The position numbers were made by a program, and so were the translations under genes. This document shows positions 1 through 64,000 of a stretch of 64,000 bases of DNA, in pieces. This DNA is from an uncultured Thermoplasmata archaeon. GTDB lineage: Archaea; Thermoplasmatota; Thermoplasmata; Halarchaeoplasmatales; Halarchaeoplasmataceae. Within the stretch, counting starts at the first letter, position 1. Every line of letters begins with the position of its first letter. Below the pieces are notes generated by a model. That model was not told where the DNA came from and made no database searches. It worked only from the letters and a program-made list of their open reading frames with translations. The stretch covers positions 2,660 to 66,659 of the forward strand of contig CAZAMQ010000001.1 in assembly GCA_964486225.1 (NCBI GenBank), in the 5' to 3' direction.

Positions 1-26
1 GATACCTAAAGGCTTGGTTTCCGATA

Positions 27-1019
27 ATGGCATCCTTTAAAAAAAGAATAATTTATATCGATGGTTTTGCAGGACCAGGAATATATAGGGGTGGAGAGAA
101 CGGTTCCCCAATTATCGCATTAAATATTGTGAAGGATCATGTAATAGATATAAATTCTGAAGTTATCATGATATTTATAGAACAGGACGAAAGAAGATGT
201 TTAAAATTACAAAATGAAATTGATAAGATAGAGCTACCAGACAATGTAAAATACAAAATATATTGTGATACTTTTGAAAGCAAAATAACCGAGATATTAG
301 ATTATCTAGATCAACAAGAAAAAAGATTGGCACCTTCTTTTGTTTTTATAGATCCCTTTGGGTATTCACAAACACCTTTCTGCATAATTGAGAGAATTAT
401 GCAGTATCCTGGATGCGAATTCATGATAACCTTTATGTACGATTTTATAAACAGATTTATTGGTGAATCTGAGAAAGAGAAAACATTTAACGAATTATTC
501 GGAACGAACCAATGGACTGATATAGATAAAGAGGAAAACCCTGAAGGAAGGAAAAGATTTATACACGATTTATATTTAAAACAACTTAGAAGTAGAGGTC
601 GTGTTAAATATTTCAAATCTTTTGAGATGATAAATAAACACAACCATACAGAATATTTTTTGTTTTATGGAACGAAACATCTAAAAGGACTTGAAAAAAT
701 GAAAGAGGCTATGTGGGTAGTAGATTCTGTAGGGGGATACAGCTTTTCAGATAATACAGATCCTCTCCAAACTGTTCTTTTCGAGAAAGAACCAAATTAT
801 TCACAGTTGAAAAGGTTGATTATGAATAAGTTTAAAGGAAGACCGGTACGAATCGAAGAATTGGAAAAATTTGTTATAGAACAGACTCCCTTTTTAAAAA
901 AACATTTACGTAAGCCTATTTTGATTCCAATGGAAAAAGCAGATCCCCCCGAGATAACTGTATCTAATCGAAAACGAAAGGGTACATATCCTAAAGGTTG
1001 TAAAATCACATTCCTATGA
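27..1019 (+). CDS. Putative SAM-dependent methyltransferase-like protein. Motif I-like DGFAGPG lies near the N-terminus and a non-canonical DPFGY sits where an N6/N4-MTase motif IV (NPPY/DPPY) would be. Function unknown.
   Basis: Complete 330-aa ORF. IDGFAGPG at aa 12-19 matches the FxGxG SAM-binding loop. FIDPFGY about 90 aa downstream has gamma-class MTase spacing. Lysine-rich, AT-rich codon usage typical of the island. Confidence 0.4.
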   Translation: MASFKKRIIYIDGFAGPGIYRGGENGSPIIALNIVKDHVIDINSEVIMIFIEQDERRCLKLQNEIDKIELPDNVKYKIYCDTFESKITEILDYLDQQEKRLAPSFVFIDPFGYSQTPFCIIERIMQYPGCEFMITFMYDFINRFIGESEKEKTFNELFGTNQWTDIDKEENPEGRKRFIHDLYLKQLRSRGRVKYFKSFEMINKHNHTEYFLFYGTKHLKGLEKMKEAMWVVDSVGGYSFSDNTDPLQTVLFEKEPNYSQLKRLIMNKFKGRPVRIEELEKFVIEQTPFLKKHLRKPILIPMEKADPPEITVSNRKRKGTYPKGCKITFL

Positions 1020-1185
1020 TGTCACACAAAAGTAATAATAGTATCCTATCTGTAGTCATACAACTAGATAAGGGCGATTAAATGAGGGACGAGGATAAAG
1101 AAGCCCTTCTATTTTTAAGATCAGAAGGATTATCTGCACCGTAAAGGAATTTTTCACGAATTGGTGATTTTCCTATTTATATTGC

Positions 1186-3384
1186 CTAAAAATATCTACC
1201 GCGGCGTTCAGGAATATAATTATCGCTATCTCTATCAATTATTTTCCTTATTTTACCAATATATTCATTTTCTAGAGATTCTAGTTCATTACAATCTTTC
1301 ATGTTTTTACTTTCTTCAATAAATTCTTGTACTTTACCAAATATTTTTCCTTTCGTACTATGACTACCTAACAGGAAATGTTTATTTTCTGAAAATATTT
1401 TGAATAAATGAATTATAAATTCAATACTCATAAAAAGAAATTCATAATCAGAATTCTTAGTTACTCTCTCTCTTGCCTTTTTATTAAGACTTCCAGACCT
1501 AGAACCGTTCCGTAAAAGTTTTTTGCAAATAACCCAAATGATACTTTCACTTTTTATGAGTTTGCTATATTTTGATTCTTCAAGATCTTCTTTTGACTTA
1601 GAAAGTTCACTTTTAGGAATGTCCTTACGTTGTTTGGAATCAATTAAAAATATTTTATCATTAAGTTGAAGTGCACCATCAGTTTCATTAGCACCCCCTC
1701 CAGATAAATAATTGCCGAATAGATATCTCATCAATACATTAATGTGATCCTCGATCTCGTATCCTGCCCTCTTTTCATCCGCAAATCTTTCTCTAAATCC
1801 ATCTGGGTCGAAGTAATAATCCTCAAGTATCTTTATAGATCGACGAGATTCCTTTTCAACCATGAGTTGTTGATGATATTTAAACTGTCTTTGAGATGCT
1901 TTAACTATATATTCTATAACTTCTTCAGAACCTTTCGCTGTCAAAATTTTGTGATAATTCACTCGGGGTAAAATAACATTGTATATTTTATCGAATTTGT
2001 TGAACTGAGTTCTTGTAGCAAGGATGACTTTATAGAAACGCCGGTGTTCATCTGAAGGATCATCTGAATATGACTTAAGTATCAATGTTATTTTGTCTCC
2101 CAAACTTTTATCGTAATCTACTGATGTTATCCTATATTCCCTTCCTTCCAATTGTATATCACTCCTTTCTGAATTTTTCAAAATGTTATATATCTCCTCT
2201 GTTAGTTTATCTTTGTTTATATCTATAGATTCACCACCATTAACTTTCAGAATATCCTTTTCATAAAGAATTTCCAACCCTGATTCTTTAGACATTTCTT
2301 CTAGTGGTTGTAAATATTTAATTCTATAGTTAGAATTAGTGGTGAGAAGTTTATTTATGTAAAAGGAAGATGGTTTATAGTAAGGTTCATATACTTCAAT
2401 ATCATTTTTTTTCAGAATCGTTTCAATTTCATCTCTATATTTTTCGTATTCGTCTGGTAGTTCTAAAGCTATCTTTATGAATTCTTGATTTCCTTCAATT
2501 CTTTTGAATGTTTGAAAGTTCAATTTAAATTCTACATCTTCTTCTTTTTTAACATAAGTAAATGTACATTCATTTATTGACAATATATCCTGTTTATCGT
2601 GAAGGAGAAGATCATAATCTACGAAATCTTGTATATCGATAGGTGTTTCCTTTCCGGACGATACATTAAGAGAAATATCACAATTGTACGATGACAGTTT
2701 AATTTTCCTTAAAAAAATATCTTGGCTTTTCAAATTTGAAATGAAACTTGGTTTGATCTTCAATTCCTCATATTCTTCGGGTTCTTCGTCCTCAAGTTTT
2801 ATTGCGTCCATTTTTTCTGTATTACGTATAAATCTGCTTCTTTGGGTTTTGTTCCCAGATAAAAGTAATTGGTTATTGTCTTTATCTATTTCAATAAGTA
2901 AGGGCGGGTAAAATTCTATCTCTTCTGGTTTAAACATATCTGTATATTCTCTAGTTTTTATATGCCCCCCATATATTATTTTTGGATTTGTACCGTCTTT
3001 CAAAACTATATTGTTCCCCCTTCCTATATCCTCCAAAAAAGATTCAATATCAGTTGTTTCCTCAAACTTCTTAACATCATTTTTTCTAAAACCTTTTTTG
3101 AACCTAATTTTCAGTAAATCTTCGATGTATTGTCTAAAATTTTCCGCAGAATATGTTGGTTTATTTTCATTGAAAGATTCGGCGACTAGGTCAGAAATTC
3201 CATCCCAAAATTCCTCATTTTTCGTATCTACTTTCTCATATTTTCTTTGCAACTTTTGAATTGATGTATCATTTCTTTTGAAAACATTTTTTGCTGAAAT
3301 AAAGATTTTAGCATTTTTAGTGCAAAAGAGGAGAGGTAATATTCTATCTTTAAGATATTCTTTTTCTAACTGGTCTGGTTTCAT
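1186..3384 (-). CDS. Large orphan lysine/glutamate-rich protein (~733 aa from the MKPDQ start; the ORF extends to 3441). No recognisable catalytic motif (no P-loop). There is a possible weak D...EFK PD-(D/E)xK-like segment. It is the third gene of a coupled operon.
   Basis: Long uninterrupted ORF on the minus strand. The internal ATG at 3384 lies 1 nt after the stop of the upstream 93-aa gene (stop 3386-3388, ATG 3382-3384), implying translational coupling. I recognise no conserved family motif. Confidence 0.5.
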   Translation of the reverse strand: MKPDQLEKEYLKDRILPLLFCTKNAKIFISAKNVFKRNDTSIQKLQRKYEKVDTKNEEFWDGISDLVAESFNENKPTYSAENFRQYIEDLLKIRFKKGFRKNDVKKFEETTDIESFLEDIGRGNNIVLKDGTNPKIIYGGHIKTREYTDMFKPEEIEFYPPLLIEIDKDNNQLLLSGNKTQRSRFIRNTEKMDAIKLEDEEPEEYEELKIKPSFISNLKSQDIFLRKIKLSSYNCDISLNVSSGKETPIDIQDFVDYDLLLHDKQDILSINECTFTYVKKEEDVEFKLNFQTFKRIEGNQEFIKIALELPDEYEKYRDEIETILKKNDIEVYEPYYKPSSFYINKLLTTNSNYRIKYLQPLEEMSKESGLEILYEKDILKVNGGESIDINKDKLTEEIYNILKNSERSDIQLEGREYRITSVDYDKSLGDKITLILKSYSDDPSDEHRRFYKVILATRTQFNKFDKIYNVILPRVNYHKILTAKGSEEVIEYIVKASQRQFKYHQQLMVEKESRRSIKILEDYYFDPDGFRERFADEKRAGYEIEDHINVLMRYLFGNYLSGGGANETDGALQLNDKIFLIDSKQRKDIPKSELSKSKEDLEESKYSKLIKSESIIWVICKKLLRNGSRSGSLNKKARERVTKNSDYEFLFMSIEFIIHLFKIFSENKHFLLGSHSTKGKIFGKVQEFIEESKNMKDCNELESLENEYIGKIRKIIDRDSDNYIPERRGRYF

Positions 3385-3385
3385 G

Positions 3386-3667
3386 TTAACGCACCTCAAT
3401 ATATTCGTTAATTCTCTTCTTGGTTTCTGTGTACATCTCATTATAATTTTGTTGATCGTTAATTAGTATATGTCTATGACAGTATCCTCTTAAGTGTATC
3501 CTGTGGCGTTTCGGTATATCGCCTTTAACCATTTTCATAAAATTTAGAAATTCATTATTTCTGTTGTTGTTATACTCTATATGTTGTTTATAGATTTCAA
3601 ATAGTTGTTTTTCGTTGTCCTTGATTATTTGCTTTAACTGTTCATCATCTTCCCATATTTTTTCCAT
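3386..3667 (-). CDS. Small hypothetical protein (93 aa), the middle gene of the three-gene minus-strand operon.
   Basis: ORF flanked by 1-nt gaps to both neighbours: upstream stop at 3669-3671 versus ATG 3665-3667, downstream as above. Charged and lysine-rich, with no motif recognised. Confidence 0.4.
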   Translation of the reverse strand: MEKIWEDDEQLKQIIKDNEKQLFEIYKQHIEYNNNRNNEFLNFMKMVKGDIPKRHRIHLRGYCHRHILINDQQNYNEMYTETKKRINEYIEVR

Positions 3668-3668
3668 T

Positions 3669-4049
3669 TTAATCCCTCTTTATTTGGTTTTCCAAATTTT
3701 CTGTGTGTGTATCTAACTCTTCTGTTAAATTTATAATTTTTATAGCTATTTTTTGAGCTGTTTTATTTCTCATTCTTCTTGTAGTGTGTTGAACCGATCC
3801 TTCCTGAACTTTGCCAAAACGATCGATGACCGGATCTCGTTTATTTAAATCAGATTTAATTTCATCCCATCTATCTTGAAATTCGCGAGGAAAATCATCA
3901 CTATTAAGAACAAACAGGTCATTCAAATAAGCATCTCTGACTCTTTCTCGAACATTGCTTTCATTTGTGGCCAACGTATCACAAGCAAGATGCAATCTAC
4001 TTATCGTATACCTATATTTTTGAACCATTTCTTCTATTGTCATGTCCAT
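3669..4049 (-). CDS. Small hypothetical protein (126 aa), the first gene of the three-gene minus-strand operon.
   Basis: ORF with ATG at 4049 preceded by a long AT-rich non-coding leader (4050-4700). No motif recognised. Confidence 0.4.
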   Translation of the reverse strand: MDMTIEEMVQKYRYTISRLHLACDTLATNESNVRERVRDAYLNDLFVLNSDDFPREFQDRWDEIKSDLNKRDPVIDRFGKVQEGSVQHTTRRMRNKTAQKIAIKIINLTEELDTHTENLENQIKRD

Positions 4050-4807
4050 CTAATTTCATACGGTAATATAATTGATATATATTTAAAGTTGCCTAACTTT
4101 GGGACATTTGTAGCTAAGTTAATTTAAATAAATATGAAAAATGTAGTATTATGGTCAATCTACCCATTATTAGTATCGGAATTTACGTAATTGCGATTAT
4201 AGCTAAAATCTTCACATATTTACAAAATAAACGTTGGAAAGAAAAAATTCCGGCATATCAAATGTTTTTCGAAGTGAGTGTACCCCAAGGCTAAAGCCAT
4301 TGGGACATATTGAGATAACTTGTTCTCTCGAAAACAGGAACTATGTTCCAGTGGATTGAGGGAACTTGTTCCCTAAAGAGTTGTAATCAGGATTCCGACG
4401 TACTCTATTGTTGTCAGGCAAAGTCCTTTAGATATTTCAGGAAAATCGATTTATTTTCCTGATATCGAAGGAATTCTATGATAATTTCTATAGAGAAGTT
4501 TGAGGAGTTCTTGAAGATCGGTATAATCTTTTTGATATGGCGAGTGAATTACTCGGAATATCTATGTAGTGGTGAGATTGAAATACATATCCAATAGAAG
4601 TCCTGTATAGGAATCCAGCTATGATAGATGAGTTGGAGAAGGTTGTCCACTTCCTTCTAACGAGTACATCTACGATGTACGAGTGTGAAGAATTTTGATT
4701 CCATACAACCCAAACATAAAAGGTTGGGGAATTAGGGTTAAGGCAGGTTTATTAAATCATATTGTTTGGTATAATCATCTACATATTGTTCTAAATAACG
4801 GTTATTT

Positions 4808-5044
4808 CTATTTTCGCTTAAATTTACCTTCTATCCAGAAATCACCCGTATACGCATTTCCCCCCAATCTTATTTCCTCTAAATCCTCTTTGATCTCTTG
4901 TATTTTATCTTCTAATTTTTTATGTGGGGTAAAGAAAGGCTCGTTCTGTTCTGTGAAATCGACAATTATATCCTCCAAGGGTGTGAAAAAAAAAGTTTCA
5001 CTGTTCTTTTTGATCTTCTTTACCAGAGACATTTCATGTTGCAT
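4808..5044 (-). CDS. Possible small acidic protein (78 aa). Weak call.
   Basis: ORF with protein-like E/K-rich composition. The overlapping plus-strand ORF 4695-5054 has non-protein-like composition. Isolated in an otherwise non-coding AT-rich region. Confidence 0.2.
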   Translation of the reverse strand: MQHEMSLVKKIKKNSETFFFTPLEDIIVDFTEQNEPFFTPHKKLEDKIQEIKEDLEEIRLGGNAYTGDFWIEGKFKRK

Positions 5045-5130
5045 AGTATTGTAAACTCGGAAGGGTATTTATAAGTTACGGTTGTTACATAAAGAGAAGT
5101 TTTATATAGTTATACCCACATGGGAATAGT

Positions 5131-5487
5131 ATGTTAGAGTATGTATGTCTAAATTGTTGGCATAGTTTTAAACCAAGAGACGAAACTGTAAGCAGGAGGA
5201 AATGTTCAAACTGCAAAAGCAGTAGAGTAGTGGAATTAAAGACTTTAGCGAAAGCTCTAACAGGAGCAAAAGAATGGCTTGAAAAACAGAAAAAACCATT
5301 ACCTTTTTCTAGTGTATTGGTTGTTATCAGAGATTTTCCAACTATCCATAATATACTTAAAAATTCACCTTTCCCTAGGGGTATAGAAACTTTGAATCAA
5401 ATAATAGAATGGGCTAAAGATTGGGATAATGATCGTCTTTCAGCAAAGGAATATTTAATTTTAAAGTTAAGAGAAGTAAATCCATAA
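5131..5487 (+). CDS. Small Zn-ribbon protein (118 aa), the first gene of the RelA/SpoT-domain cassette.
   Basis: N-terminal CxxC-x19-CxxC (CLNCWHSF...CSNCKS) zinc-ribbon signature. Same strand as the next two genes, 128 bp upstream of the following gene. Confidence 0.5.
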   Translation: MLEYVCLNCWHSFKPRDETVSRRKCSNCKSSRVVELKTLAKALTGAKEWLEKQKKPLPFSSVLVVIRDFPTIHNILKNSPFPRGIETLNQIIEWAKDWDNDRLSAKEYLILKLREVNP

Positions 5488-5615
5488 CACATTATATATT
5501 GTTTGAGTATTTAAAATGGTTTTACAATGAAATTATAATTTGTTCATAACCTCCAATTTGAACATGTAAACTAGAATCACAGTAACACATATTAGGAAGT
5601 AATTGTATAAAGAGA

Positions 5616-7019
5616 GTGATAGTTATGAGTAAAGAGGGACCCCTGGATGTAAAAATAGAAAAAGCGATTAGAAAGTCATCTCCGTCAAAAAAATCTACCT
5701 TCGATTTGATTAATAATTTCCTTTCTAATCGAGATTTGAACATATTTTTTAATCATTTGTCAACAAATCAACATTATAAGCAATTGTTGTTCCTTCATCG
5801 TTACGATTTGTTTGATCTTGAGGATGAAATGTTACCTTTGTATTTTCACCTTTGCAGCTTATCGATGGGTGAAAGTGAATTGGCGACACAAATAGAAGAC
5901 CCAACTCTAGAATATGTGATATCGAAAGAGAGTGAAGCTATAAGCAACGGTATGGTTTTTTTACAAAATTTATTAGCTTTAGATGAAGGTCAATGGGATA
6001 TATTCTTGGAGGACATAATGGATGTGGTGGCTTATTTATCAATCTATTTTATCAGATATAATCAGAATATTAAAAATCTAGTTAATGCTGAAATATTTGA
6101 CTACGAGACTATGAAAGCCGTTTTAAAAAGTTACGAGAATACTATTAATTTCAGCTCATTTATTGAGGAAACGGTATCCGCATTAGAAACTGACCAAGAT
6201 GTAATAGATCCGATTATAAAAGAAAAAATATTTAAACTACTTACACAGGTCTTCTCGGGGTTCAGAAAAAACCTGAATCTTCTAATAGAAGATACTGATA
6301 AATTTTTACCAAATTTCAAATTAACTTATCATTTATCATCTAGTATATTGATAAAAAAACTTCTATCGCTATCGGGCCTATCCTTTAATGAATATACAAA
6401 ATTTCTTGATGAACTATATCGAAATCGTTTGATCGAAAATAAAAGTACGATATTTTGGTGTGAAAATTGTAGTCTTGAGAATCCATCTTATTCGGAACAT
6501 CATGGCAGAATCGCACCTTCAAAAATATCTCGAAATAACTGTTTGTATTGTAATCAACCACAATCTTATGCATCTATATTTTCGATAGATACAACTTTAA
6601 AGGAGGCTATACTTTCTAAGGATGGCCTTTTGTCTGTTTATCTCGGTTGGTTATTAAAAAAAGAGGGTATCAAGTTTGAAGTTGGTGGATATACCGCTAA
6701 ATTTGAAAATGATTTCGTTATCGATAATTCTATTCTGGTAGAGTGTAAGATGTTTAAATCCAACAAAGATCGAGTTGCGATACGTTCTAATTTGGATAGT
6801 TGTTTTTCTCAAATTAAAAAGCATATCAAACAGTTAGAAAAAGAGGGAACAAAAATACAAAGAGCATATCTTGTTTGGAATCGAAGAGAAACAGAAAAAG
6901 AAATCCAGAATAAACTGGAATCCAAATATATGGAATTGTTTAGAAAATATAGTTTAAAAATCATATGCCCAGATAAGATAGAAGAACTTGTTGAGGTGAT
7001 AAAATCCTATGATCGATAG
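5616..7019 (+). CDS. Zn-ribbon + PD-(D/E)xK nuclease-like protein (467 aa).
   Basis: Central CxxC-x25-CxxC (CENCS...CLYCN). The C-terminal segment GGYTAKFENDFVIDNSILVECKMFK gives a D-x(6)-E-C-K pattern (nt ~6711-6758), typical of restriction-endonuclease-fold nucleases. 47 bp upstream of the next gene. Confidence 0.55.
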   Translation: MIVMSKEGPLDVKIEKAIRKSSPSKKSTFDLINNFLSNRDLNIFFNHLSTNQHYKQLLFLHRYDLFDLEDEMLPLYFHLCSLSMGESELATQIEDPTLEYVISKESEAISNGMVFLQNLLALDEGQWDIFLEDIMDVVAYLSIYFIRYNQNIKNLVNAEIFDYETMKAVLKSYENTINFSSFIEETVSALETDQDVIDPIIKEKIFKLLTQVFSGFRKNLNLLIEDTDKFLPNFKLTYHLSSSILIKKLLSLSGLSFNEYTKFLDELYRNRLIENKSTIFWCENCSLENPSYSEHHGRIAPSKISRNNCLYCNQPQSYASIFSIDTTLKEAILSKDGLLSVYLGWLLKKEGIKFEVGGYTAKFENDFVIDNSILVECKMFKSNKDRVAIRSNLDSCFSQIKKHIKQLEKEGTKIQRAYLVWNRRETEKEIQNKLESKYMELFRKYSLKIICPDKIEELVEVIKSYDR

Positions 7020-7066
7020 GACTGTAATATATTATATCATTAACCCCCCTCAAAAGAGACATTGGG

Positions 7067-9973
7067 ATGTTGAAAATGAATGAAGAAGATTGCTTGAATG
7101 AATATGAAGATTTAAAGGATCTTTATACTGACTTCTCCATGGTAATTCGTACAATAATAGAGAACATTTTATACACAAATGACATAAATTATCAAGTTGT
7201 AACTAATAGGACGAAAAACGATGAATCTTTAAAACGCAAAGTTAAAGAAATCACCGACATTCACTCTGTAAGAGATATAGACGATCTAGCTGGTTGTAGA
7301 ATAATTTTCTATACGAACAAGGATACACAACGAATTGTTGGATATTTATGTGAAGAATTTGACGTTGTTAAAGAAAATTTAAAATATTCTGAAAAGAGTT
7401 ATAATGCTCTACATCTAGTTGTTAGATTAAAAGAAGATCGATTAAAGCTTTGTGAATACGAGATGTTTGATGGGCTTAAATGTGAAATTCAATTAACAAC
7501 AGTATTATTCCACGCATGGTCTGAGCTTGCACATGATTTAATCTATAAGCCTAAAGAAGATCTTTCTAAATTTGATGAACATGCATTTGATTCAATTGAA
7601 GCTCGATTTCGCAAGACAATGGGGGAACTAAAAAGGGTTCAAACGGATTTTGATTATATCATAAAGCAGTGGAAAGAAATTAGAAAAGGAAAAAAAATTT
7701 TTTCTGAAGAATTTCTATATGATCTGGAATCAGCAGGTTCTATTAATGATATTCAACAAAAGTTAAAACTCATTTTAGAACACGTTGAAAAATTTGGTGA
7801 TAAAACACCAAAAGAATTACAAATAATCGAAATAATTAACAACGCTCTAAAAAAATCAAAAACACTCAAAAAAGAACCTATCAAAACTCTTTTTGGTGAA
7901 CACCCAGGATTTGATTATTCCGATGTAGCTGATGTTAGTTTGGACATCTTCGATCGTTTGAAATATATTTATCCAAAAGATGTTTTTGATGAAATAAAAT
8001 GTTTATCTGTTGATTCAGAAGAAAAAGTTAAAAATAAAGCATTAGATGTTTCTTCAAAAATTGTTAAATATTCATTTGTACCAGAAAATGAAGCAATTTA
8101 CTATCATATCCAATCATTTGTCACCGAAGAAATTGAAAATTGGGACGATGAAACATTGCTTAGATATTTCAATCTAACAGTAAAGGTATCCGATGAGTTG
8201 CTTTCCCCTTCGTTTCACACTGTTTTGCCTAGTGGGTATGATAAAATTTCTTTATACCAAGGCCCACTACCTCCAAACGACACATTAATAAGAATAAGAG
8301 AAAGAACAATATGTATTCTTAAACGGCTATATACTATATCTGAAACTCTCTCGAACAAACACAAAGTTTTAAAGACGCTCAAAAAAGCAACCCTAACACC
8401 CAATGAAGAAGATTATTCGCCAGAATTAAAAAGGGTTATTTTGGATAATACAAATGATGTAATATCTTTTTACATATACCTTGTCGAAGATTCTGATAAT
8501 GAAATAATTCAGATTATTGAGCAACAATTGAACGGTTTTATAAAAAGATTTAAAGATGATTTGATATATTCGGATAAATTAAATGAAATGATTAGTAAAA
8601 ACGAGGATTATAAGGTACACAAAGTACTTGTGGGTTGGGATATTAACTACTTCAATGACTATCAATATGAAAAGGCAGAAATCGAGAGAAAACAAAAAAT
8701 TAATGAATATGTAACACAGATTAACGAAGAGTGTATTAATGATTGGGAAAATAAATTTTTATCTATTCTAAAAAATTACAATCAAGTTAACTCTCGAAGC
8801 GAATATCGGTATCTTAGATATTTCTTAGAAAATTTGGGTGAACAAAAACCTCGGATTGGGTTTGAACTAGCCTTAAAAATAGATTTTGAACTAGGACCTT
8901 TTTTGGACAGTCTAGTAACTGGTATTTGGAAAAGCCCCGAAAAGGATTTGGCTAAGGAATTATTGTCACGTTGGATAAAGGAAGGAAAGCATTTGTCAAC
9001 GTGTCCAAATGTATTCTCTCATACTCATGAAACCGACCTCACATTGTTATCTATGTGTTATGAAAAGGCGAAAGAGCAAAAAGATATTGATGTTATTATT
9101 GGTATCGTAATATGCATTTCAATAAACTATGACCAAAATCCAGACCATAAAACCATATTTATTAATTGCATCAAAGAACTAAATAAATATGGAAATTATA
9201 TATGGACAAATTGTTTTATCCACAATGATAATTCTATATTAAGAGACATTGACAAAATAGACCTAGATGTACTTTTAGAAAATTTCAAATATGCTCCGAG
9301 AATTGATCATGATTTGGAATTAATATTATCGGAATTTGCACACCAATATCCTGGAGAGATAATCGACTTTTTTTATGAAAGAATTAAAGTGCAAAGAGAA
9401 AAAGATGGAAATGATAGATATCATGCAATACCTTTTTCATTACATATTTTAAATGAATCCTTAAGTAAAAATCCTGTGAAAGTTATCGACGAAATTTTGA
9501 AATGGTTTGATATCGAAGATAGATTATTATGTATTGAATGGGCTAATTTAATTGAATTGATTTTCCCGGAGTTTCATCCTGAACTAGAAGATAAATTAAT
9601 CAAATTACTACGATCTAAAGATGATAAAATAGAGATTATTGTTTTGTGTATCTTACGCGCATATGATGGTCAAAAATTTTTACACGAAGTTTGTAAAGAG
9701 TTTATCAAGCAATGCCCTGAGAAAAAGGAGTATCAACAAGAAATGTTCTTAATACTTTCTGGAACAGTTGGTGGTTTTGGTGAATACGCAATTTGTGAAT
9801 CTTATAAAAAGAAAAGAAGAGAGATTCAGGAATGGAAAAAAGATGAAAATATCGCAATTCAAAAATTTGCTATACTGTATGATCGCTATTTATCTAGTAT
9901 GATAAACTACGAAAAAAAGAGAGTAGATGAAAGTGTTGAATTTATGAAAAGAGAATTTGAAACTCATGGCTGA
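7067..9973 (+). CDS. RelA/SpoT-domain (nucleotide pyrophosphokinase / alarmone-synthetase fold) protein. The synthetase-like domain is at aa ~28-165, followed by a ~800-aa alpha-helical C-terminal extension of unknown function.
   Basis: All three hallmark synthetase motifs are seen directly: RxKxxxSxxxK as R48-TKNDESLKRK-58, DxxGxR as DDLAGCRIIF (aa 72-81), and the EIQ(I/L)T...W(A/S)ExxH..YK block as CEIQLTTVLFHAWSELAHDLIYK (aa 139-161). No HD hydrolase, TGS or ACT regions are recognisable. Confidence 0.7.
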   Translation: MLKMNEEDCLNEYEDLKDLYTDFSMVIRTIIENILYTNDINYQVVTNRTKNDESLKRKVKEITDIHSVRDIDDLAGCRIIFYTNKDTQRIVGYLCEEFDVVKENLKYSEKSYNALHLVVRLKEDRLKLCEYEMFDGLKCEIQLTTVLFHAWSELAHDLIYKPKEDLSKFDEHAFDSIEARFRKTMGELKRVQTDFDYIIKQWKEIRKGKKIFSEEFLYDLESAGSINDIQQKLKLILEHVEKFGDKTPKELQIIEIINNALKKSKTLKKEPIKTLFGEHPGFDYSDVADVSLDIFDRLKYIYPKDVFDEIKCLSVDSEEKVKNKALDVSSKIVKYSFVPENEAIYYHIQSFVTEEIENWDDETLLRYFNLTVKVSDELLSPSFHTVLPSGYDKISLYQGPLPPNDTLIRIRERTICILKRLYTISETLSNKHKVLKTLKKATLTPNEEDYSPELKRVILDNTNDVISFYIYLVEDSDNEIIQIIEQQLNGFIKRFKDDLIYSDKLNEMISKNEDYKVHKVLVGWDINYFNDYQYEKAEIERKQKINEYVTQINEECINDWENKFLSILKNYNQVNSRSEYRYLRYFLENLGEQKPRIGFELALKIDFELGPFLDSLVTGIWKSPEKDLAKELLSRWIKEGKHLSTCPNVFSHTHETDLTLLSMCYEKAKEQKDIDVIIGIVICISINYDQNPDHKTIFINCIKELNKYGNYIWTNCFIHNDNSILRDIDKIDLDVLLENFKYAPRIDHDLELILSEFAHQYPGEIIDFFYERIKVQREKDGNDRYHAIPFSLHILNESLSKNPVKVIDEILKWFDIEDRLLCIEWANLIELIFPEFHPELEDKLIKLLRSKDDKIEIIVLCILRAYDGQKFLHEVCKEFIKQCPEKKEYQQEMFLILSGTVGGFGEYAICESYKKKRREIQEWKKDENIAIQKFAILYDRYLSSMINYEKKRVDESVEFMKREFETHG

Positions 9974-10047
9974 ATGATTGGAAATACGAGTGTTTAGATT
10001 AAGATATCGGATTATTAGAAGGTTATAACTAAATATACATCCTCTCC

Positions 10048-10743
10048 TCACTGTATGTTTTCCTTAACCCTCTCCCTCCGCTCCTCATTCGGAGGATGGA
10101 ACTGAACCCCTAGCATTTTCAAATACGCTCTTGCAACCCCCTTCTCGATCTTAAACCCCAACGCCTCCTTGTTCTCATCAGAAACCCGGGATAACGTCGT
10201 TTCGTAATCGATCCCATCGATGATCTCCAGTGCTTCATAGGCAACATCCCAGGGGTTTTTGATGTTGCAGGCCTCCTGCATCATCTTTGCGGCCCAGAGA
10301 TCGCATTTGTTTTCGATGTCCCAATTTCCCTTGTATGTGAACTTGGGGCTGATCAATGCTATGGCGGTGAAGATGATGAAGGCAGAGATGGGGTATATTC
10401 CGCTCATGTTCAATATGTACACGGGTACGTAATAAGAGATCACTGCTATCGTGAGGAAGAAGATGAGGAGGTTGAATAGAGCGTTCTTTTTCAGAGGATA
10501 TCTCGATAAGTGTGCTTCTTCGTGTAGTAGTGCGAAGGTGATGTGTTCTTTTTTTAGTTCCTTCAGATCGTTGAAATACGGGTTGTAAAGGATCGCACTG
10601 GTGCCGGCTTTGAATGACTTTGTTTTTAACGGTGCCTGGACCAGTTTTCTGTTTTTGTCGATCAGGTATCGTTTGTTTTTATCCGATGATGCTTCGGTGT
10701 TTTGAAGCTGTGTAAATATCTCTCTGATCCTATCGTTTTTCAT
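10048..10743 (-). CDS. Membrane-associated HExxH zinc-metallopeptidase-like protein (231 aa).
   Basis: LLHEEAHL motif followed by 2-3 hydrophobic helices. The gene is conspicuously GC-richer (~50 %) than the flanking AT-rich DNA. Confidence 0.45.
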   Translation of the reverse strand: MKNDRIREIFTQLQNTEASSDKNKRYLIDKNRKLVQAPLKTKSFKAGTSAILYNPYFNDLKELKKEHITFALLHEEAHLSRYPLKKNALFNLLIFFLTIAVISYYVPVYILNMSGIYPISAFIIFTAIALISPKFTYKGNWDIENKCDLWAAKMMQEACNIKNPWDVAYEALEIIDGIDYETTLSRVSDENKEALGFKIEKGVARAYLKMLGVQFHPPNEERRERVKENIQ

Positions 10744-10883
10744 GATATTGGGTGCCCCTATAGTTGGTTTCTTCTTGAAGATTATCTGATTATCCCTTTA
10801 AATTATTGTTGGTTATTGAAATAGAATTGAGGATTATTTTGTCGAAGGAAGTTTTTTAATACACTTAATCTAATCAGTAAACA

Positions 10884-11138
10884 ATGTCGCTTAAAGAAAG
10901 GATTAACAAAATACTTTTGGAAACAAAATATCCAATATATTGGATATCAATGTTTGTTATAATTTTAATGCTATCGATTTATATTGTGCACAATTTCAGA
11001 GATAATTGTTTTCTATTTTCTTCTATAATATTATTGTCTGCAGTTTACATTTATACATTTTGGTGTGAATCGAATGAAAATAGTTACTCGAACTATGCTT
11101 TAAGCCTAGGCACATTAATTATTATTCTCATTGTATAA
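10884..11138 (+). CDS. Small hydrophobic two-TM protein (84 aa). Hypothetical.
   Basis: ORF with two hydrophobic stretches. It ends 9 bp before the left inverted repeat of the IS element. Confidence 0.3.
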   Translation: MSLKERINKILLETKYPIYWISMFVIILMLSIYIVHNFRDNCFLFSSIILLSAVYIYTFWCESNENSYSNYALSLGTLIIILIV

Positions 11139-11146
11139 CCTAGAGA

Positions 11147-12220
11147 GATATGTCACCCCTCTATTGAGAAGGTAGAAGTATCTTCTCCAATTTAAGTGCT
11201 TTGACGAGCTTGTCAAACCATTTGAGATCTACCTCACCAGAATATTTATCCTCCGGACAAGTATCTATTGCCGAATGATGCTTTCCGTTATTGTACCAAT
11301 GGTTGTAAATTCGGATGAATTTATCGATCTTAGTTCTGTTCCTTGAATTACCAATGTGATGTCTAAGGAAACGCTTCAGACCTTTTTGATATGCACTTAG
11401 CTTTCCGAGTGTTTGTGGATGGTGTATACTAGACCATATATGCTTTTGATTGACGTATTCAGAACAGTATTTTCTCATCTCATTATTCTTTCTGTTGAAT
11501 TGTGTCCCATTATCAGTGAGAAGATTATCATACTTTGTTTTGATTAACTTTTTCATCCCCTGGATAACAGTCTTATCTTTTGCATCTCTTAAAGATACAG
11601 CCCATCCTTTTCTAGAATGGTCGTCTTCCATTGTTAGAAGGGAGACGCCATTAAATGAAGTCAGATCTGCCTGTATCAAACGGTTTGGATGTCCCCATTC
11701 AAACCGTTTCCAATCGTTTTGAACACGTCTCTCACGTTCGATCTCACCTTCTCTTACGAGGATATTGTAAGTAAGAGAGGGATATAGACGTTTAGTCATA
11801 CCAGCTCTTTGTAAACTTTGATTGACAATGTCTGATACTGGTTTTGGTCCAAAACCGGTAGCTTTCCTTACAGCTATGACTTTATCTTCGATTTCTTTGG
11901 GAGTTTTATTAGGTATTCTTTTTGGCCGTTTTGATTTAAAACGCAATCCTGCAATCCCTTCCTCCCGAAATCTCTTTAGAATCCTGTAAAATTGTCGAAG
12001 ACTTCGACCGATCATCTCAGATGCTTTTTTACGAGTGATTCCAAAAGGCTTAGGGACTAGTGTTTTCGCAACAGCTCCGTAACGTTCTTTCACATAGCTT
12101 GGCTCATCCTTGAGAACATCGATGTGTTCCCTATCCAAATATATACTTCCTCTTTCTATTATCATTTCGTGTCACCTCTTTGTTGGTGAGTTTATCATTC
12201 CGACAAAGGGGTGACACATC
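11147..12220 (-). mobile_element. IS481-family insertion sequence (~1.07 kb) with 14-bp imperfect terminal inverted repeats (GATATGTCACCCCT / AGGGGTGACACATC).
   Basis: IRs at 11147-11160 and 12207-12220 match 13 of 14 positions and bracket a single DDE transposase ORF. The termini begin with TGT, as in IS481/IS3-like elements. No target-site duplication is discernible. Confidence 0.75.
11161..12165 (-). CDS. IS481-family DDE transposase (rve integrase core).
   Basis: N-terminal HTH region. IQADLT resembles the WQxD first catalytic aspartate motif. TDNGTQF is the classic rve TDNG(x)EF motif. HPQTLGKLSAYQKGLK is the HPQTxGkxER motif. Length 334 aa. Confidence 0.85.
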   Translation of the reverse strand: MIIERGSIYLDREHIDVLKDEPSYVKERYGAVAKTLVPKPFGITRKKASEMIGRSLRQFYRILKRFREEGIAGLRFKSKRPKRIPNKTPKEIEDKVIAVRKATGFGPKPVSDIVNQSLQRAGMTKRLYPSLTYNILVREGEIERERRVQNDWKRFEWGHPNRLIQADLTSFNGVSLLTMEDDHSRKGWAVSLRDAKDKTVIQGMKKLIKTKYDNLLTDNGTQFNRKNNEMRKYCSEYVNQKHIWSSIHHPQTLGKLSAYQKGLKRFLRHHIGNSRNRTKIDKFIRIYNHWYNNGKHHSAIDTCPEDKYSGEVDLKWFDKLVKALKLEKILLPSQ

Positions 12221-12305
12221 TTAATGGTTTACACAAATTATTATTCTCATCATTATCTCAAGATTTATTTGGGATAGGGATTCTGCAATTAACATTAGTG
12301 TTGCT

Positions 12306-12701
12306 GTGGGGACAGTATCTGGGCCCGTGATGGCATACTTTGCATTTATGTTTTATGAAGAGACAAAAAGGGTAGAAAAAAAGGAGCGACAAAAAACCGA
12401 ATGGTATAGAAGATTACATATAATATTGAACAACAGAGAATTGAACAAATTGGTAGGAAATAAGGATATTGACTTAGCAGTGAATCAGGGAACTTATGAG
12501 AGATATGAAAAGATCATTGAGAACATGGAAAGATTATGGATAGATAAGCCAGAAACTATAGACGAAGAAATAGCGGAAAAAATTTTTAAGATTATATCCG
12601 AACTTCAAGATACAACGGCACCAGCTAGCATATCTTTTATCTGTGAACACATGCCCCAAAAAATTAAACAACTAAGAATGTTAGTAAAAAAACATATTTG
12701 A
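12306..12701 (+). CDS. Hypothetical protein (131 aa) with a hydrophobic N-terminus, directly upstream of the HEPN gene.
   Basis: ORF only. Same strand as the HEPN gene, 61 bp upstream of it. Confidence 0.35.
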   Translation: MGTVSGPVMAYFAFMFYEETKRVEKKERQKTEWYRRLHIILNNRELNKLVGNKDIDLAVNQGTYERYEKIIENMERLWIDKPETIDEEIAEKIFKIISELQDTTAPASISFICEHMPQKIKQLRMLVKKHI

Positions 12702-12762
12702 TTGATAAGATTGAATTTAATTTCAGAAAAATACTTAAACAAATATTCCACTCGAAGTAAAC

Positions 12763-14112
12763 ATGGATTACACCGAGTATAAAGGTAAATGGTGGCTCCC
12801 AGGTAAAGAGTATAATAAGATATTTGGAACATTGAAATTCTACCCAAATGATCGTTTGGAACTTGAAGTTAATGGTATTTTTGAATCACTACCTTTTGGT
12901 CGGCTGATTGAATTCACCCAGTATGATTTCATTTATGGGGAAGATTACAATGGTAAAAAAATTACATTATTTAAAAATAGAGAAACGTATAGAAGTAAAG
13001 ATATTGAATCCCGATATTTAGTTGTATATGCATTCATAGGACATCACTTTGTTAATGAAAAAGAAATATCTTTCGATGAGATAGAAATCAATTTTCATAA
13101 TCTTAAAGAATGGTTTGGTTTGTCAGGAATTGGTTATGAATATGATGATGTAAGTTTTGCCTATCGATATACCGAGCAAGACATTATTAAAAATAATATT
13201 GATGGCGAATATGAGTTGAATTTTATTTTCGGCTGTCCTTGTGAAATGAAAGGTACAGGTCCTACAGAGATATATTTAAAGGATGAATGTTCTCTAGAAA
13301 TTAAGAAACATTTCGAAAAATCTCTTGATCGATATTTTGAAATAATAGAAATGCTCAAAGTATTTTTTTCTTTATCGATGCAATTACCTATTTATATGAC
13401 TAACATGAATGGAGTGGTTAGCGACGAAGGACCCTGTTGTAATATTTTATTTGGAGATATCCGAGATGAAAAAGATTTACAAAAAGTTCATAAATTCCAA
13501 ATGCCATTAATTTATGATAGAATCTCAGAAGAATTTGAAGGTGTTTTAAAAAACCTTCACAGATCCTACCATAAATTTGAAAACATGTTTAATTTGTACC
13601 ATGGCATAATATACAATCAAAATATGTTTCCAAGACAAGAATTTTTATTTTTGGTTAATGCATTAGAATCATATCATCGTTTGTGGCTAAAAGACAAATA
13701 CATCTCTGATGAAGATTTTAAAAATAAAGTTTACAATAAGTTAGTTGACGCGATACCGGATGATATCCCTGTAGATTTGAAAAATAGTTTGAAGTCAAGG
13801 TTACAATATCACAATGAATACTCCCTCAAGAAAAGATTGGATGAAGTTTTTGAAAGGTTTATAGAACCTATTGATTTTATAATAGAGAATCGAGATGATT
13901 TTACAAACAGAGTCAAAAATATGCGAAATTATTATTCACATTATTTTGAACTTGAAGAAGAAATAACCTTTGAAGAATTAAATAATATTAAAGAAAAATT
14001 GAAAACCATCGTAGAAATTTGTATCCTTGGGGAAATAGATGTAGATCTGGCAAACGATTTGGAAATAGTTGATAAATTATACAAAAATAAAAGAAAATTC
14101 ATAAGTTTTTGA
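12763..14112 (+). CDS. HEPN-domain protein of the Abi_2 (AbiD/AbiF) / ApeA-like abortive-infection type (449 aa).
   Basis: C-terminal MRNYYSHYF (nt 13921-13947) matches the Rx4-6H HEPN signature in its RNxxxH form, which is characteristic of Abi_2. Large alpha-helical protein inside an AT-rich accessory island. Confidence 0.55.
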   Translation: MDYTEYKGKWWLPGKEYNKIFGTLKFYPNDRLELEVNGIFESLPFGRLIEFTQYDFIYGEDYNGKKITLFKNRETYRSKDIESRYLVVYAFIGHHFVNEKEISFDEIEINFHNLKEWFGLSGIGYEYDDVSFAYRYTEQDIIKNNIDGEYELNFIFGCPCEMKGTGPTEIYLKDECSLEIKKHFEKSLDRYFEIIEMLKVFFSLSMQLPIYMTNMNGVVSDEGPCCNILFGDIRDEKDLQKVHKFQMPLIYDRISEEFEGVLKNLHRSYHKFENMFNLYHGIIYNQNMFPRQEFLFLVNALESYHRLWLKDKYISDEDFKNKVYNKLVDAIPDDIPVDLKNSLKSRLQYHNEYSLKKRLDEVFERFIEPIDFIIENRDDFTNRVKNMRNYYSHYFELEEEITFEELNNIKEKLKTIVEICILGEIDVDLANDLEIVDKLYKNKRKFISF

Positions 14113-14343
14113 TTAGTCCTTGAACAACTTTGAAATCACAAGTTACCTTTGTTGGAAAATATTCCAATATATTATCACCAAATTTGATCCCTATGGCTTG
14201 CAGTAACAAAGTCGTAGTAATGATGCCTTATAAACAAGCTTGAAGACCCGTGATCTCATTGAATTTTAGTACTTTTCAGTTTTGTAATCTATATACGATT
14301 GCATCTATTAAAACAAGGATTAAAAGTTCATGAAAATGAGATA

Positions 14344-14823
14344 TTATTTAATCAAACTTAACAATGATTTATATCTTTTAGTATACATAGATAATAAAGT
14401 CATACTCCAGATTTCAACAAATATAGTGGAAAAGAATAATCCGAATAAATGATGCCACTCGGAATCAATTAACATCAACTTAGATGGACTCTTTACAACA
14501 TTATATACTAATATAAACATGTACAGACCTATTAATCCATTAAAAAATTTCATGGGTAATGGGTAACCCTTTAAAAAATCAAAATCTCCTTCACTTTGAT
14601 CAGCATCTTTATCATTATTTGTTTTTCTTCTAGCCCTTTCAAGGTCTGAATATGATAGAGAAATACCAAGTGGAACAGAGATTATTACTACTTGATGGAA
14701 AAAGGAAATGTTAAATCCCAAAAATTGGGTTGGAAGATATAAACTCAGCAATATCACCGTATACCAAAATAACCTTTTCTTTATCAGCAGAGATTCTAAC
14801 ATTTCATCATCAAATATCTTCAC
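14344..14823 (-). CDS. Hypothetical integral membrane protein (159 aa, ~4 TM helices).
   Basis: ORF with four hydrophobic segments. No motif recognised. Confidence 0.4.
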   Translation of the reverse strand: MKIFDDEMLESLLIKKRLFWYTVILLSLYLPTQFLGFNISFFHQVVIISVPLGISLSYSDLERARRKTNNDKDADQSEGDFDFLKGYPLPMKFFNGLIGLYMFILVYNVVKSPSKLMLIDSEWHHLFGLFFSTIFVEIWSMTLLSMYTKRYKSLLSLIK

Positions 14824-15004
14824 GGTATTAAAAATTTAGGACTTATTGACGAATTTATTATTTTTTTATTGGTAATAATTTACAATGCCCAAATTATAAT
14901 AAGATGACAAATTGCAATAAAGAAAATATGAGATTTGAAGAAAGGAAGGAAAATGGTGAAGTAACACATGTGGAAGGAAAAGACACTTTCTAAACTCCTC
15001 TTAA

Positions 15005-15130
15005 AACCATCTTAAAAAAAGTTAAAAACACGTTAAAAAACATCTTAAACCAACCTTGAAGTACACTTAAAACACGTTCAAAAACATCTTAAAATATCCT
15101 TTAAATCACTCTAAATTTCGCTTAAATCAA
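15005..15130. repeat. Degenerate tandem repeats built on a CTTAAA core. They include two copies of AAAACACGTT(A/C)AAAAACATCTTAAA (15024-15048 and 15068-15092, period 44 bp).
   Basis: Direct reading: at least 7 CTTAAA/CTTAAAA motifs and a 25-bp imperfect direct repeat within 125 bp of non-coding AT-rich DNA. Confidence 0.6.
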
Positions 15131-15563
15131 ACCACTTATGAGATCGGTGAATATCTTTAAAATTGTGAATACGCTGGGAAAGCAACGCTTTAAAACTCCA
15201 CCCAACCTCCACATCTTCGCAAAAGTCAGCAGATGCCTGCCGAATTTCACACGCAAATTTCGGCAGTTCCACACCTCATCCAGTGATCCATAATCGCCGA
15301 ATATCTCCAAAAAGAGCAAGATCAGACGCTCTTACATTCTTTTTGTGCAATCTTTTCAGAAAACTAAAAGTTTTCTAAACGATATCGGGAACGAGTTCCC
15401 GAAATAAAGTCGGCAGTTTTCACAAGAGTTATCGCAAAAGTCGGCAGGTGAATATTTCGGGAATCAAATTCCCGATATCGAAGGAATTTTTCTCAAAATT
15501 CCTGTAGATCACGTGCAAAAGGTAGCAGTTAGCAGCCACCTTTCATAACTCGTTTGAGAGGTA

Positions 15564-15758
15564 AGGGGATGCCAATCCCCGCAAGTCTTTGACTTCAGAT
15601 CCGGAAAGGGGAAAAAGATCGAAACACTCCGATTACTGGCGATCGAGGATAGGAGATCATCGTGCGATCTACGAAATCGAACATAAAAACGAACGGATCA
15701 TCGTATTATTTATTGGTCATAGAAAAGACGTTTACGATGATTTTTCACGATTGGTCTG
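15564..15758 (+). pseudogene. Truncated 3-prime remnant of a RelE/ParE (StbE)-family toxin gene.
   Basis: This frame translates to ...RSRIGDHRAIYEIEHKNERIIVLFIGHRKDVYDDFSRLV*, the characteristic C-terminal core of RelE/ParE toxins (YRIIYxIdxxnxxIxILrIGHRKDVY). The frame opens immediately after a stop at 15561-15563 and contains no ATG, so the ~35 N-terminal residues are missing. No antitoxin ORF lies upstream. Confidence 0.6.
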
Positions 15759-15978
15759 AGTCATCGTTCCCACCTGCACACCAGCCAGTGAGCTCTCGAC
15801 CATTTGTTTCAACTTAAAAACGACTTCGTGTGGGTGTATTCGGCGAAGTACAGCCGGCGGCAGAGATAAACATCGTTATATGAGAAGTCTAGCGTTCCAT
15901 CTTTGCAGCTTGATATCTGTGCTGTCATGTGACAAAATACAACAATACTTAAATACTATTGTTGATAATTGACATAAG

Positions 15979-16914
15979 ATGAAAGTAAGACTCAATGCAC
16001 TTCAGATCGAGATAATGCAGTGCTTGATGAAGAGGGAATACGGAACCCTTAAACAGATATCGCTGGAGCTCGATAAGAGCCAATCCAGGATATCCTCTGT
16101 TGTTAGTGACCTGGAAAATAAGGGATTGGTCGATCTTGAAAAAAAGGGTCTTTCCAAAAAAATTTCCGTTGCAAACAGTAAACACGCATCTATTCTAAAA
16201 AAACTCTTTGCTATGCATCCAGTGGATTTCGAAAACTGCCTGTCAGGATCCGCCCTCGAAGTTCTTCAGCCGATCACTGAAGATGAACTAAGCCGCTCCG
16301 AAGTTTCCAAAAGGTGTGGTTATTCCGAAAGAACGGTGTCCAGGGTTTTTGATCGGATGAGAGAGAGAGGTATGATCGTTGAGGAAAGTGGTCTTTACAG
16401 CATCAATCCCAGATACGCTGCATTATCGGAGTTCATATCGGAATTTCAGTCGTATCTAAACGTTAAAAGATCTCGTTCTTTTTCTCCAACATCCACCATG
16501 ATATGGGAGAGAGGAAAAGAATTTATGGTAGAGACAAGAGAGACGAATGAAGAAGATTATTTTCTTACGGGATATGATAGATTAGCCGACTTCGGTGTAC
16601 CCCTGATAACCACAGGATCACGGTATTACTTTTATACCGAGATGAAAGACGAACTTGTGTTGGAAGATGTGTGCTTACATACACTAATACCCGATATTAG
16701 CAGTACCAGAAACCTCCTTTACGTATTACTGGCGATAGGAAAGAACAGAGTGAATTGGAGTTATCTGAAAATAGAATCTGTAAAATACGGGCTTGAGGAT
16801 ACTGCTGCGGCCCTAAAAGAGTACATGGATAGCCGTGGAAAGAAAAAAGCAAAGTATTTTCCTCCATGGGAAGAATATAAAACCAAGGCCAGGGAGTACG
16901 AGATAGATGTATAG
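15979..16914 (+). CDS. Transcriptional regulator with tandem winged-helix (MarR/Lrp-like) domains and an uncharacterised C-terminal domain (311 aa).
   Basis: Two HTH-like segments (LKQISLELDKSQSRISSVVSDLENKGLV and RSEVSKRCGYSERTVSRVFDRMRERGMIV). Overlaps the downstream gene by 8 nt. Confidence 0.55.
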   Translation: MKVRLNALQIEIMQCLMKREYGTLKQISLELDKSQSRISSVVSDLENKGLVDLEKKGLSKKISVANSKHASILKKLFAMHPVDFENCLSGSALEVLQPITEDELSRSEVSKRCGYSERTVSRVFDRMRERGMIVEESGLYSINPRYAALSEFISEFQSYLNVKRSRSFSPTSTMIWERGKEFMVETRETNEEDYFLTGYDRLADFGVPLITTGSRYYFYTEMKDELVLEDVCLHTLIPDISSTRNLLYVLLAIGKNRVNWSYLKIESVKYGLEDTAAALKEYMDSRGKKKAKYFPPWEEYKTKAREYEIDV

Positions 16915-17275
16915 GAAAACCTTTGGAATAGACTATATGGAACGGGAATTGGAGCGGTTAGGTGAAGCTCTTGATAGTGATGTAAAAATATATCTGATCG
17001 GTGGTGGGCGTATGCTGTATAGAGATGCAAAAGCAGCCACCAAAGATGTTGATATGGTTGTAACTGATCCATCATACTTGACATCGTTATCTTCCGGACT
17101 CAAGAAGCTAGGTTATGGCGAGATCAAAGAACTGCCGGTCGATTATAGAAGCTTGGGTGCATCAATTATTATGAAAAATGAAGACGGATTCCAGTTCGAT
17201 GTATTTTACAAAAAGGTGTGCAACAATCTATCGGTCGGTGAGAGGATGGTGACTTTGCTCCCATTTTCTCCATAA
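16907..17275 (+). CDS. Minimal nucleotidyltransferase (Pol-beta superfamily / MNT-like) protein (122 aa).
   Basis: IYLIGGGRMLYRDAKAATKDVDMVV matches the G[GS]-x9-13-DxD NTase signature. Translationally coupled to the upstream regulator. Confidence 0.5.
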   Translation: MYRKTFGIDYMERELERLGEALDSDVKIYLIGGGRMLYRDAKAATKDVDMVVTDPSYLTSLSSGLKKLGYGEIKELPVDYRSLGASIIMKNEDGFQFDVFYKKVCNNLSVGERMVTLLPFSP

Positions 17276-17502
17276 ACTTCCATCTCGAAAGGTGGATCTC
17301 CATATATATAAGAATACTCGTCTTCTGGAACTGAATACACCACGTTCAAATAAGTGGTAGGGGTACTCTGAGGATCACCCGCAGAAAATTCATTACTCCG
17401 AACCTCTATTTTAACAGTTAGTGCACCTTTTATCTCTTCCGATTGGGAAAGGTTTATGTATTGGGCGCACAATTATTGTATAGACAATAAAGGAGAACGA
17501 AC

Positions 17503-18891
17503 ATGAAATTCGTAGATCGAGAACAAGAATTGGATACCTTGAGGAAACTATACCGATCGGATGATTTCGAATTCATCTCACTTATCGGTAGAAGAAGAGT
17601 GGGAAAAACAGAACTGATAAAAGAATTCTTAAAAGAAACAGACGGTATATATATTTACATATCTTTAAGCGATGACAAGCAGCTAAGACTTCACACCGCA
17701 GAAAGATTGAACGAGATACTGGGTTTGAGTCTTGTAGGTGAACCTACATGGAGAGATATCATCGATGCTCTATTCGATAAAAGTGAGAAAAAAAAACTAT
17801 TCGTTGCCATAGACGAATTCCAGAGACTTTTGAATATAAATGAATCAGTGCCTTCACTTCTTCAGGGTGCTATAGACGAGAGAAAAAATTCTTCTAAGAT
17901 GCTGCTGTGCGTAGCTGGTTCCTCCATCGGTATGATGGAAAAATTGTTTCTTTCGGATGCCTCGCTTTACGGACGAAGAACACGTAACATCAAGTTGAAC
18001 CCTTTCGGCTATGAGGATGTGAGGAAATGGTTTGTTCCCCAAGATATGAACGAAGGATCCATATTGAAAAGGTATGCGGTCTTCGGTGGTACTCCTAAAT
18101 ATCTGGAGTTTGCAACAGATGGTTCGCTGATGGATAACATAGACGAACAGATACTTTCGCCCCGTTCATTGCTTTATGACGAGCCCTGGGTCCTTCTTTC
18201 AACCGAATTGAAATCTCCTGATAAGTATTTCGATATCATCAAGCTAGTATCAATGGGGAAGCAAACTCCCAAAATGATATCCGATCAGCTTGATCTCGAA
18301 AGAACTTCGTTAGGATATTATCTGAAAAAACTCCAAAAGGACTTTGATATGCTCGATAGAGTAGCACCCGTCACTGAAAAGATCACAAAAAGCAAGAAAA
18401 AGAGATATCGTATAAAGGACAATTTTTTCCGATTTTGGTTTCATTTTGTGTATCCCAACAAGGATCAACTTGAGATAGGTGATAGAGAGGGTGTAAAAGG
18501 TAAAATAGAATATGAATTCGACGGATACATGGGGAATATCTTTGAAGATGTGATCAGGGAGATCATCAAAAAAAGAAACGGGAACAGATTACTAGATTGG
18601 AGATTGAGGCGTTATGAAAAGATCGGACCTTGGTGGGATCGAAGGGGTGATGAGATCGATATCTGCGGTATATCGAAGGATGGATATCTCCTGGGGGAAG
18701 TCAAGTGGAGCTTATCCGATAAGAGAGATGTAAAAAAACTGCTGGAGAAGATGAGAAATTCTAAATTTGATCACGATCCACAATATATGATAGTATCCAG
18801 AGAGTTCACACCCGATGCAAAAGAATATTTGCGCCAAGAAGACGTAATACATTTTACTCTCCGAGATTTTCCGGAGATATGGTCTCTCTAG
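17503..18891 (+). CDS. Archaeal ATPase (Arch_ATPase AAA+ domain with C-terminal DUF234-like region).
   Basis: N-terminal FVDREQELDTLRKL...LIGRRRVGKTEL (Walker A) and DEFQ (Walker B) in the arrangement typical of PF01637. Length 462 aa. Confidence 0.8.
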   Translation: MKFVDREQELDTLRKLYRSDDFEFISLIGRRRVGKTELIKEFLKETDGIYIYISLSDDKQLRLHTAERLNEILGLSLVGEPTWRDIIDALFDKSEKKKLFVAIDEFQRLLNINESVPSLLQGAIDERKNSSKMLLCVAGSSIGMMEKLFLSDASLYGRRTRNIKLNPFGYEDVRKWFVPQDMNEGSILKRYAVFGGTPKYLEFATDGSLMDNIDEQILSPRSLLYDEPWVLLSTELKSPDKYFDIIKLVSMGKQTPKMISDQLDLERTSLGYYLKKLQKDFDMLDRVAPVTEKITKSKKKRYRIKDNFFRFWFHFVYPNKDQLEIGDREGVKGKIEYEFDGYMGNIFEDVIREIIKKRNGNRLLDWRLRRYEKIGPWWDRRGDEIDICGISKDGYLLGEVKWSLSDKRDVKKLLEKMRNSKFDHDPQYMIVSREFTPDAKEYLRQEDVIHFTLRDFPEIWSL

Positions 18892-18896
18892 TTATT

Positions 18897-19184
18897 CTAT
18901 CCAAAGGAGTCATCGGCTTGGATTGTTCTTTCTCTATATAGTCCACCAGTTCCTCTTCGATCACGCCTTTCAAAGATATTCCAGATGGATCCGTCTTCTT
19001 GTATGGCCTTCTCCAATATCTCTGTAAAATAGAATTCGGGATGATCGAAACCCCACCCGCAAGCGAAGGATTCCTCCCATTCAAAACCAGGCGAATCATG
19101 AAAATTCGCTAGGTATTCCAGGGCCTCGATGGGTATGCTTTCGACGCCTTCGTTATGTCTGGGTGAACTATAAGAATATATCAA
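18897..19184 (-). CDS. Possible small acidic protein (95 aa). Weak call.
   Basis: ORF only, with reasonable composition. Divergent from the fic gene. Confidence 0.2.
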   Translation of the reverse strand: MIYSYSSPRHNEGVESIPIEALEYLANFHDSPGFEWEESFACGWGFDHPEFYFTEILEKAIQEDGSIWNIFERRDRRGTGGLYRERTIQADDSFG

Positions 19185-19236
19185 TTATCGATGTGTAATC
19201 AGATAACTATTTATAGGAAATATGACTAAATTCTAA

Positions 19237-20124
19237 ATGATGCGACTAAACATATTACAGCAGATGAGATCCCAACTGCTGGAAAGAACTTCCATCAAAG
19301 ATCTACCGGAACTGGTATGGAAGCGAAGTGGAGCTCTAAACACCTGGGGTACCAACGCCATTGAGGGCAGCACCATCGGACGGAAGGATGCAGAGAAGTT
19401 ACTGCTGGATGACACAACTCCCGCAGGAAAACCCGTGAAAGATGTTAGAGAAACGCTCCAGCACCAGGAGGCTTTCAGAGAGTTACCGGAATACGGAAAA
19501 ATAAACATGGAAAACATATTGGAAATGCATGAAACAGTATTTCGAGGTACTCTGGAGGATGCGGGACAGTGGAGAAGAGTTAATGTACGTATCACCGGGG
19601 CTAAATTCACACCACCTAGGATGGAAAAGGTAAGAGAAGAGATAAGTAGATGGGTGGACGAATACCATCAAAGAGACCTGGAAGGAGATGATGTTTTCAC
19701 TCTTGCAGCATGGATGCATTATGAACTCGAAAGGGTCCATCCCTTTGCAGACGGTAACGGCCGTATAGGAAGATTGCTCTTGAATCTGCATTTTATCAAC
19801 AGGAATTGGCCGCCGGTACACGTACTCCCGGCTCATCGAAATAAATACATAGATTCGTTGAACGACTATGCAGACGGTGATACCAAAAGTCTTGAAGATT
19901 TTTTAAAGATAAGGATGGGCGCAAGCCTGTTGGACCTGTTGGACCAGCTCGGCACAGCGGAGGACGAGATGATATCACTCAAGGATGCAGAAACTCCCTA
20001 CGAAGAAAAATACCTGGCTCTCAGGTGTAAACAGGGCGAGATACCCGCATTAAAGGAGGGACGGGAATGGAGGGTGAGTAAAAGAGCTTTGAGATTGTAC
20101 ACCGAGACGGTGGGAAGGAAGTGA
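19237..20124 (+). CDS. fic: Fic/Doc-family protein (filamentation induced by cAMP; AMPylation-type fold).
   Basis: Canonical Fic motif HPFADGNGRIGR (nt 19738-19773), i.e. HPFx(D/E)GNGR. Confidence 0.85.
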   Translation: MMRLNILQQMRSQLLERTSIKDLPELVWKRSGALNTWGTNAIEGSTIGRKDAEKLLLDDTTPAGKPVKDVRETLQHQEAFRELPEYGKINMENILEMHETVFRGTLEDAGQWRRVNVRITGAKFTPPRMEKVREEISRWVDEYHQRDLEGDDVFTLAAWMHYELERVHPFADGNGRIGRLLLNLHFINRNWPPVHVLPAHRNKYIDSLNDYADGDTKSLEDFLKIRMGASLLDLLDQLGTAEDEMISLKDAETPYEEKYLALRCKQGEIPALKEGREWRVSKRALRLYTETVGRK

Positions 20125-20348
20125 ATGAGAAGGGAAAAAAGATATAGTCAATACCACTTCGAACGAAACGATTGAACAGTTAGTCCGTATCATCAAGTAA
20201 CGAAAAATATCATATAATCTCGTGGTACTCCGAAAAATATGATGCAAAGAGGGAGAACTTGGGAGTTCCTTACATGACCTCGACGATTATCCGTTTGTAG
20301 TTCACGACCATAGTGTCCTGTTTTTCGTTACGCTATGTGATTCAAATT

Positions 20349-21086
20349 TCAACAGGGAAATTCCTTCCGCCCAAATACCAGTACACCCAACACGAGTAAT
20401 ACCACCGATACTACGGCGAGTACCTGAACCGAGTAGACCGTACCTGAAGCCGTGGCGAACTCCATGAACTCCATGCGGCCGGTCCCGATACTGCGTATGT
20501 AATGCTTGATAGCGAACTCGCTGATACGTCCCGGTATCGACCCTATGAAACCCTCCCAGATGAAGGCGTAGAAAAGGCCGAAATAAATAGATCGTTCAAG
20601 TACCACACTGGCCAGCAGGAACAGTGCGGAATAGACTATACATCCGATGAACACCAGTAAGAACATGTTGAGATATAGCTCCAGCGCGTTACCGGAGATA
20701 CCGAAGGGTACGAAGAAGGCTAGGAAACCGGCGGTCAGTATCATGAACAGCAGCAGTAAAAGTGCCAGCAGCAGTGCGGTATAATAGGAAAGATAGGCAG
20801 CCCACCTCTTCATGGGTGATGTGATCACCATGGTGATGCTCATGTCCTCGATCTCGTCCCGTATCACCGACGAGCCGTAGAACATGGTCACCACGGGCAG
20901 GAAGAATGATATGATCAGTATGTCAAGTAACTCCGCACCATCCTCGAAAACAACGTCCAGCCTCGAAGCGTATCCCATCACTCCGGCCACGAGAACACCC
21001 ACGAGTATCGCTGCAGCTACCCGTTTGTGGAATAGTATTTTTTTCAGTTTGTACGCGGTGAGTGAGTAAAAGGCGGTTATCTCCAT
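20349..21086 (-). CDS. ABC-2 family transporter permease.
   Basis: Six hydrophobic segments. Immediately downstream of an ABC ATPase, with stop/start overlap at 21086/21088. Confidence 0.6.
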   Translation of the reverse strand: MEITAFYSLTAYKLKKILFHKRVAAAILVGVLVAGVMGYASRLDVVFEDGAELLDILIISFFLPVVTMFYGSSVIRDEIEDMSITMVITSPMKRWAAYLSYYTALLLALLLLLFMILTAGFLAFFVPFGISGNALELYLNMFLLVFIGCIVYSALFLLASVVLERSIYFGLFYAFIWEGFIGSIPGRISEFAIKHYIRSIGTGRMEFMEFATASGTVYSVQVLAVVSVVLLVLGVLVFGRKEFPC

Positions 21087-21087
21087 G

Positions 21088-22020
21088 CTATCTACCTACC
21101 AGATATCTAAAAACAGCCGCCAGATCATCGTCCAGGCTGTACATCTCTCTAAGCTCTCCGCCGCTTTCAAGCAGCATCTTCGGTACGCTGTTGAAGAATT
21201 CGTCCGGTCGTCTTACTTCCACCCTCAACCGTTTTTTACCTCCGTCGAATCCCACGGAAACGGTATGCTCCAACTCCAGCAGCTTCTTGGCCAGCTCTAC
21301 CATCCCTTCACCTTCTATGATAATGTTGTGCGGGTGCTCGTCCATCAACTCTCTTATACCATAGATATCTCCGGAGGCAACGGCCCTGCCCTTGTATATC
21401 AGCACTACGTCACTGGTCATCCTTTCCACCTCGAAGAGCACGTGAGAACTCACGAGTATATGGTGACCGCTTTTCTTGTGCAGCGACTTGATCACATCGA
21501 TAAGTGACCTTCGAGCCTGGGGATCGGCACCGCTCAGCGGCTCGTCCAGCAGCAGTAAATCAGGGTCGTGCAATATGGCCCCTGCGATCTTGATCCTCTG
21601 CCTCATACCCTTGCTGTATCCTCCTATCTTCCTTCCAAGGGCGTAGTCTATACCCACCGTCCGTGAGACCTCCTTTATTCTGCCCTTCAGACCAGCCCCC
21701 TTCATGTTGTGAAGTCCGCCTGCCAGCCGTAAAAACTCAAAACCAGTGGCATCATCGGGTAGATTATCGTAGTCCGGGCAGAAGCCTATCTTAGAAGATA
21801 ATTTTTGGTTGAGCCACGGATCCTGCCCCATCACCGTAAGTGAACCTTTACTGGGCTTTATCATCCCTATTATAAGTTTGAAAAGTGTACTTTTACCGGC
21901 ACCGTTAGGTCCGACTATTCCGGTGATACCTTTACCTGTGTTCATGTTGAACGAATTCAAACCTATGACCTCTCCGTACCACTTGGAAAGCCACTCGGCT
22001 CTTATGATTGCCTCCTTCAT
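21088..22020 (-). CDS. ABC transporter ATP-binding protein.
   Basis: Walker A GPNGAGKST, signature SKGMRQR, Walker B LLLLDEP, H-loop SSH. Confidence 0.85.
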   Translation of the reverse strand: MKEAIIRAEWLSKWYGEVIGLNSFNMNTGKGITGIVGPNGAGKSTLFKLIIGMIKPSKGSLTVMGQDPWLNQKLSSKIGFCPDYDNLPDDATGFEFLRLAGGLHNMKGAGLKGRIKEVSRTVGIDYALGRKIGGYSKGMRQRIKIAGAILHDPDLLLLDEPLSGADPQARRSLIDVIKSLHKKSGHHILVSSHVLFEVERMTSDVVLIYKGRAVASGDIYGIRELMDEHPHNIIIEGEGMVELAKKLLELEHTVSVGFDGGKKRLRVEVRRPDEFFNSVPKMLLESGGELREMYSLDDDLAAVFRYLVGR

Positions 22021-22838
22021 CTACCCCTCGCCCTCCTCTGCAGTATGTAATAAGTAACGGCCATGGGGATGAACATGTAAGCCGTAAAAGACAGTAGGTA
22101 TTGGTGAAATTCTATGTAGCCGGGAAGCTGAAAACCGTATATCAGATCATAGCTGTAGTGAAGTATGGCGATAGGGTTCAACAGTCTCCACTTGTCGTTA
22201 AAGTGTGCGAAGAACTCCGAAAGTATCATAGGCGCCAAGAAGGCGATAAAAGTACCGACACCCGCATAGGCCTTTCTTTTGGTGACGGACGACATCATCA
22301 AACCTATGTTGGAAAAGAATATCACCGTCAGCAGGCCCGCCGTGATCGTCATGCCCGTAACTTTAATCCCGCTCCAATAATCCGGGCCCGTCTGGGTGCC
22401 CATCACTGTTATACAGTATATGACGGGTGGTAAGAAACAGAACAAAGCCATCACCACTGCCGCACCCAACAGTTTCGAGAACATGTAAACCGTCGGTTTG
22501 ATGGGCCTGGAGAAATAAAGCACGAAGGAATTGTCATTGTAATCGGATGAGATGAGACCCGAAGTGATCACCGCCGCCAATAATACGGAGAACAGGGCGA
22601 AGAACCCGTCCTTCATATAGGGATTCACTATCTCAGCCGTAAGCTTTTCCTTTGGCACTATAACGGTGAACATTATGGGGAACAGATGGGCGAGTATGAT
22701 ACCTAAGATCAGCAGAAGAAGTACACCCTTCGACTTTACATTTTTCTTGAATATCCTGCCTGCGATGACGAAGATACGCTGGAAGAGCCCGGTCCTCTCT
22801 CCCTTCCAGGTGGTGTATTCTATGGGATCAATCCCCAC
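22017..22838 (-). CDS. ABC-2 family transporter permease.
   Basis: Multi-TM ORF overlapping both flanking ATPase genes by 4 and 11 nt. Confidence 0.6.
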   Translation of the reverse strand: MGIDPIEYTTWKGERTGLFQRIFVIAGRIFKKNVKSKGVLLLLILGIILAHLFPIMFTVIVPKEKLTAEIVNPYMKDGFFALFSVLLAAVITSGLISSDYNDNSFVLYFSRPIKPTVYMFSKLLGAAVVMALFCFLPPVIYCITVMGTQTGPDYWSGIKVTGMTITAGLLTVIFFSNIGLMMSSVTKRKAYAGVGTFIAFLAPMILSEFFAHFNDKWRLLNPIAILHYSYDLIYGFQLPGYIEFHQYLLSFTAYMFIPMAVTYYILQRRARGR

Positions 22839-23769
22839 TCATTTCACCCCCTGAAAAGGTTTCTATGAACACGTCCTCGAGTGACAATATATCAGGTCGA
22901 TAAGACCTTATCTGTACCCCGGTATCTTCAGCACTCTGTAATATCTCTTTGCTGCTCTTCACACCCTTGAGCACCATGGTCCCCTGCCCTTTTTCGTTCA
23001 CCACTCGTACCGGTTCGTAAGTTTTACGTATGATCTTATAAAAACTTTTTATCGCCTCCTCCTCGCCCCTTACTTTGATGCGGTATCTTCCGGCTTCCGG
23101 CGACAGTAAATCATCGATGTCACCTTCCTTGAGCAATTTACCCTGGGCGATTATTATCATGTATTCGCATATCTGCTCCACCTCGTGAAGCAGGTGGGAT
23201 GATACCAGTATGGTCTTACCGAACCTGCCGATACGAGATATCAACTTCAGCATCTCCTCACGCCCTTCGGGGTCCATCCCGTTGGTCGGTTCGTCAAGCA
23301 TCAACACCTCCGGATCGTGTACGATAGCTTGTGCGAGCTTTACACGCTGTTTCATGCCCGTGGAATAGGAATCGATATTTCTGTACCGCTCTTCACCGAT
23401 ACCCACGAAATCGAGAACTTCATGCCCCCTCTGGATCGCCTCGTCAACAGGCATACCCGACAGGCAGCCCATGTAGGAGACCATCTCGAAGGCGTTCATC
23501 GAACCGATAAGACACTCGCTTTCCGGCATGAATCCAACGATATCTCTGATATCGAAGGCTCCACTAACACTTCCGTTGATGGTGAATGTACCGCTCTGGG
23601 GTTGTACCAGCCCCAGTAGTACTTTGATAAAGGTCGTCTTGCCGGCGCCGTTGGGCCCGAGTATGCCCACTATGCCGTCCGGTATGTCTGCGGTAAAGGA
23701 GTCGAGTGCAACCACCTTGCCGTATCTCACCATGATCCCGTGGGCTCGTATCCTTACGGTATGTTTCAT
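22828..23769 (-). CDS. ABC transporter ATP-binding protein.
   Basis: Walker A GPNGAGKTT, signature STGMKQR, Walker B LMLDEP. Confidence 0.85.
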   Translation of the reverse strand: MKHTVRIRAHGIMVRYGKVVALDSFTADIPDGIVGILGPNGAGKTTFIKVLLGLVQPQSGTFTINGSVSGAFDIRDIVGFMPESECLIGSMNAFEMVSYMGCLSGMPVDEAIQRGHEVLDFVGIGEERYRNIDSYSTGMKQRVKLAQAIVHDPEVLMLDEPTNGMDPEGREEMLKLISRIGRFGKTILVSSHLLHEVEQICEYMIIIAQGKLLKEGDIDDLLSPEAGRYRIKVRGEEEAIKSFYKIIRKTYEPVRVVNEKGQGTMVLKGVKSSKEILQSAEDTGVQIRSYRPDILSLEDVFIETFSGGEMSGD

Positions 23770-23888
23770 CTTGTAGTCGGATATAAATAAAGCCTTATAT
23801 AGTTATTGATGACGATATCCAGGACAACATTTGTATGGATATGCAAAAGTATTAATAGAATAGAAAAATCGCTCATATCGGACTAATC

Positions 23889-25337
23889 ATGGATATGAAC
23901 AGTACATACTCCTATCTAAAAGAACGGATGGGAAAACCCGGTAAAGACGAGATGCTGGAAGGCAGTGTTATATCCGTCATGTTCAAACTAGCGTGGCCCC
24001 TTATGATATCTTCCTTTCTCATGACCCTTTATAACCTGGTGGATACCATATGGCTGGGCAGGCTACCCGGTGAAGAAGCCACTTACTCGGTAGGTGCCAT
24101 GGGCATGTCTTGGTCCGTTGTATTCCTCATGATGGGGCTGGGGATGGGCTTTGGTGTGGCGGCCCTAGCACTCATATCACAGCATACCGGTGCAAGGATG
24201 TTCGAAGAGGCAAGTCGGGACGCCGGGCAGCTGTATATGTTGTCCATATTGTTCTCTCTTTTTGTAGGTGTGATCGGTTATTTCGCAACCCCTTTTTTAC
24301 TCGATTTTCTCACCGGCACCGGTGAAGAAGCTGCGGAACTCGCCTATTACGGCACTCAGTATCTTCAGGTAGTCTTCCTTGGCCTGCCCTTCATGTTCAT
24401 GTTCTTCTCTTTCTCATTCATCCTCAGGGGATGGGGTGATACCATCACGCCCATGCTTATTACGGCGGTTTCGGTATCCATAAACATATTCCTCGACCCG
24501 ATATTGATCTTTGGATTCGGACCCATACCGAAGATGGGGATACAGGGTGCGGCCATCGCAACGATAGCCACTAGGGGCGTAGGCGCGATGATAGGACTTT
24601 ATCTCTTATTCCGTGGAAATCTGGGGATCAAATTGAAACTGTCCTATATGGTACCCGACTTCGGCAAGATAAAAAAACTGTTGGTTATCGGCCTTCCCGC
24701 ATCCTTAGGTAGAGAAGGGAGCGCCTTTGGTTTCGTTCTTATATGGTACTTCATAAACAGATTACCTAACCAGGAGATAGCTGCTGCTGCGTACGGCGCG
24801 GGAAACAGGATCCTGAATATCACTTTCTTAGTGATGGGGGGACTAGCTATGGCGATCAGCACCATGGTGGGCCAGAGTCTCGGTGCTGACATGAAAAAGC
24901 GAGCGGAAGAGGTGGCAAAAAAAGGGCTGTTGTTATTGTTCGGCTTGATGGGTGCCATAGCTATAGCACTGTTCCTTTTGAGGAACATACTGATAGCCTT
25001 CATAATACCGGGTGCTCCCGATGTGATAGCCGAAGGGGGTAATTTCCTGCTGATATTCGCCCTCGCAATGCCCTTTTTCGGTGTGTTCAGAGGTATAACC
25101 GGTATCCTGGAAGGCTCGGGTCATACGATACAACAGATGATATTGAGCCTGTCACGCCTGTGGGTCCTGCGGATCCCACTTGCATACATCTTTGCCTTCG
25201 TAATAGGTTGGTATTCCAGTGGTATATGGATGGGTATGGCATTGAGCAATGTCATAGGTGCCGGACTTGCATTCTTCGTCTATTCCCTGGGTATATGGAA
25301 AGAAAAGGTGATCGAGAAAGGACCGAGAAAAATTTGA
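23889..25337 (+). CDS. MATE-family multidrug/oligosaccharidyl-lipid efflux transporter.
   Basis: 482 aa with 12 TM segments. The N-terminal MxxLAWP...L...DTxxxGRLG pattern is typical of the MATE/NorM family. Confidence 0.7.
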   Translation: MDMNSTYSYLKERMGKPGKDEMLEGSVISVMFKLAWPLMISSFLMTLYNLVDTIWLGRLPGEEATYSVGAMGMSWSVVFLMMGLGMGFGVAALALISQHTGARMFEEASRDAGQLYMLSILFSLFVGVIGYFATPFLLDFLTGTGEEAAELAYYGTQYLQVVFLGLPFMFMFFSFSFILRGWGDTITPMLITAVSVSINIFLDPILIFGFGPIPKMGIQGAAIATIATRGVGAMIGLYLLFRGNLGIKLKLSYMVPDFGKIKKLLVIGLPASLGREGSAFGFVLIWYFINRLPNQEIAAAAYGAGNRILNITFLVMGGLAMAISTMVGQSLGADMKKRAEEVAKKGLLLLFGLMGAIAIALFLLRNILIAFIIPGAPDVIAEGGNFLLIFALAMPFFGVFRGITGILEGSGHTIQQMILSLSRLWVLRIPLAYIFAFVIGWYSSGIWMGMALSNVIGAGLAFFVYSLGIWKEKVIEKGPRKI

Positions 25338-25539
25338 CCGAGGTGGGATCACGGGCGGAGATTTATCTGTCGAGCGCTCACGTGATAAACGTAGGCGATC
25401 GCCTGAATGTAGTGGATCAAGAAGTATATCTGTTACGTCCACCTTGCCATCGAGCACCGCATCGACCAGTGACGCTCCTGGGAACTCGATAACTTTATTT
25501 CAAGCTCTTTCACTATAAATGCGATCAGCATTTTTTACT

Positions 25540-26286
25540 TCACAGCAACTCTATATCGCCGGACGCAACGGTAACAGTTTCGCCATCAATGTCCAGTATC
25601 AGATGCCCAAGGTCGTCGATCCCCTTCACCAGTCCGCTCCTCGTGGAGTCATGTTCGTGTACACGTACCTTCCCGCCCATGATATTACAACTGGCGAGCC
25701 ACAGCTCACGTATATCATCCCAGCAGCCTTTCTTAAGCAGTGCGTACTTATCATCCATGGATTCAAGTATTTCGTCCAGCAGCTCATCGCGGTGGATCTC
25801 AGCGCACATCTCATCCTTCATGCTCACGGCGGTCTCACGTAACTCCGTAGGTATATCGTTGTTCACGTTTATACCTATACCAACCACCACATACTTCAAC
25901 TCACCCGGTACTGCATGGATCTCGGTGAGTATACCGGCTACCTTTTTACCGTCTATCAATACATCATTAGGCCACTTGACATCGGCGCTGATGTCGGTCA
26001 CTCTTTTTATCCCTTCGACCACAGCAACGGATGCGCACATGGTAGCCAGCATTGAATTTTTCGGGTCAAGCTCAGGGTACAATATAATGGAGAACCAGAG
26101 CCCACCCGGAGGCGAGTACCACTCCCTGTTCTTCCTTCCCCTGCCTACCGTCTGGCTCTCGCCAAGTATCACGGTGCCCTCTTCTACCTTATCCTGTGCC
26201 ATCTTCTTCGCCAGCATGTTGGTGGATACTACGGCGCCGTACCGCAGTACCTTTTTACCTATCACCGTATTTTCGGATGTGACCAT
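25540..26286 (-). CDS. birA: Biotin--[acetyl-CoA-carboxylase] ligase (BirA catalytic domain, no HTH).
   Basis: GRGRKNREWYSPPGGLWFSI matches the BPL GRGRxGRxWxSPxGxLxxS motif. Adjacent to biotin-dependent carboxylase genes. Confidence 0.8.
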   Translation of the reverse strand: MVTSENTVIGKKVLRYGAVVSTNMLAKKMAQDKVEEGTVILGESQTVGRGRKNREWYSPPGGLWFSIILYPELDPKNSMLATMCASVAVVEGIKRVTDISADVKWPNDVLIDGKKVAGILTEIHAVPGELKYVVVGIGINVNNDIPTELRETAVSMKDEMCAEIHRDELLDEILESMDDKYALLKKGCWDDIRELWLASCNIMGGKVRVHEHDSTRSGLVKGIDDLGHLILDIDGETVTVASGDIELL

Positions 26287-26361
26287 TCATGATCGATAGG
26301 CATTCAAACAATAAATAATATTGGACCTAGGTAGGAGAAAAACTTTATTTAACCTGCTTCG

Positions 26362-27165
26362 ATGGGTCAATGGAATTGTATGACCTATAATACGTTGGAG
26401 TTAGAGAGGGTTGGAAGTACCCTCTTTATCACACTCGACCGGCCCGAGGTCCACAATGCCATGAACGATGGTATGTTAAATGAACTTGTAAAGTGTTTTG
26501 ATGAGAACAGAGATGACCCTAACATACGTGCAGTCGTGATCACTGGCAGAGGTAGGTCATTCTCCGCAGGTGCGGACCTGAACTGGATGAAGAGTATGGT
26601 GGATTACAGTGAAGAGGATAATATCAAGGACAGCAGTCTGCTGTTAGACCTTTACGACACCATGTATTACTACCCGAAACCACTGATAGCAAAGGTCAAC
26701 GGCCATGCATTCGGAGGTGGTGTGGGACTTATGGCGGTATGTGATATAGTCGCTGCGGTACCGGATGCCAAATTTGCCTTCAGCGAGATCAAACTAGGTA
26801 TTATCCCGTCGGTCATCTCTACCTACGTGGTGAAGCGTATAGGCACGGCCAACATGAAGCGTCTTTTCATAACAGGTGAGAGGTTCGACTCGATCTACGG
26901 GTATGAGATAGGTCTCATTGACATGGTGATGCAGAAGGACGAACTGGACAGCGAGATCCAAAAAACGATCCAACTGTTGGACTCGTCTGCACCGACCGCC
27001 GTTGAAGAGGTAAAGAACCTGATAAGGATGTATAACGAGTTGGAATACGACGAGTATAAGGAATTCACGGTAAAAAAGATAGCACAACTCAGGATATCCA
27101 AGGAAGGGCAGGCAGGGATAAACGCCTTCCTGAAAAAACAAAAACCACCCTGGAGTGATGGATGA
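26362..27165 (+). CDS. Enoyl-CoA hydratase/isomerase (crotonase fold).
   Basis: LDRPEVHNAMN...GRGRSFSAGADL...GHAFGGG matches the crotonase oxyanion-hole motifs. Overlaps the next gene by 4 nt. Confidence 0.8.
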   Translation: MGQWNCMTYNTLELERVGSTLFITLDRPEVHNAMNDGMLNELVKCFDENRDDPNIRAVVITGRGRSFSAGADLNWMKSMVDYSEEDNIKDSSLLLDLYDTMYYYPKPLIAKVNGHAFGGGVGLMAVCDIVAAVPDAKFAFSEIKLGIIPSVISTYVVKRIGTANMKRLFITGERFDSIYGYEIGLIDMVMQKDELDSEIQKTIQLLDSSAPTAVEEVKNLIRMYNELEYDEYKEFTVKKIAQLRISKEGQAGINAFLKKQKPPWSDG

Positions 27166-28661
27166 TGTTTAAAAAGGTGCTCATAGCCAATAGAGGAGAG
27201 ATAGCGGTCAGGGTCATCAAGGCATGTCAGGAGATGGGGATAGCCACGGCAGCGATATACTCGGACGTTGATAAGAATGCGCCCCATGTTCTTAACGCCG
27301 ATGAGACCGCTTGTTTGGGTGACCCTACACCGTCGGAAAGTTATCTCAACATACAGAAGATACTGGATATCGCACAGTCTAAGGGAGCCGATGCTATTCA
27401 CCCGGGCTATGGTTTTCTAGCTGAAAACCCCGACTTCGCTAAGAGTTGTGAAGCTGTTGATATAAAATTCATCGGACCCACTGCAGAGGTTATCGCACTC
27501 ATGGGCAACAAGATAAAGGCCAAGAAAACCATGAAGGATTCCGGCGTACCGGTCATACCGGGATACCACGGCAATGAACAGGACATACCCACACTCACAG
27601 AGAAGGGCAAAAAGATAGGATTCCCACTTATGGTCAAGGCTATCTCAGGCGGCGGCGGTAAGGGGATGAAGATAGTCAGGGAAGAAAGGGAGCTGAAGGA
27701 TGCCATAGAAAGTGCCCAGCGCGAAGCAAAATCCGCCTTCGGTGACGGCTCGGTGTATCTGGAAAGGTATCTCAAAGAGCCCAAACACATAGAATTCCAG
27801 ATATTAGCCGACGAACACGGTAACGTGGTCCATCTAAACGAAAGGGATTGTTCCATACAGCGCAGACACCAGAAGATAATCGAGGAGACACCGTCAACTT
27901 CGCTTACGGACGAACTCCGAAGTGAGATGGGTGAGGCAGCGGTTACAGCGGCTAAAGCCGTCGGCTACACAAATGCGGGAACCGTTGAGTTCATGGTGGA
28001 TTCCGAGCTCAATTATTATTTTCTAGAGATGAACACGAGACTTCAAGTCGAACACCCCATCACCGAGGCGGCAACGGGTCTCGATATAGTCAAGTGGCAG
28101 TTGAAGATAGCCGACGGGTTCGAACTGAGCTTTAAACAAGATGAAGTGATCTCCCACGGACATGCCATGGAGTGCAGGATATATGCTGAGGACCCTGCCA
28201 AGGGTTTCTTACCATGCACGGGTACTTTGAAGAAGATGGACGTACCGGTAGGTCTCAATATCAGGAACGACCTTGGCGTAAACGAAGATATGGATATAAC
28301 ACCCTATTACGACCCTATGCTGGGAAAGTTGATCGTTAAAGGCGAGAACAGGGATGATTGTATAGAAAAGATGAGGTGGGCACTCTCACGATTCATGGTC
28401 ATGGGTATCACTACCAACATCCCCTTCCTTAAAGCGGTAATAGACCACGAGGCCTTCAGACGTGGAGGGATAACCACGCATTTTATCGACAGTTATTTTG
28501 AGAACTGGACCAACATAAAGCAGGAATTACCCACTGATGCCCTTATCGCACTGGCGGTTTACGATGCCATGTACCCCAAGAGAGAGGAAGTGGTGAAGTA
28601 CAAAGAACCGGACCCACACTCACCGTGGAAATCCGCGGGTAGATGGAGGATAGGTGTTTGA
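27162..28661 (+). CDS. accC: Biotin carboxylase subunit of an acyl-CoA (acetyl/propionyl/methylcrotonyl) carboxylase.
   Basis: MFKKVLIANRGEIAVRVI..., ATP-grasp motifs (GGGGKGM), EMNTRLQVEHPITE. Length 499 aa. Confidence 0.85.
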   Translation: MMFKKVLIANRGEIAVRVIKACQEMGIATAAIYSDVDKNAPHVLNADETACLGDPTPSESYLNIQKILDIAQSKGADAIHPGYGFLAENPDFAKSCEAVDIKFIGPTAEVIALMGNKIKAKKTMKDSGVPVIPGYHGNEQDIPTLTEKGKKIGFPLMVKAISGGGGKGMKIVREERELKDAIESAQREAKSAFGDGSVYLERYLKEPKHIEFQILADEHGNVVHLNERDCSIQRRHQKIIEETPSTSLTDELRSEMGEAAVTAAKAVGYTNAGTVEFMVDSELNYYFLEMNTRLQVEHPITEAATGLDIVKWQLKIADGFELSFKQDEVISHGHAMECRIYAEDPAKGFLPCTGTLKKMDVPVGLNIRNDLGVNEDMDITPYYDPMLGKLIVKGENRDDCIEKMRWALSRFMVMGITTNIPFLKAVIDHEAFRRGGITTHFIDSYFENWTNIKQELPTDALIALAVYDAMYPKREEVVKYKEPDPHSPWKSAGRWRIGV

Positions 28662-29166
28662 TATGTTCCTTAAGTACAAGCGTGACGGAAATATTTACAG
28701 GGTGGAAGTGGAGCGTGAAGGTGAGGAATACTACATAACCTACGAGGATAACACGTTCACCGTGACCGCAACCGAGATAGACAAAGGCTACCTTAAGATC
28801 GATCTCGGTGGAAAGGAGATAAAGTGTGTTGTCTCCGAGACCGACGGCAGCAAATACGTCTTCATGAAAGGCCAGGTGTTCGAAGTATCACCGTTGGAGC
28901 TAACCGGTAAAAAGTTCGACAGTAAGAAGGACTACGGTACCAAAGATGATGATTTCAAGTCACCCATCTCGGGTAAAGTGGTCAAAGTTGAAGTAGAGGA
29001 GGGGGACGAGGTGAAAACCGGTGACGTGATGATGGTCATCGAGGCGATGAAGATGGAATATTTGATCAAGGCACCCTATGACGGTGTTGTAGAAACCATC
29101 AACTTTACCCAGGGAGATCGGATCGAGGTAGGGGAGGAAACCCTGGTTTTGTCCAAGGAGGAGTAG
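28654..29166 (+). CDS. accB: Biotin carboxyl carrier protein (biotinyl-lipoyl domain).
   Basis: C-terminal EAMKME biotinylation motif. Overlaps accC by 8 nt. Confidence 0.8.
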   Translation: MFDMFLKYKRDGNIYRVEVEREGEEYYITYEDNTFTVTATEIDKGYLKIDLGGKEIKCVVSETDGSKYVFMKGQVFEVSPLELTGKKFDSKKDYGTKDDDFKSPISGKVVKVEVEEGDEVKTGDVMMVIEAMKMEYLIKAPYDGVVETINFTQGDRIEVGEETLVLSKEE

Positions 29167-29169
29167 AAA

Positions 29170-30777
29170 ATGGAGATAATGGAAAGCGAGATAGATACAT
29201 CGGGAGAAGAGTACAAAAAGAACTACGCAAGATACGAGAGACTGGTTAACGATTTGAAAGAACACATATCTTGGGCTATGAAAGGAGGAGGTGATGAACG
29301 TATCGAATTACACAGATCCAGAGGTAAGATGCTGGCAAGAGAAAGAATCGAAGCGCTCCTGGACTCGGATACACCCTTCATGGAGTTCAATACCTTGGCG
29401 GCTTATGGTCTCTACAATGACAACGCGCCTGCCGCCGGTATAGTAACAGGCATAGGCATAGTTCATGGGAGAGAGGTTGTGGTCGTAGCCAACGATGCTA
29501 CGGTAAAGGGTGGTACGTACTATCCCATGACGGTCAAAAAACATCTACGGGCACAGATGATGGCCCTGGAAAACAACCTGCCGTGTATATATCTAGTGGA
29601 TTCCGGCGGTGCCTTTTTGCCCATGCAGGATGAGGTATTTCCCGACAGAGAACACTTTGGTCGTATATTCTTCAACCAGGCCAGGATGTCCTCCAAAGGG
29701 ATACCACAGATAGCCGTTGTCATGGGTATGTGTACCGCGGGGGGTGCATACGTACCAGCCATGTCCGATGAAGCGGTTATAGTAAAGGGTACAGGTACCA
29801 TCTTCCTAGGTGGGCCGCCGCTTGTAAAGGCGGCGACCGGTGAAGAAGTGAGTGCCGAAGAGCTGGGCGGTGCGGAGGTTCACTGCAGGGAGAGCGGAGT
29901 TGCGGATCACTACGCCGTTGACGACGACCACGCCATCCATATCACAAGAGATATCGTGGAGAATCTGAACAGACCGGAAAAAACCTATCTCGATGTAAGA
30001 AAACCGGAAGAACCGTATTACGATCCAAAGGAGATATACGGTGTGATCTCCGACGATCCCAGGAGGCCTTTTGAGGTCCGTGAAGTGATCGCAAGGATAG
30101 TCGACGGCTCTAGATTCCGGGAGTTCAAGGAGCTATACGGACCCACTTTGGTCTGCGGCTTCGCCAGGATAATGGGTTATCCAGTCGGTATATTGGCCAA
30201 CAACGGAGTACTATTCTCCGAGTCCGCCCTCAAGGGAACACATTTCATAGAACTCTGCTGTCAGCGGCGCATACCGCTTGTATTCCTTCAGAATATCACG
30301 GGGTTCATGGTGGGTAAAAAATACGAAGCCGGCGGCATCGCAAAGAACGGTGCCAAGATGGTAACCGCCGTCACCAACGCACAGGTACCAAAATTCACCG
30401 TGATGATAGGCGGTTCCTTCGGCGCCGGTAACTACGGTATGTGCGGTAGGGCGTACAACCCCAGACAGCTTTGGATGTGGCCCAACGCCAGGATATCCGT
30501 CATGGGTGGAGAACAGGCGGCCAGCGTGCTGCTGACGGTTAAGCGTGACCAGCTATGGCGTAAAGGTAAGGAACTGACGGAAGAGGAAGAGAAGAAGATA
30601 ACAAAACCCATCACCGAAAAGTACGAGGAGGAGGGAAATCCGTATTACAGCACCGCACGGATATGGGATGACGGAGTGATAGATCCTGTGGATACAAGGA
30701 TGGTCCTGGGTCTGGGTATCTCTGCCTCCTTGAATTCGCCCATAACCGAGTGGAAACCCAGTATGTACAGGATGTAA
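29170..30777 (+). CDS. Acyl-CoA carboxylase carboxyltransferase (beta) subunit, of the propionyl/methylcrotonyl-CoA carboxylase beta type.
   Basis: 535 aa with two crotonase-like halves. The RERIEALLD...F.E N-terminal region and internal GG motifs are typical of PccB/MccB/AccD5. Confidence 0.8.
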
Positions 30778-30790
30778 AAATGATGTATAT

Positions 30791-31255
30791 CTAGGGTGCG
30801 TAGGTTCCCTTGAGAACGGCTTTATCAAGTATGTGGTCCTTTAGCGCGCGTTTCATCTCATCCTTTGCAGCACCTTTCGGTAGTTCAAGTTCCCTATCTA
30901 GAGCATAGAGTTCGAATATGTATGTGTGCTCTCTGTCAGGAGGATTCGGGCCTCCGTAACCCAGCTCGCCGTAGTCGTTTTTCCCTTCAACCGTACCTTC
31001 GGGCTGAACGCCTTCCTTTATCATTTTGATATCAGGAGGTATGTTCCAGATGACCCAATGATCCCAAACTTTACCTGCGGGTTTCATCGCATCAGGGTCG
31101 TCCATTATCAATGCCAATGATATCGTATGGTCAGGTACACCCCTGATCTTCAAAGGCGGGTTGATGTTTTCATTCTTGTATCCGTACTTTCTTGGTATTT
31201 TTTTCCCGTGTTCGAAAACGGGGCTTTCTAACTTTAGTCCGCTCATATTTTTCAC
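30791..31255 (-). CDS. PEBP (YbhB/YbcL, Raf-kinase-inhibitor-like) family protein.
   Basis: DPDAxxP...WxHWxxxNIP...GYxGPxPP...HxYxFxLYAL motifs of the PEBP family. Confidence 0.75.
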   Translation of the reverse strand: MKNMSGLKLESPVFEHGKKIPRKYGYKNENINPPLKIRGVPDHTISLALIMDDPDAMKPAGKVWDHWVIWNIPPDIKMIKEGVQPEGTVEGKNDYGELGYGGPNPPDREHTYIFELYALDRELELPKGAAKDEMKRALKDHILDKAVLKGTYAP

Positions 31256-31277
31256 CTATGTATAAATTTGATCATGT

Positions 31278-32417
31278 TTACAGACCCAAACGTTTGGCGA
31301 TCACCATATGTTGTACTTCAGAGGTCCCTTCGCCGATAGTACATAATTTGACATCTCTGAAGAAACGTTCAACGTGATTCTCTTTGAGGTAGCCTTGGCC
31401 TCCGAGTATCTGTATCGCCTTTCTCGCGGCCCTCACTCCGGTTTCCGATGCAAAGAGTTTTGCCATGGAGGCTTCCTTGCTGAAGAATTCATCGTTATCC
31501 TCCATATACGCAGCGTGATGTACTAGTAATCGGGCGGCATCTATCTCGGCGGCCATATCGGCTATCATGAACTGTATCGCCTGGAATTGAGATAACGGTT
31601 TTCCGAATTGTTCTCTCTCTTTAGCGTAGGCTATGCTTCTATCCAGGGCTCCCTGGGCTATACCTACAGACATTGCACCGATAGCGGCCCTTCCTCTATC
31701 AAGTATGGTCATAGCCCCTGTGAATCCTTCACCGGGGTTACCAAGTATGTTCTCTTCGGGTATCCGGCAGTCCTCGAAGAACATCTCAGTCGTCACCGTT
31801 CCTCGCAGTCCTAGTTTATCCTCTTCCACACCGTACTTCATGCCGGGGTTACCCTTTTCAACTGCAAAGGCGGATATCCCCCTTGCACCCTTGCTCTTAT
31901 CGGTCATGGCCATCACCACCACCACTTCGGCGATGCTGCCGCTGGTGATGAATTGTTTTGTCCCGTTTAGTACCCACTCGTCACCTTCCTTTACGGCGGT
32001 CGTCTGGCAGGCAGCTGCGTCGGAACCAGCGTTAGGTTCCGTGAGTGCCCATGCAGCCAGAGCTTCTCCGGTAGTCAGTTTGGGAAGGTATTTACGTCTC
32101 TGCTCCTCGGTACCTTTCTCATATATGTGGCCTATCCCTAATGAGTTATGCGCCTCGACGGTAAGACCGTGAGAGCCGCATACCCTGGATATCTCCTCAA
32201 GTGCCAGCATGTAACCTATCCTGTCGATACCGGCACCACCGTACTCTTGTGGAACTGTCATGCCCATGAGTCCCAGTTTCCCGGCCTTCTTTATCGTATC
32301 CCATGGAAATTCATGTTCTTTATCAACTTTCAAGGCGATGGGTGCGAGTTCCTTCTCGGCAAAATCCCTTACCACCTTTTTGAAATTTTTCTGTTCATCT
32401 GTGAGGTTGAAGTTCAT
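31278..32417 (-). CDS. Acyl-CoA dehydrogenase (isovaleryl/short-branched-chain type likely).
   Basis: 379 aa. ...YGGAG...TEPNAGSD...QILGGQGY... motifs with a C-terminal catalytic Glu region (IGEGTSEVQ). Confidence 0.85.
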   Translation of the reverse strand: MNFNLTDEQKNFKKVVRDFAEKELAPIALKVDKEHEFPWDTIKKAGKLGLMGMTVPQEYGGAGIDRIGYMLALEEISRVCGSHGLTVEAHNSLGIGHIYEKGTEEQRRKYLPKLTTGEALAAWALTEPNAGSDAAACQTTAVKEGDEWVLNGTKQFITSGSIAEVVVVMAMTDKSKGARGISAFAVEKGNPGMKYGVEEDKLGLRGTVTTEMFFEDCRIPEENILGNPGEGFTGAMTILDRGRAAIGAMSVGIAQGALDRSIAYAKEREQFGKPLSQFQAIQFMIADMAAEIDAARLLVHHAAYMEDNDEFFSKEASMAKLFASETGVRAARKAIQILGGQGYLKENHVERFFRDVKLCTIGEGTSEVQHMVIAKRLGL

Positions 32418-32527
32418 GTTATTTACACCTTTGAATTTGATCCGGAAGTAGGTGCGGGGAGTTTAAAAAATATTCGGTTACAGGTACTTTATAAAAAACT
32501 TCTTATTTCAACGGAGTATTAGAAGGG

Positions 32528-32540
32528 TTTATTATATAAG
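32528..32540 (+). promoter_or_regulatory. Candidate archaeal TATA box (TTTATTATATAAG) for tbp, with a downstream SD-like AAGGAG at 32563-32568.
   Basis: AT-rich TATA-like element 37-49 bp upstream of the tbp ATG (32577). A second TATA-like TTTATAAAAAA lies at 32487-32499. Confidence 0.3.
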
Positions 32541-32576
32541 TGGTTTATCCACCCTTGATACAAAGGAGCGATAACA

Positions 32577-33128
32577 ATGGGTATTGTTAAGATAGAAAAC
32601 GTAGTTGCTACATCGTCCATGGACGCGAAACTTGACCTTGAGGCGATCTCACGGGTACTGGAAGGTTCAGAATACGATCCGGAGATATTTCCGGGTCTGG
32701 TGTATCGAATGACCTCACCGAAAACGTCAATCTTACTCTTTGGTTCAGGCAAGGTCGTATGCACCGGAGGTAAGACAATTGATGATGCTAAGGCGGGGAT
32801 AAACAAGGTGAAGGATCAACTCAATGCAAACGGCATCGATACCGTGGATGAGGTTGAGGTAACGGTTCAAAACCTTGTAGCCACATGCGACATCGGTGCG
32901 ATACTTGACCTGAATATGACCGCCATATCCCTGGGGTTGGAGCGCGTGGAGTACGAACCCGAACAGTTCCCCGGGCTGGTGTACCGTGTAAAGGATTCTT
33001 GTGCTGTCCTATTACTATTTTGCTCGGGTAAGATAGTTTGTACCGGAGGAAAGAACATCGAAGACCTTGAGGAAGCGGTTGAAACCACGAAAAAGGAACT
33101 CAAGATGGCCGGCTTGATACGGCCGTAG
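32577..33128 (+). CDS. tbp: TATA-box binding protein (archaeal TBP, two direct repeats).
   Basis: 183 aa. Duplicated NVVATxxLxxxLDLxxI...EPExFPGLVYR... repeats are unmistakable TBP. Confidence 0.95.
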   Translation: MGIVKIENVVATSSMDAKLDLEAISRVLEGSEYDPEIFPGLVYRMTSPKTSILLFGSGKVVCTGGKTIDDAKAGINKVKDQLNANGIDTVDEVEVTVQNLVATCDIGAILDLNMTAISLGLERVEYEPEQFPGLVYRVKDSCAVLLLFCSGKIVCTGGKNIEDLEEAVETTKKELKMAGLIRP

Positions 33129-33293
33129 GATCGGGCGTCACTCTGATGAGAAAGACTGACCACGTTCGATAGAAAATGTCTTAAGTATATCCGGGAGTGA
33201 GGAAAATTTCGGGTGAGATCGATTATTGAAAACACGAAAGATTAAAATATGTGCAGATCATTCTTTATTGTGAAATAAGAAAAGCGTGATCAT

Positions 33294-36200
33294 ATGAAAA
33301 TAAATAATACGCATAGTAAATATTCTTTTGCCGGAAAGAGAGAAAAATCTATTATGCTGGTGCTCATGATGATCTTAACAGTGTTTATCCCCATGATGTA
33401 CTCGGTAAGTTCTCAACCGGTTGATGGAGGCGCAACAGATTTGACCGTTTATGAGCCAGGGCAAAATAAAGATGGCACAATGGAGGGATTCACGTCTTCT
33501 AATGGTGGAGGAACATTCAACAAGAACAGATTTCAATTAACATCATCTAAAAACTCAGACATAACTCCATTGGATACCGGAGGTCCGGACATATTCGGAT
33601 ATGAATGGGTGGACAGCAATCCACCGGATCCCACTGTCTCTTATACATGGGTCGATGGGATCACCGGCGGAACCGCGACAGGCCTAGGTGACGATGATTG
33701 GATCGGACCTATAAGTATGGGGATGAGTATCGAATATTATGGTATCTACTACGACGAAGTCTACATAATGTCAAACGGATGGATCAGCTTTGTGGACTAT
33801 GATACCTGGTTTCAAACTGACCCCATCCCCGGAGACACTATATATAATGGGATAATTTCGCCATTTTCATGTGATCTCAACCCGGCTTCGGCCGGTGAAG
33901 TTTATTATCGGTTTATATCAGGTACACCAAATCAGTTCGTAGTTACCTATGACGGCGTGCCTTATTACGGCACATCAGATTATCAAACATTCCAGATAGT
34001 CCTGAACGAAACTGGTGATATATGGTTCAACTATCAGGACCTTAACAACCTGGCTTATTACAATGTAGGAATAGAGAATGAGGACAGCACCGATGGCCTG
34101 GATTATGACTCGGAGGCCGAACCGCTGAGTTCGGAGACGTCGATAATGTTCTATTTTAACCCGTTGCCACACCAATGCAGGCTTACACCTGAGATCCAGG
34201 GTTCATACGGTGAACCCGGAACGGAAGTGGACTACACCATGACCGTTATGAACGACGGTTTGGAGGATGATATATACGATCTCTCCGCGGCCGGTAATTC
34301 ATGGGACGTCAATTTTTTCGATATGGGCATGAACCCCATAACAGAGACAAACCTAGTGCCTGCGGGAGACAGTGAAGATTTCATCGCAAGGGTGAGCATA
34401 CCCGGCGGTGCTTTAGAAGGTGACTATGATATCGCTGATATAACGGTTACATCCCAGGGAAATGCCAGTGTGAACGATACGGCACAGGTATGGACACAGG
34501 TTCCAGGAGCCCCCTTTTTACTCGTTGATGACAGCGGAAGTGCTGATTGTTTGCCATGGTTCCACCAAGCTTTTACGGACAACGGTCTGGATTATGATTA
34601 TTGGGATACTCTATGGGGCACACCCACCGCGGGATTTATGGATGATTATGACGTAGTCGTATGGACAACCGGTGATTTCAGCGGAGGTGCTAGTACATCT
34701 GGAAGTGCGGGAGACACGCTCAATATAACCGAGAGAGACGAGATAGAAACATTCCTAAACAACAACGGCAGGTTTTATATGTCCAGCGGAGGCCTTGGTT
34801 GGGACGGAGCATTTAATGGTTGGGCGAATTGGATCCAAGATAATTTTGGTGCTTTTGCTATCCATGGTGATCTATATGATCCGGTTGATATAGTCGGTGT
34901 TCCCGATGACCCTATAGGCGACGGCCTCGATCTTCAAATTCATTCGGGTGATCACTGTCCCGATTTAAGTGGGCTATGGACTCTTAATGATCTAGTGGGT
35001 GAAACAACATGGCCTCCTTTTGAAGCAACAACAGGAGAAGCTATGTCCACAAGGATAGTCAGTTCCAGAGCAGTTTATACCGCTTTCGATCTAGCCGATG
35101 TTAATGGACAGGCAAACAGATCGGAACTGCTGGTAAGGATCCTCGATTGGCTTCTTATGGAATACGATGTTTACCTTTCACCCGATTTCCAAATGAGTGC
35201 CGGTGCGGAAGGAACTGATATCGACCATTTAATAACTGTGAATAATGTAGGCACGGAGGACGATACATACGCCCTCTCGGTATCCGGAAATGCATGGGAT
35301 GTCGACCTCTTCGATATGAGCATGAATCCGATCACGGATATCGGTCCTGTGCCTGCGGGAGACAGTGTAGATTTCATCGCAAGAGTAATTGTAGACGGTG
35401 GTGCATCGCCGGGCGATTTCGATATGGCAGATATCACAGCGACCTCGCAGGGAAATGCGAGTGTGGGTGTTACGGCACAGATACGGACACAGGTTCCGTA
35501 CATGATTCCGTGGTTCGATGACATGGAGAGTGGAGAAGGTGGATGGATACCGGATGACGACGGATCTACACGATGGGAGTTGGGAAACCCTACTGGCTTC
35601 GGACCCGGAAGTGCATATTCACCCGTTAATTGCTGGGGCACGAATCTCATCGAAGACTACGACAACAATGCGGATGTGTCTCTTGTATCCCCGGCCATAG
35701 ATGCCTCGGATTATCCCGGTGGCGCGACATTATCGTTTTGGATGTGGTTCCACTCGGAAAACGGTCTTGACAGCGGATGGGTAGAGGTTTCAACGGACGG
35801 TTCGAACTGGGAAGTTATAACACCCGATGAGGGCCCCGCATATGAATTTACTATGTGGGGGGAAGGATACACGGGCGACCTCGGAGGATGGCACGAAGTA
35901 GAATTCGATCTAGCAGGCTACACCGATGGCATCTTGTGGTTTAGGTTCCGTTTCAGAAGCGATTCTTATGTAACACGCCCGGGTTGGTACATCGATGATG
36001 TAGGTGTAAACCCTCCACCTCCGTATCGATTCGTCCTTGGTCCGGAATCACAGTCAAATTTTGGCGATCCGGGTACGGAAGTTGACCATGTATTAACCGT
36101 GACGAACACGGGCATGGAGGTTGATACATATGATCTCTCCGTAACCAACAGTACCTGGACGGTCGATTTTTATGACACGAGTATGGATCCCATAACAAAT

Positions 36201-38516
36201 GTCGGCCCTGTAGTCCCTGGTGACAGTGATGAGTTCATCGCAAGGGTCAGTATCCCCGGAAGCGCCTCCATGGGAGAATACGATCTCGCAGATATCACTG
36301 CAACATCACAAGGAGATCCCGACGTGAACGACACGGTAGAGGTCAGGACGGAAGTTTTAGCTCGGATACTTCTTGTGGAAGATGATCACGATATAAATTC
36401 CGCACCCTGGTACGTTAACGCACTTGATGATGGGGGATACGAATACAACCTTTGGCAGGTGGAAAGTATGGGCAGCCCCAGCCTGGAAATACTCCAATTA
36501 TACTATTCGGTCATTTGGTTCACCGGGAATACGTATGGTTATTATACCGAGACATTGAGTGCTACGGACAGGGAAAATATCGAGAACTATCTATCCGGCG
36601 GAGGAAGTATCTATCTATCCGGTTCTCTTGTTCAATATGACGCCTACAACGTAAATCATTGGGGCGATTGGTTCGAAACATGGTTCCATACGGAAGCCGT
36701 CGATCCGAGCGAGGGGGGATATGGTGAAGGTTGGAGTTTTTTCATGGATGAATCACAAACGATATACGGTTATGACGGGGATCCCATCGGCGACGGTATG
36801 GTGTTAGACTCGCATCAGGGAGATCACTGTGATGAGCTATTCGGCACGTATTTCATAAATACTCCCATCGGCGACGGTGAAAGTTCATTCTACTATGATC
36901 CGGGCCTACCGGGCGGAAGCGACGGTGCTATCGTCCGAGCGGATACCGGAACCTACCGGACGGTATTCTCCGCCTTCGATTTCGCAGATATAGACGATGC
37001 AACTGTGCGTGCCACCCTGATGGACAGGATACTTCAGTGGATCTTGCCTTCAAACCTTCCACCTGATCCGCCTGGGATTCCATCACCTTCAGATGGTGCA
37101 GTCGATGTGAGTATCAACCCGATGCTGAGTGTCGTGGTAACGGATCCGGATGAAGATTTCATGACCGTTTCCTTCTACGACGCTTTCGACGACAGCCTTA
37201 TCGGCACAGATACCGATGTGTACAGTGGTGATCCTGCAAATGTGGAATGGACGGGGCTTGAAGATTTTACAGAGTACGGTTGGTACGCGGTTGCAGATGA
37301 CGGAGAATACACGACACTATCTGCAACGTGGCATTTCACGACGGGAGACTCGATACCGCCGACGGTTATTGATACCGAACCATCGGACGGTGCCTTGGAT
37401 GTGGAAGTAGACACATCAATAATCATCACTTTCAGCACTGAAATGGAAACGACCAGTGTAGAGGATGACTTCACTATCTCCCCTCACGTTTCAGGTACTT
37501 TCATCTGGGACAGCGAAGATACTATACTCACCTACATCTTGGATGAGAACTTGACATATTCAACATCGTATGAGGTGACCATCGGTTCCGGTTCAAGGGG
37601 TAAAAACGGAGTATACATGGAGACCGATCACCAGTTTAGCTTCACCGCGGATGATCCTCCGGACCAACCTCCGGAGGTTATCATACACGCGCCTTCAACC
37701 GGTTATGAATACGAATTTGGTGATACCGTCCTCATTGACTGGACTGCCTCCGATGACAATCCCCTTCCCGAGATGCCGATAACAATAGAGATATCCTATG
37801 ATAGCGGTACCACATGGGAGAACCTTGTGGAGAGCATAAACAACACTGGCAGTTATTCCTGGACTCCCGATATAATCTCTAACAACGTTCGCATACGTAT
37901 CACATGTGTTGATAGTGCAGGTCAATATACAACGGTGAGCACGGGTGATTTTAGTATAGTCGATACCAGCCCTCCGGTTGTGGTCAGAACGTCACCGGAA
38001 GACGAAGAAGAAGATGTGTCTGTGGACACACAGATCATCGTGGAGTTCAACGAAGCTATTGCATACGACAACATAGAGGTAACTGTATCAAGTGACGAGA
38101 CAGATATTGAAGGTACATGGGAACTAAGTAACGACGAGCATACTCTTATTTTCACACCCGACAGCGATCTTAAACATGATACTCGGTACACTGTGGTCCT
38201 CGACGCGGAAGACCACTACGGTAATGGTATGGAACACGAATTCTCCTTCACAACGGGTAGTGGATTCCCTTCCTTTATGGATCTCTGGTGGTTATTGTTG
38301 ATCGCGGTGATAATAGTTATCGCGATTATCATAATCGTCTTAAAGAAAAAGGGTGGTAAAGGACCTGTAGAGGAAGAATCACCCGTACCGTATGAGGGCA
38401 CGGTGCAGTTAGATGAAACCTGGGAACAACCGCCTCCTGAAGAGTCTTTTGATACCTTCTCGGAGGACACTCAACAAACACCACTTCCATCCGAAGTACC
38501 GGATGAAAAGTTATAA
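33294..38516 (+). CDS. Giant cell-surface (S-layer/adhesin-like) glycoprotein with an N-terminal signal/TM segment, a triplicated ~110-aa module, Ig-like domains and a C-terminal TM anchor followed by an acidic tail.
   Basis: 1740-aa ORF. The hydrophobic N-terminus is MLVLMMILTVFIPM, with a likely true start near 33354. The C-terminal LWWLLLIAVIIVIAIIIIVLKKK TM segment is followed by a Glu/Pro-rich tail. Asn/Thr/Ser/Asp-rich composition. Confidence 0.8.
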   Translation: MKINNTHSKYSFAGKREKSIMLVLMMILTVFIPMMYSVSSQPVDGGATDLTVYEPGQNKDGTMEGFTSSNGGGTFNKNRFQLTSSKNSDITPLDTGGPDIFGYEWVDSNPPDPTVSYTWVDGITGGTATGLGDDDWIGPISMGMSIEYYGIYYDEVYIMSNGWISFVDYDTWFQTDPIPGDTIYNGIISPFSCDLNPASAGEVYYRFISGTPNQFVVTYDGVPYYGTSDYQTFQIVLNETGDIWFNYQDLNNLAYYNVGIENEDSTDGLDYDSEAEPLSSETSIMFYFNPLPHQCRLTPEIQGSYGEPGTEVDYTMTVMNDGLEDDIYDLSAAGNSWDVNFFDMGMNPITETNLVPAGDSEDFIARVSIPGGALEGDYDIADITVTSQGNASVNDTAQVWTQVPGAPFLLVDDSGSADCLPWFHQAFTDNGLDYDYWDTLWGTPTAGFMDDYDVVVWTTGDFSGGASTSGSAGDTLNITERDEIETFLNNNGRFYMSSGGLGWDGAFNGWANWIQDNFGAFAIHGDLYDPVDIVGVPDDPIGDGLDLQIHSGDHCPDLSGLWTLNDLVGETTWPPFEATTGEAMSTRIVSSRAVYTAFDLADVNGQANRSELLVRILDWLLMEYDVYLSPDFQMSAGAEGTDIDHLITVNNVGTEDDTYALSVSGNAWDVDLFDMSMNPITDIGPVPAGDSVDFIARVIVDGGASPGDFDMADITATSQGNASVGVTAQIRTQVPYMIPWFDDMESGEGGWIPDDDGSTRWELGNPTGFGPGSAYSPVNCWGTNLIEDYDNNADVSLVSPAIDASDYPGGATLSFWMWFHSENGLDSGWVEVSTDGSNWEVITPDEGPAYEFTMWGEGYTGDLGGWHEVEFDLAGYTDGILWFRFRFRSDSYVTRPGWYIDDVGVNPPPPYRFVLGPESQSNFGDPGTEVDHVLTVTNTGMEVDTYDLSVTNSTWTVDFYDTSMDPITNVGPVVPGDSDEFIARVSIPGSASMGEYDLADITATSQGDPDVNDTVEVRTEVLARILLVEDDHDINSAPWYVNALDDGGYEYNLWQVESMGSPSLEILQLYYSVIWFTGNTYGYYTETLSATDRENIENYLSGGGSIYLSGSLVQYDAYNVNHWGDWFETWFHTEAVDPSEGGYGEGWSFFMDESQTIYGYDGDPIGDGMVLDSHQGDHCDELFGTYFINTPIGDGESSFYYDPGLPGGSDGAIVRADTGTYRTVFSAFDFADIDDATVRATLMDRILQWILPSNLPPDPPGIPSPSDGAVDVSINPMLSVVVTDPDEDFMTVSFYDAFDDSLIGTDTDVYSGDPANVEWTGLEDFTEYGWYAVADDGEYTTLSATWHFTTGDSIPPTVIDTEPSDGALDVEVDTSIIITFSTEMETTSVEDDFTISPHVSGTFIWDSEDTILTYILDENLTYSTSYEVTIGSGSRGKNGVYMETDHQFSFTADDPPDQPPEVIIHAPSTGYEYEFGDTVLIDWTASDDNPLPEMPITIEISYDSGTTWENLVESINNTGSYSWTPDIISNNVRIRITCVDSAGQYTTVSTGDFSIVDTSPPVVVRTSPEDEEEDVSVDTQIIVEFNEAIAYDNIEVTVSSDETDIEGTWELSNDEHTLIFTPDSDLKHDTRYTVVLDAEDHYGNGMEHEFSFTTGSGFPSFMDLWWLLLIAVIIVIAIIIIVLKKKGGKGPVEEESPVPYEGTVQLDETWEQPPPEESFDTFSEDTQQTPLPSEVPDEKL
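34179..36358 (+). repeat. Three divergent copies of a ~320-bp coding module inside the surface-protein gene (approx. 34179-34506, 35185-35500, 36025-36358).
   Basis: At protein level: ...NSWDVNFFDMGMNPITETNLVPAGDSEDFIARVSIPGGA..., ...NAWDVDLFDMSMNPITDIGPVPAGDSVDFIARVIVDGGA..., ...STWTVDFYDTSMDPITNVGPVVPGDSDEFIARVSIPGSA.... At nucleotide level, CCTGCGGGAGACAGTG...GATTTCATCGCAAG is shared by copies 1 and 2. Confidence 0.7.
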
Positions 38517-38529
38517 AACCGCTTCCCAT

Positions 38530-38556
38530 CTTTTATTTCTTCATTTTCGGACATCT
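38530..38556 (+). terminator. Oligo-T-rich stretch (CTTTTATTTCTTCATTTT) downstream of the surface-protein gene, a candidate archaeal terminator.
   Basis: T-runs immediately 3-prime of the stop at 38516. Confidence 0.3.
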
Positions 38557-38570
38557 AGAGCATGCTCCAA

Positions 38571-38587
38571 AAACCTATTATAACACC
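38571..38587 (+). promoter_or_regulatory. Candidate TATA box (AAACCTATTATAACACC) for the POR operon.
   Basis: TATA-like element 31-47 bp upstream of the porG ATG at 38618. Confidence 0.3.
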
Positions 38588-38617
38588 CTATCTTACCATC
38601 ATCTAAGGTGCTTTTAG

Positions 38618-39178
38618 ATGATAGAGATAAGGTTTCACGGAAGAGGCGGACAGGGTGCGGTTACAGCATCGGAATTGCTTGCCCGAACCGCCTTTGAGGA
38701 AGGAAACGACGTACAGGCTTTTCCGATGTACGGTGTGGAGAGAAGAGGTGCACCTGTCACCGCTTTTACTAGGATCGACAGCAAGGCGGTGCGGAACAAA
38801 GCACAGATCCACGAACCGGATGTTGTGATAGTTATGGACATGGCACTACTGGATGCCGTGGATGTCACAGCGGGATTGAAGGCCGGTGGTAAGGTGATCC
38901 TTAACACAAGCAAAGCCTCGGATGATATCGATCTGAACGTTGACAACCCGATATATACTGTGGATGCAAGCAGCATAGCCGTTGAGCACAGATTGGGTTC
39001 TAAGGTTGCACCCATCGTCAACACCGCCATACTCGGAGCCGTGGTAAGGGCCACAGGGATAGTAGAGATAGAGAAACTACTCGACGTAGTCCGAAGAGAC
39101 GCTCCTGCAAAGAAGGAGGAAAATGCCAGGGCAACGAAACAAGCATACGATGAAGTAAGAGGTGAAGATATTGAGTGA
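38618..39178 (+). CDS. porG: Pyruvate/2-ketoisovalerate:ferredoxin oxidoreductase gamma subunit.
   Basis: [22 protein letters not shown]... is the canonical POR-gamma N-terminus. Gene order gamma-delta-alpha-beta. Confidence 0.85.
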
Positions 39179-39482
39179 AGAAGAGGTTGTCAGGATCGTG
39201 ATAGACCCCAAAGACCACAGGGACGTACCCTTAACATGGGTAACCGACTGCCCGTCTCATCTTATGAACAAAACCGGCAGTTGGAGGACCTTAAGACCCA
39301 TAGTGGACAATGAGAAATGCATCAAATGCGGTATCTGTTGGAAGTTCTGCCCGGACGTGTCCATACACGTGAAAGAAGATGGTGCGGAAGTGGATTACGA
39401 TTACTGCAAGGGGTGCGGGATATGTGCAAATGAATGTCCCGTAGATGCAATAGAGATGAAAAAGGAGGAAGACTATGTCTGA
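39162..39482 (+). CDS. porD: POR/VOR delta subunit (2x[4Fe-4S] ferredoxin).
   Basis: [12 protein letters not shown] and [12 protein letters not shown] cluster motifs. Overlaps the gamma gene by 17 nt. Confidence 0.85.
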
Positions 39483-40668
39483 AATGAAGATCGTTTCCGG
39501 TAACTTCGCAGCGGCATACGGAGCAAAACTATCCAAGGTAGAGGTGGTTGCGGCATATCCCATAACGCCTCAGACCGAAGTGGTCGAAAAGATAGCGGAG
39601 TTGGTAGCTAACGGAGAAATGGATTCGGAATACATAAAGGTAGAAAGTGAGCATTCCGCGATGGCTGCTTGTATCGCGGCATCGAATACCGGTGCACGTG
39701 CATACACCGCATCTTCCGCCCATGGGTTAGCACTGATGCACGAACTTCTCATATGGGCATCCGGCGCAAGACTGCCTGTGGTGATGACAAACATAAACAG
39801 GGCGATGGGCCCGCCTTGGAGCGTGTGGGCAGATCACCTAGATACATTGGCCCAGAAGGCTACAGGTCAGCTACAATTCTTCTGCGAGAACAATCAGGAG
39901 GTTTTGGACAGCATAATAATGGCCTACAAGATATGTGAGGATAGCGACATAATGCTGCCGGCGATGGTGGTTGAGGACGCATTCATCTTGAGCCACACTA
40001 AAGAACCGGTGGAGATATATGATCAGGAATTGGTGGACGAGTTTTTACCGCCCTACGATCCGGAATACAAATTGGATGTGAACAGACCCTTCGGTTTCGG
40101 CTCACTGGGAATGCCGGATTGGTACATGGACTTCAGGTACAAGATGGCGGAGTCCATGGAGAAAGCGAAGGATAAGATAGAGGCAGTTAATAAGGAATTC
40201 AAAGAAGTCTTCGGAAGGGACAATGGCGGTCTTATCGAGGAATACAAAACGGATGGTGTGGATGTACTCATATTCACTATGGGTTCCATATCAAGCACGT
40301 CCAAGGACGTCATCGACGAGCTCAGGGATGAAGGGCACAACATAGGTCTAGCGAGACTTCGAACGTTCAGACCCTTCCCTGTGGAAAAAATAAGAGAATT
40401 GACTAAAGATGTGAACGTTTTAGGTATACTTGACCGCAGCTACACCTTCGGCCACGGAGGAGATTCCGCCCGTGAGATCAAAGACGCACTGTACGGGCAC
40501 AAGGATATTGTGCTGAAAAATTATATCGTCGGTCTCGGCGGCAGAGACCTTACCCCGAAGATACTGAAGAACATAATGCTGGACACCCTATCTCTTCAGG
40601 ACAAGGAACCGGAACAGGATATAGAATGGGTGGACCTTAGGATAAATCAGGAACGATGGAGGCGATAA
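39475..40668 (+). CDS. porA: POR/VOR alpha subunit.
   Basis: 397 aa with the N-terminal GNxAAAYGA...[10 protein letters not shown] motif of the POR alpha family. Confidence 0.85.
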
Positions 40669-41567
40669 AAATGGCAAAATTACCGGAGATAGAATTGATG
40701 AACCGGGGAACTACTGCATGTCCCGGCTGCGGTGCGGCACATGCGATGAGATACACACTCAAAGCTCTTGGGAAGAATACCATTATGAACATACCGGCCT
40801 GCTGCTGGGCAGTAATTCCTGGCGTCTGGCCATCAAGGAATCTGGACATACCGCTGCTTTACCATGCATTCGAAGCCACCGGTGCAGCATCGTCTGGGAT
40901 CAGGGCCGGTCTTGACGCCAAGGGTATCGACCCCAGAGAGATAACCGTAGTGGGATTCGCCGGTGACGGCGGTACCGCTGACATAGGCATACAGGCACTT
41001 TCCGGGTGCATAGAAAGGGGCACGGATACCATACAGATAATGTACGACAATGAGGCCTACATGAACACCGGTATCCAGAGGAGCAGTGAAACACCCTATG
41101 GCGCGTGGACTACAACCACACCCGTGGGAAAACAGAATGTATGGAAGAAGAAGCCCAAGAAGAACATGATGGAGATAGTCAACGCCCACGGTGCACCCTA
41201 TGCGGCTACAGTGAGCATCGGACATCCTGAGTCGATGATCGACAAGATACGGAGGGCTAAGGAAATACCCGGACCAAAGTTCATCCATATATATGCACCG
41301 TGTCCCACTGGATGGCGCTCGAACCCCTCTCTTACGATAGAGCTCTGCAGACTAGCAGTGGACAGCTGTGTATTCCCTCTTTACGAGATAGAGAACGGCG
41401 TTTACAAGGTTTACAATAAGCCAAAGAAGAAGATACCTGTAAAGGATTACTTGAAGCTACAGGGACGTTTCAGACATCTTCCCGAAGAAGAGGTAGAGAG
41501 GATCCAGAAGAACGTTGATAAAGAATGGGAACTCCTTTTGAAAAAGGAAGAATTCACTAATGAATAA
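40656..41567 (+). CDS. porB: POR/VOR beta subunit (TPP-binding, Cys cluster).
   Basis: CPGCG...GDGG...TDIG motifs of the TPP-binding beta subunit. 303 aa. Confidence 0.85.
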   Translation: MEAIKMAKLPEIELMNRGTTACPGCGAAHAMRYTLKALGKNTIMNIPACCWAVIPGVWPSRNLDIPLLYHAFEATGAASSGIRAGLDAKGIDPREITVVGFAGDGGTADIGIQALSGCIERGTDTIQIMYDNEAYMNTGIQRSSETPYGAWTTTTPVGKQNVWKKKPKKNMMEIVNAHGAPYAATVSIGHPESMIDKIRRAKEIPGPKFIHIYAPCPTGWRSNPSLTIELCRLAVDSCVFPLYEIENGVYKVYNKPKKKIPVKDYLKLQGRFRHLPEEEVERIQKNVDKEWELLLKKEEFTNE

Positions 41568-41579
41568 GGAGGTAAAAAC

Positions 41580-43418
41580 ATGAAAGTACTCCTGGATGAC
41601 GACCCCGGCAAGAAGGTGCTGCTCTTGGGGAATGAGGCCATAGTAAGAGGCGCTTTGGAAGCTGGTATAGGCCACGGTTCAACATACCCGGGAACACCGT
41701 CTTCGGAGATAGGTAATACCTTCGAGAAGGTGGCCAAGGAATACGGTATGTACTTCGAGTACTCGGCCAACGAGAAAGTAGCTCTGGAAGTGGGTGCCGC
41801 TGCGGCGGTATCCGGGGTGCGTTCCATGGTATGGATGAAGCACGTCGGTGTTAACGTAGCAGCCGATGCGCTCATGACATTGATGTACTGCGGTACCAGG
41901 GCGGGCTTGGTGATAGTGGCCGCCGGAGACCCATCGGTTCATTCCAGCCAGAACGAGCAGGACAATCGTTATTACTCGATGTTAGGCAACATACCCATGC
42001 TGGAACCGACGACACCCCAGGAGTGCAAAGAGATGGTGAAGTACGCCTTCGACCTTTCCGAAGAGCTCGAATTACCGGTGCTGATAAGAACCACGACAAG
42101 GGTGAACCATGCCAGAGGGATAGTCACTTATGAAGATCTCAGACCCCCTGCCCCCAAAGGCCATTTTGAAAAGGAACCCGGCCGGTTCGTTGCGGTGCCG
42201 AGCACGGCACTGAATAATCATCCACGTTTATTGGGTCACATGAAGGAGGCCGAGCCCATATCTGAGGATTCGCCTTTTTCAAAGGGATATAACAGTGATA
42301 ATGCGGAACTGCATGTGATAGCATCCGGAGCGGGGTTCAACTATGTTTTAGAGGCGAAGGAGACTTACGGATTGCCGATAGATATACTGAAACTCGGTAT
42401 GACCAATCCCTTCCCGAAGAAGAAGGTCGCCGAATTCATCAAAGATGCAAAGCATATACTGGTAGTTGAAGAGCTGGAACCGTTCATGGAGGACAAGATA
42501 ACACAGATAGCCAAGGATGTAAATCCAGATGTGAAGATATACGGTAAACATACCGGGCATTTTTCAAGGTTGTACGAGTACGATCCCGATATAGTCATGG
42601 ATGCTATCTCAAAGATTATAGACTTCAAGTTTGAAGAACGCGCTCTCAAACCGAAGGAATTCGATCTGCCGTCTAGGCCCCCCTCTTTATGTCCGGGATG
42701 TCCTCACCGAGCTACTTACTACGCAGTCAAGCGTGCATTGGGTAAAAAGGAAGCTGTTTTCTCCACCGATATAGGTTGCTACACACTCGGTATCCAAGAT
42801 CCCATGAACACGGCGGACTTTTTACTCTGTATGGGTTCCAGCGTTGGAGCCGCAGGGGGATTTTCCAAGAATACCGACCAGAAGGTATTTGCTTTCTTGG
42901 GCGATTCGACCTTTTTTCACTCCGGACTGCCGGCACTGGTGAGCGGTGTTTACAATCAACACGACTTCGTTTACGTTATAATGGATAACAGGACGACAGC
43001 TATGACAGGACATCAACCGCATCCGGGAACCGGTATAACCGGTATGGGAGACCCTGCGCCTATGCTTTCAATAGAAGATCTTGCCAGGGGTGCGGGTGTA
43101 GAATTCGTCGAGACAGTCGATCCCTTCGATATCAAGAAAACAACGGAAGTTTTCCGAAGGGCCATCGAGCATCCTGGGATAGCCGTCGTTGTACCAAAAC
43201 ATCCATGTGTGCTGATAGAGGAAGGAAAGATCAAGGAACCTGCCTATGTAGTTGATCAGGAAGTGTGCACTCAGTGTCATGTCTGCACCGATAAATTCGG
43301 ATGTACGGCTCTGGTTAGGGACGGAGACGTTGTGAGCATAAATTCCACCCTATGTATCGGCTGCGGCCAGTGTGCACAGGTATGTCCCTTCGACGCCATC
43401 ATCCAGGAGGTGAAATGA
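41580..43418 (+). CDS. iorA: Indolepyruvate:ferredoxin oxidoreductase alpha subunit.
   Basis: 612 aa. N-terminal LLGNEAIVRGALEAG, a TPP motif (GDSTFFHSG), and a C-terminal 2x CxxCxxCxxxCP. Confidence 0.85.
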   Translation: MKVLLDDDPGKKVLLLGNEAIVRGALEAGIGHGSTYPGTPSSEIGNTFEKVAKEYGMYFEYSANEKVALEVGAAAAVSGVRSMVWMKHVGVNVAADALMTLMYCGTRAGLVIVAAGDPSVHSSQNEQDNRYYSMLGNIPMLEPTTPQECKEMVKYAFDLSEELELPVLIRTTTRVNHARGIVTYEDLRPPAPKGHFEKEPGRFVAVPSTALNNHPRLLGHMKEAEPISEDSPFSKGYNSDNAELHVIASGAGFNYVLEAKETYGLPIDILKLGMTNPFPKKKVAEFIKDAKHILVVEELEPFMEDKITQIAKDVNPDVKIYGKHTGHFSRLYEYDPDIVMDAISKIIDFKFEERALKPKEFDLPSRPPSLCPGCPHRATYYAVKRALGKKEAVFSTDIGCYTLGIQDPMNTADFLLCMGSSVGAAGGFSKNTDQKVFAFLGDSTFFHSGLPALVSGVYNQHDFVYVIMDNRTTAMTGHQPHPGTGITGMGDPAPMLSIEDLARGAGVEFVETVDPFDIKKTTEVFRRAIEHPGIAVVVPKHPCVLIEEGKIKEPAYVVDQEVCTQCHVCTDKFGCTALVRDGDVVSINSTLCIGCGQCAQVCPFDAIIQEVK

Positions 43419-43419
43419 C

Positions 43420-44004
43420 ATGACGAATATCGTTATAGTCGGCGTAGGCGGACAGGGGATATTGACCTCTTCACAGGTTATCGGCCGCGCTGCGATGACC
43501 AAAGGGCTTGATGTGTTCATGAGCGAGGTCCACGGCATGGCACAGCGTGGTGGAGTAGTGGTAACCACCGTAAAGCTGGGAGAAAAGGTCTACAGTCCGC
43601 TGATAGGCGACGGGGACGCCGATATCGTGCTGGGCTTCGAGCCTGTAGAAACTTTCCGCGCTGTCAGCAAAGCTTCCAAGGATACATGGGTTATCACCAA
43701 TACTGCACCGATAGTTCCATTTACGGTGAGTACGGGTAAACAAACCTATCCGGACATCGAGGAAATATTTAGTGCAGTGGATGAAGTTACAGATAAATTC
43801 TTCAAACTGGAAGCACGCCAACTCGCTGTGGAGGCCGGTGCAGCTATCACTCAGAATATAGTGATGGTAGGCGCACTCACGGCCACGGGCGTACTGCCCA
43901 TGTCCAAGGTTGAGATGCTGGAAGCGGTCAAAAAAAGTGTACCTGAGCGGTTCAGAGATATAAACGAAAAGGCTTTCCTCAAAGGTTACGAACAGATACA
44001 GTGA
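43420..44004 (+). CDS. iorB: Indolepyruvate:ferredoxin oxidoreductase beta subunit.
   Basis: IVIVGVGGQGILTSSQVIG N-terminus. Immediately follows iorA with a 1-nt gap. Confidence 0.85.
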   Translation: MTNIVIVGVGGQGILTSSQVIGRAAMTKGLDVFMSEVHGMAQRGGVVVTTVKLGEKVYSPLIGDGDADIVLGFEPVETFRAVSKASKDTWVITNTAPIVPFTVSTGKQTYPDIEEIFSAVDEVTDKFFKLEARQLAVEAGAAITQNIVMVGALTATGVLPMSKVEMLEAVKKSVPERFRDINEKAFLKGYEQIQ

Positions 44005-45152
44005 TGAGTCCTAACCGCCGCTTACTAGCTTTAGCGGTTTCCGCCGCTTTTTTAGTACCTTTAGCGGGTTCGATCTATATGCCGAACATAGGCAACGTAA
44101 GCGGAGAGTTCGGATATACATATTTGATCCCACTCACGGTGACCGGCTACGTCCTTGCCGAGGCATTTTCGTATCTTGTTTACGGCCCGTTATCCGACAG
44201 ATACGGCAGAAGACGGGTTTACGTACCGGCTCTTTATGGTTTTACAGTATCTTCCGTACTTTGTTATCTATCATGGGGTGCCGGTATCCTGGTACTGTTC
44301 AGAATATTTCAGGGCTTATGTGTGACCATCGGCTTTGCCGTAGGCTCCGCGGTGATAACAGATGTTTATCGTCCTTCCGTACGGGGTCGGGCCATGGGTG
44401 TTTTTTACGCATTTCCCTTGGCAGCACCTCCGGTAGGATTTTTTTTAGGAGGCTTTATCGGTAGTTACTTTGGCTGGAGATACGTGTTCTTGCTTCTTAC
44501 CGCAGCAGGGCTTACTGTTGCAGTGATGTTCACATTGTTCTTCCGTGAGACCAAAAGTGAGTTTTTGGAGGGACACGGCATGAGGAGCATAGCTTTCGGT
44601 GTCTTACGAAACCGTAAGTTCGCCTCTTCCACTTTGTTGGGTGTATCACTTTTCGCAACCCTGTACACATTCCTGGTTTTCTTTGTCATCCTGTTGGGTG
44701 AGATTTACGGTCTGGATTCTTTTGGTATAGGGTTGATCTTCATGGGTGTCGCCCTGGCAGATTCCGTCTCTGCTTATATCGGCGGTAGATTATCAGATGT
44801 ATATTCCAGACGTCGGGTTTTCATTTTCAGCGGTGTTATCTCCTCCTTCGGTACGCTTTTATTTGCGATCACATTGGGTATGCCTCTGGTATATCCCGTG
44901 TTCTCATATCTGATGTTCGCCATCGGGCTCGGCCTATCAAGCCCTCCCCTTATCACATATGCCATGGAGACCGCGCCGGAAAGTACTGGTACGGCGTCGG
45001 GTATCTACAACTTTATGAGGTCCGCCGGGGCCGCCGGTCTCACTTTCGTAGGTTATTTCATCATAGATATCTTTAGCTTCGCGGTGCTGTTCTCTCTTTG
45101 CGCTCTCTGGATAGTGATATCATTAACGATAGCCTGGAGATTCGCCGATTGA
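44001..45152 (+). CDS. MFS-family transporter.
   Basis: 383 aa, ~12 TM. Contains the MFS motif-A-like segment GPLSDRYGRRRV. Confidence 0.75.
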   Translation: MMSPNRRLLALAVSAAFLVPLAGSIYMPNIGNVSGEFGYTYLIPLTVTGYVLAEAFSYLVYGPLSDRYGRRRVYVPALYGFTVSSVLCYLSWGAGILVLFRIFQGLCVTIGFAVGSAVITDVYRPSVRGRAMGVFYAFPLAAPPVGFFLGGFIGSYFGWRYVFLLLTAAGLTVAVMFTLFFRETKSEFLEGHGMRSIAFGVLRNRKFASSTLLGVSLFATLYTFLVFFVILLGEIYGLDSFGIGLIFMGVALADSVSAYIGGRLSDVYSRRRVFIFSGVISSFGTLLFAITLGMPLVYPVFSYLMFAIGLGLSSPPLITYAMETAPESTGTASGIYNFMRSAGAAGLTFVGYFIIDIFSFAVLFSLCALWIVISLTIAWRFAD

Positions 45153-45193
45153 ACCAAAAGTTATTTTTATAATGGTCAAAGGTAATATTAGAT

Positions 45194-46822
45194 ATGGGCA
45201 AACGTAGTCTCTGTATCGCAGTTATATTCTTAGTAGTGGTCGGCAGCATCGCCGTGCCGAGTGCAAATTCATTTGAAACAACAGACACCAACGGATTCCC
45301 CTATCCCGGAGACGATTGGGCATGGGAGATGATCGGTACGCCCTATGCACATCAACTAGGTGAATACGGTGATGATGTTCTTGTAGCGGTGATGGATACA
45401 GGGATAGATTACAATCATCCTGATCTGAAAGATAGGATGTGGGACGGCATAGGTTACGACTTCGTCAACGATAACGACCATCCCATGGACAACGACGGCC
45501 ATGGTACACACGTTGCCGGAATAGCGGCCAGTGTTGCGCCCAACGCGAGGTTGATGGCGTTGAAGGTGATGGAGGAAGAAGGCGGACGCTGGGTGGAGGT
45601 AGCCCAGGCCATCATGTTTGCCAGGGAGAACGATGCTGACATAATAACCATGAGTTTCGGCGGTGAACAAAGTCCTATGTCCATGGTGATCCAGATACAG
45701 ATGGACTTTGCATACCAGCAGGGAGTGCTCATGGTGGCCGCCGCCGGGAACGATAATACGGACAAAGAACAATATCCGGCTGCCAATGACAATGTCATAG
45801 CCGTCTCGGCACTGAACAACAACAGGGACAAAACGAGCTACAGCAACTACGGCGATTGGATCGAACTATCGGCACCCGGTGGAGACAGTGCCGCACGGGT
45901 ATTTTCCACAGTACCCGGCGAATCCTACGGTTATAAAAGCGGTACCTCCATGGCATGCCCCTTTGTAACAGGGGCCGCAGCGATCATGATAGGCGCGAAT
46001 CCGGGGATGACCAATGTACAGGTCCGGGATGCGCTCAGAGAACAGGCTTTAGACCTGGGAGAGCCGGGTAGAGACCCGATTTACGGCTACGGTATGGTCA
46101 ACGCGTACAGGGCCGCCGGAGGAAGGGTGCCTACACCCCCGAGAGAACCGGTGGCAAAGGGCGATAACGCCACAGTGGACCTTTCGTGGTCAATCTCATG
46201 GGGCGAAGGATTATCGGCCGTGGAGGGATACCGGATATACCGGGGACCCACTCACGGAGACATAAACTTTCTTGTGGAGATCGACGGTCTTACTTATACT
46301 GATACAGATGTGGTCAACGACCGACCATATCATTATTATATAACTGCCATAAATTCCGAAGGTGAGAGCCCCGCCAGCGAAACGGTAGGGGCTACGCCCA
46401 GAGAATCGCCGATAACTCCGTCGGTACCGCGAGATGTAAGCACGACCATGGTGCAAGGCGGCGTTAGAGTGAGCTGGAAACGACCTTTGGACGACGGTGG
46501 GGACGACATACTGGAGTACTATATTTACAGGGACGATGAGCACATAGCTTCAGTGGATATGTTGGAACACATAGATACAGACATCTATGGTGGTACGAGT
46601 TATGATTACCGTGTCTCAGCCCTCAATTCGATAGGTGAGGGCACCCTCTCGGAGAGCAGTCGTATCACGGTGCCTGGCGATACTCATCCACCACCGGATG
46701 ATAACGGAGAAGACCTTTCTCCGTTACCCATTGATGAGAACTTACTATTGATGTTGATGATCATCATCGTAACGGTGATCCTGGTAGTGGGGCTGGCTTA
46801 CCACCTGCGAAAGAAGAAATAA
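45194..46822 (+). CDS. Subtilisin-like serine protease (S8) with fibronectin-III-like domains and a C-terminal TM anchor.
   Basis: Catalytic triad motifs VAVMDTGID, HGTHVAG and GTSMACP. N-terminal signal peptide. C-terminal LLLMLMIIIVTVILVVGLAYHLRKKK. Confidence 0.85.
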   Translation: MGKRSLCIAVIFLVVVGSIAVPSANSFETTDTNGFPYPGDDWAWEMIGTPYAHQLGEYGDDVLVAVMDTGIDYNHPDLKDRMWDGIGYDFVNDNDHPMDNDGHGTHVAGIAASVAPNARLMALKVMEEEGGRWVEVAQAIMFARENDADIITMSFGGEQSPMSMVIQIQMDFAYQQGVLMVAAAGNDNTDKEQYPAANDNVIAVSALNNNRDKTSYSNYGDWIELSAPGGDSAARVFSTVPGESYGYKSGTSMACPFVTGAAAIMIGANPGMTNVQVRDALREQALDLGEPGRDPIYGYGMVNAYRAAGGRVPTPPREPVAKGDNATVDLSWSISWGEGLSAVEGYRIYRGPTHGDINFLVEIDGLTYTDTDVVNDRPYHYYITAINSEGESPASETVGATPRESPITPSVPRDVSTTMVQGGVRVSWKRPLDDGGDDILEYYIYRDDEHIASVDMLEHIDTDIYGGTSYDYRVSALNSIGEGTLSESSRITVPGDTHPPPDDNGEDLSPLPIDENLLLMLMIIIVTVILVVGLAYHLRKKK

Positions 46823-46928
46823 TACATATAACAGATTTTGAAAGGCTTGGCATGGTGGGGGAAGAGGTGCAGTCATGTTTTGGATACATCGGAAAAATCA
46901 TAATACTACCTACGGTATATACTGTGAT

Positions 46929-47372
46929 ATGTATGTGAGTGTTATAGGCGGCGATGTGTCATCCTGTACGGAGGAAGACTGCCGCATGGCGGAAGAGATA
47001 GGCAAGGGGATCGCACGTATGGGTGCCGTACTCGTGTGCGGCGGCAGAGGTGGAGTGATGGAGGCTGCCTGTAAGGGGGCGGTGTCCGAGGAAGGGACGA
47101 CCATCGGGATATTACCGGGTGATTCCAGGGACGAAGGTAATGACTACTTGACGCACGGTTTAGTGACCGCCCTCGGTGCCGTGAGGAACAGCCTGGTGGT
47201 GCTCAACGGCGACATCGTGGTGGCCGTCGACGGCGGCTACGGAACACTGTCCGAGATAGCACTGGCTTTTCAGTACGGCAGGCGTGTGCTCGGGATGGGT
47301 ACCTGGGATATTGAAGGTGTGGAATCCTTCGATAATGTAGGTGAACTGCTAGAGGCACTCAAAGCAGTATAA
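46929..47372 (+). CDS. TIGR00725/LOG-family Rossmann-fold protein (the ORF extends upstream to 46875; the likely start is the MYVSVIGG ATG at 46929).
   Basis: VSVIGG...VCGGRGGVMEAACKGA...GYGTLSEIALA pattern of the LOG/TIGR00725 family. Confidence 0.7.
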   Translation: MYVSVIGGDVSSCTEEDCRMAEEIGKGIARMGAVLVCGGRGGVMEAACKGAVSEEGTTIGILPGDSRDEGNDYLTHGLVTALGAVRNSLVVLNGDIVVAVDGGYGTLSEIALAFQYGRRVLGMGTWDIEGVESFDNVGELLEALKAV

Positions 47373-47430
47373 TACCAAAAGTTTATTTATGAGCGCGGTA
47401 GATTGATTGAAACTCTACTGGTGTATACAA

Positions 47431-49437
47431 ATGGCTTCAGCGGATACCAAGGATAAAAAGCTCCCACCGATCGAAAAGTGGATAGATGAAACAGGTATAG
47501 AGACAACGGAGGAGATCAAAGTCCCGAAGTTGATAGCTGACCAAGTGATAGGCCAGGAAGAAGCAGTAAGCGTGATGAAGAAAGCCGCACGACAGCATAG
47601 GCACGTTATGATGATAGGTCCTCCGGGAACGGGCAAATCAATGCTTGCACAGTCGATGCTGGATTTTTTACCTGTGGGTGAGACGGAAGATGTTCTGTGT
47701 TTTCCCAATGAAGAAGACGAGAACCGGCCCAGGGTAAGAACCGTGCCCGCCGGTAAAGGTAAGGATATAATCAAGGCACATAGGAAAGAGGCACAAAAAC
47801 GCTCACAGCAGAGAAACCAGGGCATGCTGATCATATTGATCTTAGTAGTAAGCGCTGCAGTACTGATCTCCATCTTCACAGGTAATTACCTGATCATGTT
47901 CTTCGGCATTATCGCCGCTGCGATGCTCTTGATAGCATTGAGAGCATCCCCTACTGGCTTCGGAAGTGATCCGGAGAAGCAGGTGCCCAAATTATTGCTC
48001 AGTCACAAATCCGGAGATAAACCGCCCTTCGTAGATGCCACAGGATCACAATCAGGCGCACTGCTTGGTGATGTACGTCATGACCCCTTCCAGAGCGGAG
48101 GATACGAGACGCCTGCACATCATAGAGTTGAGTTAGGTGCTATTCACGAGGCACACAAAGGAGTACTGTTCATAGACGAGATAAATATGCTTCATCTTTC
48201 ATCTCAACAGAGCTTACTGACCGCTATGCAGGAAAAGAAATTCTCCATAACGGGTCAGAGTGAACGCAGCAGCGGAGCCATGGTCAAATCCGAGCCTGTG
48301 CCGACAAATTTCGTACTTGTAGCAGCCGGTAATCTGGATTCCGTCACCGGTCAAAGGGACGGCGGAGGTCATGTCAGGGGCGGCATGCATCCGGCATTGA
48401 GGTCAAGGATAAGGGGCTACGGTTACGAAGTATACGTCAACGATACTATGCCTGATACCCATGATAATCGTTTAAAACTCATACGTTTCATCGCTCAAGA
48501 GGTTAAGAAAGACGAGACGAAGATCCCTCATTTTACAAGGAGCGCTATAGTTGAGATAATCCGGGAGGCACAGAGACGGGCGAACAAGAGGGGAGAACTG
48601 ACACTGCGTCTCAGAGAGCTCGGGGGATTGGTTCGTGTGTCAGGCGATCTTGCTGTTGAAAGAAAGCATAAGTACACCACTGGTGCCGACGTCATCGGCG
48701 CCAAGAATATAGCTCGATCGCTCGAGCAGCAGGTGGCGGATAGATACATCAAGAAGCGGAAGGAGTACAGTACCTTCCAGACCCAAGGTTCGGTTATCGG
48801 TGTGGTGAACGGACTGGCCGCTATCGGAGGAGATCAGGCGGGAATATCCGAATACTCAGGTATCGTACTGCCCATCGCAGCGGAGGTAACACCGGCACAC
48901 TCCCGTGATGAAGGCAAGATAGTAGCTACCGGTAGACTGGGAGATATAGCCAAGGAAGCCGTACAGAACGTCTCCGCATTGGTTAAAAAATACACTGGAG
49001 AGGACATATCAAAGTATGATGTTCATATCCAATTCATAGGTACGCAGGAAGGCGTCGAAGGAGATTCAGCGTCGATATCCGTAGCTACAGCCGTAATATC
49101 GGCACTCGAGAAGATACCGATAGATCAGAACACTGCGATGACAGGTTCACTAAGCGTCAGAGGTCAGGTTCTTCCGGTTGGGGCGGTCACGGCAAAGATA
49201 GAGGCCGCGTCGGAGAGCGGTATGAAGCGGGTTATCATACCCAAGAGCAATATGAAGGATATAGTACTGGATGTAAAGTATGAGGATAAGATACAGATAA
49301 TACCCGTAGATAATCTCGGTGAGGTACTGGAGAATGCCCTAGTGGGTTCCAACAAAAAGAAATTGCTGAAGAAGCTCTCTTCTTTGCTTGAAGTGAGGAG
49401 CATACCGTTACCTACGGATATTCCTAGTCCACGTTAA
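47431..49437 (+). CDS. lonB: Archaeal membrane-bound ATP-dependent Lon protease (LonB type).
   Basis: Walker A GPPGTGKS, a two-TM insertion ([17 protein letters not shown]...[14 protein letters not shown]) within the AAA+ module, and a C-terminal Lon protease domain ([16 protein letters not shown]... with catalytic Ser and Lys). The ORF starts at 47407; the chosen start is 47431. Confidence 0.9.
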
Positions 49438-49442
49438 ATGGT

Positions 49443-52202
49443 GTGATGTATTTGGGTTCGTTCGAGCTGCTATCGGATGAGATATTGAATGCTCTTTCAG
49501 ATCTTGATATAGAGGAGGAAACAAAGCCTCAGGAAGATGCTATCCCTCATATACTCGACGGAGAGAACGTCCTGGTCATCGCGCCTACTGGGATAGGTAA
49601 GACAGAGGCAGCGGTTCTGCCGATACTCGATAGGGTGCTCAGCAGCGAGGGTAAAGGTTTCAGAGTTCTATATATAACTCCATTACGTGCACTCAATAGA
49701 GATATGTTACGTCGTTTAGAGGAATTCGCCCAACGGCTGAACTTTACGGTGAGCGTACGTCACGGTGACACTACTCGGAAAGAACGGAGAAAACAATCAC
49801 TGTATCCGCCTGATTTTCTGGTGACCACACCCGAGACATTACAGATAATGTTCACCGGACGGAGACTCCGTGAGGCTCTTTGTAATGTGGAATACGTAGT
49901 GGTGGATGAACTCAACGAACTTGCAGTGGATGAAAGAGGAACTCAGCTTTCACTGGCATTGGAACGTCTTGTGGCTCTTAAAGAGGGTAGGGAATTTCAG
50001 CGAGTCGGGTTATCGGCTACAGTGGGCAGTCCGGAGAAGGTACTCAAATTCCTTGTGGGTGTCGGCAGAGAGGGTAAGATAGTGGAGGTAAGAGAACAGG
50101 GGGATATGGAGGTGTGGGTGGAAAAACCTGAATCGAAGGAAGGAGATCAAGGTATAGCGGAGAAGATGAAGATCGATAAGGAGAGGGCGACAAACATACG
50201 CCGGTGCAGGGAGCTCATAGATGAGCATATATCCACCTTATTCTTCGTAAATACGCGTGATTCCGCAGAGCTCGTCGGCTCGTCTTTCAATCTATGGGAA
50301 GAGGATTATCCTCTGGGTGTGCATCACGGCTCTTTATCTAAAGATTCCAGGATAGAGGTGGAGGAAAAGTTCAAATCAGGCACTCTGAAGGCATTGATAT
50401 GCACATCGTCCATGGAGCTCGGGATCGATGTGGGTGCCACGGACATGGTGATACAGTATCAATCACCTCGGCAAGTCACAAGATACGTACAGAGGGTCGG
50501 GCGTTCCGGGCACAGCATAGGTAGGATGTCAAAAGGCTGTATAATCACCACCAACGGCGACGATATAGCGGAGGCGGCGGTGATCTCGAGGAGAGCACTT
50601 GAGAGGGAGCTCGAGTTCACAGATATACCTGAAAAGCCACTAAGTGTATTGGCCAACCAGATCATATCTACCGTTCACTGTGAGAAGAAGGTAAATATCG
50701 ACGGTTTATTCAAAGTTGTTAAAAGGGCGTATCCCTTCAGAGATATTCAACTTGAAGAATTTTTAATGGTAGTTGACCAGCTGGCTGAGATAAAGGCCGT
50801 ATGGAGGAACGGTAATGAGATAGGTAAGCGTAGAAAGTCATTGAGCTACTTCTACGAGAACATATCCATGATACCGGATGAGAAGACGTTCATAATGCGG
50901 AACATGACTTCGAATATGATCGTGGGTACGTTAGACGAAAGCTTCGTCGCAAGCGAGGTAAAAATAGGCAGTGCTGTCATCCTTCAGGGCAAGGCCTGGC
51001 AGATAGTCGATATAGAAGAGGACCAGGTACTTGCGAATCCTGTGGGTGACATAGGTAGGATACCCGACTGGTCCGGTGAGGACATACCCGTTCCCTACCA
51101 GGTAGCACAGGAGGTGGGGATGATAAGGGACAAGGGGATCGGGAACTATCCCGTTGACGGTACCACGAAGGCTGCATTCGAAGATTATATCACCGAACAG
51201 GGGGATAAGTTGGTTGCGACGGATAGACTGATGGTGATAGAGAAGGAGAGGGATATCGCCGTGGTGAACGCATGTCTTGGAACACAGATAAACGAGACAC
51301 TTGGCAATCTGGTAGCATCTCTCCTATCGGCACGGCTGGGTGAGAGCGTAGCCTTGCATATAGATCCGTATCGTATGATGTTCAAACTTCCTAGAAATAT
51401 TCCCAGTGATTGGATATACGATATTTTGTTAGAAACCGAACCCGAGGTAGTGGACGAACTATTGAGAAAATCATTGGTACATTCATCATTCTTCAGATGG
51501 AAATTCTTGCATGTGGCAAAGAAGTACGGTGCGGTGGAAAAGGAGGTCGATTACAGGTCCATCAGTCTCGATAGGCTGATGGATGTATTTCAAGGAACAT
51601 CCCTTTACAAAGAGGCCATCGACAAGACTTTCAGAGATCATATGGACACCGAGGGTGCTCGTCGGGTACTCTCACAGATACAAGAGGGGACCGTAAAAGT
51701 GGTAAATTCAAAAGAAGGTTTATCGCCGATAAGTGAGGTAGGCCTGAAGGATTACAGAGAATTTCTCAGTCCTGACAGGGTGTCCCGGACGGTGCTCATG
51801 GCCTTCAAAGAGAGATTAGAGGATGAAAAGCTAATAATGAAGTGTCTCAAGTGCGGCAGTCGCAGAAGAAAACGCGTTAGAAACATGGTTAAGTCATCGT
51901 GCACAAAATGCGGTTCTGCAATGGTAGCACCTTTAGTATTCTATCAGGATGAGAGCGTAGTGGATAAGGAGACTTCCACGCTTGATAAGGACGAGATAAA
52001 GAAACTGCAGGAATATTATAAACTCGCAGATCTGGCTAGAGTATATCGAAAAAGGGCCTTGATGGCCATCGCCGCCAGAGGTGTCGGTCACGATAAAGCC
52101 GCCCGCATACTGGGTAGGATGTATAACGACGAGGAAGAATTTCTGAGGGAATTATTAAAAGCAGAAATTTTGTATGCACGTACAAAGAGGTTCTGGGATT
52201 GA
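49443..52202 (+). CDS. lhr: Lhr-like superfamily-2 ATP-dependent helicase (DEAD/DEAH box) with a C-terminal Zn-ribbon.
   Basis: Motif I APTGIGKTEAA, motif II VVVDELNEL, motif III SATVGS, motif VI YVQRVGRSGHS, and a C-terminal CLKCGS...CTKCGS. Confidence 0.8.
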   Translation: MMYLGSFELLSDEILNALSDLDIEEETKPQEDAIPHILDGENVLVIAPTGIGKTEAAVLPILDRVLSSEGKGFRVLYITPLRALNRDMLRRLEEFAQRLNFTVSVRHGDTTRKERRKQSLYPPDFLVTTPETLQIMFTGRRLREALCNVEYVVVDELNELAVDERGTQLSLALERLVALKEGREFQRVGLSATVGSPEKVLKFLVGVGREGKIVEVREQGDMEVWVEKPESKEGDQGIAEKMKIDKERATNIRRCRELIDEHISTLFFVNTRDSAELVGSSFNLWEEDYPLGVHHGSLSKDSRIEVEEKFKSGTLKALICTSSMELGIDVGATDMVIQYQSPRQVTRYVQRVGRSGHSIGRMSKGCIITTNGDDIAEAAVISRRALERELEFTDIPEKPLSVLANQIISTVHCEKKVNIDGLFKVVKRAYPFRDIQLEEFLMVVDQLAEIKAVWRNGNEIGKRRKSLSYFYENISMIPDEKTFIMRNMTSNMIVGTLDESFVASEVKIGSAVILQGKAWQIVDIEEDQVLANPVGDIGRIPDWSGEDIPVPYQVAQEVGMIRDKGIGNYPVDGTTKAAFEDYITEQGDKLVATDRLMVIEKERDIAVVNACLGTQINETLGNLVASLLSARLGESVALHIDPYRMMFKLPRNIPSDWIYDILLETEPEVVDELLRKSLVHSSFFRWKFLHVAKKYGAVEKEVDYRSISLDRLMDVFQGTSLYKEAIDKTFRDHMDTEGARRVLSQIQEGTVKVVNSKEGLSPISEVGLKDYREFLSPDRVSRTVLMAFKERLEDEKLIMKCLKCGSRRRKRVRNMVKSSCTKCGSAMVAPLVFYQDESVVDKETSTLDKDEIKKLQEYYKLADLARVYRKRALMAIAARGVGHDKAARILGRMYNDEEEFLRELLKAEILYARTKRFWD

Positions 52203-52256
52203 ACATATCGATTCGAAAATTGTACCAAAGTATATATATGGATAAGATTTGTACGT

Positions 52257-52272
52257 TTGTACAGATGTACAA
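52257..52272. promoter_or_regulatory. Perfect inverted repeat TTGTACA-GA-TGTACAA, preceded by two more TGTAC half-sites, in the promoter region of the HhH/TPR gene. Candidate operator.
   Basis: Direct reading: GATTTGTACGTTTGTACAGATGTACAAGG. TATA-like GGATATATTATATC at 52273-52286 and SD GGAGGT at 52294-52299 precede the ATG at 52306. Confidence 0.35.
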
Positions 52273-52305
52273 GGATATATTATATCTCAAATAGGAGGTT
52301 TTTAA

Positions 52306-54965
52306 TGGAAGAATTATCTGACGAAGAAGCCGACGTAAGAAAGAACGAGATTTTTTCTGTTCCGTCCATCGGCGAACTCACCCTCCGCCTTCTGATAAAA
52401 GAAGGATACGACAGTTTGGATAAACTAAAGTCTGCAAGTTCGGAAGATATATATAGAATTGATCATATAGGTGAGATACAGGCACATCGTATCAAGATAG
52501 AAATCGAAGAGGGGCAAAAGAGATTTGAAAACAAAAAAGAGATCAAATGCCCGAACTGTGGTAACTTTGTTTTTATCTCAAAACAAAGTTGTTCGGAGTG
52601 TGGAAAGGGTTTTACATCAGTAGACCAGGAGATCATATTACCCGGCGGTAAGATAGTAGAGGACCCACTGCGTGAACTAGCAAATATCGAAGAAAAGCTC
52701 ATGGATGGTGAGGAGGATGAAGATGTTTGGTACGGTAAAGGGGCCATCCTTGAGAGTATGGGTGCTTTGGAAAAAGCTTACGAAGCATATGACAAGGTTA
52801 TAGAATTTGATCCACTTTACGATTGGATATGGAATGCAAAGGCGAGTTTAGCTATGAAACTCGGTAAGTTTGAAGAGGCTACCAGGGCCTATAAAGTGGC
52901 GGTTGATTTCAGAACTGACACCATGTACTTTAAAGGATTACAGGAAAGGGTAGAGGAGGAAGAGGAACCGATACCCACTTTGGTCATAGAGGAACATGCA
53001 ATAGATGTCGAGGAGATCGAAGAAAAGGTGATCAAGGCAAGGCAGATATTACATCAGATCGATCTTGGTCATTTTGATATCGCCGGCGTCGAAGAATTGT
53101 TGAATAAAGCTACTAGGGCCCGTAACAAGGACAACAGGGAAAGGGCCGTGGAGTATGCAGAAAAGGTCATAGATGTAGGTAATAAGATAGAGGATCTGTT
53201 ACCCACTATAGAGAAAATAGAGGAGAATATCGCAGATCTGGATGACAGCCACGAAGGACTCGCCATATACATCGAAAGATATAAAGAGCTGAAAAAGCGC
53301 ATAGCGGATTGGACTTTTCTTGAACATCCCGAGAATGTTGACGATTTACGGGACGATCTTAACGGGATTCTGAACGCATTGAGTGCATGGGAGGTATATA
53401 TCGACAGGTTTGATAAGGCAAAGAGAGTACTTGCCGAGACCAGGGGGACCAAGCTCAACCTCGATAAGATAAAGACACTGGTTCGGGATGCGCTCAAGGC
53501 CGAAAAAGAAGGCAAATTCAACATAGGGCTGGATATAATAGATGAGATGATGGAATGTCTTGATAAGGTAAATGAAATACATATGAAAATCCAGGATGCC
53601 AAGGAGTTGATAATAGAATTGAACGAACTCGGCATTGATGTGAAGGGGTTGATAAAAGATATCAAGAGGGTCAGGGATACCGCCGAGAAAGGTGAATATG
53701 ACGATTCTATCGAGATGCTGGATGAAGTAACCGCTAGGATCAAGGATGAGATAGATGGTGCCGAAAAGCCCAGTGAAGAGGTCCGAGAGGAAACAAGTGA
53801 AGAGGGTGAGGAATTAAAACGTAGAATAGAGGAGACGAAAGAACGATTCTCCGATATCAAAAAAGGGCCGGTGAAGGTCGAAAAGATAAATAAGGCTATC
53901 GACGAGATAATCCAAGACGAGGAAGCAGGTAAATATGTTGACGGACTGGGAAAGATCCGAACGGTGAATAATGATATAGATGGGGTCGAACATTTAGTGG
54001 CGATCCTTGAGACGGCAATGGAAAAGATCGAAGAACTAAAGTCATCCGGTGTGGATCACAAAGAATTCGTAAAGGAATTAAGAGAAGGAAAAAAGAAGGC
54101 CGACCTTGGTGAATACGGTAAGGCCGCGGATATATGCGAAGAAGTACTAGGTAATTTGGATGATGAACTTGAGTGTATAATAGATATCGGCGATTTGAAA
54201 GAACCCCTTGACAAGAAGACAATAGATGACAAGATGTCCGAACTGAAATCGTTGATAATCTTTGCCAGAACTGTTGATATCCCGGTGGAAAAAGCTGGTG
54301 AAATCATTAACATGGCTGTGAAATCAACCCGTAAGGAAGAGTTCGACGCCGCAGGAGGATATCTGGACGAGGGTTTATCTTGGATCCGTAACAAGCTGGA
54401 CGAAAGATCGGCAGAAATAATTGAATCCGTAGAGGATACATTACAATACTCTGACGAAGGTGAACCCGCCGACGATGCAAACAGGTACCTGGCACAGGCG
54501 AAGGAAGAACGGAAAGTAGGTAATATTAAGAAGACGTTCACCCTGCTTGCAAAGGCGGAGATACGCGGGGAGGAGGCGAAGGGCGACGCTGCCATTGCAA
54601 GTGATTCCATAAAATACATGGAGGATATCATGGACGTTGCAGGAACGATGGATTTGGATACGGGGGATGCACCTGTGCTGTTGAAGGACGCGCAAAAGGC
54701 GTTTTCTAAGGGCGACTGGGAAGAAGCTATCGAGTACACAGAGAAGGCTAAAGAAACGGCTTTCGAAAATATACGTGGAAAGATATCGTCCATGATAGAT
54801 GACGCTCAGAGGGAGTTGAAAGAGGCAAAGATATCGGGCTTGAACATCTCAAAACCGATCCACCTGATAAAAGAGGTGAGGAAGGCGGAGGCTCAAAGCG
54901 ACCTTGAGACGTCTCTTAAGTACTTGAAAACGTATAAAGAATATATGCAGTCAGTGAGTGAGTGA
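52306..54965 (+). CDS. Large acidic coiled-coil protein with an N-terminal helix-hairpin-helix, a Zn-ribbon (CPNCG...CSECG) and TPR-like repeats. Hypothetical.
   Basis: ORF of 886 aa from the SD-preceded ATG. The HhH-like segment is IGELTLRLLIKEGYDSLDKL...IGEIQAHRI. The rest is Glu/Lys/Asp-rich. Confidence 0.6.
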
Positions 54966-55563
54966 TTTGGAGATATTATCCACTCTGGACATATCCGTTG
55001 AAGAAGGTGTTTACCGGCCGGCCGACGATTCCTACCTGTTGATAAGCATCATCGAACCGAATAAGGGTGAAAGTGTCCTTGAGATAGGATCTGGAACCGG
55101 TGTTATATCGATACACTGCGCCCTTGCCGGAGGTGTTGTGACTTCATGTGATATAAACGATGATGCCGCAGTGCTAACACGTTTAAATGCTGAAAACAAC
55201 GGGGTGGAGCTCCAAAATGTACTTGTGAGCGATATGTTCGAAGCTCTGGAAGGTCTATGGGATGTGATAATCTTTAACCCACCTTACTTACCGGACCTCG
55301 AATACGGGCGGTCCGATGTTCGCTGGGACGGTGGAACCCGGGGGGATGAGACCGTGCTAAGATTCCTTGAAGAAGGTTGGAAGTACATGCATGATGATTC
55401 TAGGCTGTACTTCTGCTGTTCCGATATGTCTCCTCTGTCGGCTATACAGCAAGTTATATGTCAGTATTACAAGGAAACCAGGAAGAAGGAAAGAGGCTAC
55501 GACTTCGAGACGCTGTACGGATTTGAGTTGCGGGCAAAATTAATAAATAACTGCCAAAGATGA
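54958..55563 (+). CDS. HemK/PrmC-related N5-glutamine methyltransferase (archaeal Mtq2-like).
   Basis: SAM motif LEIGSGTGVISI and substrate motif IIFNPPY. Confidence 0.8.
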   Translation: MSDLEILSTLDISVEEGVYRPADDSYLLISIIEPNKGESVLEIGSGTGVISIHCALAGGVVTSCDINDDAAVLTRLNAENNGVELQNVLVSDMFEALEGLWDVIIFNPPYLPDLEYGRSDVRWDGGTRGDETVLRFLEEGWKYMHDDSRLYFCCSDMSPLSAIQQVICQYYKETRKKERGYDFETLYGFELRAKLINNCQR

Positions 55564-55592
55564 GGGTGCAGTAGCTATCAGGAAGTGTTAAA

Positions 55593-57704
55593 ATGAATGA
55601 GATCAAGAGCATGGGATACGAGCAGAGCAAGGTGAAGAAGGGGTATGCCGGTAAAACATTGTATGTAGATATGGGTAGGCATGAGATCGGGATCAAAGAT
55701 GTCACCGACCAGATGAAAGAACTCTTCGTGGGCGGTAAAGGTTTCGACCTTTGGCTTCTTTGGAATGGGATCAATGACGACACCAAATGGAACGACCCGG
55801 AGAACGAGATATGCATATCCAGCGGCCCTCTGGGCGGCAGCACCGTCTATCCGGGCAGCGGTAACAGTCTGGTTACCTCTATATCACCACTTACTGGCTC
55901 GGTGATGGATTCCAACGTGGGCGGTTATTTCGGCCCACTACTGCTGTTCGCAGGGTTCGATGCTCTGGAGATACAGGGTAAATCCAACCAGGAAGTGATC
56001 GTGTACATAGACGGTATCGAGAAGACGGTAAGCTTCCACGAGCCGCCTGAAGACCTGCCCGAAGATTCTTACGGTATAAGCCGCCGGCTGACAGAGATAT
56101 ACGGTAAGGACGATCCACGGCGTGTTTCTGTGGTATCATCTGGTCCCGGGGCGGAGAACACCTTCTTCGGCTGTTTGAACTTTAGCTGGTACGATATCAA
56201 CCGTAAAGAGGTAAGATACAAACAGGCCGGCAGGGGCGGAATAGGTACGGTATTCCGGCACAAGAAGATAGCTGCACTTGTAGTGAGGTCGGAAGGTGAA
56301 AAGAAAGGCATCGGGTCGGCGGACCCGGAAAGGCTCAAGAAAGTCGGCAGGACTCACTCCAAAGAGATAGTCTCTCTGGACAAGAAACAGAACGACATGG
56401 CCACGGTTGGCACGGCGCATCTGACTCCTATAATGAACGCTTTCGATCTACTGCCGACGCACAACTTTCAGTACGGCTCACATAAGGACGCTGACGGCTT
56501 GAGCGAGGACGTATTCCGTAATAAATTCGACAAAGGTTACGACGGATGCGTTACTGGATGTACCGTACAGTGCGCACATTGTGTCTCTAACTTTGAGATA
56601 TCGACCGGTCCTTACAAAGGTCAAAAAGTACTAGTGGACGGGCCGGAGTACGAGACCATCGCCGGCTGCGGCAGTAACGTGGGTATATTCGATGCCGACC
56701 ACGTGATCGAGATGAATTTTTACTGCGATACATATGGTTTGGACACCATATCGGTAGGCACCGCAACGGCATTTGCCATGGAGTGTGCAGAAAGAGGGTT
56801 GATACCCAAAGATGTGATACCGGGGCATACCCTTGAATTCGGTGATAAAGCAGCGGCACTGGAGATGATCCATCAGATGGCTAGAGGCGAAGGCTTCGGT
56901 GCCGTAGTTGGTAAAGGCGTTAAACGTATGAAAGATCATTTTGAGAAAGAACACGGTGCCGACCGGGACTTGATGGAGGACATTGGTATGGAGTGCAAGG
57001 GGCTGGAATACTCCGAGTACATGACCAAGGAATCACTGGCACAACAGGGTGGCTACGGACTTGCACTAAAGGGCCCTCAGCACGATGAGGCATGGCTCAT
57101 ATTCCTGGACATGGTGGAAAATTTCATGCCGACCTTCGAGCAGAAAGCGGAGGCTCTCCATTGGTTCCCCATGTGGCGTACGTGGTTCGGGCTCAACGGC
57201 TTGTGTAAACTGCCTTGGAACGATATCGTTCCCGAGGATAACAAGCAAAACACGGAGCCTGCAAAGGTGATGCAGCATGTAAAGTGGTATGCGGATTTCT
57301 TCTCCGCAGTAACCGGTCGGGAATCCGCGCCGGACGACCTCATACGTATGTCTGAAAGGGTTTACAACTTCCAGAGAATATTTTCCAAACGGCTGGGGTA
57401 CGGCACAAGGGACACGGACATGATACCCTATCGATCCGTGGGGCCCGTTACAAAGGAGGAGTACGAGTCAAGAGAAGAACGGTACGATGCGCAGTTAAAG
57501 GATATTGTGGGAGTCGCCCCGGAAGGCATGGAAGTTGACGAGAAGATCAGGGTTCTCAGGGACTACCGTGAGGAACAGTACCAGAAACTCATGGACGCTG
57601 TTTACAAGCGGCGAGGCTGGAACGACAACGGTGTGCCCACTAAGGAGAAGATGAAGGAACTTGGCTTTGGTGATATACAGGAAGTGATGGAGCTTACGGA
57701 GTGA
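55593..57704 (+). CDS. aor: Tungsten-containing aldehyde:ferredoxin oxidoreductase (AOR family).
   Basis: 703 aa. N-terminal GYAGKTLYVDMG..., ELFVGGKGF, and Cys motifs (CxxC...C) of the AOR family. Confidence 0.85.
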   Translation: MNEIKSMGYEQSKVKKGYAGKTLYVDMGRHEIGIKDVTDQMKELFVGGKGFDLWLLWNGINDDTKWNDPENEICISSGPLGGSTVYPGSGNSLVTSISPLTGSVMDSNVGGYFGPLLLFAGFDALEIQGKSNQEVIVYIDGIEKTVSFHEPPEDLPEDSYGISRRLTEIYGKDDPRRVSVVSSGPGAENTFFGCLNFSWYDINRKEVRYKQAGRGGIGTVFRHKKIAALVVRSEGEKKGIGSADPERLKKVGRTHSKEIVSLDKKQNDMATVGTAHLTPIMNAFDLLPTHNFQYGSHKDADGLSEDVFRNKFDKGYDGCVTGCTVQCAHCVSNFEISTGPYKGQKVLVDGPEYETIAGCGSNVGIFDADHVIEMNFYCDTYGLDTISVGTATAFAMECAERGLIPKDVIPGHTLEFGDKAAALEMIHQMARGEGFGAVVGKGVKRMKDHFEKEHGADRDLMEDIGMECKGLEYSEYMTKESLAQQGGYGLALKGPQHDEAWLIFLDMVENFMPTFEQKAEALHWFPMWRTWFGLNGLCKLPWNDIVPEDNKQNTEPAKVMQHVKWYADFFSAVTGRESAPDDLIRMSERVYNFQRIFSKRLGYGTRDTDMIPYRSVGPVTKEEYESREERYDAQLKDIVGVAPEGMEVDEKIRVLRDYREEQYQKLMDAVYKRRGWNDNGVPTKEKMKELGFGDIQEVMELTE

Positions 57705-57968
57705 ATATTGGTATAGAAGTAGCAACTGCGGCAAGGTGTTATTCGAATAATCCTCCCGTCCGCCGGAGCTGAACTTCTTTCACATATCTTATTTTTACCA
57801 TGACAGGTTATATCATCTCCGAAGATCGGCAATCTTATTCGATAACGTGATTGAGAAGAAGGGTTTCGCATAGATATTCTTAGGATCGATCCCCACTACA
57901 GAAGTCATCGTCTACGATGTCGAGAGCAGCCGTTCACACCTGTGTCTATCGATAACCATCGGAGAACA

Positions 57969-59000
57969 TTATTCCGACTCGTTCCTTTTCTTCACTGAAT
58001 AGTAAGTCAGCGGATGGGTCATCCAATCCCGATTACACAACTCATCCGGTTTGTAACATAGGCCGGTAGTTATCATGTGGTCGCACCCGGGAGGAGTGTA
58101 CTCCGTACCGGATATCTCACCGATTATATGCTCTATCTGATAGAGTGCTAGGTCCTCCCTAAAATCAGGTGATTCCCTGAATACGGAGATGATCTCTTCC
58201 TTACCGAGACCGGTCTTGTGTAGAAATGAGGTAAGAGCGAATCTTGCATCGTGGGATAGATTGACTCCTTCCTTGATCTGAGCCACTAAATACCTGATAC
58301 AGGGTGGGAACAGTCCGGGTTCCACCCGTCCCATGTCAAGTCTGTCAGTGTCAGCTCGAAACACGTTCAAGGCACTTTGAATCTTGTTAATATGTTCACT
58401 GAAATGAGCAAGTAAGTCCGGGTCGGTGACGGTTATCGGAAGATCGCGGACGATGTCGAGCATTATGGTTTCTTTCAATATCCGAACGTATCTTGATATC
58501 GGTAAAAGTATCCACCCTTGACGTAGGTCCTGGTTAATCAGCTTCCATTCAGATACTTTCAGGTTTACGGTGTTCTCAAGGTAATCTATGAAGTGGACGA
58601 ACACCCTTTCACCCTCGGGGACAGCGGGGATACCCAACTCTTCGCCCAATGCCAAAACGATCTCTCTATCCTCACCCTTCAGTCTTTCCGCCGCTCTCTC
58701 CGCCTCGCCCAGTGAATACCTTCTGATGAGGTAATTATCTGCTATGCAGGATACCAGCATGCGTGCTACCGGATATGAGAAAAGTTCGTCTTCCATCAGT
58801 ATCTTATCGCTTAATGCTCTATTGGACACCTTTCCTTCCTTCAAGGACTGTAGCACCCGTTCCTGGGCTCGGTTTTTCATCTCACCCCAACCTTCCAGCA
58901 GCTTTTCCGGGTCCGGACCGTTCTCCTTTATGTAATGCTTAGCGTCATCGAGAAAAGGGTAATTGGCAAGGTCCGCAAGGTTCCAATGGTGACTCATCAT
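57969..59000 (-). CDS. priL: DNA primase large subunit PriL.
   Basis: 343 aa. PPCIRYL plus a C-terminal Cys cluster (GCDH...GLCYK...ELCN) typical of the PriL 4Fe-4S domain. Confidence 0.65.
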   Translation of the reverse strand: MMSHHWNLADLANYPFLDDAKHYIKENGPDPEKLLEGWGEMKNRAQERVLQSLKEGKVSNRALSDKILMEDELFSYPVARMLVSCIADNYLIRRYSLGEAERAAERLKGEDREIVLALGEELGIPAVPEGERVFVHFIDYLENTVNLKVSEWKLINQDLRQGWILLPISRYVRILKETIMLDIVRDLPITVTDPDLLAHFSEHINKIQSALNVFRADTDRLDMGRVEPGLFPPCIRYLVAQIKEGVNLSHDARFALTSFLHKTGLGKEEIISVFRESPDFREDLALYQIEHIIGEISGTEYTPPGCDHMITTGLCYKPDELCNRDWMTHPLTYYSVKKRNESE

Positions 59001-59023
59001 CTTAAACAGTACTTCAAAGATAC

Positions 59024-60109
59024 TTAACCTTTTACGTACTCGATGAACCGTGTTAGACTGTGGGCTATATGGTACATATCGGATTTCTCTAGCTGGGGAA
59101 ATACAGGTGCCCAGATGACCTCACGGCATGCTTTTTCCGTTTCCAGGCATTCAAGTTCCATGTCTATCGCCTCCTGTTTATAGAGTGGTAAAGTATATCC
59201 GGTCCTTAAACCTATACCGGCCCTATGCATGCCCCCGATGATCCTATCCCTTATATCCGATGGAACTCTGAGAGCATATTGATGATAAACGTGTTTCCCT
59301 CCTTGGATCTCCACAGGCCGTTTTACGGTACCTTCGAGCTCGGCTAGTACCGAATCCAGTACGTTTGCGTTATACCGACGTCTGTCGTTCATGTCATCCA
59401 GTTTTTTTAACTGTTCTATACCGATGGCGGCTTCTATATCCGTCATCAAAAAGTTGTGGCCTATCAAGGTATGCACACCTCTTTCGTCCATCCCGTGGGC
59501 CCGCAGCAATCTAGCCTTTTCCGCCAGTTCGCTATCGTCCGTAGTAAGCATCCCTCCTTCACCGGTGACCATGTTCTTGGTGGCGTAGAAGGAGAAGCAT
59601 CCTATGTGGCCGAGCGCACCTGTTTTTTTACCTTGGTATTCGGCGCCGTGGGCCTGGCAGGCGTCCTCTATCACTGTAACGTCATGTTCGGCGGCCGTTG
59701 AATTGATGTGTTCCATATCCGCAGGATTTCCGTAAAGGTGCACCGGTATGACCGCTTGTATGTCCTCCATGGATCCCGGAGCGATGCAGAAGCTCTCCGG
59801 GTCGATATCTGCGAATACGGGTTCTGCACCTACCGCAAACACGGTTGAAACCGTAGCGAAGAAAGAGTAGGCCGGCACCATCACCTTCGAACCCTTCCCT
59901 ATACCCGCTGCCATGAGTGCTGTATGCAGCGCGGCGGTTCCGGAACTCACAGCGACCGCTTCCTTGACCCCTATATATTTCGCAAAGTTTTTTTCGAATT
60001 CCTTCACCCTTGGCCCCATGGACAGTTGACCTGATGAAAGCACATCCATTACGGCCTCCTTCTCTTCATCGCCTATGTTTGGTAGGGCAGGGGGTATCCT
60101 CCCTTTCAT
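59024..60109 (-). CDS. DegT/DnrJ/EryC1/StrS-family PLP-dependent sugar aminotransferase.
   Basis: Motifs ...AVSSGTAALH...HLYGNPADM...FSFYATKNMVTGEGG... (PLP lysine in ATKN). Confidence 0.8.
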   Translation of the reverse strand: MKGRIPPALPNIGDEEKEAVMDVLSSGQLSMGPRVKEFEKNFAKYIGVKEAVAVSSGTAALHTALMAAGIGKGSKVMVPAYSFFATVSTVFAVGAEPVFADIDPESFCIAPGSMEDIQAVIPVHLYGNPADMEHINSTAAEHDVTVIEDACQAHGAEYQGKKTGALGHIGCFSFYATKNMVTGEGGMLTTDDSELAEKARLLRAHGMDERGVHTLIGHNFLMTDIEAAIGIEQLKKLDDMNDRRRYNANVLDSVLAELEGTVKRPVEIQGGKHVYHQYALRVPSDIRDRIIGGMHRAGIGLRTGYTLPLYKQEAIDMELECLETEKACREVIWAPVFPQLEKSDMYHIAHSLTRFIEYVKG

Positions 60110-60149
60110 AAACGGGTATTAGACCTACGGATATTTATTCTTTCCCTTA

Positions 60150-61598
60150 TCACTGCATCGCCTTGGTAAAGTTGCAGCCTTTTACCTTTATGTACGGTAT
60201 GAAAGTGGGTGTGTTCACTTCCCACCACATTACCTGTTCAAGTTCCTTACCCATGGCTTCTATATTGCCACACATCTCCAGCAGGTTTTCCGTCAACCTA
60301 AGGTTTCGTACCGGTCCTTTGATCTCACCGTTCCGTACAAGGAACATTGCGTCCCTGGGAACAGTGGAGAATTTTCCCTCTCTCATATTGGTGAATCTAG
60401 TGTACCAGTTGGAGGTCATGATCACGGTAGGACGGGAGGATGAAGATACCATCTCGTCAAAGCTGTAGCTTCCGGTTTTGAATACGTAGTTTGACGCCGA
60501 GGGCATCAGTGCCCGGGGGTCGTTCTCAGTGCCGGTCATCCCCATTATACCCATCTCGGAGTTCGAAGTGGTCTTCGGTCTGATCCAGAATTTTAGCTTC
60601 AAAAGGTTGACAGCCTTCCATAATTTAGCCGTGGACGTATTGTGTATGAGTTCTTTAAAAATTCCGTTTTCCACGATATTCGTTCTTTGTGAAGGCGTAC
60701 CTTCGGAATCGAAGGGTCTGCTGTTCATGCCCCCTCGGACCAGTGGATCGTCGACAACCGTCAACGTATCGGGGCCTATCTTCTTATTCAACTTTCCTTT
60801 AAGGCAACTCATACCGATTATCATGGAGACGGGATTTGCACCGCTTAGGATACTTCCGAATATATTAGCCGCTACGGTGGGACTCATTATTAAGTCGTAC
60901 TTACCGGCTCTACCTTCCTTTCCACCAGCACTTCTTTTTGCCAATTCTCCTGACTCTTTACCGGCGTCGGCGAATCTCTTGTCTAGGTCCGAAAGATTTT
61001 TGGTGACCACCAGGCTCTGGCCGCTGCTGTTTTCGTCGTAAAAAGAGCGTATGGTCGCGTTACAGTGTGATGTGGTATACACACCGCCGTTGCCGTAACC
61101 GGTGAGCAGACCTTTTTTGATCTTGCCGTAGTAAAGCACTCCCGCCACCTTCTTTGCTCCGGCCTCCAAGGCCGAGTCTATGGTATCTTTAACGAGCTCC
61201 GGGGCCCTTTGGGACATATCCTCTATCCTGTTATCGTAAAGCCCTTTTACAGTGGGATAATCTTTATGATCGGTTTTATCCATACCCCAGTAGAATTTAC
61301 TCCTGGGTAATGCCTCTAATATCCTCACTTCCTTCGGTATCCTGGCCGTTATCTTCTTTACGTTGGGATCTTGAATGGTCACGGTGTTTACTTTCTTACC
61401 TATCCCGAAGGGATGTCCACTGGACATGAACACGTCCAGGTAATATCTGTTCCATTCCTTTGTCACATCTATGGAAGAGTTGGAGAACCGGATCTGATGT
61501 TCATCCTCCTGTACCAATTGAGCGATCACCTCCTTCGCTCCGAAACGTAAAGCACAGTCAACGGCGGCTTTCAATAATTTTTCATCATATCTTTTCAC
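60150..61598 (-). CDS. TldD/PmbA-family metallopeptidase.
   Basis: 482 aa with TldD/PmbA fold features. Paired with an adjacent paralogue. Confidence 0.7.
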   Translation of the reverse strand: MKRYDEKLLKAAVDCALRFGAKEVIAQLVQEDEHQIRFSNSSIDVTKEWNRYYLDVFMSSGHPFGIGKKVNTVTIQDPNVKKITARIPKEVRILEALPRSKFYWGMDKTDHKDYPTVKGLYDNRIEDMSQRAPELVKDTIDSALEAGAKKVAGVLYYGKIKKGLLTGYGNGGVYTTSHCNATIRSFYDENSSGQSLVVTKNLSDLDKRFADAGKESGELAKRSAGGKEGRAGKYDLIMSPTVAANIFGSILSGANPVSMIIGMSCLKGKLNKKIGPDTLTVVDDPLVRGGMNSRPFDSEGTPSQRTNIVENGIFKELIHNTSTAKLWKAVNLLKLKFWIRPKTTSNSEMGIMGMTGTENDPRALMPSASNYVFKTGSYSFDEMVSSSSRPTVIMTSNWYTRFTNMREGKFSTVPRDAMFLVRNGEIKGPVRNLRLTENLLEMCGNIEAMGKELEQVMWWEVNTPTFIPYIKVKGCNFTKAMQ

Positions 61599-61602
61599 TT
61601 TA

Positions 61603-63039
61603 TCACCCCACCTTTATGTCCCTCATTCTCAGGTGAGGGCCTCCCACGGAAACCGACACGGGCTGCATGGGGTCACTTTTACCGCAGTGAGCCATGCGAG
61701 ACTCGTATTCCTTGGAGACTGCATCTATGTTGCCCAGTATCCCCATGGTAGTGAGCTCGAGCACAGGACGTTTTACCATGGTATCCGTGACCTCTCCGTT
61801 TTTTATCAGGTAGGCCTCGAGACCCACATACTTACTGTGAAAACGTCTGTCATCTATATTCCATTCGGTGAAACTCTTCATTAGAATACCGTGTTTAACC
61901 CCTTCTATCAATTCTTCCACTGTGTATTCACCGGGTTTGAAGAATGTATTTGACATCCTGGGTATGGGTTCTCTGCTGTATGAATTTGACCTTGCCGAAG
62001 CATTGGATCTTGTATCGAACACATGGGCGAATTCTCTATTCAGTAAAAGTTCGTTCAGCTTGCCGTTCTTGACCAGATATCGAGGTCTCGCTTTTATACA
62101 TTCGTCGTCATAGCGATAGAATCCGGGACTTCCCTTCAACGTAGGATCGTCCATCACGGATACCATCTCGTTTCCCATCTTCACGTCACTGATGCTTTCC
62201 CCGTCGAGTATGTCTTTATAGAATGACTCACCCGCCTGTGCTCCTTCTCTCCCCATGATGCGGTCGGACTCACTAGGATGCCCCACATTCTCATGGGCCA
62301 TTATACCCGATACTTCGCCGCCTACAACTACATCTACAGGTTTGTTCAGATCGATTTTTTTTGCTTTTTTAACGGTATTCGTAAGATTTTTTGCCTCCCG
62401 AAGGATCAAACTAGAAATGTTTTCTTCCTTCAACCATTCCCACCCCGAAGTTCCTCCCAAACCAAGCATCCTCTGCTCGTTTTTGCCTTTGACACTCGCA
62501 TTCAGTATATTGTAAACGGAGATGGAAGAAAAGTCGGAATCTACCTTCGAACCGTGGGAGGTAACGATGTACTTCTCAGAGGTATGCATATTCATGAAGA
62601 TTATCCTGTTCTTCACCGCCTTGCCCGTACATTTTTTGATGGCACTGTCCAGCTCTTTTATGTGGTTTTGCTTCTCCTTACTGGATATGTCGACAAAGGG
62701 TATTTTCACAGGGACCTTCCAGCAGGTGTTCACTGATCTTTCTTCCGACAGTTTTATGGGATTTTCACGGCTGCTCAGTTTTGTGGTATTCACTATGGAA
62801 TTTACCAGCCTTTCTACCGATCTCTTGTTCATACTATCCACTGAGCCGAACCCCATACAGCCGTCTATGAGAACACGTATACCGATACCTTCACTTGGTT
62901 TCTTTTGTATACTGATAAAACTTCCGTTGCGAGCGATATAATTTTCATCGGTGGAACTGATGTAGCGTACCTCTACATAATCCGCCCCGGTCTTAGAGCC
63001 GTACTCAAGTGCGTGATCTGACAAAGATTTTCCGTCCAT
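61603..63039 (-). CDS. tldD: TldD/PmbA-family metallopeptidase (TldD-like partner).
   Basis: 478 aa. HENVGHPSE matches the HExxxH motif of TldD. 4-nt gap to the paralogue. Confidence 0.75.
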   Translation of the reverse strand: MDGKSLSDHALEYGSKTGADYVEVRYISSTDENYIARNGSFISIQKKPSEGIGIRVLIDGCMGFGSVDSMNKRSVERLVNSIVNTTKLSSRENPIKLSEERSVNTCWKVPVKIPFVDISSKEKQNHIKELDSAIKKCTGKAVKNRIIFMNMHTSEKYIVTSHGSKVDSDFSSISVYNILNASVKGKNEQRMLGLGGTSGWEWLKEENISSLILREAKNLTNTVKKAKKIDLNKPVDVVVGGEVSGIMAHENVGHPSESDRIMGREGAQAGESFYKDILDGESISDVKMGNEMVSVMDDPTLKGSPGFYRYDDECIKARPRYLVKNGKLNELLLNREFAHVFDTRSNASARSNSYSREPIPRMSNTFFKPGEYTVEELIEGVKHGILMKSFTEWNIDDRRFHSKYVGLEAYLIKNGEVTDTMVKRPVLELTTMGILGNIDAVSKEYESRMAHCGKSDPMQPVSVSVGGPHLRMRDIKVG

Positions 63040-63158
63040 GTTTCATGACCTTCCAATGGCACTTTAAGAAGCGTATTTATGCTTTGGTGTTACATGTAAG
63101 GTGAGCTTTTGGGTATTTTCGCAATAAGTATATATACGTATAATCGATACATCCTACG

Positions 63159-64000
63159 ATGAGAAAACCGCTAGAACTGTTTTGGAAACTCGCAGCCTCG
63201 GATGAGGTATGGGGCACTTCTCTAGGGAGTCTAAGAGGACGAGATGCCCTTCTTGCGGGTTCAAAAGACGGGACTGTTTACTTATGGGGTCATGAGGGAT
63301 ACTTTATCTGGAAACCGAGAAAGTTATCCACCAGCATCCTTGATGTGGCATTCGGAAAACTCGGTAAGCACAGCGGTTTGATCATATCCACAAAAAATTC
63401 CCGGGGTGACTTCGAATCAGATATATATGCGTGGGATGAAGAGGGAAAACTCCTATGGAAGTTTAGAAAAGAATATGCAAAACCGACTCCCGAAAGTTTC
63501 CGTGTTGCAACAGGTAAATTGGGGGGAAGAGGAGATGTGGTGGTAGCGGGTTCAACGTCAAAAAAATTCAAATACTTGAAGGTCTGGAATGAGCAGGGAA
63601 GGGTATTGTGGAAATTCCGCACTCACATGGGCGGTGTCAACGGTGTCGCCGTCGGTCGCCTTGGAGATAGTGATGTGATCGCTGCGACAGCAGGATCCAA
63701 GAACCATTGTATCTATGTGTGGGATGAAAGGGGTATTAAACTGTGGGACATACCAGTTTTTGAGACGGTGGGCGATATAGCAGTCGGTAAATTCGGAAGA
63801 AGAGATGTTGTAGTTACGGCATCTAAGACCGGTAATGTCTATGTATGGGATCAAAGAGGCCGGCCTCTAATGAAACTGAGGGGGCCTAAACGTCAGGTCA
63901 ACAGTGTCGATTTAGGTTCCTTTGGCGGCCGAGACGTAATCGTCGCTGGCTCTAAAGATAGTAACGTGTATGTGTGGGACAGTACGGGTGCGTTGTTATG
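63159..64000 (+). CDS. Beta-propeller repeat protein (PQQ/WD40-like repeats). The 3-prime end is outside the window, and the gene is not in the supplied ORF track.
   Basis: Open frame from ATG 63159 to the window end with no stop. Repeated (V/I)xxGSxDxxVYxWDxxGxxLWKF units occur about every 40-45 aa. Confidence 0.6.
   Translation, partial: MRKPLELFWKLAASDEVWGTSLGSLRGRDALLAGSKDGTVYLWGHEGYFIWKPRKLSTSILDVAFGKLGKHSGLIISTKNSRGDFESDIYAWDEEGKLLWKFRKEYAKPTPESFRVATGKLGGRGDVVVAGSTSKKFKYLKVWNEQGRVLWKFRTHMGGVNGVAVGRLGDSDVIAATAGSKNHCIYVWDERGIKLWDIPVFETVGDIAVGKFGRRDVVVTASKTGNVYVWDQRGRPLMKLRGPKRQVNSVDLGSFGGRDVIVAGSKDSNVYVWDSTGALL

Follow-up and report, generated by a model that had tools for sequence, protein, structure and literature searches.

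The locus and the gene model

The window, by which we mean the entire stretch of 64,000 nucleotides analyzed here, contains a defense island with a GC content of 0.30–0.34 vs about 0.49 elsewhere. In this island a gene for a 464-aa protein is preceded by a small ORF and followed by a RelA/SpoT gene (matching the PADLOC model PDC-S33), all on the same strand (Table 1), and ApeA-HEPN, TcmP/PDC-M30A and transposase genes are found in the island as well. The genome is of the archaeal type, as seen from its LonB, ATPase_2/DUF234, Lhr and AFOR genes. An Rfam search of the whole window found no RNA family, and hence no tRNA anchor for the island. The gene, lying in a 30% GC island of a 49% GC genome, was probably acquired horizontally.

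Table 1. Coordinates of the gene, its neighbors and the predicted features of its product in the window
Feature	Position	Strand	Remarks
ORF of 118 aa	5131..5487	+	138 nt upstream of the nuclease gene; CxxC...CxxC
Nuclease gene	5625..7019, stop included	+	ORF; 464-aa protein
N-terminal helical domain, residues 1–228	5625..6308	+	mainly helices by DSSP of the AF2 model
Probable winged helix-turn-helix, residues 229–278	6309..6458	+	three helices, then first wing strand
Zn ribbon C279-x2-C282-x23-C306-x2-C309	6459..6551	+	translation WCENC-x23-CLYC; forms an insertion in the wing hairpin, at its tip
PD-(D/E)xK (restriction-endonuclease-fold) domain, residues 314–464	6564..7016	+	
D333, acidic, N-terminus of core helix 1	6621..6623	+	Asp in 55 plus Glu in 6 of 65 relatives
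Predicted catalytic signature E361-N-D363 ... E373-C-K375	6705..6749	+	invariant or nearly so in 65 relatives; on predicted strands
N419, directly after core strand 4 (413–418)	6879..6881	+	invariant (65/65)
RelA/SpoT gene	7067..9973	+	47-nt gap to the nuclease gene; 968-aa protein

A preliminary description, made from the nucleotide sequence, had placed the ORF at 5616–7019. The ORF exists on the plus strand, but its GTG at 5616 is probably three codons too early: homologs of the 464-aa protein align from the ATG at 5625 (MSKEG...), the database gene model begins there too, and its product (P0001, 464 aa) is identical to the protein considered here.

The 464-aa protein had no threshold-passing match in Pfam, NCBIfam, PADLOC or PHROGs. 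When 65 relatives were compared with Pfam, only sub-threshold matches were obtained: NERD (two of the 65 members, best E 0.0032), DpnII-MboI (again two of the 65, best E 0.006) and winged helix-turn-helix (wHTH) models. A search of the PDB sequences with the single protein yielded one chance-level match (Pvc16, E 0.73), the profile A1 yielded none, and the broader profile A2 yielded weak matches to AF1548 and the L33 Zn ribbon only. About 226 clusters or representatives at E<=1e-3 among 1.84 billion proteins belong to the family; its members are architecturally uniform, of about 410–470 aa, and their taxonomic spread is patchy (Methanoperedens, an uncultured archaeon, Levybacteria, Spirochaetes and Chitinophagales). 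Judging from these sequence searches, the family is unnamed and known to no Pfam, NCBIfam or PADLOC model. Literature searches turned up no account of a protein in which a winged helix and a Zn ribbon stand between a helical N-domain and a PD-(D/E)xK domain.

Domain organization

The full-length AF2 model of the protein (pLDDT 77, pTM 0.70) has four parts in the order N-domain (residues 1–228), probable winged helix (229–278), Zn ribbon (279–309) and nuclease domain (314–464). The part before the ribbon, described earlier as a long helical region, is indeed predicted to be almost all helix, with helices between residues 7 and 266. The N-domain carries a FLHRxDLF motif at residues 56–63 and is the most divergent part, with a mean identity to the reference of 0.18 vs 0.33 for the nuclease domain (A2). 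When residues 1–252 were modelled alone, pLDDT was 59.6 and pTM 0.41, residues 52–107 being below 50; this drop in confidence suggests that the N-domain packs against the C-terminal half. As a conjecture, we propose it to be a specificity domain or a regulatory or sensor domain.

The probable winged helix comprises helices 229–237, 239–250 and 254–266 and a strand at 270–279 (AF2/DSSP). Profile matches in this region were HTH_45 (E 0.01) and Sso10a (E 0.001), both sub-threshold, and one relative matched the DUF2582 wHTH with E 8.8e-5. The CxxC...CxxC ribbon reported ahead of the nuclease domain is present, with a spacer of x23 by translation instead of the x25 given before. The double-CxxC pattern arises in 0.05% of shuffles of the protein and is well kept among the 65 relatives: C279 in 64, C306 and C309 in all, and position 282 with Cys in 47 plus His in 8. 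The ribbon has weak profile similarity to that of ribosomal protein L33 (E 0.02–0.06).

The nuclease core and its predicted active site

The D/E/K motif KFENDFVIDNSILVECKMFK was found as claimed in the preliminary description, encoded at 6699–6758. The bare pattern D-x6-12-[DE]xK means nothing by itself, as it turns up in 87% of shuffles of the protein and, among 39 long reading-frame segments in the window, in 26; the longer pattern ExD-x7-11-ExK occurs in 7% of the shuffles. What shows the motif to be real is how well it is kept among 65 relatives, with identities as low as 16%: E361, D363 and E373 are present in 65/65 and K375 in 64/65.

The domain has the alpha-beta-beta-beta-alpha-beta core topology of the PD-(D/E)xK superfamily in the AF2 model, formed by a helix at 334–346, strands at 351–353, 363–366 and 370–375, a helix at 383–406 and a strand at 413–418 (AF2/DSSP); the mean pLDDT of 10-residue blocks in the core is mostly 83–94, with one block at 67. 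D363 opens strand 2, while E373 and K375 lie within strand 3, so that these residues sit on the core strands and not in loops or helices. D333, which directly precedes the first core helix, is a candidate additional metal ligand and may take part in catalysis.

A comparison of structures gave PD-(D/E)xK nucleases as the best matches, with Cdn1 the closest, then Can2 and, lower down, NucC and Cap4, every E-value of the Foldseek search against the PDB being above 0.04. XisH/FdxN excision factors and XPF/Mus81/Hef were also among the fold matches. Viral structures (BFVD) contained nothing with E below 0.007, and the nuclease-annotated matches there belonged to the same fold class. With the motif conserved, the core topology predicted and such nucleases as the best structural matches, the earlier assignment to Zn-ribbon-linked PD-(D/E)xK nucleases holds. 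The fold, the motif conservation and the domain order are results of the analysis; nuclease activity and its substrate are inferred. The substrate could be RNA, since Cdn1, structurally the nearest match, cuts ssRNA (PMC12825302).

Genomic neighborhoods

All window neighbors were compared by tblastn with 44 loci, and all neighbors were compared with one another by all-against-all BLAST. No partner conserved across lineages was found; between lineages only methyltransferase, GmrSD and HerA-type similarities occurred, at differing positions. Since the neighbors vary and no partner is conserved across lineages, the gene appears to be autonomous. Both flanking genes are on the opposite strand at L010/11, L029 and L032, the downstream gene is convergent at L004-type loci, and the nuclease gene abuts housekeeping genes at L015, L034 and L040.

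By a raw count made by eye, defense genes, known or candidate, lie within three genes at 13 of the roughly 21 distinct loci, and several loci (L004, L010, L015, L034 and L040) have none nearby. The large neighbors at other loci are systems sufficient in themselves: type IIG and type I restriction-modification (R-M), GmrSD and PDC-M11A, and at L007 and L009 a 2030-aa STAND protein encoded downstream, which is Avs1b-like and carries a PD-(D/E)xK nuclease effector of its own at the N-terminus. DNA methyltransferases lie within three genes in about eight of the ~21 loci, so that a looser link to R-M is possible; several loci have no methyltransferase within three genes, and the gene is solitary there, as type IV enzymes are. 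No cas genes are among the annotated neighbors in the window or in about 20 other lineages.

Alternative readings of the locus

The preliminary description envisaged a signaling pair, in which infection would make the RelA/SpoT enzyme produce a nucleotide that binds and activates the nuclease. The two genes are co-directional with a short gap, the neighbor carries a genuine RelA_SpoT nucleotidyltransferase domain (E 5e-13), and the enzymes that the nuclease resembles most in structure (Cdn1 and Can2, then NucC and Cap4 at lower rank) are activated by nucleotides. However, the pairing occurs only in the window locus and in the duplicate contigs L019 and L020, and a RelA/SpoT gene is nearby in 0 of ~20 other lineages. 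The RelA/SpoT protein is a member of a separate ~970-aa family with different neighbors, and no relative of the nuclease was found in a reverse check of four loci of this family; PDC-S33, the candidate model it matches, is named in no paper found. The likeness to Cdn1 and Can2 probably does not extend beyond the nuclease domain, as the N-domain is predicted to be helical and not Rossmann-like in the manner of CARF or SAVED; no sensor of these types was detected by Pfam (65 members) or PADLOC, and the residues (113–185) of the only PADLOC match to suggest CARF (E 0.009) are predicted to be helical. The N-domain may contain a novel helical ligand sensor that escaped these models. Moreover, characterized RelA/SpoT homologs in defense, such as CapRel and FaRel2, do not make signals but are toxins in their own right, with tRNA as their target (PMC9712102; 10.1101/2024.07.05.602228). 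The signaling scheme is thus very unlikely, as is a recruitment of the nuclease in this archaeon as the effector of the adjacent enzyme, which we hardly expect; the adjacency is best read as co-location in a defense island and not as a signaling partnership. The least probable reading of all makes the 118-aa protein, proposed earlier as a regulator or antitoxin, neutralize or regulate the nuclease in a toxin-antitoxin pair. It is encoded by a small ORF on the same strand just upstream, and its CxxC...CxxC pattern is real, with weak Zn_ribbon_8 similarity (E 0.027). It adjoins, however, no other member of the nuclease family and no RelA/SpoT homolog, its only further occurrences being on L019 and L020, which duplicate the same locus; it is a singleton cluster in a collection of 15 billion proteins and has no match in PADLOC or PHROGs, and in other lineages the genes upstream of the nuclease are unrelated or absent. 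The bicistronic arrangement of a type II toxin-antitoxin system is therefore not conserved, the ORF being absent from all other loci.

The nuclease could also be the shared subunit of modular two-gene systems, its partner being whichever large protein is encoded downstream. In several lineages a large gene on the same strand follows within 22–190 nt: RelA/SpoT in the window, the 2030-aa STAND gene at L007 and L009, HerA/DUF87 at L012, and HsdM at L008 and L023. These proteins are unrelated to one another, though, and are complete systems, as the STAND protein has its own effector and HsdM comes with HsdS; moreover, at L004, L010, L015, L018, L029, L032 and L034 a downstream gene on the same strand is absent or is a housekeeping gene. 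We regard a shared subunit as improbable, and slightly more improbable still is a role outside defense, in which the nuclease would serve a mobile element (in homing, in transposition or as an excision helper) or DNA repair and recombination. Such a role would agree with the IS200-type Y1 transposase genes that flank the nuclease gene at L010/L011, with a TnpB-like gene 1.3 kb away at L004/L017, with the transposase 4 kb from the nuclease gene in the window, and with the XisH/FdxN and XPF/Mus81/Hef proteins among the fold matches. Transposases, however, are associated with the gene in only two to three of about 21 lineages, a non-systematic inspection brought no inverted repeats and no conserved element context to light, and tblastn found nothing in the plasmid and phage collections. 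The patchy distribution, the low-GC island and the dense defense neighborhood speak against housekeeping repair.

Comparison with known nuclease systems

In the CRISPR ancillary nucleases Can2, Card1 and Cdn1 (DUF1887) and VC1899, cyclic oligoadenylates are bound by a Rossmann-like CARF domain at the N-terminus, and the nuclease genes accompany type III CRISPR-Cas. The protein studied here is 12–14% identical to nucleases of this type and, unlike them, has an N-domain predicted to be all-helical, followed by a wHTH and a Zn ribbon. Residues 1–266 are predicted to form helices and a single short strand, none of the 65 members has a CARF or DUF1887 match in Pfam, and the annotated neighborhoods lack the cas genes of the type III context; membership in this group was rejected. 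The same holds for the NucC and Cap4 (CBASS) type, as no SAVED domain was detected and no cyclase or other nucleotide synthase is conserved nearby, the RelA/SpoT gene being unique to this locus.

Shedu (SduA) is a single-protein defense nuclease in which the C-terminal PD-(D/E)xK core is conserved, while the N-domains that gate its activity are diverse (10.1101/2023.08.10.552793; 10.1101/2023.08.10.552762). A conserved nuclease domain, a divergent N-domain and stand-alone genes are common to both, which we use as a working analogy only: the present family carries a wHTH and a Zn ribbon, and Pfam and PADLOC gave no DUF4263/Shedu match for the protein or for 64 relatives. Type IV (modification-dependent) restriction enzymes, among them Mrr-like ones such as AF1548 (PDB 1y88), resemble the present family in several respects: a winged helix precedes the PD-(D/E)xK domain; the gene is solitary, with no fixed methyltransferase; the nuclease gene is often beside R-M, BREX-like and GmrSD genes; and there is weak profile similarity to AF1548 (E 0.0033) over helix 1, ExD and ExK, in which the ExD...ExK of AF1548 aligns with the signature stretch. 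The 228-aa helical domain and the Zn ribbon are additional to what Mrr-like enzymes have, and neither Mrr_cat nor Mrr_N matched the nuclease or its relatives at the Pfam threshold. In Fe-S nucleases of the Cas4/AddB type, four cysteines clamp the domain, with a single one ahead of it and a CxxCx5C-type triad behind it. Here the four conserved cysteines are all upstream of the nuclease domain, in a stretch of 31 residues, as two CxxC knuckles between strands, and the replacement of C282 by His in the eight members mentioned above likewise argues against this type.

Proposed function and its implications

We favor, with moderate confidence, the reading that the protein acts autonomously as a metal-dependent endonuclease of defense, encoded by a single, horizontally mobile gene and either restriction-like or gated by a trigger. 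We infer the defense function, whose link to defense islands is guilt by association, and also the role of the N-domain. The winged helix and the Zn ribbon would hold nucleic acid, probably DNA; D333, E361, D363, E373 and K375 would form a metal-dependent active site; and the fast-evolving N-terminal helical domain would limit cutting to foreign targets. It might do so by recognizing a feature of foreign DNA, as in type IV restriction, or by keeping the nuclease off until a viral trigger appears, as in Shedu. More tentatively, and with somewhat less than even expectation, we suggest that this is an undescribed single-gene immune nuclease of archaea, CPR and ordinary bacteria, with an N-domain mechanism unlike those of the Shedu, Mrr and Can2 types.

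For the interpretation of such islands, our analysis indicates that a RelA/SpoT gene adjacent to a nuclease gene should not be assumed to form a nucleotide-signaling pair without evidence of conservation; the ~970-aa RelA/SpoT family is a separate uncharacterized candidate that deserves its own look. Neither Pfam nor NCBIfam nor PADLOC contains the architecture described here, and current defense finders miss the nuclease family as a result. If its function is confirmed, the single-gene defense nucleases would be joined by a small family that crosses domains, with members in archaea, CPR, Bacteroidota and Spirochaetes, and its N-terminal part would provide a new sensor or specificity domain to study.

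Predicted fold and conservation of the nuclease

The ORF proposed at 5616-7019 (+) is present; the database gene model and all homologs place its start at the ATG at 5625 (MSKEG...), which gives a protein of 464 amino acids, and residue numbers here count from this ATG. The protein had no match at threshold in Pfam, NCBIfam, PADLOC or PHROGs, and Pfam searches with 65 diverse family members gave only sub-threshold matches to NERD, DpnII-MboI and winged-helix domains. Of 39 long frame segments of the window, 26 contain a bare D...[DE]xK pattern, as do 87% of shuffles of the nuclease sequence, and taken alone the pattern is worthless as evidence. The double CxxC pattern is rare (0.05% of shuffles); it was found as the preliminary description had claimed, though with a spacing of 23 rather than 25 residues. 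We take the motifs as real because of their evolutionary conservation and not because of the pattern alone. In an alignment of 65 members, down to 16% identity to the window protein, E361, D363, E373 and N419 are invariant, K375 is retained in 64 members, and position 333 is Asp in 55 and Glu in six; among the ribbon cysteines, C306 and C309 are invariant, C279 is found in 64 members, and position 282 is Cys in 47 and His in eight. Mean identity to the window protein is lowest over the N-terminal 228 residues (N-domain; 0.18), intermediate over residues 229-278 (0.25) and the ribbon (0.26), and highest over the nuclease domain (0.33). Judged from these sequences, selection acts on a core made up of the active site and the metal ligands, and evolution is fastest in the N-domain.

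In the AlphaFold2 model, built with a 35-sequence alignment (pLDDT 77.4, pTM 0.70), residues 7-266 are nearly all helical, in agreement with the long helical N-terminal region noted before. Helices 229-237, 239-250 and 254-266, followed by the strand 270-279, are winged-helix-like, a reading backed by sub-threshold matches to HTH_45 (E 0.01), Sso10a (E 0.001) and, in one relative, DUF2582; residues 229-278 are a probable winged helix. Both CxxC knuckles lie at the tip of the hairpin 270-279/314-321 and make up a zinc ribbon that interrupts the wing. The nuclease core (helix 334-346, strands 351-353, 363-366 and 370-375, helix 383-406, strand 413-418) has the canonical alpha-beta-beta-beta-alpha-beta order, with 10-residue pLDDT block means mostly of 83-94. 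The motif lies in core strands, D363 starting strand 2 and E373 and K375 being within strand 3; the placement in loops or incompatible helices that the preliminary description had named as refuting is thus not seen. Foldseek gave no significant match for the nuclease model (best E 0.044), its ranking including Cdn1, Can2, Mus81/XPF/Hef, XisH, BspD6I, BsoBI and Cap4. The 65-sequence profile weakly matched Mrr-like AF1548 (1y88, E 0.0033), exactly over helix 1, ExD and ExK, and in the zinc ribbon ribosomal L33. From motif conservation, the predicted core with its motif placement, and these weak structure and profile matches, we therefore accept the PD-(D/E)xK and zinc-ribbon assignments and regard the nuclease annotation as sound.

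When the N-domain was modeled alone, confidence fell (pLDDT 59.6, residues 52-107 below 50), whereas in the full-length model blocks covering residues 21-60 scored 84-94; this drop points to packing of some of the N-domain against the C-terminal half. The prediction shows no Rossmann-like pattern in this domain. A CARF domain was considered and rejected, as the sole PADLOC CARF match (E 0.009) sits on predicted helices.

Features in the window and at loci (L numbers) of nuclease-family relatives
Feature	Position	Strand	Matches and remarks
TcmP three-Cys-motif partner protein	27-1019	+	TIGR04474 6e-57; PADLOC PDC-M30A 3e-66
Convergent 751-aa ORF and two small ORFs (126, 93 aa)	1186-4049	-	opposite TcmP; no database match
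118-aa protein	5131-5487	+	N-terminal CxxC-x15-CxxC zinc ribbon
Nuclease	5625-7019	+	
WCENC-x23-CLYC	6459-6551	+	double CxxC
KFENDFVIDNSILVECKMFK	6699-6758	+	
RelA/SpoT protein, 968 aa	7067-9973	+	PDC-S33 2e-12; phrog_9640 7e-29
Transposase	11161-12165	-	
ApeA-type HEPN protein	12763-14112	+	ApeA_NTD1 2e-40; Apea-like HEPN 2.5e-24; PADLOC PDC-S58 1e-67
Avs1b-like STAND NTPase	L007 9399-15497; L009 8539-14622		PADLOC Avs1b 2e-41; Endonuclease effector 1.5e-17 (N-terminal PD-(D/E)xK)
Type IIG/PglX-like genes	L007 4405-7554 (-); L021 34-1791; L022 1691-3547, 5061-6854; L041 2542-5550		
Type I HsdM directly downstream	L008 9474-9848; L023 3663-6110		
Apparently split PglX/type IIG enzyme	L022 1691-6854		
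Degraded-looking homolog	L034 2631-3598; L035 404-1371		beside histidinol dehydrogenase

Family distribution and genomic neighborhoods

A word-indexed search found 45 relatives (36-100% identity), all of about 460 amino acids, with no functional name (the named few being "hypothetical protein") and no Pfam domains. When 1.84 billion cluster representatives were searched exhaustively with a HMMER profile, 226 matched at E<=1e-3, 82 of them at E<=1e-30. Full-length matches are nearly all of 410-480 amino acids; the shorter ones among the 150 listed cover the profile partially and look like fragments, and no N-domain joined to another C-terminal module was seen among these 150. Named sources include Candidatus Methanoperedens, uncultured archaeon, Candidatus Levybacteria, Spirochaetes and Chitinophagales. 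The L034/L035 homolog, a shortened stretch to which tblastn aligns residues 11-460 with 60% identity and whose intact ORF has only 158 amino acids, is likely a pseudogene or a deletion derivative.

No conserved neighbor was found across about 21 distinct lineages with flanking DNA; known or candidate defense genes lay within three genes in 13 of them (a raw count by eye), and methyltransferases in about eight. Among annotated genes on the same strand, the family gene is followed by that of a 2030-aa STAND protein, Avs1b-like and carrying a PD-(D/E)xK effector of its own (L007, L009), by type I HsdM (L008, L023/24; HsdS too in the latter) or by a BsuBI/PstI enzyme (L037); it lies between GmrSD_N upstream and a 306-aa ORF, NERD-STAND and SIR2 downstream (L001), between a type IIG enzyme and HerA-like ATPase, GmrSD and PDC-M11A (L012/21), or between PglX/type IIG with Schlafen-AlbA2 and Hypoth_Ymh (L022). 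L018 has HNH upstream on the same strand and a convergent reverse transcriptase downstream. Loci without defense context showed IS200 transposases to either side (L010/11), TnpB together with a convergent hypothetical gene (L004/17), housekeeping HypF (L015), histidinol dehydrogenase (L034) or acyl-CoA dehydrogenase (L040), or both flanking genes on the opposite strand (L029, L032).

The Avs1b-like protein, 96% identical between its two loci, has its gene 22-37 nt downstream of the family gene. In four lineages, whose family members share 25-63% identity with the window protein, type IIG/PglX-like N6-adenine methyltransferase-restriction genes occur one to three genes away, and two more have HsdM; this proximity could reflect island co-location or a real, loose link to R-M/BREX-like loci. 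In L022, the PglX/type IIG enzyme appears to be in two pieces, an ORF of 618 amino acids for the N-terminal part and one of 597 for the C-terminal part, with a 505-aa Schlafen-AlbA2/HATPase_c_4/Fic-like_C gene between them, which may be an insertion into the methyltransferase or a multi-subunit form.

In the window, GC content is 0.30-0.34 over the first 16 kb (0.38 in one 2-kb window) versus about 0.49 in the rest, which carries archaeal-type genes (LonB, ATPase_2/DUF234, Lhr, AFOR). Positions 1-16000 form an island packed with defense-type genes, whose left boundary is not within the window. Rfam families, tRNAs included, were found nowhere in the window. The TcmP gene and the opposite-strand ORFs (27-4049) may together form a multi-gene candidate system, either incomplete or novel.

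Neighboring genes as putative partners

The nuclease had been proposed as effector of the RelA/SpoT enzyme encoded downstream, and the 118-aa zinc-ribbon protein encoded upstream as a possible regulator or antitoxin. Elsewhere, these genes accompany the nuclease only at L019 and L020, duplicates of the window locus (100% identity), and in a collection of 15 billion proteins the 118-aa protein clusters with no other. The RelA/SpoT protein has at least 107 homologs of about 970 amino acids in bacteria, CPR and archaea, and their neighbors differ: at two CPR loci the end of a GmrSD_N-HNH gene lies 12 nt upstream, and at a Helarchaeota and a Halobacillus locus the homolog is flanked by hypothetical genes. 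Nuclease relatives were found at none of three such loci with family profiles and at none of four by tblastn with the window protein. Both readings fail because conserved co-occurrence, their defining test, is absent, and the system-level story is not supported. The characterized defense RelA/SpoT homologs CapRel (PMC9712102) and FaRel2 (10.1101/2024.07.05.602228) are self-contained toxins acting on tRNA. The 968-aa protein, whose N-terminal part is a RelA/SpoT nucleotidyltransferase domain (Pfam E 5e-13) and whose C-terminal ~800 residues match no domain significantly, is an uncharacterized candidate in its own right.

Proposed mode of action

The analysis shows the fold, the conservation and the genomic context; nuclease activity, substrate, oligomeric state and the role of the N-domain are what we infer here. 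The protein would act as an autonomous metal-dependent endonuclease, in which the winged helix and the zinc ribbon would bind nucleic acid and D333, E361, D363, E373 and K375 would bind metal and catalyze cleavage. RNA is a possible substrate, since Cdn1 cleaves ssRNA (PMC12825302). The divergent N-domain would confine activity to foreign targets, either by recognizing a foreign-DNA feature in a type IV-like manner or by keeping the enzyme inactive in the absence of a trigger, by analogy with Shedu N-domains (10.1101/2023.08.10.552793; 10.1101/2023.08.10.552762). The family is an uncharacterized one of a familiar kind, the stand-alone restriction-fold nuclease in defense islands, with an undescribed domain arrangement.

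Follow-up and report, generated by a model that had tools for sequence, protein, structure and literature searches.

A RelP/RelQ-like pyrophosphokinase joined to a shared alpha-solenoid: a possible undescribed immune or toxin system in a single protein

To our knowledge, archaea have no established stringent response. The 64,000 nucleotides of archaeal DNA analyzed here (hereafter the window) nevertheless carry, at 7067..9973 of the forward strand, a complete ORF of 968 aa that joins a RelA/SpoT (RSH) synthetase domain to a C-terminal alpha-solenoid of ~750 aa. What might such an enzyme do in this organism? The pairing of the same solenoid with two kinds of nuclease domain elsewhere points to an immune or toxin system in a single protein, as yet undescribed, and not to a stress-signaling enzyme, and we give a probability of about 0.6 to the protein being a self-contained conflict protein, of the immune or abortive-infection type, in which a pyrophosphokinase toxin and a regulatory solenoid share one polypeptide.

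The synthetase domain and its active site

Full-length homologs of the RSH-solenoid protein fall into ~106 clusters, with identities of 24–55%. An alternative start of the ORF at 7076 would shorten the product to 965 aa. The 47-nt gap 5′ of the ORF includes a TATA-like AT-rich element recognized by eye (aatatattatatc, 7026..7038, forward strand), a candidate archaeal promoter from which an independent transcript with a short or absent leader could possibly arise.

The SYNTH (RelA/SpoT pyrophosphokinase) domain occupies aa 1–170 (7067..7576) and consists of an N-terminal helix and an alpha/beta core. The original prediction of a synthetase-only RelA/SpoT domain was borne out, as the protein scored above the gathering threshold of the Pfam RelA_SpoT family and adopted a nucleotidyltransferase-like alpha/beta fold. 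It had also held that this is not a long RSH (Rel/RelA/SpoT), and indeed no HD hydrolase, TGS, or ACT/RRM domain was found in the protein.

The same prediction had called the catalytic residues intact, subject to an alignment, and the alignment of 99 homologous sequences (24–55% identity) agreed with it. The basic track R48-x-K50-x3-S54-x3-K58 (7208..7240), which aligns with the equivalent track of RelP/RelQ, was conserved at R48 and K50 in 99/99 sequences, at S54 in 90/99, and at K58 in 94/99. It would bind the phosphates of the donor ATP, with R48 as one of two adenine-stacking arginines. The second would be R78, at the end of the D73-L-A-G-C-R78 motif (7283..7300; D73 and R78 in 99/99, G76 in 97/99), in which D73 is the predicted Mg2+-coordinating residue. 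Substitution of D90 in FaRel2, the counterpart of D73, abolishes activity, and the adenine-stacking pair of CapRel is R79 and R116 (PMC9712102). The "G-loop" Y112-N-A-L-H116 (7400..7414) aligns with GYRSLH of RelP; its tyrosine, found in 96/99 sequences and replaced by Phe in the other 3, probably stacks on the base of the pyrophosphate acceptor, and H116 is present in 95/99. The counterparts of Y112, FaRel2 Y128 and CapRel Y155, are both essential (for CapRel, PMC9712102). The catalytic glutamate lies in E140-I-Q-L-T-T (7484..7501; E140 in 98/99, Q142 in 99/99, T145 in 98/99), which aligns with EIQIRT, the canonical SAS motif, of RelP/RelQ, and the core of the domain ends with E153-x2-H156-D-x2-Y160-K161 (7523..7549; E153 and H156 in 99/99, Y160 in 98/99, K161 in 97/99). 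Among the catalytic and substrate residues of the RSH superfamily, R48, K50, D73, and R78 are therefore invariant over the 99 sequences, and S54, K58, Y112, and E140 are kept in at least 90% of them. This alignment shows an intact active site on which purifying selection has been strong, and the pyrophosphokinase is apparently active, which favors a role in conflict.

A pseudoenzyme or scaffold that keeps the RSH fold without any catalytic activity would fit the replacement of EIQIRT by EIQLTT and the unusual acidity of the copy at 7067..9973. We consider it most improbable, since all residues with a known role in binding the donor, coordinating the metal, or stacking on the acceptor are invariant or nearly so across very divergent homologs, a pattern that an inactive enzyme would not be expected to show. 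Surface charge is not conserved in the family, the isoelectric point of SYNTH having a median of 8.8 and being 4.9 in this copy, and it speaks neither for nor against a tRNA acceptor. A halophilic host was not supported as the cause of the acidity, because the host proteins have mixed isoelectric points (4.8–9.3) and a normal Lys content.

In both sequence and fold, SYNTH was nearest to RelP/RelQ, with all catalytic motifs aligned, and not to the known toxSAS. RelP and RelQ are single-domain housekeeping (p)ppGpp synthetases of ~210–230 aa from Firmicutes (PMC3153485), whereas the RSH-solenoid protein is 968 aa long, has EIQLTT where they have EIQIRT, and is scattered horizontally. This kinship with non-toxic enzymes weakens the case for a role in conflict and raises the alternative of a "large SAS", a physiological and regulated enzyme of alarmone synthesis in which the HEAT-like domain would sense a metabolic or stress cue and tune (p)ppGpp or (pp)pApp without any toxicity or conflict role. 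Of features on the acceptor side, the literature consulted for guanine-specific residues yielded the stacking Tyr and the basic pocket; SYNTH keeps both, as such a synthetase would. However, the NCBIfam RelQ equivalog GTPPhKinYjbM gave 34.4 bits against a cutoff of 320, which, together with the length of the protein, places it outside RelP/RelQ. With the module sharing and the distribution described below, we regard a regulated alarmone synthetase as unlikely.

A solenoid module shared with nuclease effectors

A long connecting helix (aa 171–215, 7577..7711; helix at 171–211 in the AF2 secondary structure) leads from SYNTH to the C-terminal module, whose profile begins at about aa 216 (7712..9970). 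HEAT/TPR-like repeats had been suggested for this part. In agreement, AF2 confidently predicts a HEAT/ARM-like alpha-solenoid (pLDDT 90.6), in which antiparallel helix pairs are stacked as in known solenoids. An hhalign self-comparison detected no sequence repeats inside the solenoid. Two small beta elements (aa 272–279 and 382–400) are also predicted in it.

As a discrete module, the solenoid recurs in 1,529 representative clusters. We tallied the architectures of 143 of the best 150 module clusters, omitting those already in the set of RSH-solenoid homologs, and obtained 58 RSH fusions, 26 DUF4365 fusions, 50 module-only proteins, and 9 fragments. DUF4365 is a restriction-endonuclease-like domain that matches the PADLOC model "Aga_REase" and serves as the nuclease partner in short Argonaute SPARDA systems. 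All six stand-alone module genes examined lie directly 3′ of an effector-domain gene (PIN in five cases and DUF4365 in one), with spacings from an 8-nt overlap to a 9-nt gap. On the neighbor-joining tree of the module, the effector class changes at least 17 times, and module identity between classes (maximum 45–48%) equals that within classes, which together indicate that effectors were repeatedly swapped on a conserved chassis. Three proteins without a Pfam RelA_SpoT annotation (P0083, P0089, and P0100) were considered as carriers of new N-terminal domains and turned out to be N-terminally truncated copies.

The sharing of the solenoid with DUF4365 and PIN nucleases favors a role in conflict, and a module fused to or in an operon with such nucleases would make no sense for alarmone signaling. 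It also bears on a second alternative, a fused toxin-antitoxin addiction module that stabilizes its mobile element, in which the solenoid would be a cis-antitoxin, possibly proteolysed, and would sense no invader. The split versions, which translationally couple a toxin-like gene to the module gene, agree with this view, as does a single self-contained gene with a toxin-type domain on islands and plasmids. Nonetheless, a conserved solenoid of 750 aa far exceeds all known antitoxins in size and shows no obvious lability, and swappable effectors on a module-first plan typify immune proteins of the sensor-effector kind. A pure addiction module thus seems rather unlikely, with the reservation that its boundary to a conflict protein is soft, CapRel being a fused toxin-antitoxin and a sensor at once.

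Conservation of the solenoid is even along its length (0.59–0.69, with 0.72 for SYNTH). R772 (9380..9382) alone among the module residues reaches 100% conservation in each of the three architecture classes, and it belongs to a polar core kept across the classes (Q349, R411, R541, E751, R772, and E906). Near the C-terminus, G905-E906-Y907-A908 (9779..9790) forms a "GEYG" signature, visible in P0165, P0119, and P0133, whose final Gly is replaced by Ala in the copy at 7067..9973. In each of the three classes, G905 is conserved at 97% or more and E906 at 88% or more. The solenoid is without a hypervariable patch of the kind typical for sensors of phage proteins, such as the pseudo-ZFD of CapRel. 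Such even conservation with invariant polar residues weakens the case for a conflict protein and is what a housekeeping regulator such as a large alarmone synthetase would show. Alternatively, as the polar core is kept across classes, the module may sense a conserved cue, either a host-derived signal or a conserved feature of invaders, and not a fast-evolving phage protein. A conserved trigger of this kind should be less difficult to identify than a phage protein specific to one strain.

We tentatively propose, at somewhat less than even odds, that bacteria and archaea possess a large, so far undescribed family of sensor-effector immune proteins that work without an NTPase and are defined by the solenoid. 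One chassis would gate at least three unrelated toxic enzymes, RSH, SPARDA-type DUF4365, and PIN, either by fusion or through a coupled upstream gene, and the copy in the window would be an RSH immune effector in an archaeon. If so, this would be a new sensor or regulatory chassis with repeated exchange of toxic effectors, and a natural experiment in which one solenoid gates a pyrophosphokinase, a DNase-type nuclease, and a PIN RNase.

Genomic context and distribution

The gene lies within an island of 30% GC in a genome of 49% GC, next to TcmP/PDC-M30A, ApeA-HEPN/PDC-S58, and an IS481-like transposase. This position beside defense candidates favors a role in conflict. The archaeal nature of the host is marked by PriL, archaeal LonB, PorA_Arch, and archaeal TldD; tRNA and Rfam scans and a comparison with the E. 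coli genome gave no match.

Neighborhoods of the RSH fusion were surveyed by all-against-all clustering of 838 neighbors from 88 loci and by a Pfam scan of the 144 nearest flanking ORFs. No conserved partner was found: no neighbor cluster was common to more than 8 of the 88 loci, the largest being an integrase, and no Pfam family occurred in more than 3 of the 144 ORFs. Nor was there, in these 88 loci and 144 ORFs, the conserved adjacent antitoxin gene of bicistronic toxSAS. ORFs of 66–113 aa about 300 nt 3′ of the gene at several loci were rejected as a small conserved antitoxin, being mutually unrelated.

The RSH fusion has a patchy distribution and occurs in CPR bacteria, Legionella, Bacillus, Halobacillus, many Alphaproteobacteria, Asgard archaea, and Methanosarcinales. 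Its genes are found on plasmids and adjoin R-M, GmrSD, AbiE, Fic, HipA, TIR, and integrase genes; in phage genomes, no full-length homolog was detected and a single short match to the RSH domain was obtained. The combination of no conserved neighbor with a patchy, plasmid-borne, defense- and integrase-adjacent distribution argues for a conflict protein, and horizontal acquisition along with plasmids and integrases speaks against a regulated alarmone synthetase. So does the archaeal host, given that archaeal RSH genes are sporadic and ascribed to horizontal gene transfer (PMC3153485). The presence of HipA and Fic, which are of the toxin-antitoxin type, would also suit an addiction module. Conversely, many loci, notably in Alphaproteobacteria, are flanked by housekeeping genes such as uvrB. 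This weakens the case for a role in conflict, for which the defense context was judged qualitatively, and fits an alarmone synthetase residing among ordinary genes. Cultured carriers of the RSH fusion include Legionella parisiensis, Halobacillus kuroshimensis, Bacillus sp. AFS088145, and Sphingomonas species, and Legionella adelaidensis carries a PIN and module pair (WP_058461130/131).

Precedents and a proposed mechanism

We infer toxicity, autoinhibition, trigger sensing, and a role in defense for the RSH-solenoid protein. The N-terminal RelP/RelQ-like pyrophosphokinase would be the toxic effector, moving pyrophosphate from ATP onto a 3′-OH acceptor. If the acceptor were a purine nucleotide, the cell would be flooded with (p)ppGpp or (pp)pApp and drained of ATP and GTP; if it were the CCA end of tRNA, aminoacylation would be blocked. 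We put these options roughly at 50% for a nucleotide, 35% for tRNA, and 15% for something else. The C-terminal HEAT-like solenoid of ~750 aa would be the regulatory or sensor module that keeps the effector off until a trigger is bound, in the manner of CapRel and DSR2; the gating would involve no NTPase.

The RSH immune precedents CapRel (PMC9712102), FaRel2, and the GRel of PANGU favor such a mechanism. CapRel(SJ46), a fused toxSAS toxin-antitoxin and sensor of a phage capsid, likewise combines an N-terminal RSH effector and a C-terminal regulatory or sensor region in one polypeptide, is encoded on mobile DNA without a separate antitoxin gene, and has the adenine-stacking Arg pair, the Mg-binding Asp, and the G-loop Tyr in common with the RSH-solenoid protein. 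The two align over the toxSYNTH part only; the antitoxin and sensor of CapRel is a pseudo-zinc-finger that docks on the ATP site and not an alpha-solenoid of 750 aa. In immunity, CapRel modifies tRNA (PMC9712102). In type I PANGU, the effector of anti-phage immunity is also an RSH, Pag1B/GRel, a toxSAS that produces pppGpp, so that a RelP/RelQ-like activity on nucleotides can be the killing step. However, this system has two genes, the sensor is the nucleoid-associated protein Pag1A, and the C-terminal part of Pag1B is a small acidic DNA-mimic instead of a solenoid.

A precedent for the architecture is DSR2 (defense-associated sirtuin 2), a protein of ~1,000 aa whose long C-terminal alpha-solenoid, preceded by an N-terminal toxic enzyme, directly binds a phage protein (PMC11850899). 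A solenoid sensor joined to an N-terminal effector in a single gene of similar size, without an NTPase, favors the same logic here (PMC11850899), although the effector of DSR2 is a SIR2 NADase and not an RSH. No sequence relationship between DSR2 and the RSH-solenoid protein was detected, and DSR2 was absent from the top structural matches. The structural matches did include the T6SS effector Tas1 and the exported Streptomyces SaSAS, precedents for RSH interbacterial toxins; an exported or contact-dependent antibacterial toxin, with the solenoid as a delivery or chaperone-binding domain, is nonetheless very unlikely in our estimate.

No paper describing the RSH-solenoid family was found in a literature search. 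Should the protein act in conflict, RSH-based immunity would no longer be limited to small proteins of the CapRel, toxSAS, and PANGU types but would include an architecture of ~970 aa that is widespread among bacteria and occurs in archaea as well, among them Asgard lineages and relatives of methanogens, and a RelP/RelQ-like catalytic core would serve as a weapon in organisms without known alarmone signaling.

Among the PADLOC models, the single-gene candidate PDC-S33 matched 29 of 38 family members, including the protein in the window (E=2e-12). This match covers profile positions 50–175 of 349, which correspond to the RSH domain, and the model is far shorter and without a solenoid; the solenoid module of the window protein had no PADLOC match. 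The likeness to Olokun, in which the helical-repeat ("adaptin-like") protein OloA complexes with OloB, a PD-(D/E)xK nuclease of restriction-endonuclease fold, lies in the pairing of a helical-repeat protein with a nuclease of that fold. Membership in Olokun was rejected, as OloA did not match the module in the window (E≤0.01), matched only 2 of the 38 RSH-fused members, and as no OloB-like neighbor of the gene in the window was found. In the DUF4365-fused P0124 (E=5e-9), as in those two members, the OloA model matched the module part over only ~290 of its 596 profile positions, and OloA and the module may be distantly related.

Catalytic domain and fold of the RSH protein

The RSH protein is encoded by an uninterrupted 968-aa ORF (7067-9973, forward strand). 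Public collections contain both this form, which sits on a 67.7-kb NCBI contig together with the other window proteins that we looked up, and a 965-aa version that begins at M4 and is otherwise identical. It is a member of the RSH superfamily, with a Pfam RelA_SpoT match at aa 48-164 (E=5.2e-13, 49.7 bits for a cutoff of 27), and in sequence searches its pyrophosphokinase (SYNTH) domain matched RelP and RelQ proteins of solved structure, at 1e-6 when the protein alone was the query and at 7e-14 when a family profile was used. Across an alignment of 99 full-length homologues, R48, K50, D73, R78, Q142, E153, and H156 are invariant, and conservation is 90% or higher at S54, K58, G76, Y112, H116, and E140. 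The catalytic and substrate-binding residues listed as intact in the original prediction (R48, K50, S54, K58, and E140) are thus all in these two sets, and its residue numbers were correct. It had offered D72 and D73 together as the catalytic Asp; D73 stands, but position 72 is an Asp in just 73 of the 99 homologues, which leaves D73 as the conserved Asp of the D-x-x-G-x-R motif.

Residue roles were assigned by alignment to RelP/RelQ and from published mutants. D73 is the equivalent of FaRel2 D90, which coordinates Mg2+, Y112 that of FaRel2 Y128 and CapRel Y155 (acceptor-base stacking), and R48 and R78 those of R79 and R116, the adenine-stacking pair of CapRel (PMC9712102). That the protein is a pseudoenzyme has little support.

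No HD, TGS, or ACT domain was detectable by profile or by fold, in agreement with the proposed synthetase-only architecture and excluding a long RSH. The initial observation is therefore confirmed, and its interpretation holds with minor corrections. Other known groups were also rejected: the protein scores 34 bits against a RelP/RelQ cutoff of 320, lacks the pseudo-ZFD of CapRel, has no antitoxin gene beside it as in a bicistronic toxSAS TA system, and gives no match to the OloA model of Olokun, which was matched in part by 2 of 38 family members and one DUF4365-fused relative. The PADLOC candidate PDC-S33 matches the RSH domain only.

An AlphaFold2 model built from the 99-sequence alignment was confident (mean pLDDT 90.6, pTM 0.75). 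It shows the SYNTH alpha/beta fold at residues ~1-170, a long helix at 171-211, and a region at ~216-968 that is nearly all helix with two small beta elements, hereafter the module, a HEAT/ARM-like alpha-solenoid. A Foldseek search of the whole PDB agrees with this domain structure, and no sequence-related solved structure was found for the C-terminal region. The periodicity originally described there exists at the structural level only, since comparing the profile with itself was negative for sequence repeats, with a best off-diagonal E of 0.2.

Both parts of the protein are strongly acidic, with a pI of 4.9 and a net charge of -10 for SYNTH and a pI of 5.2 and a net charge of -29 for the module, the family medians being pI 8.8 for SYNTH (range 4.9-9.5) and 9.0 for the module. 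Despite this, the window-encoded host proteome is unlike that of an extreme halophile.

A solenoid shared by several effectors

A module profile (aa 216-968, six diverse members) searched against 1.84 billion representative proteins matched 1,529 clusters at E<=1e-3, 801 of them at E<=1e-30. Within the best 150 of the 1,529 clusters, the module starts at three different positions. The 143 new clusters among these 150, classified with home-made profiles, comprised 58 RSH fusions, 26 DUF4365 fusions, 50 module-only proteins (~745-820 aa), and 9 fragments. Pfam confirmed the N-terminal DUF4365 of the ~1,030-1,090-aa class, a predicted nuclease that is fused to APAZ in short-Argonaute (SPARDA) systems and that PADLOC labels "Aga_REase".

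Wherever a stand-alone module gene could be placed, an effector-type gene immediately precedes it; the two genes overlap by up to 8 nt or are separated by up to 9 nt. The upstream gene is a PIN_12 gene at three metagenomic loci, a "PIN domain-containing protein" gene on a Legionella adelaidensis replicon and a Pseudanabaena galeata plasmid, and a DUF4365 gene on a ParA/ParB/resolvase element. These operons adjoin a type III R-M system, an OLD-like ATPase, integrases, and recombinases. The L. adelaidensis locus (NZ_LR134418.1, 231949-235370) provides a two-gene version in a cultured strain: the gene for the PIN-domain protein WP_058461130.1 ends 2 nt before that for WP_058461131.1, a module protein of ~800 aa with a hypothetical-protein annotation, and the pair adjoins a site-specific integrase. 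This 'plasmid' record also carries rpoD, dnaG, and rpsU and may be chromosomal.

Effector swapping was scored on a neighbour-joining tree of 133 module sequences, which required at least 17 changes of effector class (minimum possible 2, random expectation ~58). Between classes, the module reaches the same maximum identity (45-48%) as within them. Together, these comparisons indicate that a conserved chassis has changed its effector many times. All three classes share fifteen conserved module positions, among them a GEYG signature near the C-terminus and polar residues including Q349, R411, R541, E751, R772 (100% in every class), E906, and K916. The degree of conservation is uniform from one end of the module to the other, and no segment is hypervariable.

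Mobility and a proposed mode of action

Searching with the whole protein yielded ~106 clusters in which the full length is conserved (24-55% identity); their sources include Parcubacteria, Saccharibacteria, Actinobacteria, Halobacillus, and Helarchaeota. When one genome per species was scanned, at least 576 loci were recovered. The 80 loci listed include Legionella parisiensis (43%), Bacillus sp. AFS088145, Nitrospirota, Promethearchaeota, and Methanosarcinales, as well as many Sphingomonadales, Caulobacterales, and Burkholderiales at 22-26%. Full-length copies are plasmid-borne in Rhizobium rhizogenes and Sphingobium, the latter annotated merely as "RelA/SpoT domain-containing protein".

Neighbourhoods hold HTH, EcoRI-type methylase, T5orf172, and GmrSD genes in Parcubacteria; AbiE, ResIII, and Fic in Helarchaeota; SLATT and a resolvase in Halobacillus; Dcm, Vsr, Mrr, a type ISP R-M system, DUF3800, an integrase, and a relaxase elsewhere; and ordinary genes such as uvrB at an alphaproteobacterial-type locus. 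Across 88 loci there was no conserved partner gene, the commonest neighbour cluster being a tyrosine integrase (8/88). The 144 nearest flanking ORFs, in which no Pfam family occurs more than three times, mix integrase, DnaE2, HipA, Fic, HNH, R-M, TIR effector, IS transposase, and housekeeping genes. The small downstream ORFs are mutually unrelated and were ruled out as a conserved partner. The RSH fusion gene is therefore a self-contained, horizontally mobile unit.

The whole-protein search also returned a different 'long SAS' (P0107, 846 aa) with an N-terminal RelA_SpoT domain, a helical middle, and a C-terminal RyR domain (PF02026), so the large C-terminal fusion partners of RSH effector domains are of more than one kind.

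Four features, namely an enzyme of a toxic type, a large solenoid that is itself non-enzymatic and is common to other toxic enzymes, the lack of a partner gene, and horizontal mobility, form a pattern that would be typical of a single-protein sensor-effector immune system. In function, the nearest precedents are CapRel, whose RSH effector carries a C-terminal sensor/antitoxin and is switched on by a capsid protein (PMC9712102); DSR2, a SIR2 effector with an alpha-solenoid C-terminal domain binding the tail tube protein (PMC11850899); PANGU, in which an RSH effector kills through pppGpp synthesis; and Olokun, an adaptin-like protein in complex with a PD-(D/E)xK nuclease. Given the pattern and these precedents, we propose that the solenoid would hold the pyrophosphokinase inactive until a trigger binds, and that the released enzyme would pyrophosphorylate purine nucleotides or the tRNA CCA end. 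Toxicity, autoinhibition, a trigger, and a defence phenotype are what we infer for this protein. A nucleotide acceptor is mildly favoured because SYNTH is close to RelP/RelQ and no basic SYNTH surface is conserved, family pI values spanning 4.9 to 9.5 and the RSH protein carrying a net charge of -10.

A physiological alarmone synthetase would fit the RelP/Q-like core and the even conservation, yet it leaves the nuclease-bearing siblings, the mobility, and the archaeal host without explanation, and we consider it rather improbable. The reading as a pure addiction module is difficult to tell apart from the proposed immune function, and a secreted toxin has little support.

Neither an RSH-HEAT protein nor the module is described in the literature searched. 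In a 2011 survey, SASs were generally small and single-domain, and archaeal SASs were sporadic HGT products (PMC3153485). The sensor-effector logic and the RSH effector are already known; the sensor chassis and its effector set are new, and the interest rests mainly on the module's wider family and the archaeal setting.

The archaeal island

GC content is ~30% from 1 to ~16,000 versus ~49% over the remainder of the window. Several window genes identify the host as an archaeon: they encode the primase subunit PriL, an archaeal-type LonB (855 bits, above the equivalog cutoff), PorA_Arch, and an archaeal TldD, together with HVO_2833/TrmB-type regulators and an archaeal ATPase_2/DUF234 protein. 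The island carries two further candidate defence genes, for a TcmP/PDC-M30A protein (27-1019) and a protein with an ApeA N-terminal domain and HEPN/PDC-S58 (12763-14112), an IS481-like transposase (11161-12165, reverse strand), and several ORFs without any family match. A tight three-gene cluster (1186-4049, reverse strand; 126, 93, and 751 aa) and a 467-aa ORF (5616-7019, forward strand) gave no Pfam, NCBIfam, or convincing PADLOC match; they may be further uncharacterised cargo. A 9-kb Logan contig (SRR7048220) has the same genes on either side of an RSH gene identical to this one. The 467-aa ORF ends 47 nt before the RSH gene, and a TATA-like element in this gap would fit independent transcription of the latter.

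A 20-nt direct repeat, TTCC[T/C]GATATCGAAGGAATT (4456-4475 and 15469-15488, 19/20 identical, 11 kb apart), brackets the RSH, transposase, and ApeA genes and could be the att-like scar of an inserted element or due to chance. Just 3' of the RSH gene lie a short C/T-rich stretch (within 10040-10130) and a 231-aa ORF without family match (10048-10743, reverse strand; 45% GC inside the 30%-GC island), which may belong to the IS element nearby or have been inserted separately. At the island edge (15979-20124), genes for a double winged-helix regulator (HVO_2833 C-terminal domain), an archaeal ATPase_2/DUF234 protein, and a Fic-domain protein have a GC content of 40-47%, between island and core. Farther on, 33294-38516 encodes a very acidic 1,740-aa protein (pI 4.05, 2.6% K+R) with Big_5, MAM-like, and other Ig-like domains, presumably secreted or surface-located.

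Follow-up and report, generated by a model that had tools for sequence, protein, structure and literature searches.

An ApeA-family HEPN protein encoded by a stand-alone gene in a low-GC island of an uncultured Thermoplasmata archaeon

HEPN proteins share a short catalytic motif across many families, and the gene at positions 12763-14112 of the DNA analysed here raises the question of which of these families its product belongs to, whether it acts with a partner, and what it might do for its host. The window, meaning the whole stretch of 64,000 nucleotides under study, comes from an uncultured Thermoplasmata archaeon. The gene is a complete open reading frame on the plus strand, with an ATG start and a product of 449 amino acids. 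A sequence-only reading had drawn attention to an RNYYSH motif near the C-terminus, described the product as an Abi_2/ApeA-like HEPN protein and a single-gene candidate for abortive infection, and pointed to a small upstream ORF (12306-12701) as a conceivable partner. The motif is present in this ORF, where it occupies residues 388-393 (R388-N-Y-Y-S-H393; 13924-13941, plus strand).

The answer to the question of family comes from profile comparisons, in which both halves of the protein are accounted for. The N-terminal half matches the Pfam family ApeA_NTD1 (PF18862) with an E-value of 2.4e-40 and 139.2 bits, against a gathering cut-off of 25.5, and the match joins residues 5-264 (12775-13554, plus strand) to profile positions 1-270 of 271. 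The C-terminal half matches HEPN_Apea (PF18739) with an E-value of 2.5e-24 and 86.7 bits (gathering cut-off 24.4), residues 297-428 (13651-14046, plus strand) corresponding to profile positions 3-133 of 136. Additionally, the PADLOC model PDLC05048 of the candidate system PDC-S58 aligns with residues 1-444 over profile positions 1-445 of 461 (1.1e-67). Two further PDC-S58 models also match, and the 'Cas13-ApeA' HEPN models of PADLOC match the C-terminal part at 9.4e-35. NCBIfam contained no match for the protein. Membership of the product in the Pfam ApeA family, defined by ApeA_NTD1 together with HEPN_Apea, is virtually certain.

This family is large. When 1.84 billion cluster representatives were searched exhaustively with HMMER, 4514 relatives were returned at E<=1e-3, 2463 of them at E<=1e-10, and the family occurs in both bacteria and archaea. 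The best 150 relatives are nearly all 440-480 aa long and align end to end with the 449-aa protein, whose N-terminus also aligns with the N-termini of its family; the typical length in the family is 450-470 aa. Identity to the nearest relative is 54-56%, and about 35% or less to the following ones. The protein is thus a divergent member of a large, architecturally uniform family. A profile search with the N-terminal domain only gave three matches, all of them combining ApeA_NTD1 with HEPN_Apea; this was a word-index search, which is uninformative on fusions to other effectors. The possibility of a pseudogene was also considered and is ruled out, since the ORF is full-length and keeps every residue conserved in the family.

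The motif that first marked the protein deserves to be weighed on its own. RNYYSH is the sole Rx4-6H sequence in the 449 residues. By itself, an RNxxxH motif is weak evidence for a HEPN domain, because 20,000 shuffles of the 449 residues contained it in 3.4% of cases, and the looser Rx4H in 38%. The position of RNYYSH inside the HEPN_Apea match is far beyond chance. A second conserved motif described for HEPN domains, Ex3[KR] (PMC3710099), is represented by E302-x3-R306 (ESYHR; 13666-13680, plus strand). Both motifs are strongly kept in a 142-sequence alignment of relatives, from which all conservation counts given here were taken. R388 and H393 are each found in 141 of the 142 sequences and N389 in 136, and the second motif retains E302 in 141, H305 in 136 and R306 in 132.

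Structure prediction places these motifs on a recognisable fold. With the single sequence of the protein, AlphaFold (AF2) returned a model with a pLDDT of 37, which is not usable; the 142-sequence alignment remedied this and led to a model with a pLDDT of 95.0 and a pTM of 0.92. In this model the N-terminal part is beta-rich, with strands up to residue ~230, and the C-terminal part is all-helical. The HEPN_Apea domain has the four helices of a HEPN core, the second and third of which are separated by a helical insert, and its four-helix up-down bundle resembles solved HEPN domains, including stand-alone ones. The Ex3R motif lies within helix 290-308. Helix 377-393 ends with R388-H393; a loop and then helix 403-424 come next. 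In HEPN domains, core helix 3 ends with the catalytic Rx4-6H (PMC3710099), and R388-H393 likewise closes this helix, so that the placement of the motif on the HEPN catalytic helix, assumed in the sequence-only reading, stands after structural comparison.

The N-terminal domain is presumed to be a sensory or regulatory module. ApeA-NTD1 has been described as mostly beta with conserved aromatic residues (PMC3710099), and the N-terminal domain of the 449-aa protein fits this description, its conserved residues being G8, W10, W11, P13, G22, G59, T68, L69, G93, H95, F104 and W117. Another conserved element lies in the helical insert of the HEPN core, where residues 351-358 (13813-13836) form the pattern N351-E352-x-S354-L355-x2-R358, or N-E-[YF]-S-L-R-K-R. 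Within the 142 relatives, N351 is kept in 122, E352 in 129, S354 in 116 and R358 in 138, and this insert motif could take part in substrate or ligand binding. No transmembrane or hydrophobic segment was detected in the HEPN protein, so a cytosolic location is predicted.

Could the gene nevertheless encode an Abi_2 protein of the AbiD/AbiD1/AbiF type? The product carries the RNxxxH motif that is common to the HEPN superfamily, and AbiD-type proteins are likewise single-gene HEPN defences (PMC3710099; PMC11514479). The sequence-only reading had gone further and treated RNxxxH as the form typical of AbiD/AbiF. This part of the claim does not hold, because a polar residue (N, D or H) after the arginine is general among HEPN domains (PMC3710099) and RN...H therefore does not point to Abi_2. 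Moreover, the comparison with the Abi_2, ApeA_NTD1 and Swt1 profiles came out in favour of ApeA_NTD1 only, as neither Abi_2 (PF07751) nor Swt1 matched in Pfam at E<=1; no AbiD/AbiF model matched in PADLOC, and the ApeA-specific models cover both halves of the protein. An Abi_2 identity is therefore exceedingly improbable. Of the double label 'Abi_2/ApeA-like', the ApeA half is borne out by the two Pfam domains, the HEPN fold and the motif at core helix 3, and the Abi_2 half has to be dropped. The product is an ordinary added member of an already catalogued family, and it is not an AbiD/AbiF protein.

The question of a partner leads to the DNA just upstream of the gene. An IS481-like insertion sequence (11131-12236, minus strand) is found there, complete with terminal inverted repeats, transposase and target duplication; it forms part of the context and lies outside the HEPN system. 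Its transposase (11161-12165, minus strand) has HTH_29, LZ_Tnp_IS481 and rve matches in Pfam, and its terminal inverted repeats of 30 nt (11131-11160 and 12207-12236) are 77% complementary. A perfect 13-bp direct repeat, ATTATTATTCTCA, flanks the element at 11118-11130 and 12237-12249, and this perfect target-site duplication suggests a recent insertion. The window contains one copy of the element, whose GC content of 0.385 is unlike that of both the island and the core.

Excising the insertion sequence together with one copy of the repeat restores a single open frame of 232 codons, in which 10884-11130 is joined in frame to 12250-12701. The ORF at 12306-12701 thus represents the 3' portion of a membrane-protein gene (10884-12701, plus strand) that was split by the element. 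The joined product of 232 aa has at least three hydrophobic segments in its N-terminal half, and no Pfam family matched it above cut-off. Since this ORF is a piece of a disrupted gene and has no counterpart beside homologues of the HEPN gene, its candidacy as a partner was rejected, and it should be annotated as part of an IS-disrupted membrane-protein gene. The insertion, 0.5 kb upstream, may have altered transcription of the HEPN gene, if this gene was co-transcribed with the split one. On the downstream side there is a hydrophobic ORF of 159 aa (14344-14823, minus strand). The surroundings thus agree with the earlier description of an insertion sequence upstream, a membrane-protein gene downstream and AT-rich DNA.

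The loci of relatives provide a broader view of possible partners. A search of genome contigs with a 4-sequence alignment yielded 15 such loci, and a scan with the single protein yielded none. All-against-all BLAST of the flanking ORFs found no shared neighbour gene across 18 loci, except for synteny among three related Anaerolineae MAGs. The HEPN gene of this ApeA family is therefore a stand-alone single-gene unit, in agreement with the original proposal. For instance, the ORF upstream of the closest homologue (L002) is an unrelated GIY-YIG gene, and another relative (locus P0003) sits between an AlwI-type restriction-modification system and SIR2-HerA. Bacterial MAGs and genomes of diverse kinds contain relatives, as does one Hadarchaeota MAG. 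Relatives are also carried by 18 plasmids, three of them haloarchaeal, where IS elements and a RES toxin gene lie next to them and their only annotation is 'HEPN domain-containing protein'. The phage collection contained no homologue of the 449-aa protein.

Seen more widely, the HEPN gene belongs to a low-GC island that takes up ~20 kb at the start of the window (1-20124) and has several PADLOC candidate-defence matches; the GC content of the gene is 0.287, compared with 0.484 for the core at 20-64 kb. This archaeal defence island was acquired horizontally. The matches in this island include PDC-M30A (27-1019; 3e-66), a PDC-S33-like RelA_SpoT nucleotidyltransferase protein of 968 aa (7067-9973), PDC-S27 with ATPase_2 and DUF234 (17503-18891; 1e-40) and a Fic protein assigned to SoFic/PDC-S04 (19237-20124). 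The archaeal nature of the host is also seen in the genes of the window, among them archaeal LonB, with 855 bits (above cut-off), and PriL, as well as genes for HVO_2833_C, TrmB and ATPase_2/DUF234 proteins. No Rfam or tRNA features were found in the window.

Several other ORFs of the island deserve mention. Two large ones, at 1186-3441 (751 aa) and 5616-7019 (467 aa), have no family. The product of 10048-10743 (minus strand) is 231 aa long and has hydrophobic segments, an HEEAH (HExxH) motif and no more than a weak Peptidase_M48 match (E 0.027); the GC content of this ORF, ~0.40, differs from that of its neighbours. A 56-aa ORF at 15589-15759 matches only the C-terminal half of a ParE toxin (2.1e-8) and is probably a truncated toxin-antitoxin remnant. 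Further downstream, an ORF of 122 aa whose product shows a nucleotidyltransferase-like GG...DxD pattern (16907-17275) shares 8 nt with the gene of a double winged-helix protein that contains an HVO_2833_C domain (15979-16914). Together, these two (15979-17275) may form a regulator/nucleotidyltransferase pair that is AbiE-like or MNT-like.

An island of this kind also invites a different explanation. The HEPN protein could act as a selfish toxin or addiction module, serving to stabilise the island or a plasmid, or it could be an inactive remnant, in either case with no antiviral role. The occurrence of relatives on plasmids, beside IS elements and toxin genes, is consistent with this view, and the island has toxin-antitoxin-like remnants, the ParE fragment at 15589-15759 being one of them. 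Moreover, a related short homologue was reported to be untransformable and is presumably toxic (10.64898/2026.03.20.713152). An addiction module is nevertheless hard to reconcile with the 18 loci, which have no conserved antitoxin-like neighbour, and a remnant with a full-length ORF in which every family-conserved residue is intact. In addition, a HEPN protein that stands alone in a defence island and has an N-terminal sensor domain is typically a defence effector (PMC3710099). The selfish or inactive reading is accordingly considered quite unlikely, and defence is preferred.

The product of 12763-14112 is a two-domain protein with a HEPN fold and both catalytic motifs intact, encoded by a solo gene in an acquired island rich in defence candidates. 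By analogy with other HEPN systems, its most likely function, and a probable one, would be that of a stand-alone, infection-activated HEPN RNase serving defence. Following HEPN biochemistry (PMC3710099), two copies of the protein would dimerise through their HEPN domains and create a composite, metal-independent endoribonuclease site, and the cleavage by this predicted RNase would leave 2',3'-cyclic phosphate ends. The N-terminal domain may keep the enzyme latent until an infection cue is sensed, as suggested by the ~600-aa ApeA proteins and by PrrC/RloC and AbiA-type HEPN proteins. Once activated, the enzyme might cut tRNA anticodon loops, other host RNA or viral RNA, and in this way stop the multiplication of the virus. 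As an intact-looking archaeal copy in a dense candidate-defence island, the gene is a reasonable representative of the short ApeA class, and is unsurprising in itself.

ApeA was reportedly described as an anti-phage system by Gao et al. in 2020, with Ec1ApeA and Ec2ApeA among its members. These characterised proteins are ~600 aa long, and their defence has been demonstrated to depend on the HEPN RNase (bioRxiv 10.64898/2026.01.26.701840; 10.64898/2026.03.20.713152). They form decameric or dodecameric rings, and their activation runs through a pocket that lies between the N-terminal domain and the HEPN domain, the ligand of Ec2ApeA being 5'-phosphorylated deoxydinucleotides (10.64898/2026.01.26.701840). 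Both modes of action have been reported for them, abortive with cleavage of tRNA anticodon loops (10.64898/2026.01.26.701840) and non-abortive with cleavage of RNA-phage genomes (10.64898/2026.03.20.713152). For the short class, the searchable literature yielded no experimental study of any ApeA_NTD1+HEPN_Apea protein and no papers on PF18739 or PF18862; PDC-S58 is listed, as a candidate family, in one survey only (PMC11514479). A '467-aa minimal homologue' is mentioned in one preprint.

A rival reading treats the 449-aa protein as an orthologue in the strict sense, or a near functional equivalent, of characterised ApeA, with its rings, a small nucleotide in the inter-domain pocket, tRNA anticodon cleavage and cell death. 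Ec1ApeA (WP_000706972.1), whose sequence was taken from an E. coli genome (L018:3001-4806), is indeed similar in several respects: it is a defence made up of one gene, its HEPN RNase is C-terminal and carries RNxxxH (RNKITH), its N-terminal region is non-catalytic and its HEPN domain has extra helical insertions. The profiles, however, divide the two proteins. Ec1ApeA matches only the PADLOC 'ApeA' model PDLC02157, with 1386 bits, and neither HEPN_Apea nor ApeA_NTD1 of Pfam at E<=1, whereas the 449-aa protein matches both Pfam models and not PDLC02157 at E<=1. An hhalign comparison of the 142-member family with the 17-member family of Ec1ApeA was not significant (probability 0.44%, E 0.13), and only 29 columns were aligned, around an 'ALE' helix common to both families. 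The first 133 residues of Bm1ApeA, a partial sequence, do not have the GxWWLP N-terminus, and they give no evidence on the ApeA_NTD1 class.

The architectures differ as well. The N-terminal and Mid domains of ~600-aa ApeA are predominantly helical by description (10.64898/2026.01.26.701840), but the N-terminal domain of the 449-aa protein is beta-rich and no Mid domain was identified in its AF2 model. With the difference in length added to these contrasts, an orthologous relationship or close functional equivalence is judged unlikely. Because Ec1ApeA matches neither of the Pfam ApeA models and no profile link connects the families, the 449-aa protein cannot be assigned to the ApeA system that has been validated experimentally, and the published mechanism would transfer to it by analogy only. 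In view of the differing N-terminal domains, an oligomeric ring, a dinucleotide pocket and a tRNA target are therefore not to be assumed for it. The shared name is a trap in this respect, as two groups are called "ApeA", the short class of Pfam and the studied ~600-aa class, which were unlinked by sequence profiles in these tests; mechanisms published for ApeA should therefore be tested in PDC-S58-type genes before they are applied to them.

Other known HEPN systems provide further points of comparison. Abi_2, AbiD and AbiF proteins belong to the HEPN superfamily and are single-gene abortive-infection proteins, often in restriction-modification neighbourhoods, but they form a separate HEPN family, with no profile match to the 449-aa protein and no ApeA_NTD1. 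The HEPN domains of HepT (from HepT-MntA), Csm6 and the C-terminal part of AbiA share 10-13% sequence identity with the 449-aa protein, and none of them is accompanied by ApeA_NTD1; their regulators are the MNT antitoxin for HepT, a CARF domain for Csm6 and a polymerase domain for AbiA. The closest counterpart is the Pfam ApeA family itself (PF18862 plus PF18739), which was defined by Anantharaman et al. in 2013 (PMC3710099) and corresponds to the PADLOC candidate system PDC-S58. The 449-aa protein resembles it in matching both domains over their full length, in its typical length and in the retained Rx4H; the family is more frequent in bacteria than in archaea and has restriction-modification systems nearby. 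The 449-aa protein stands apart in its divergence, its archaeal host and its location in an island of 29% GC. With these features, 12763-14112 can be named with confidence as a gene for an ApeA-family (ApeA_NTD1/HEPN_Apea, PDC-S58) HEPN protein, as distinct from AbiD/AbiF.
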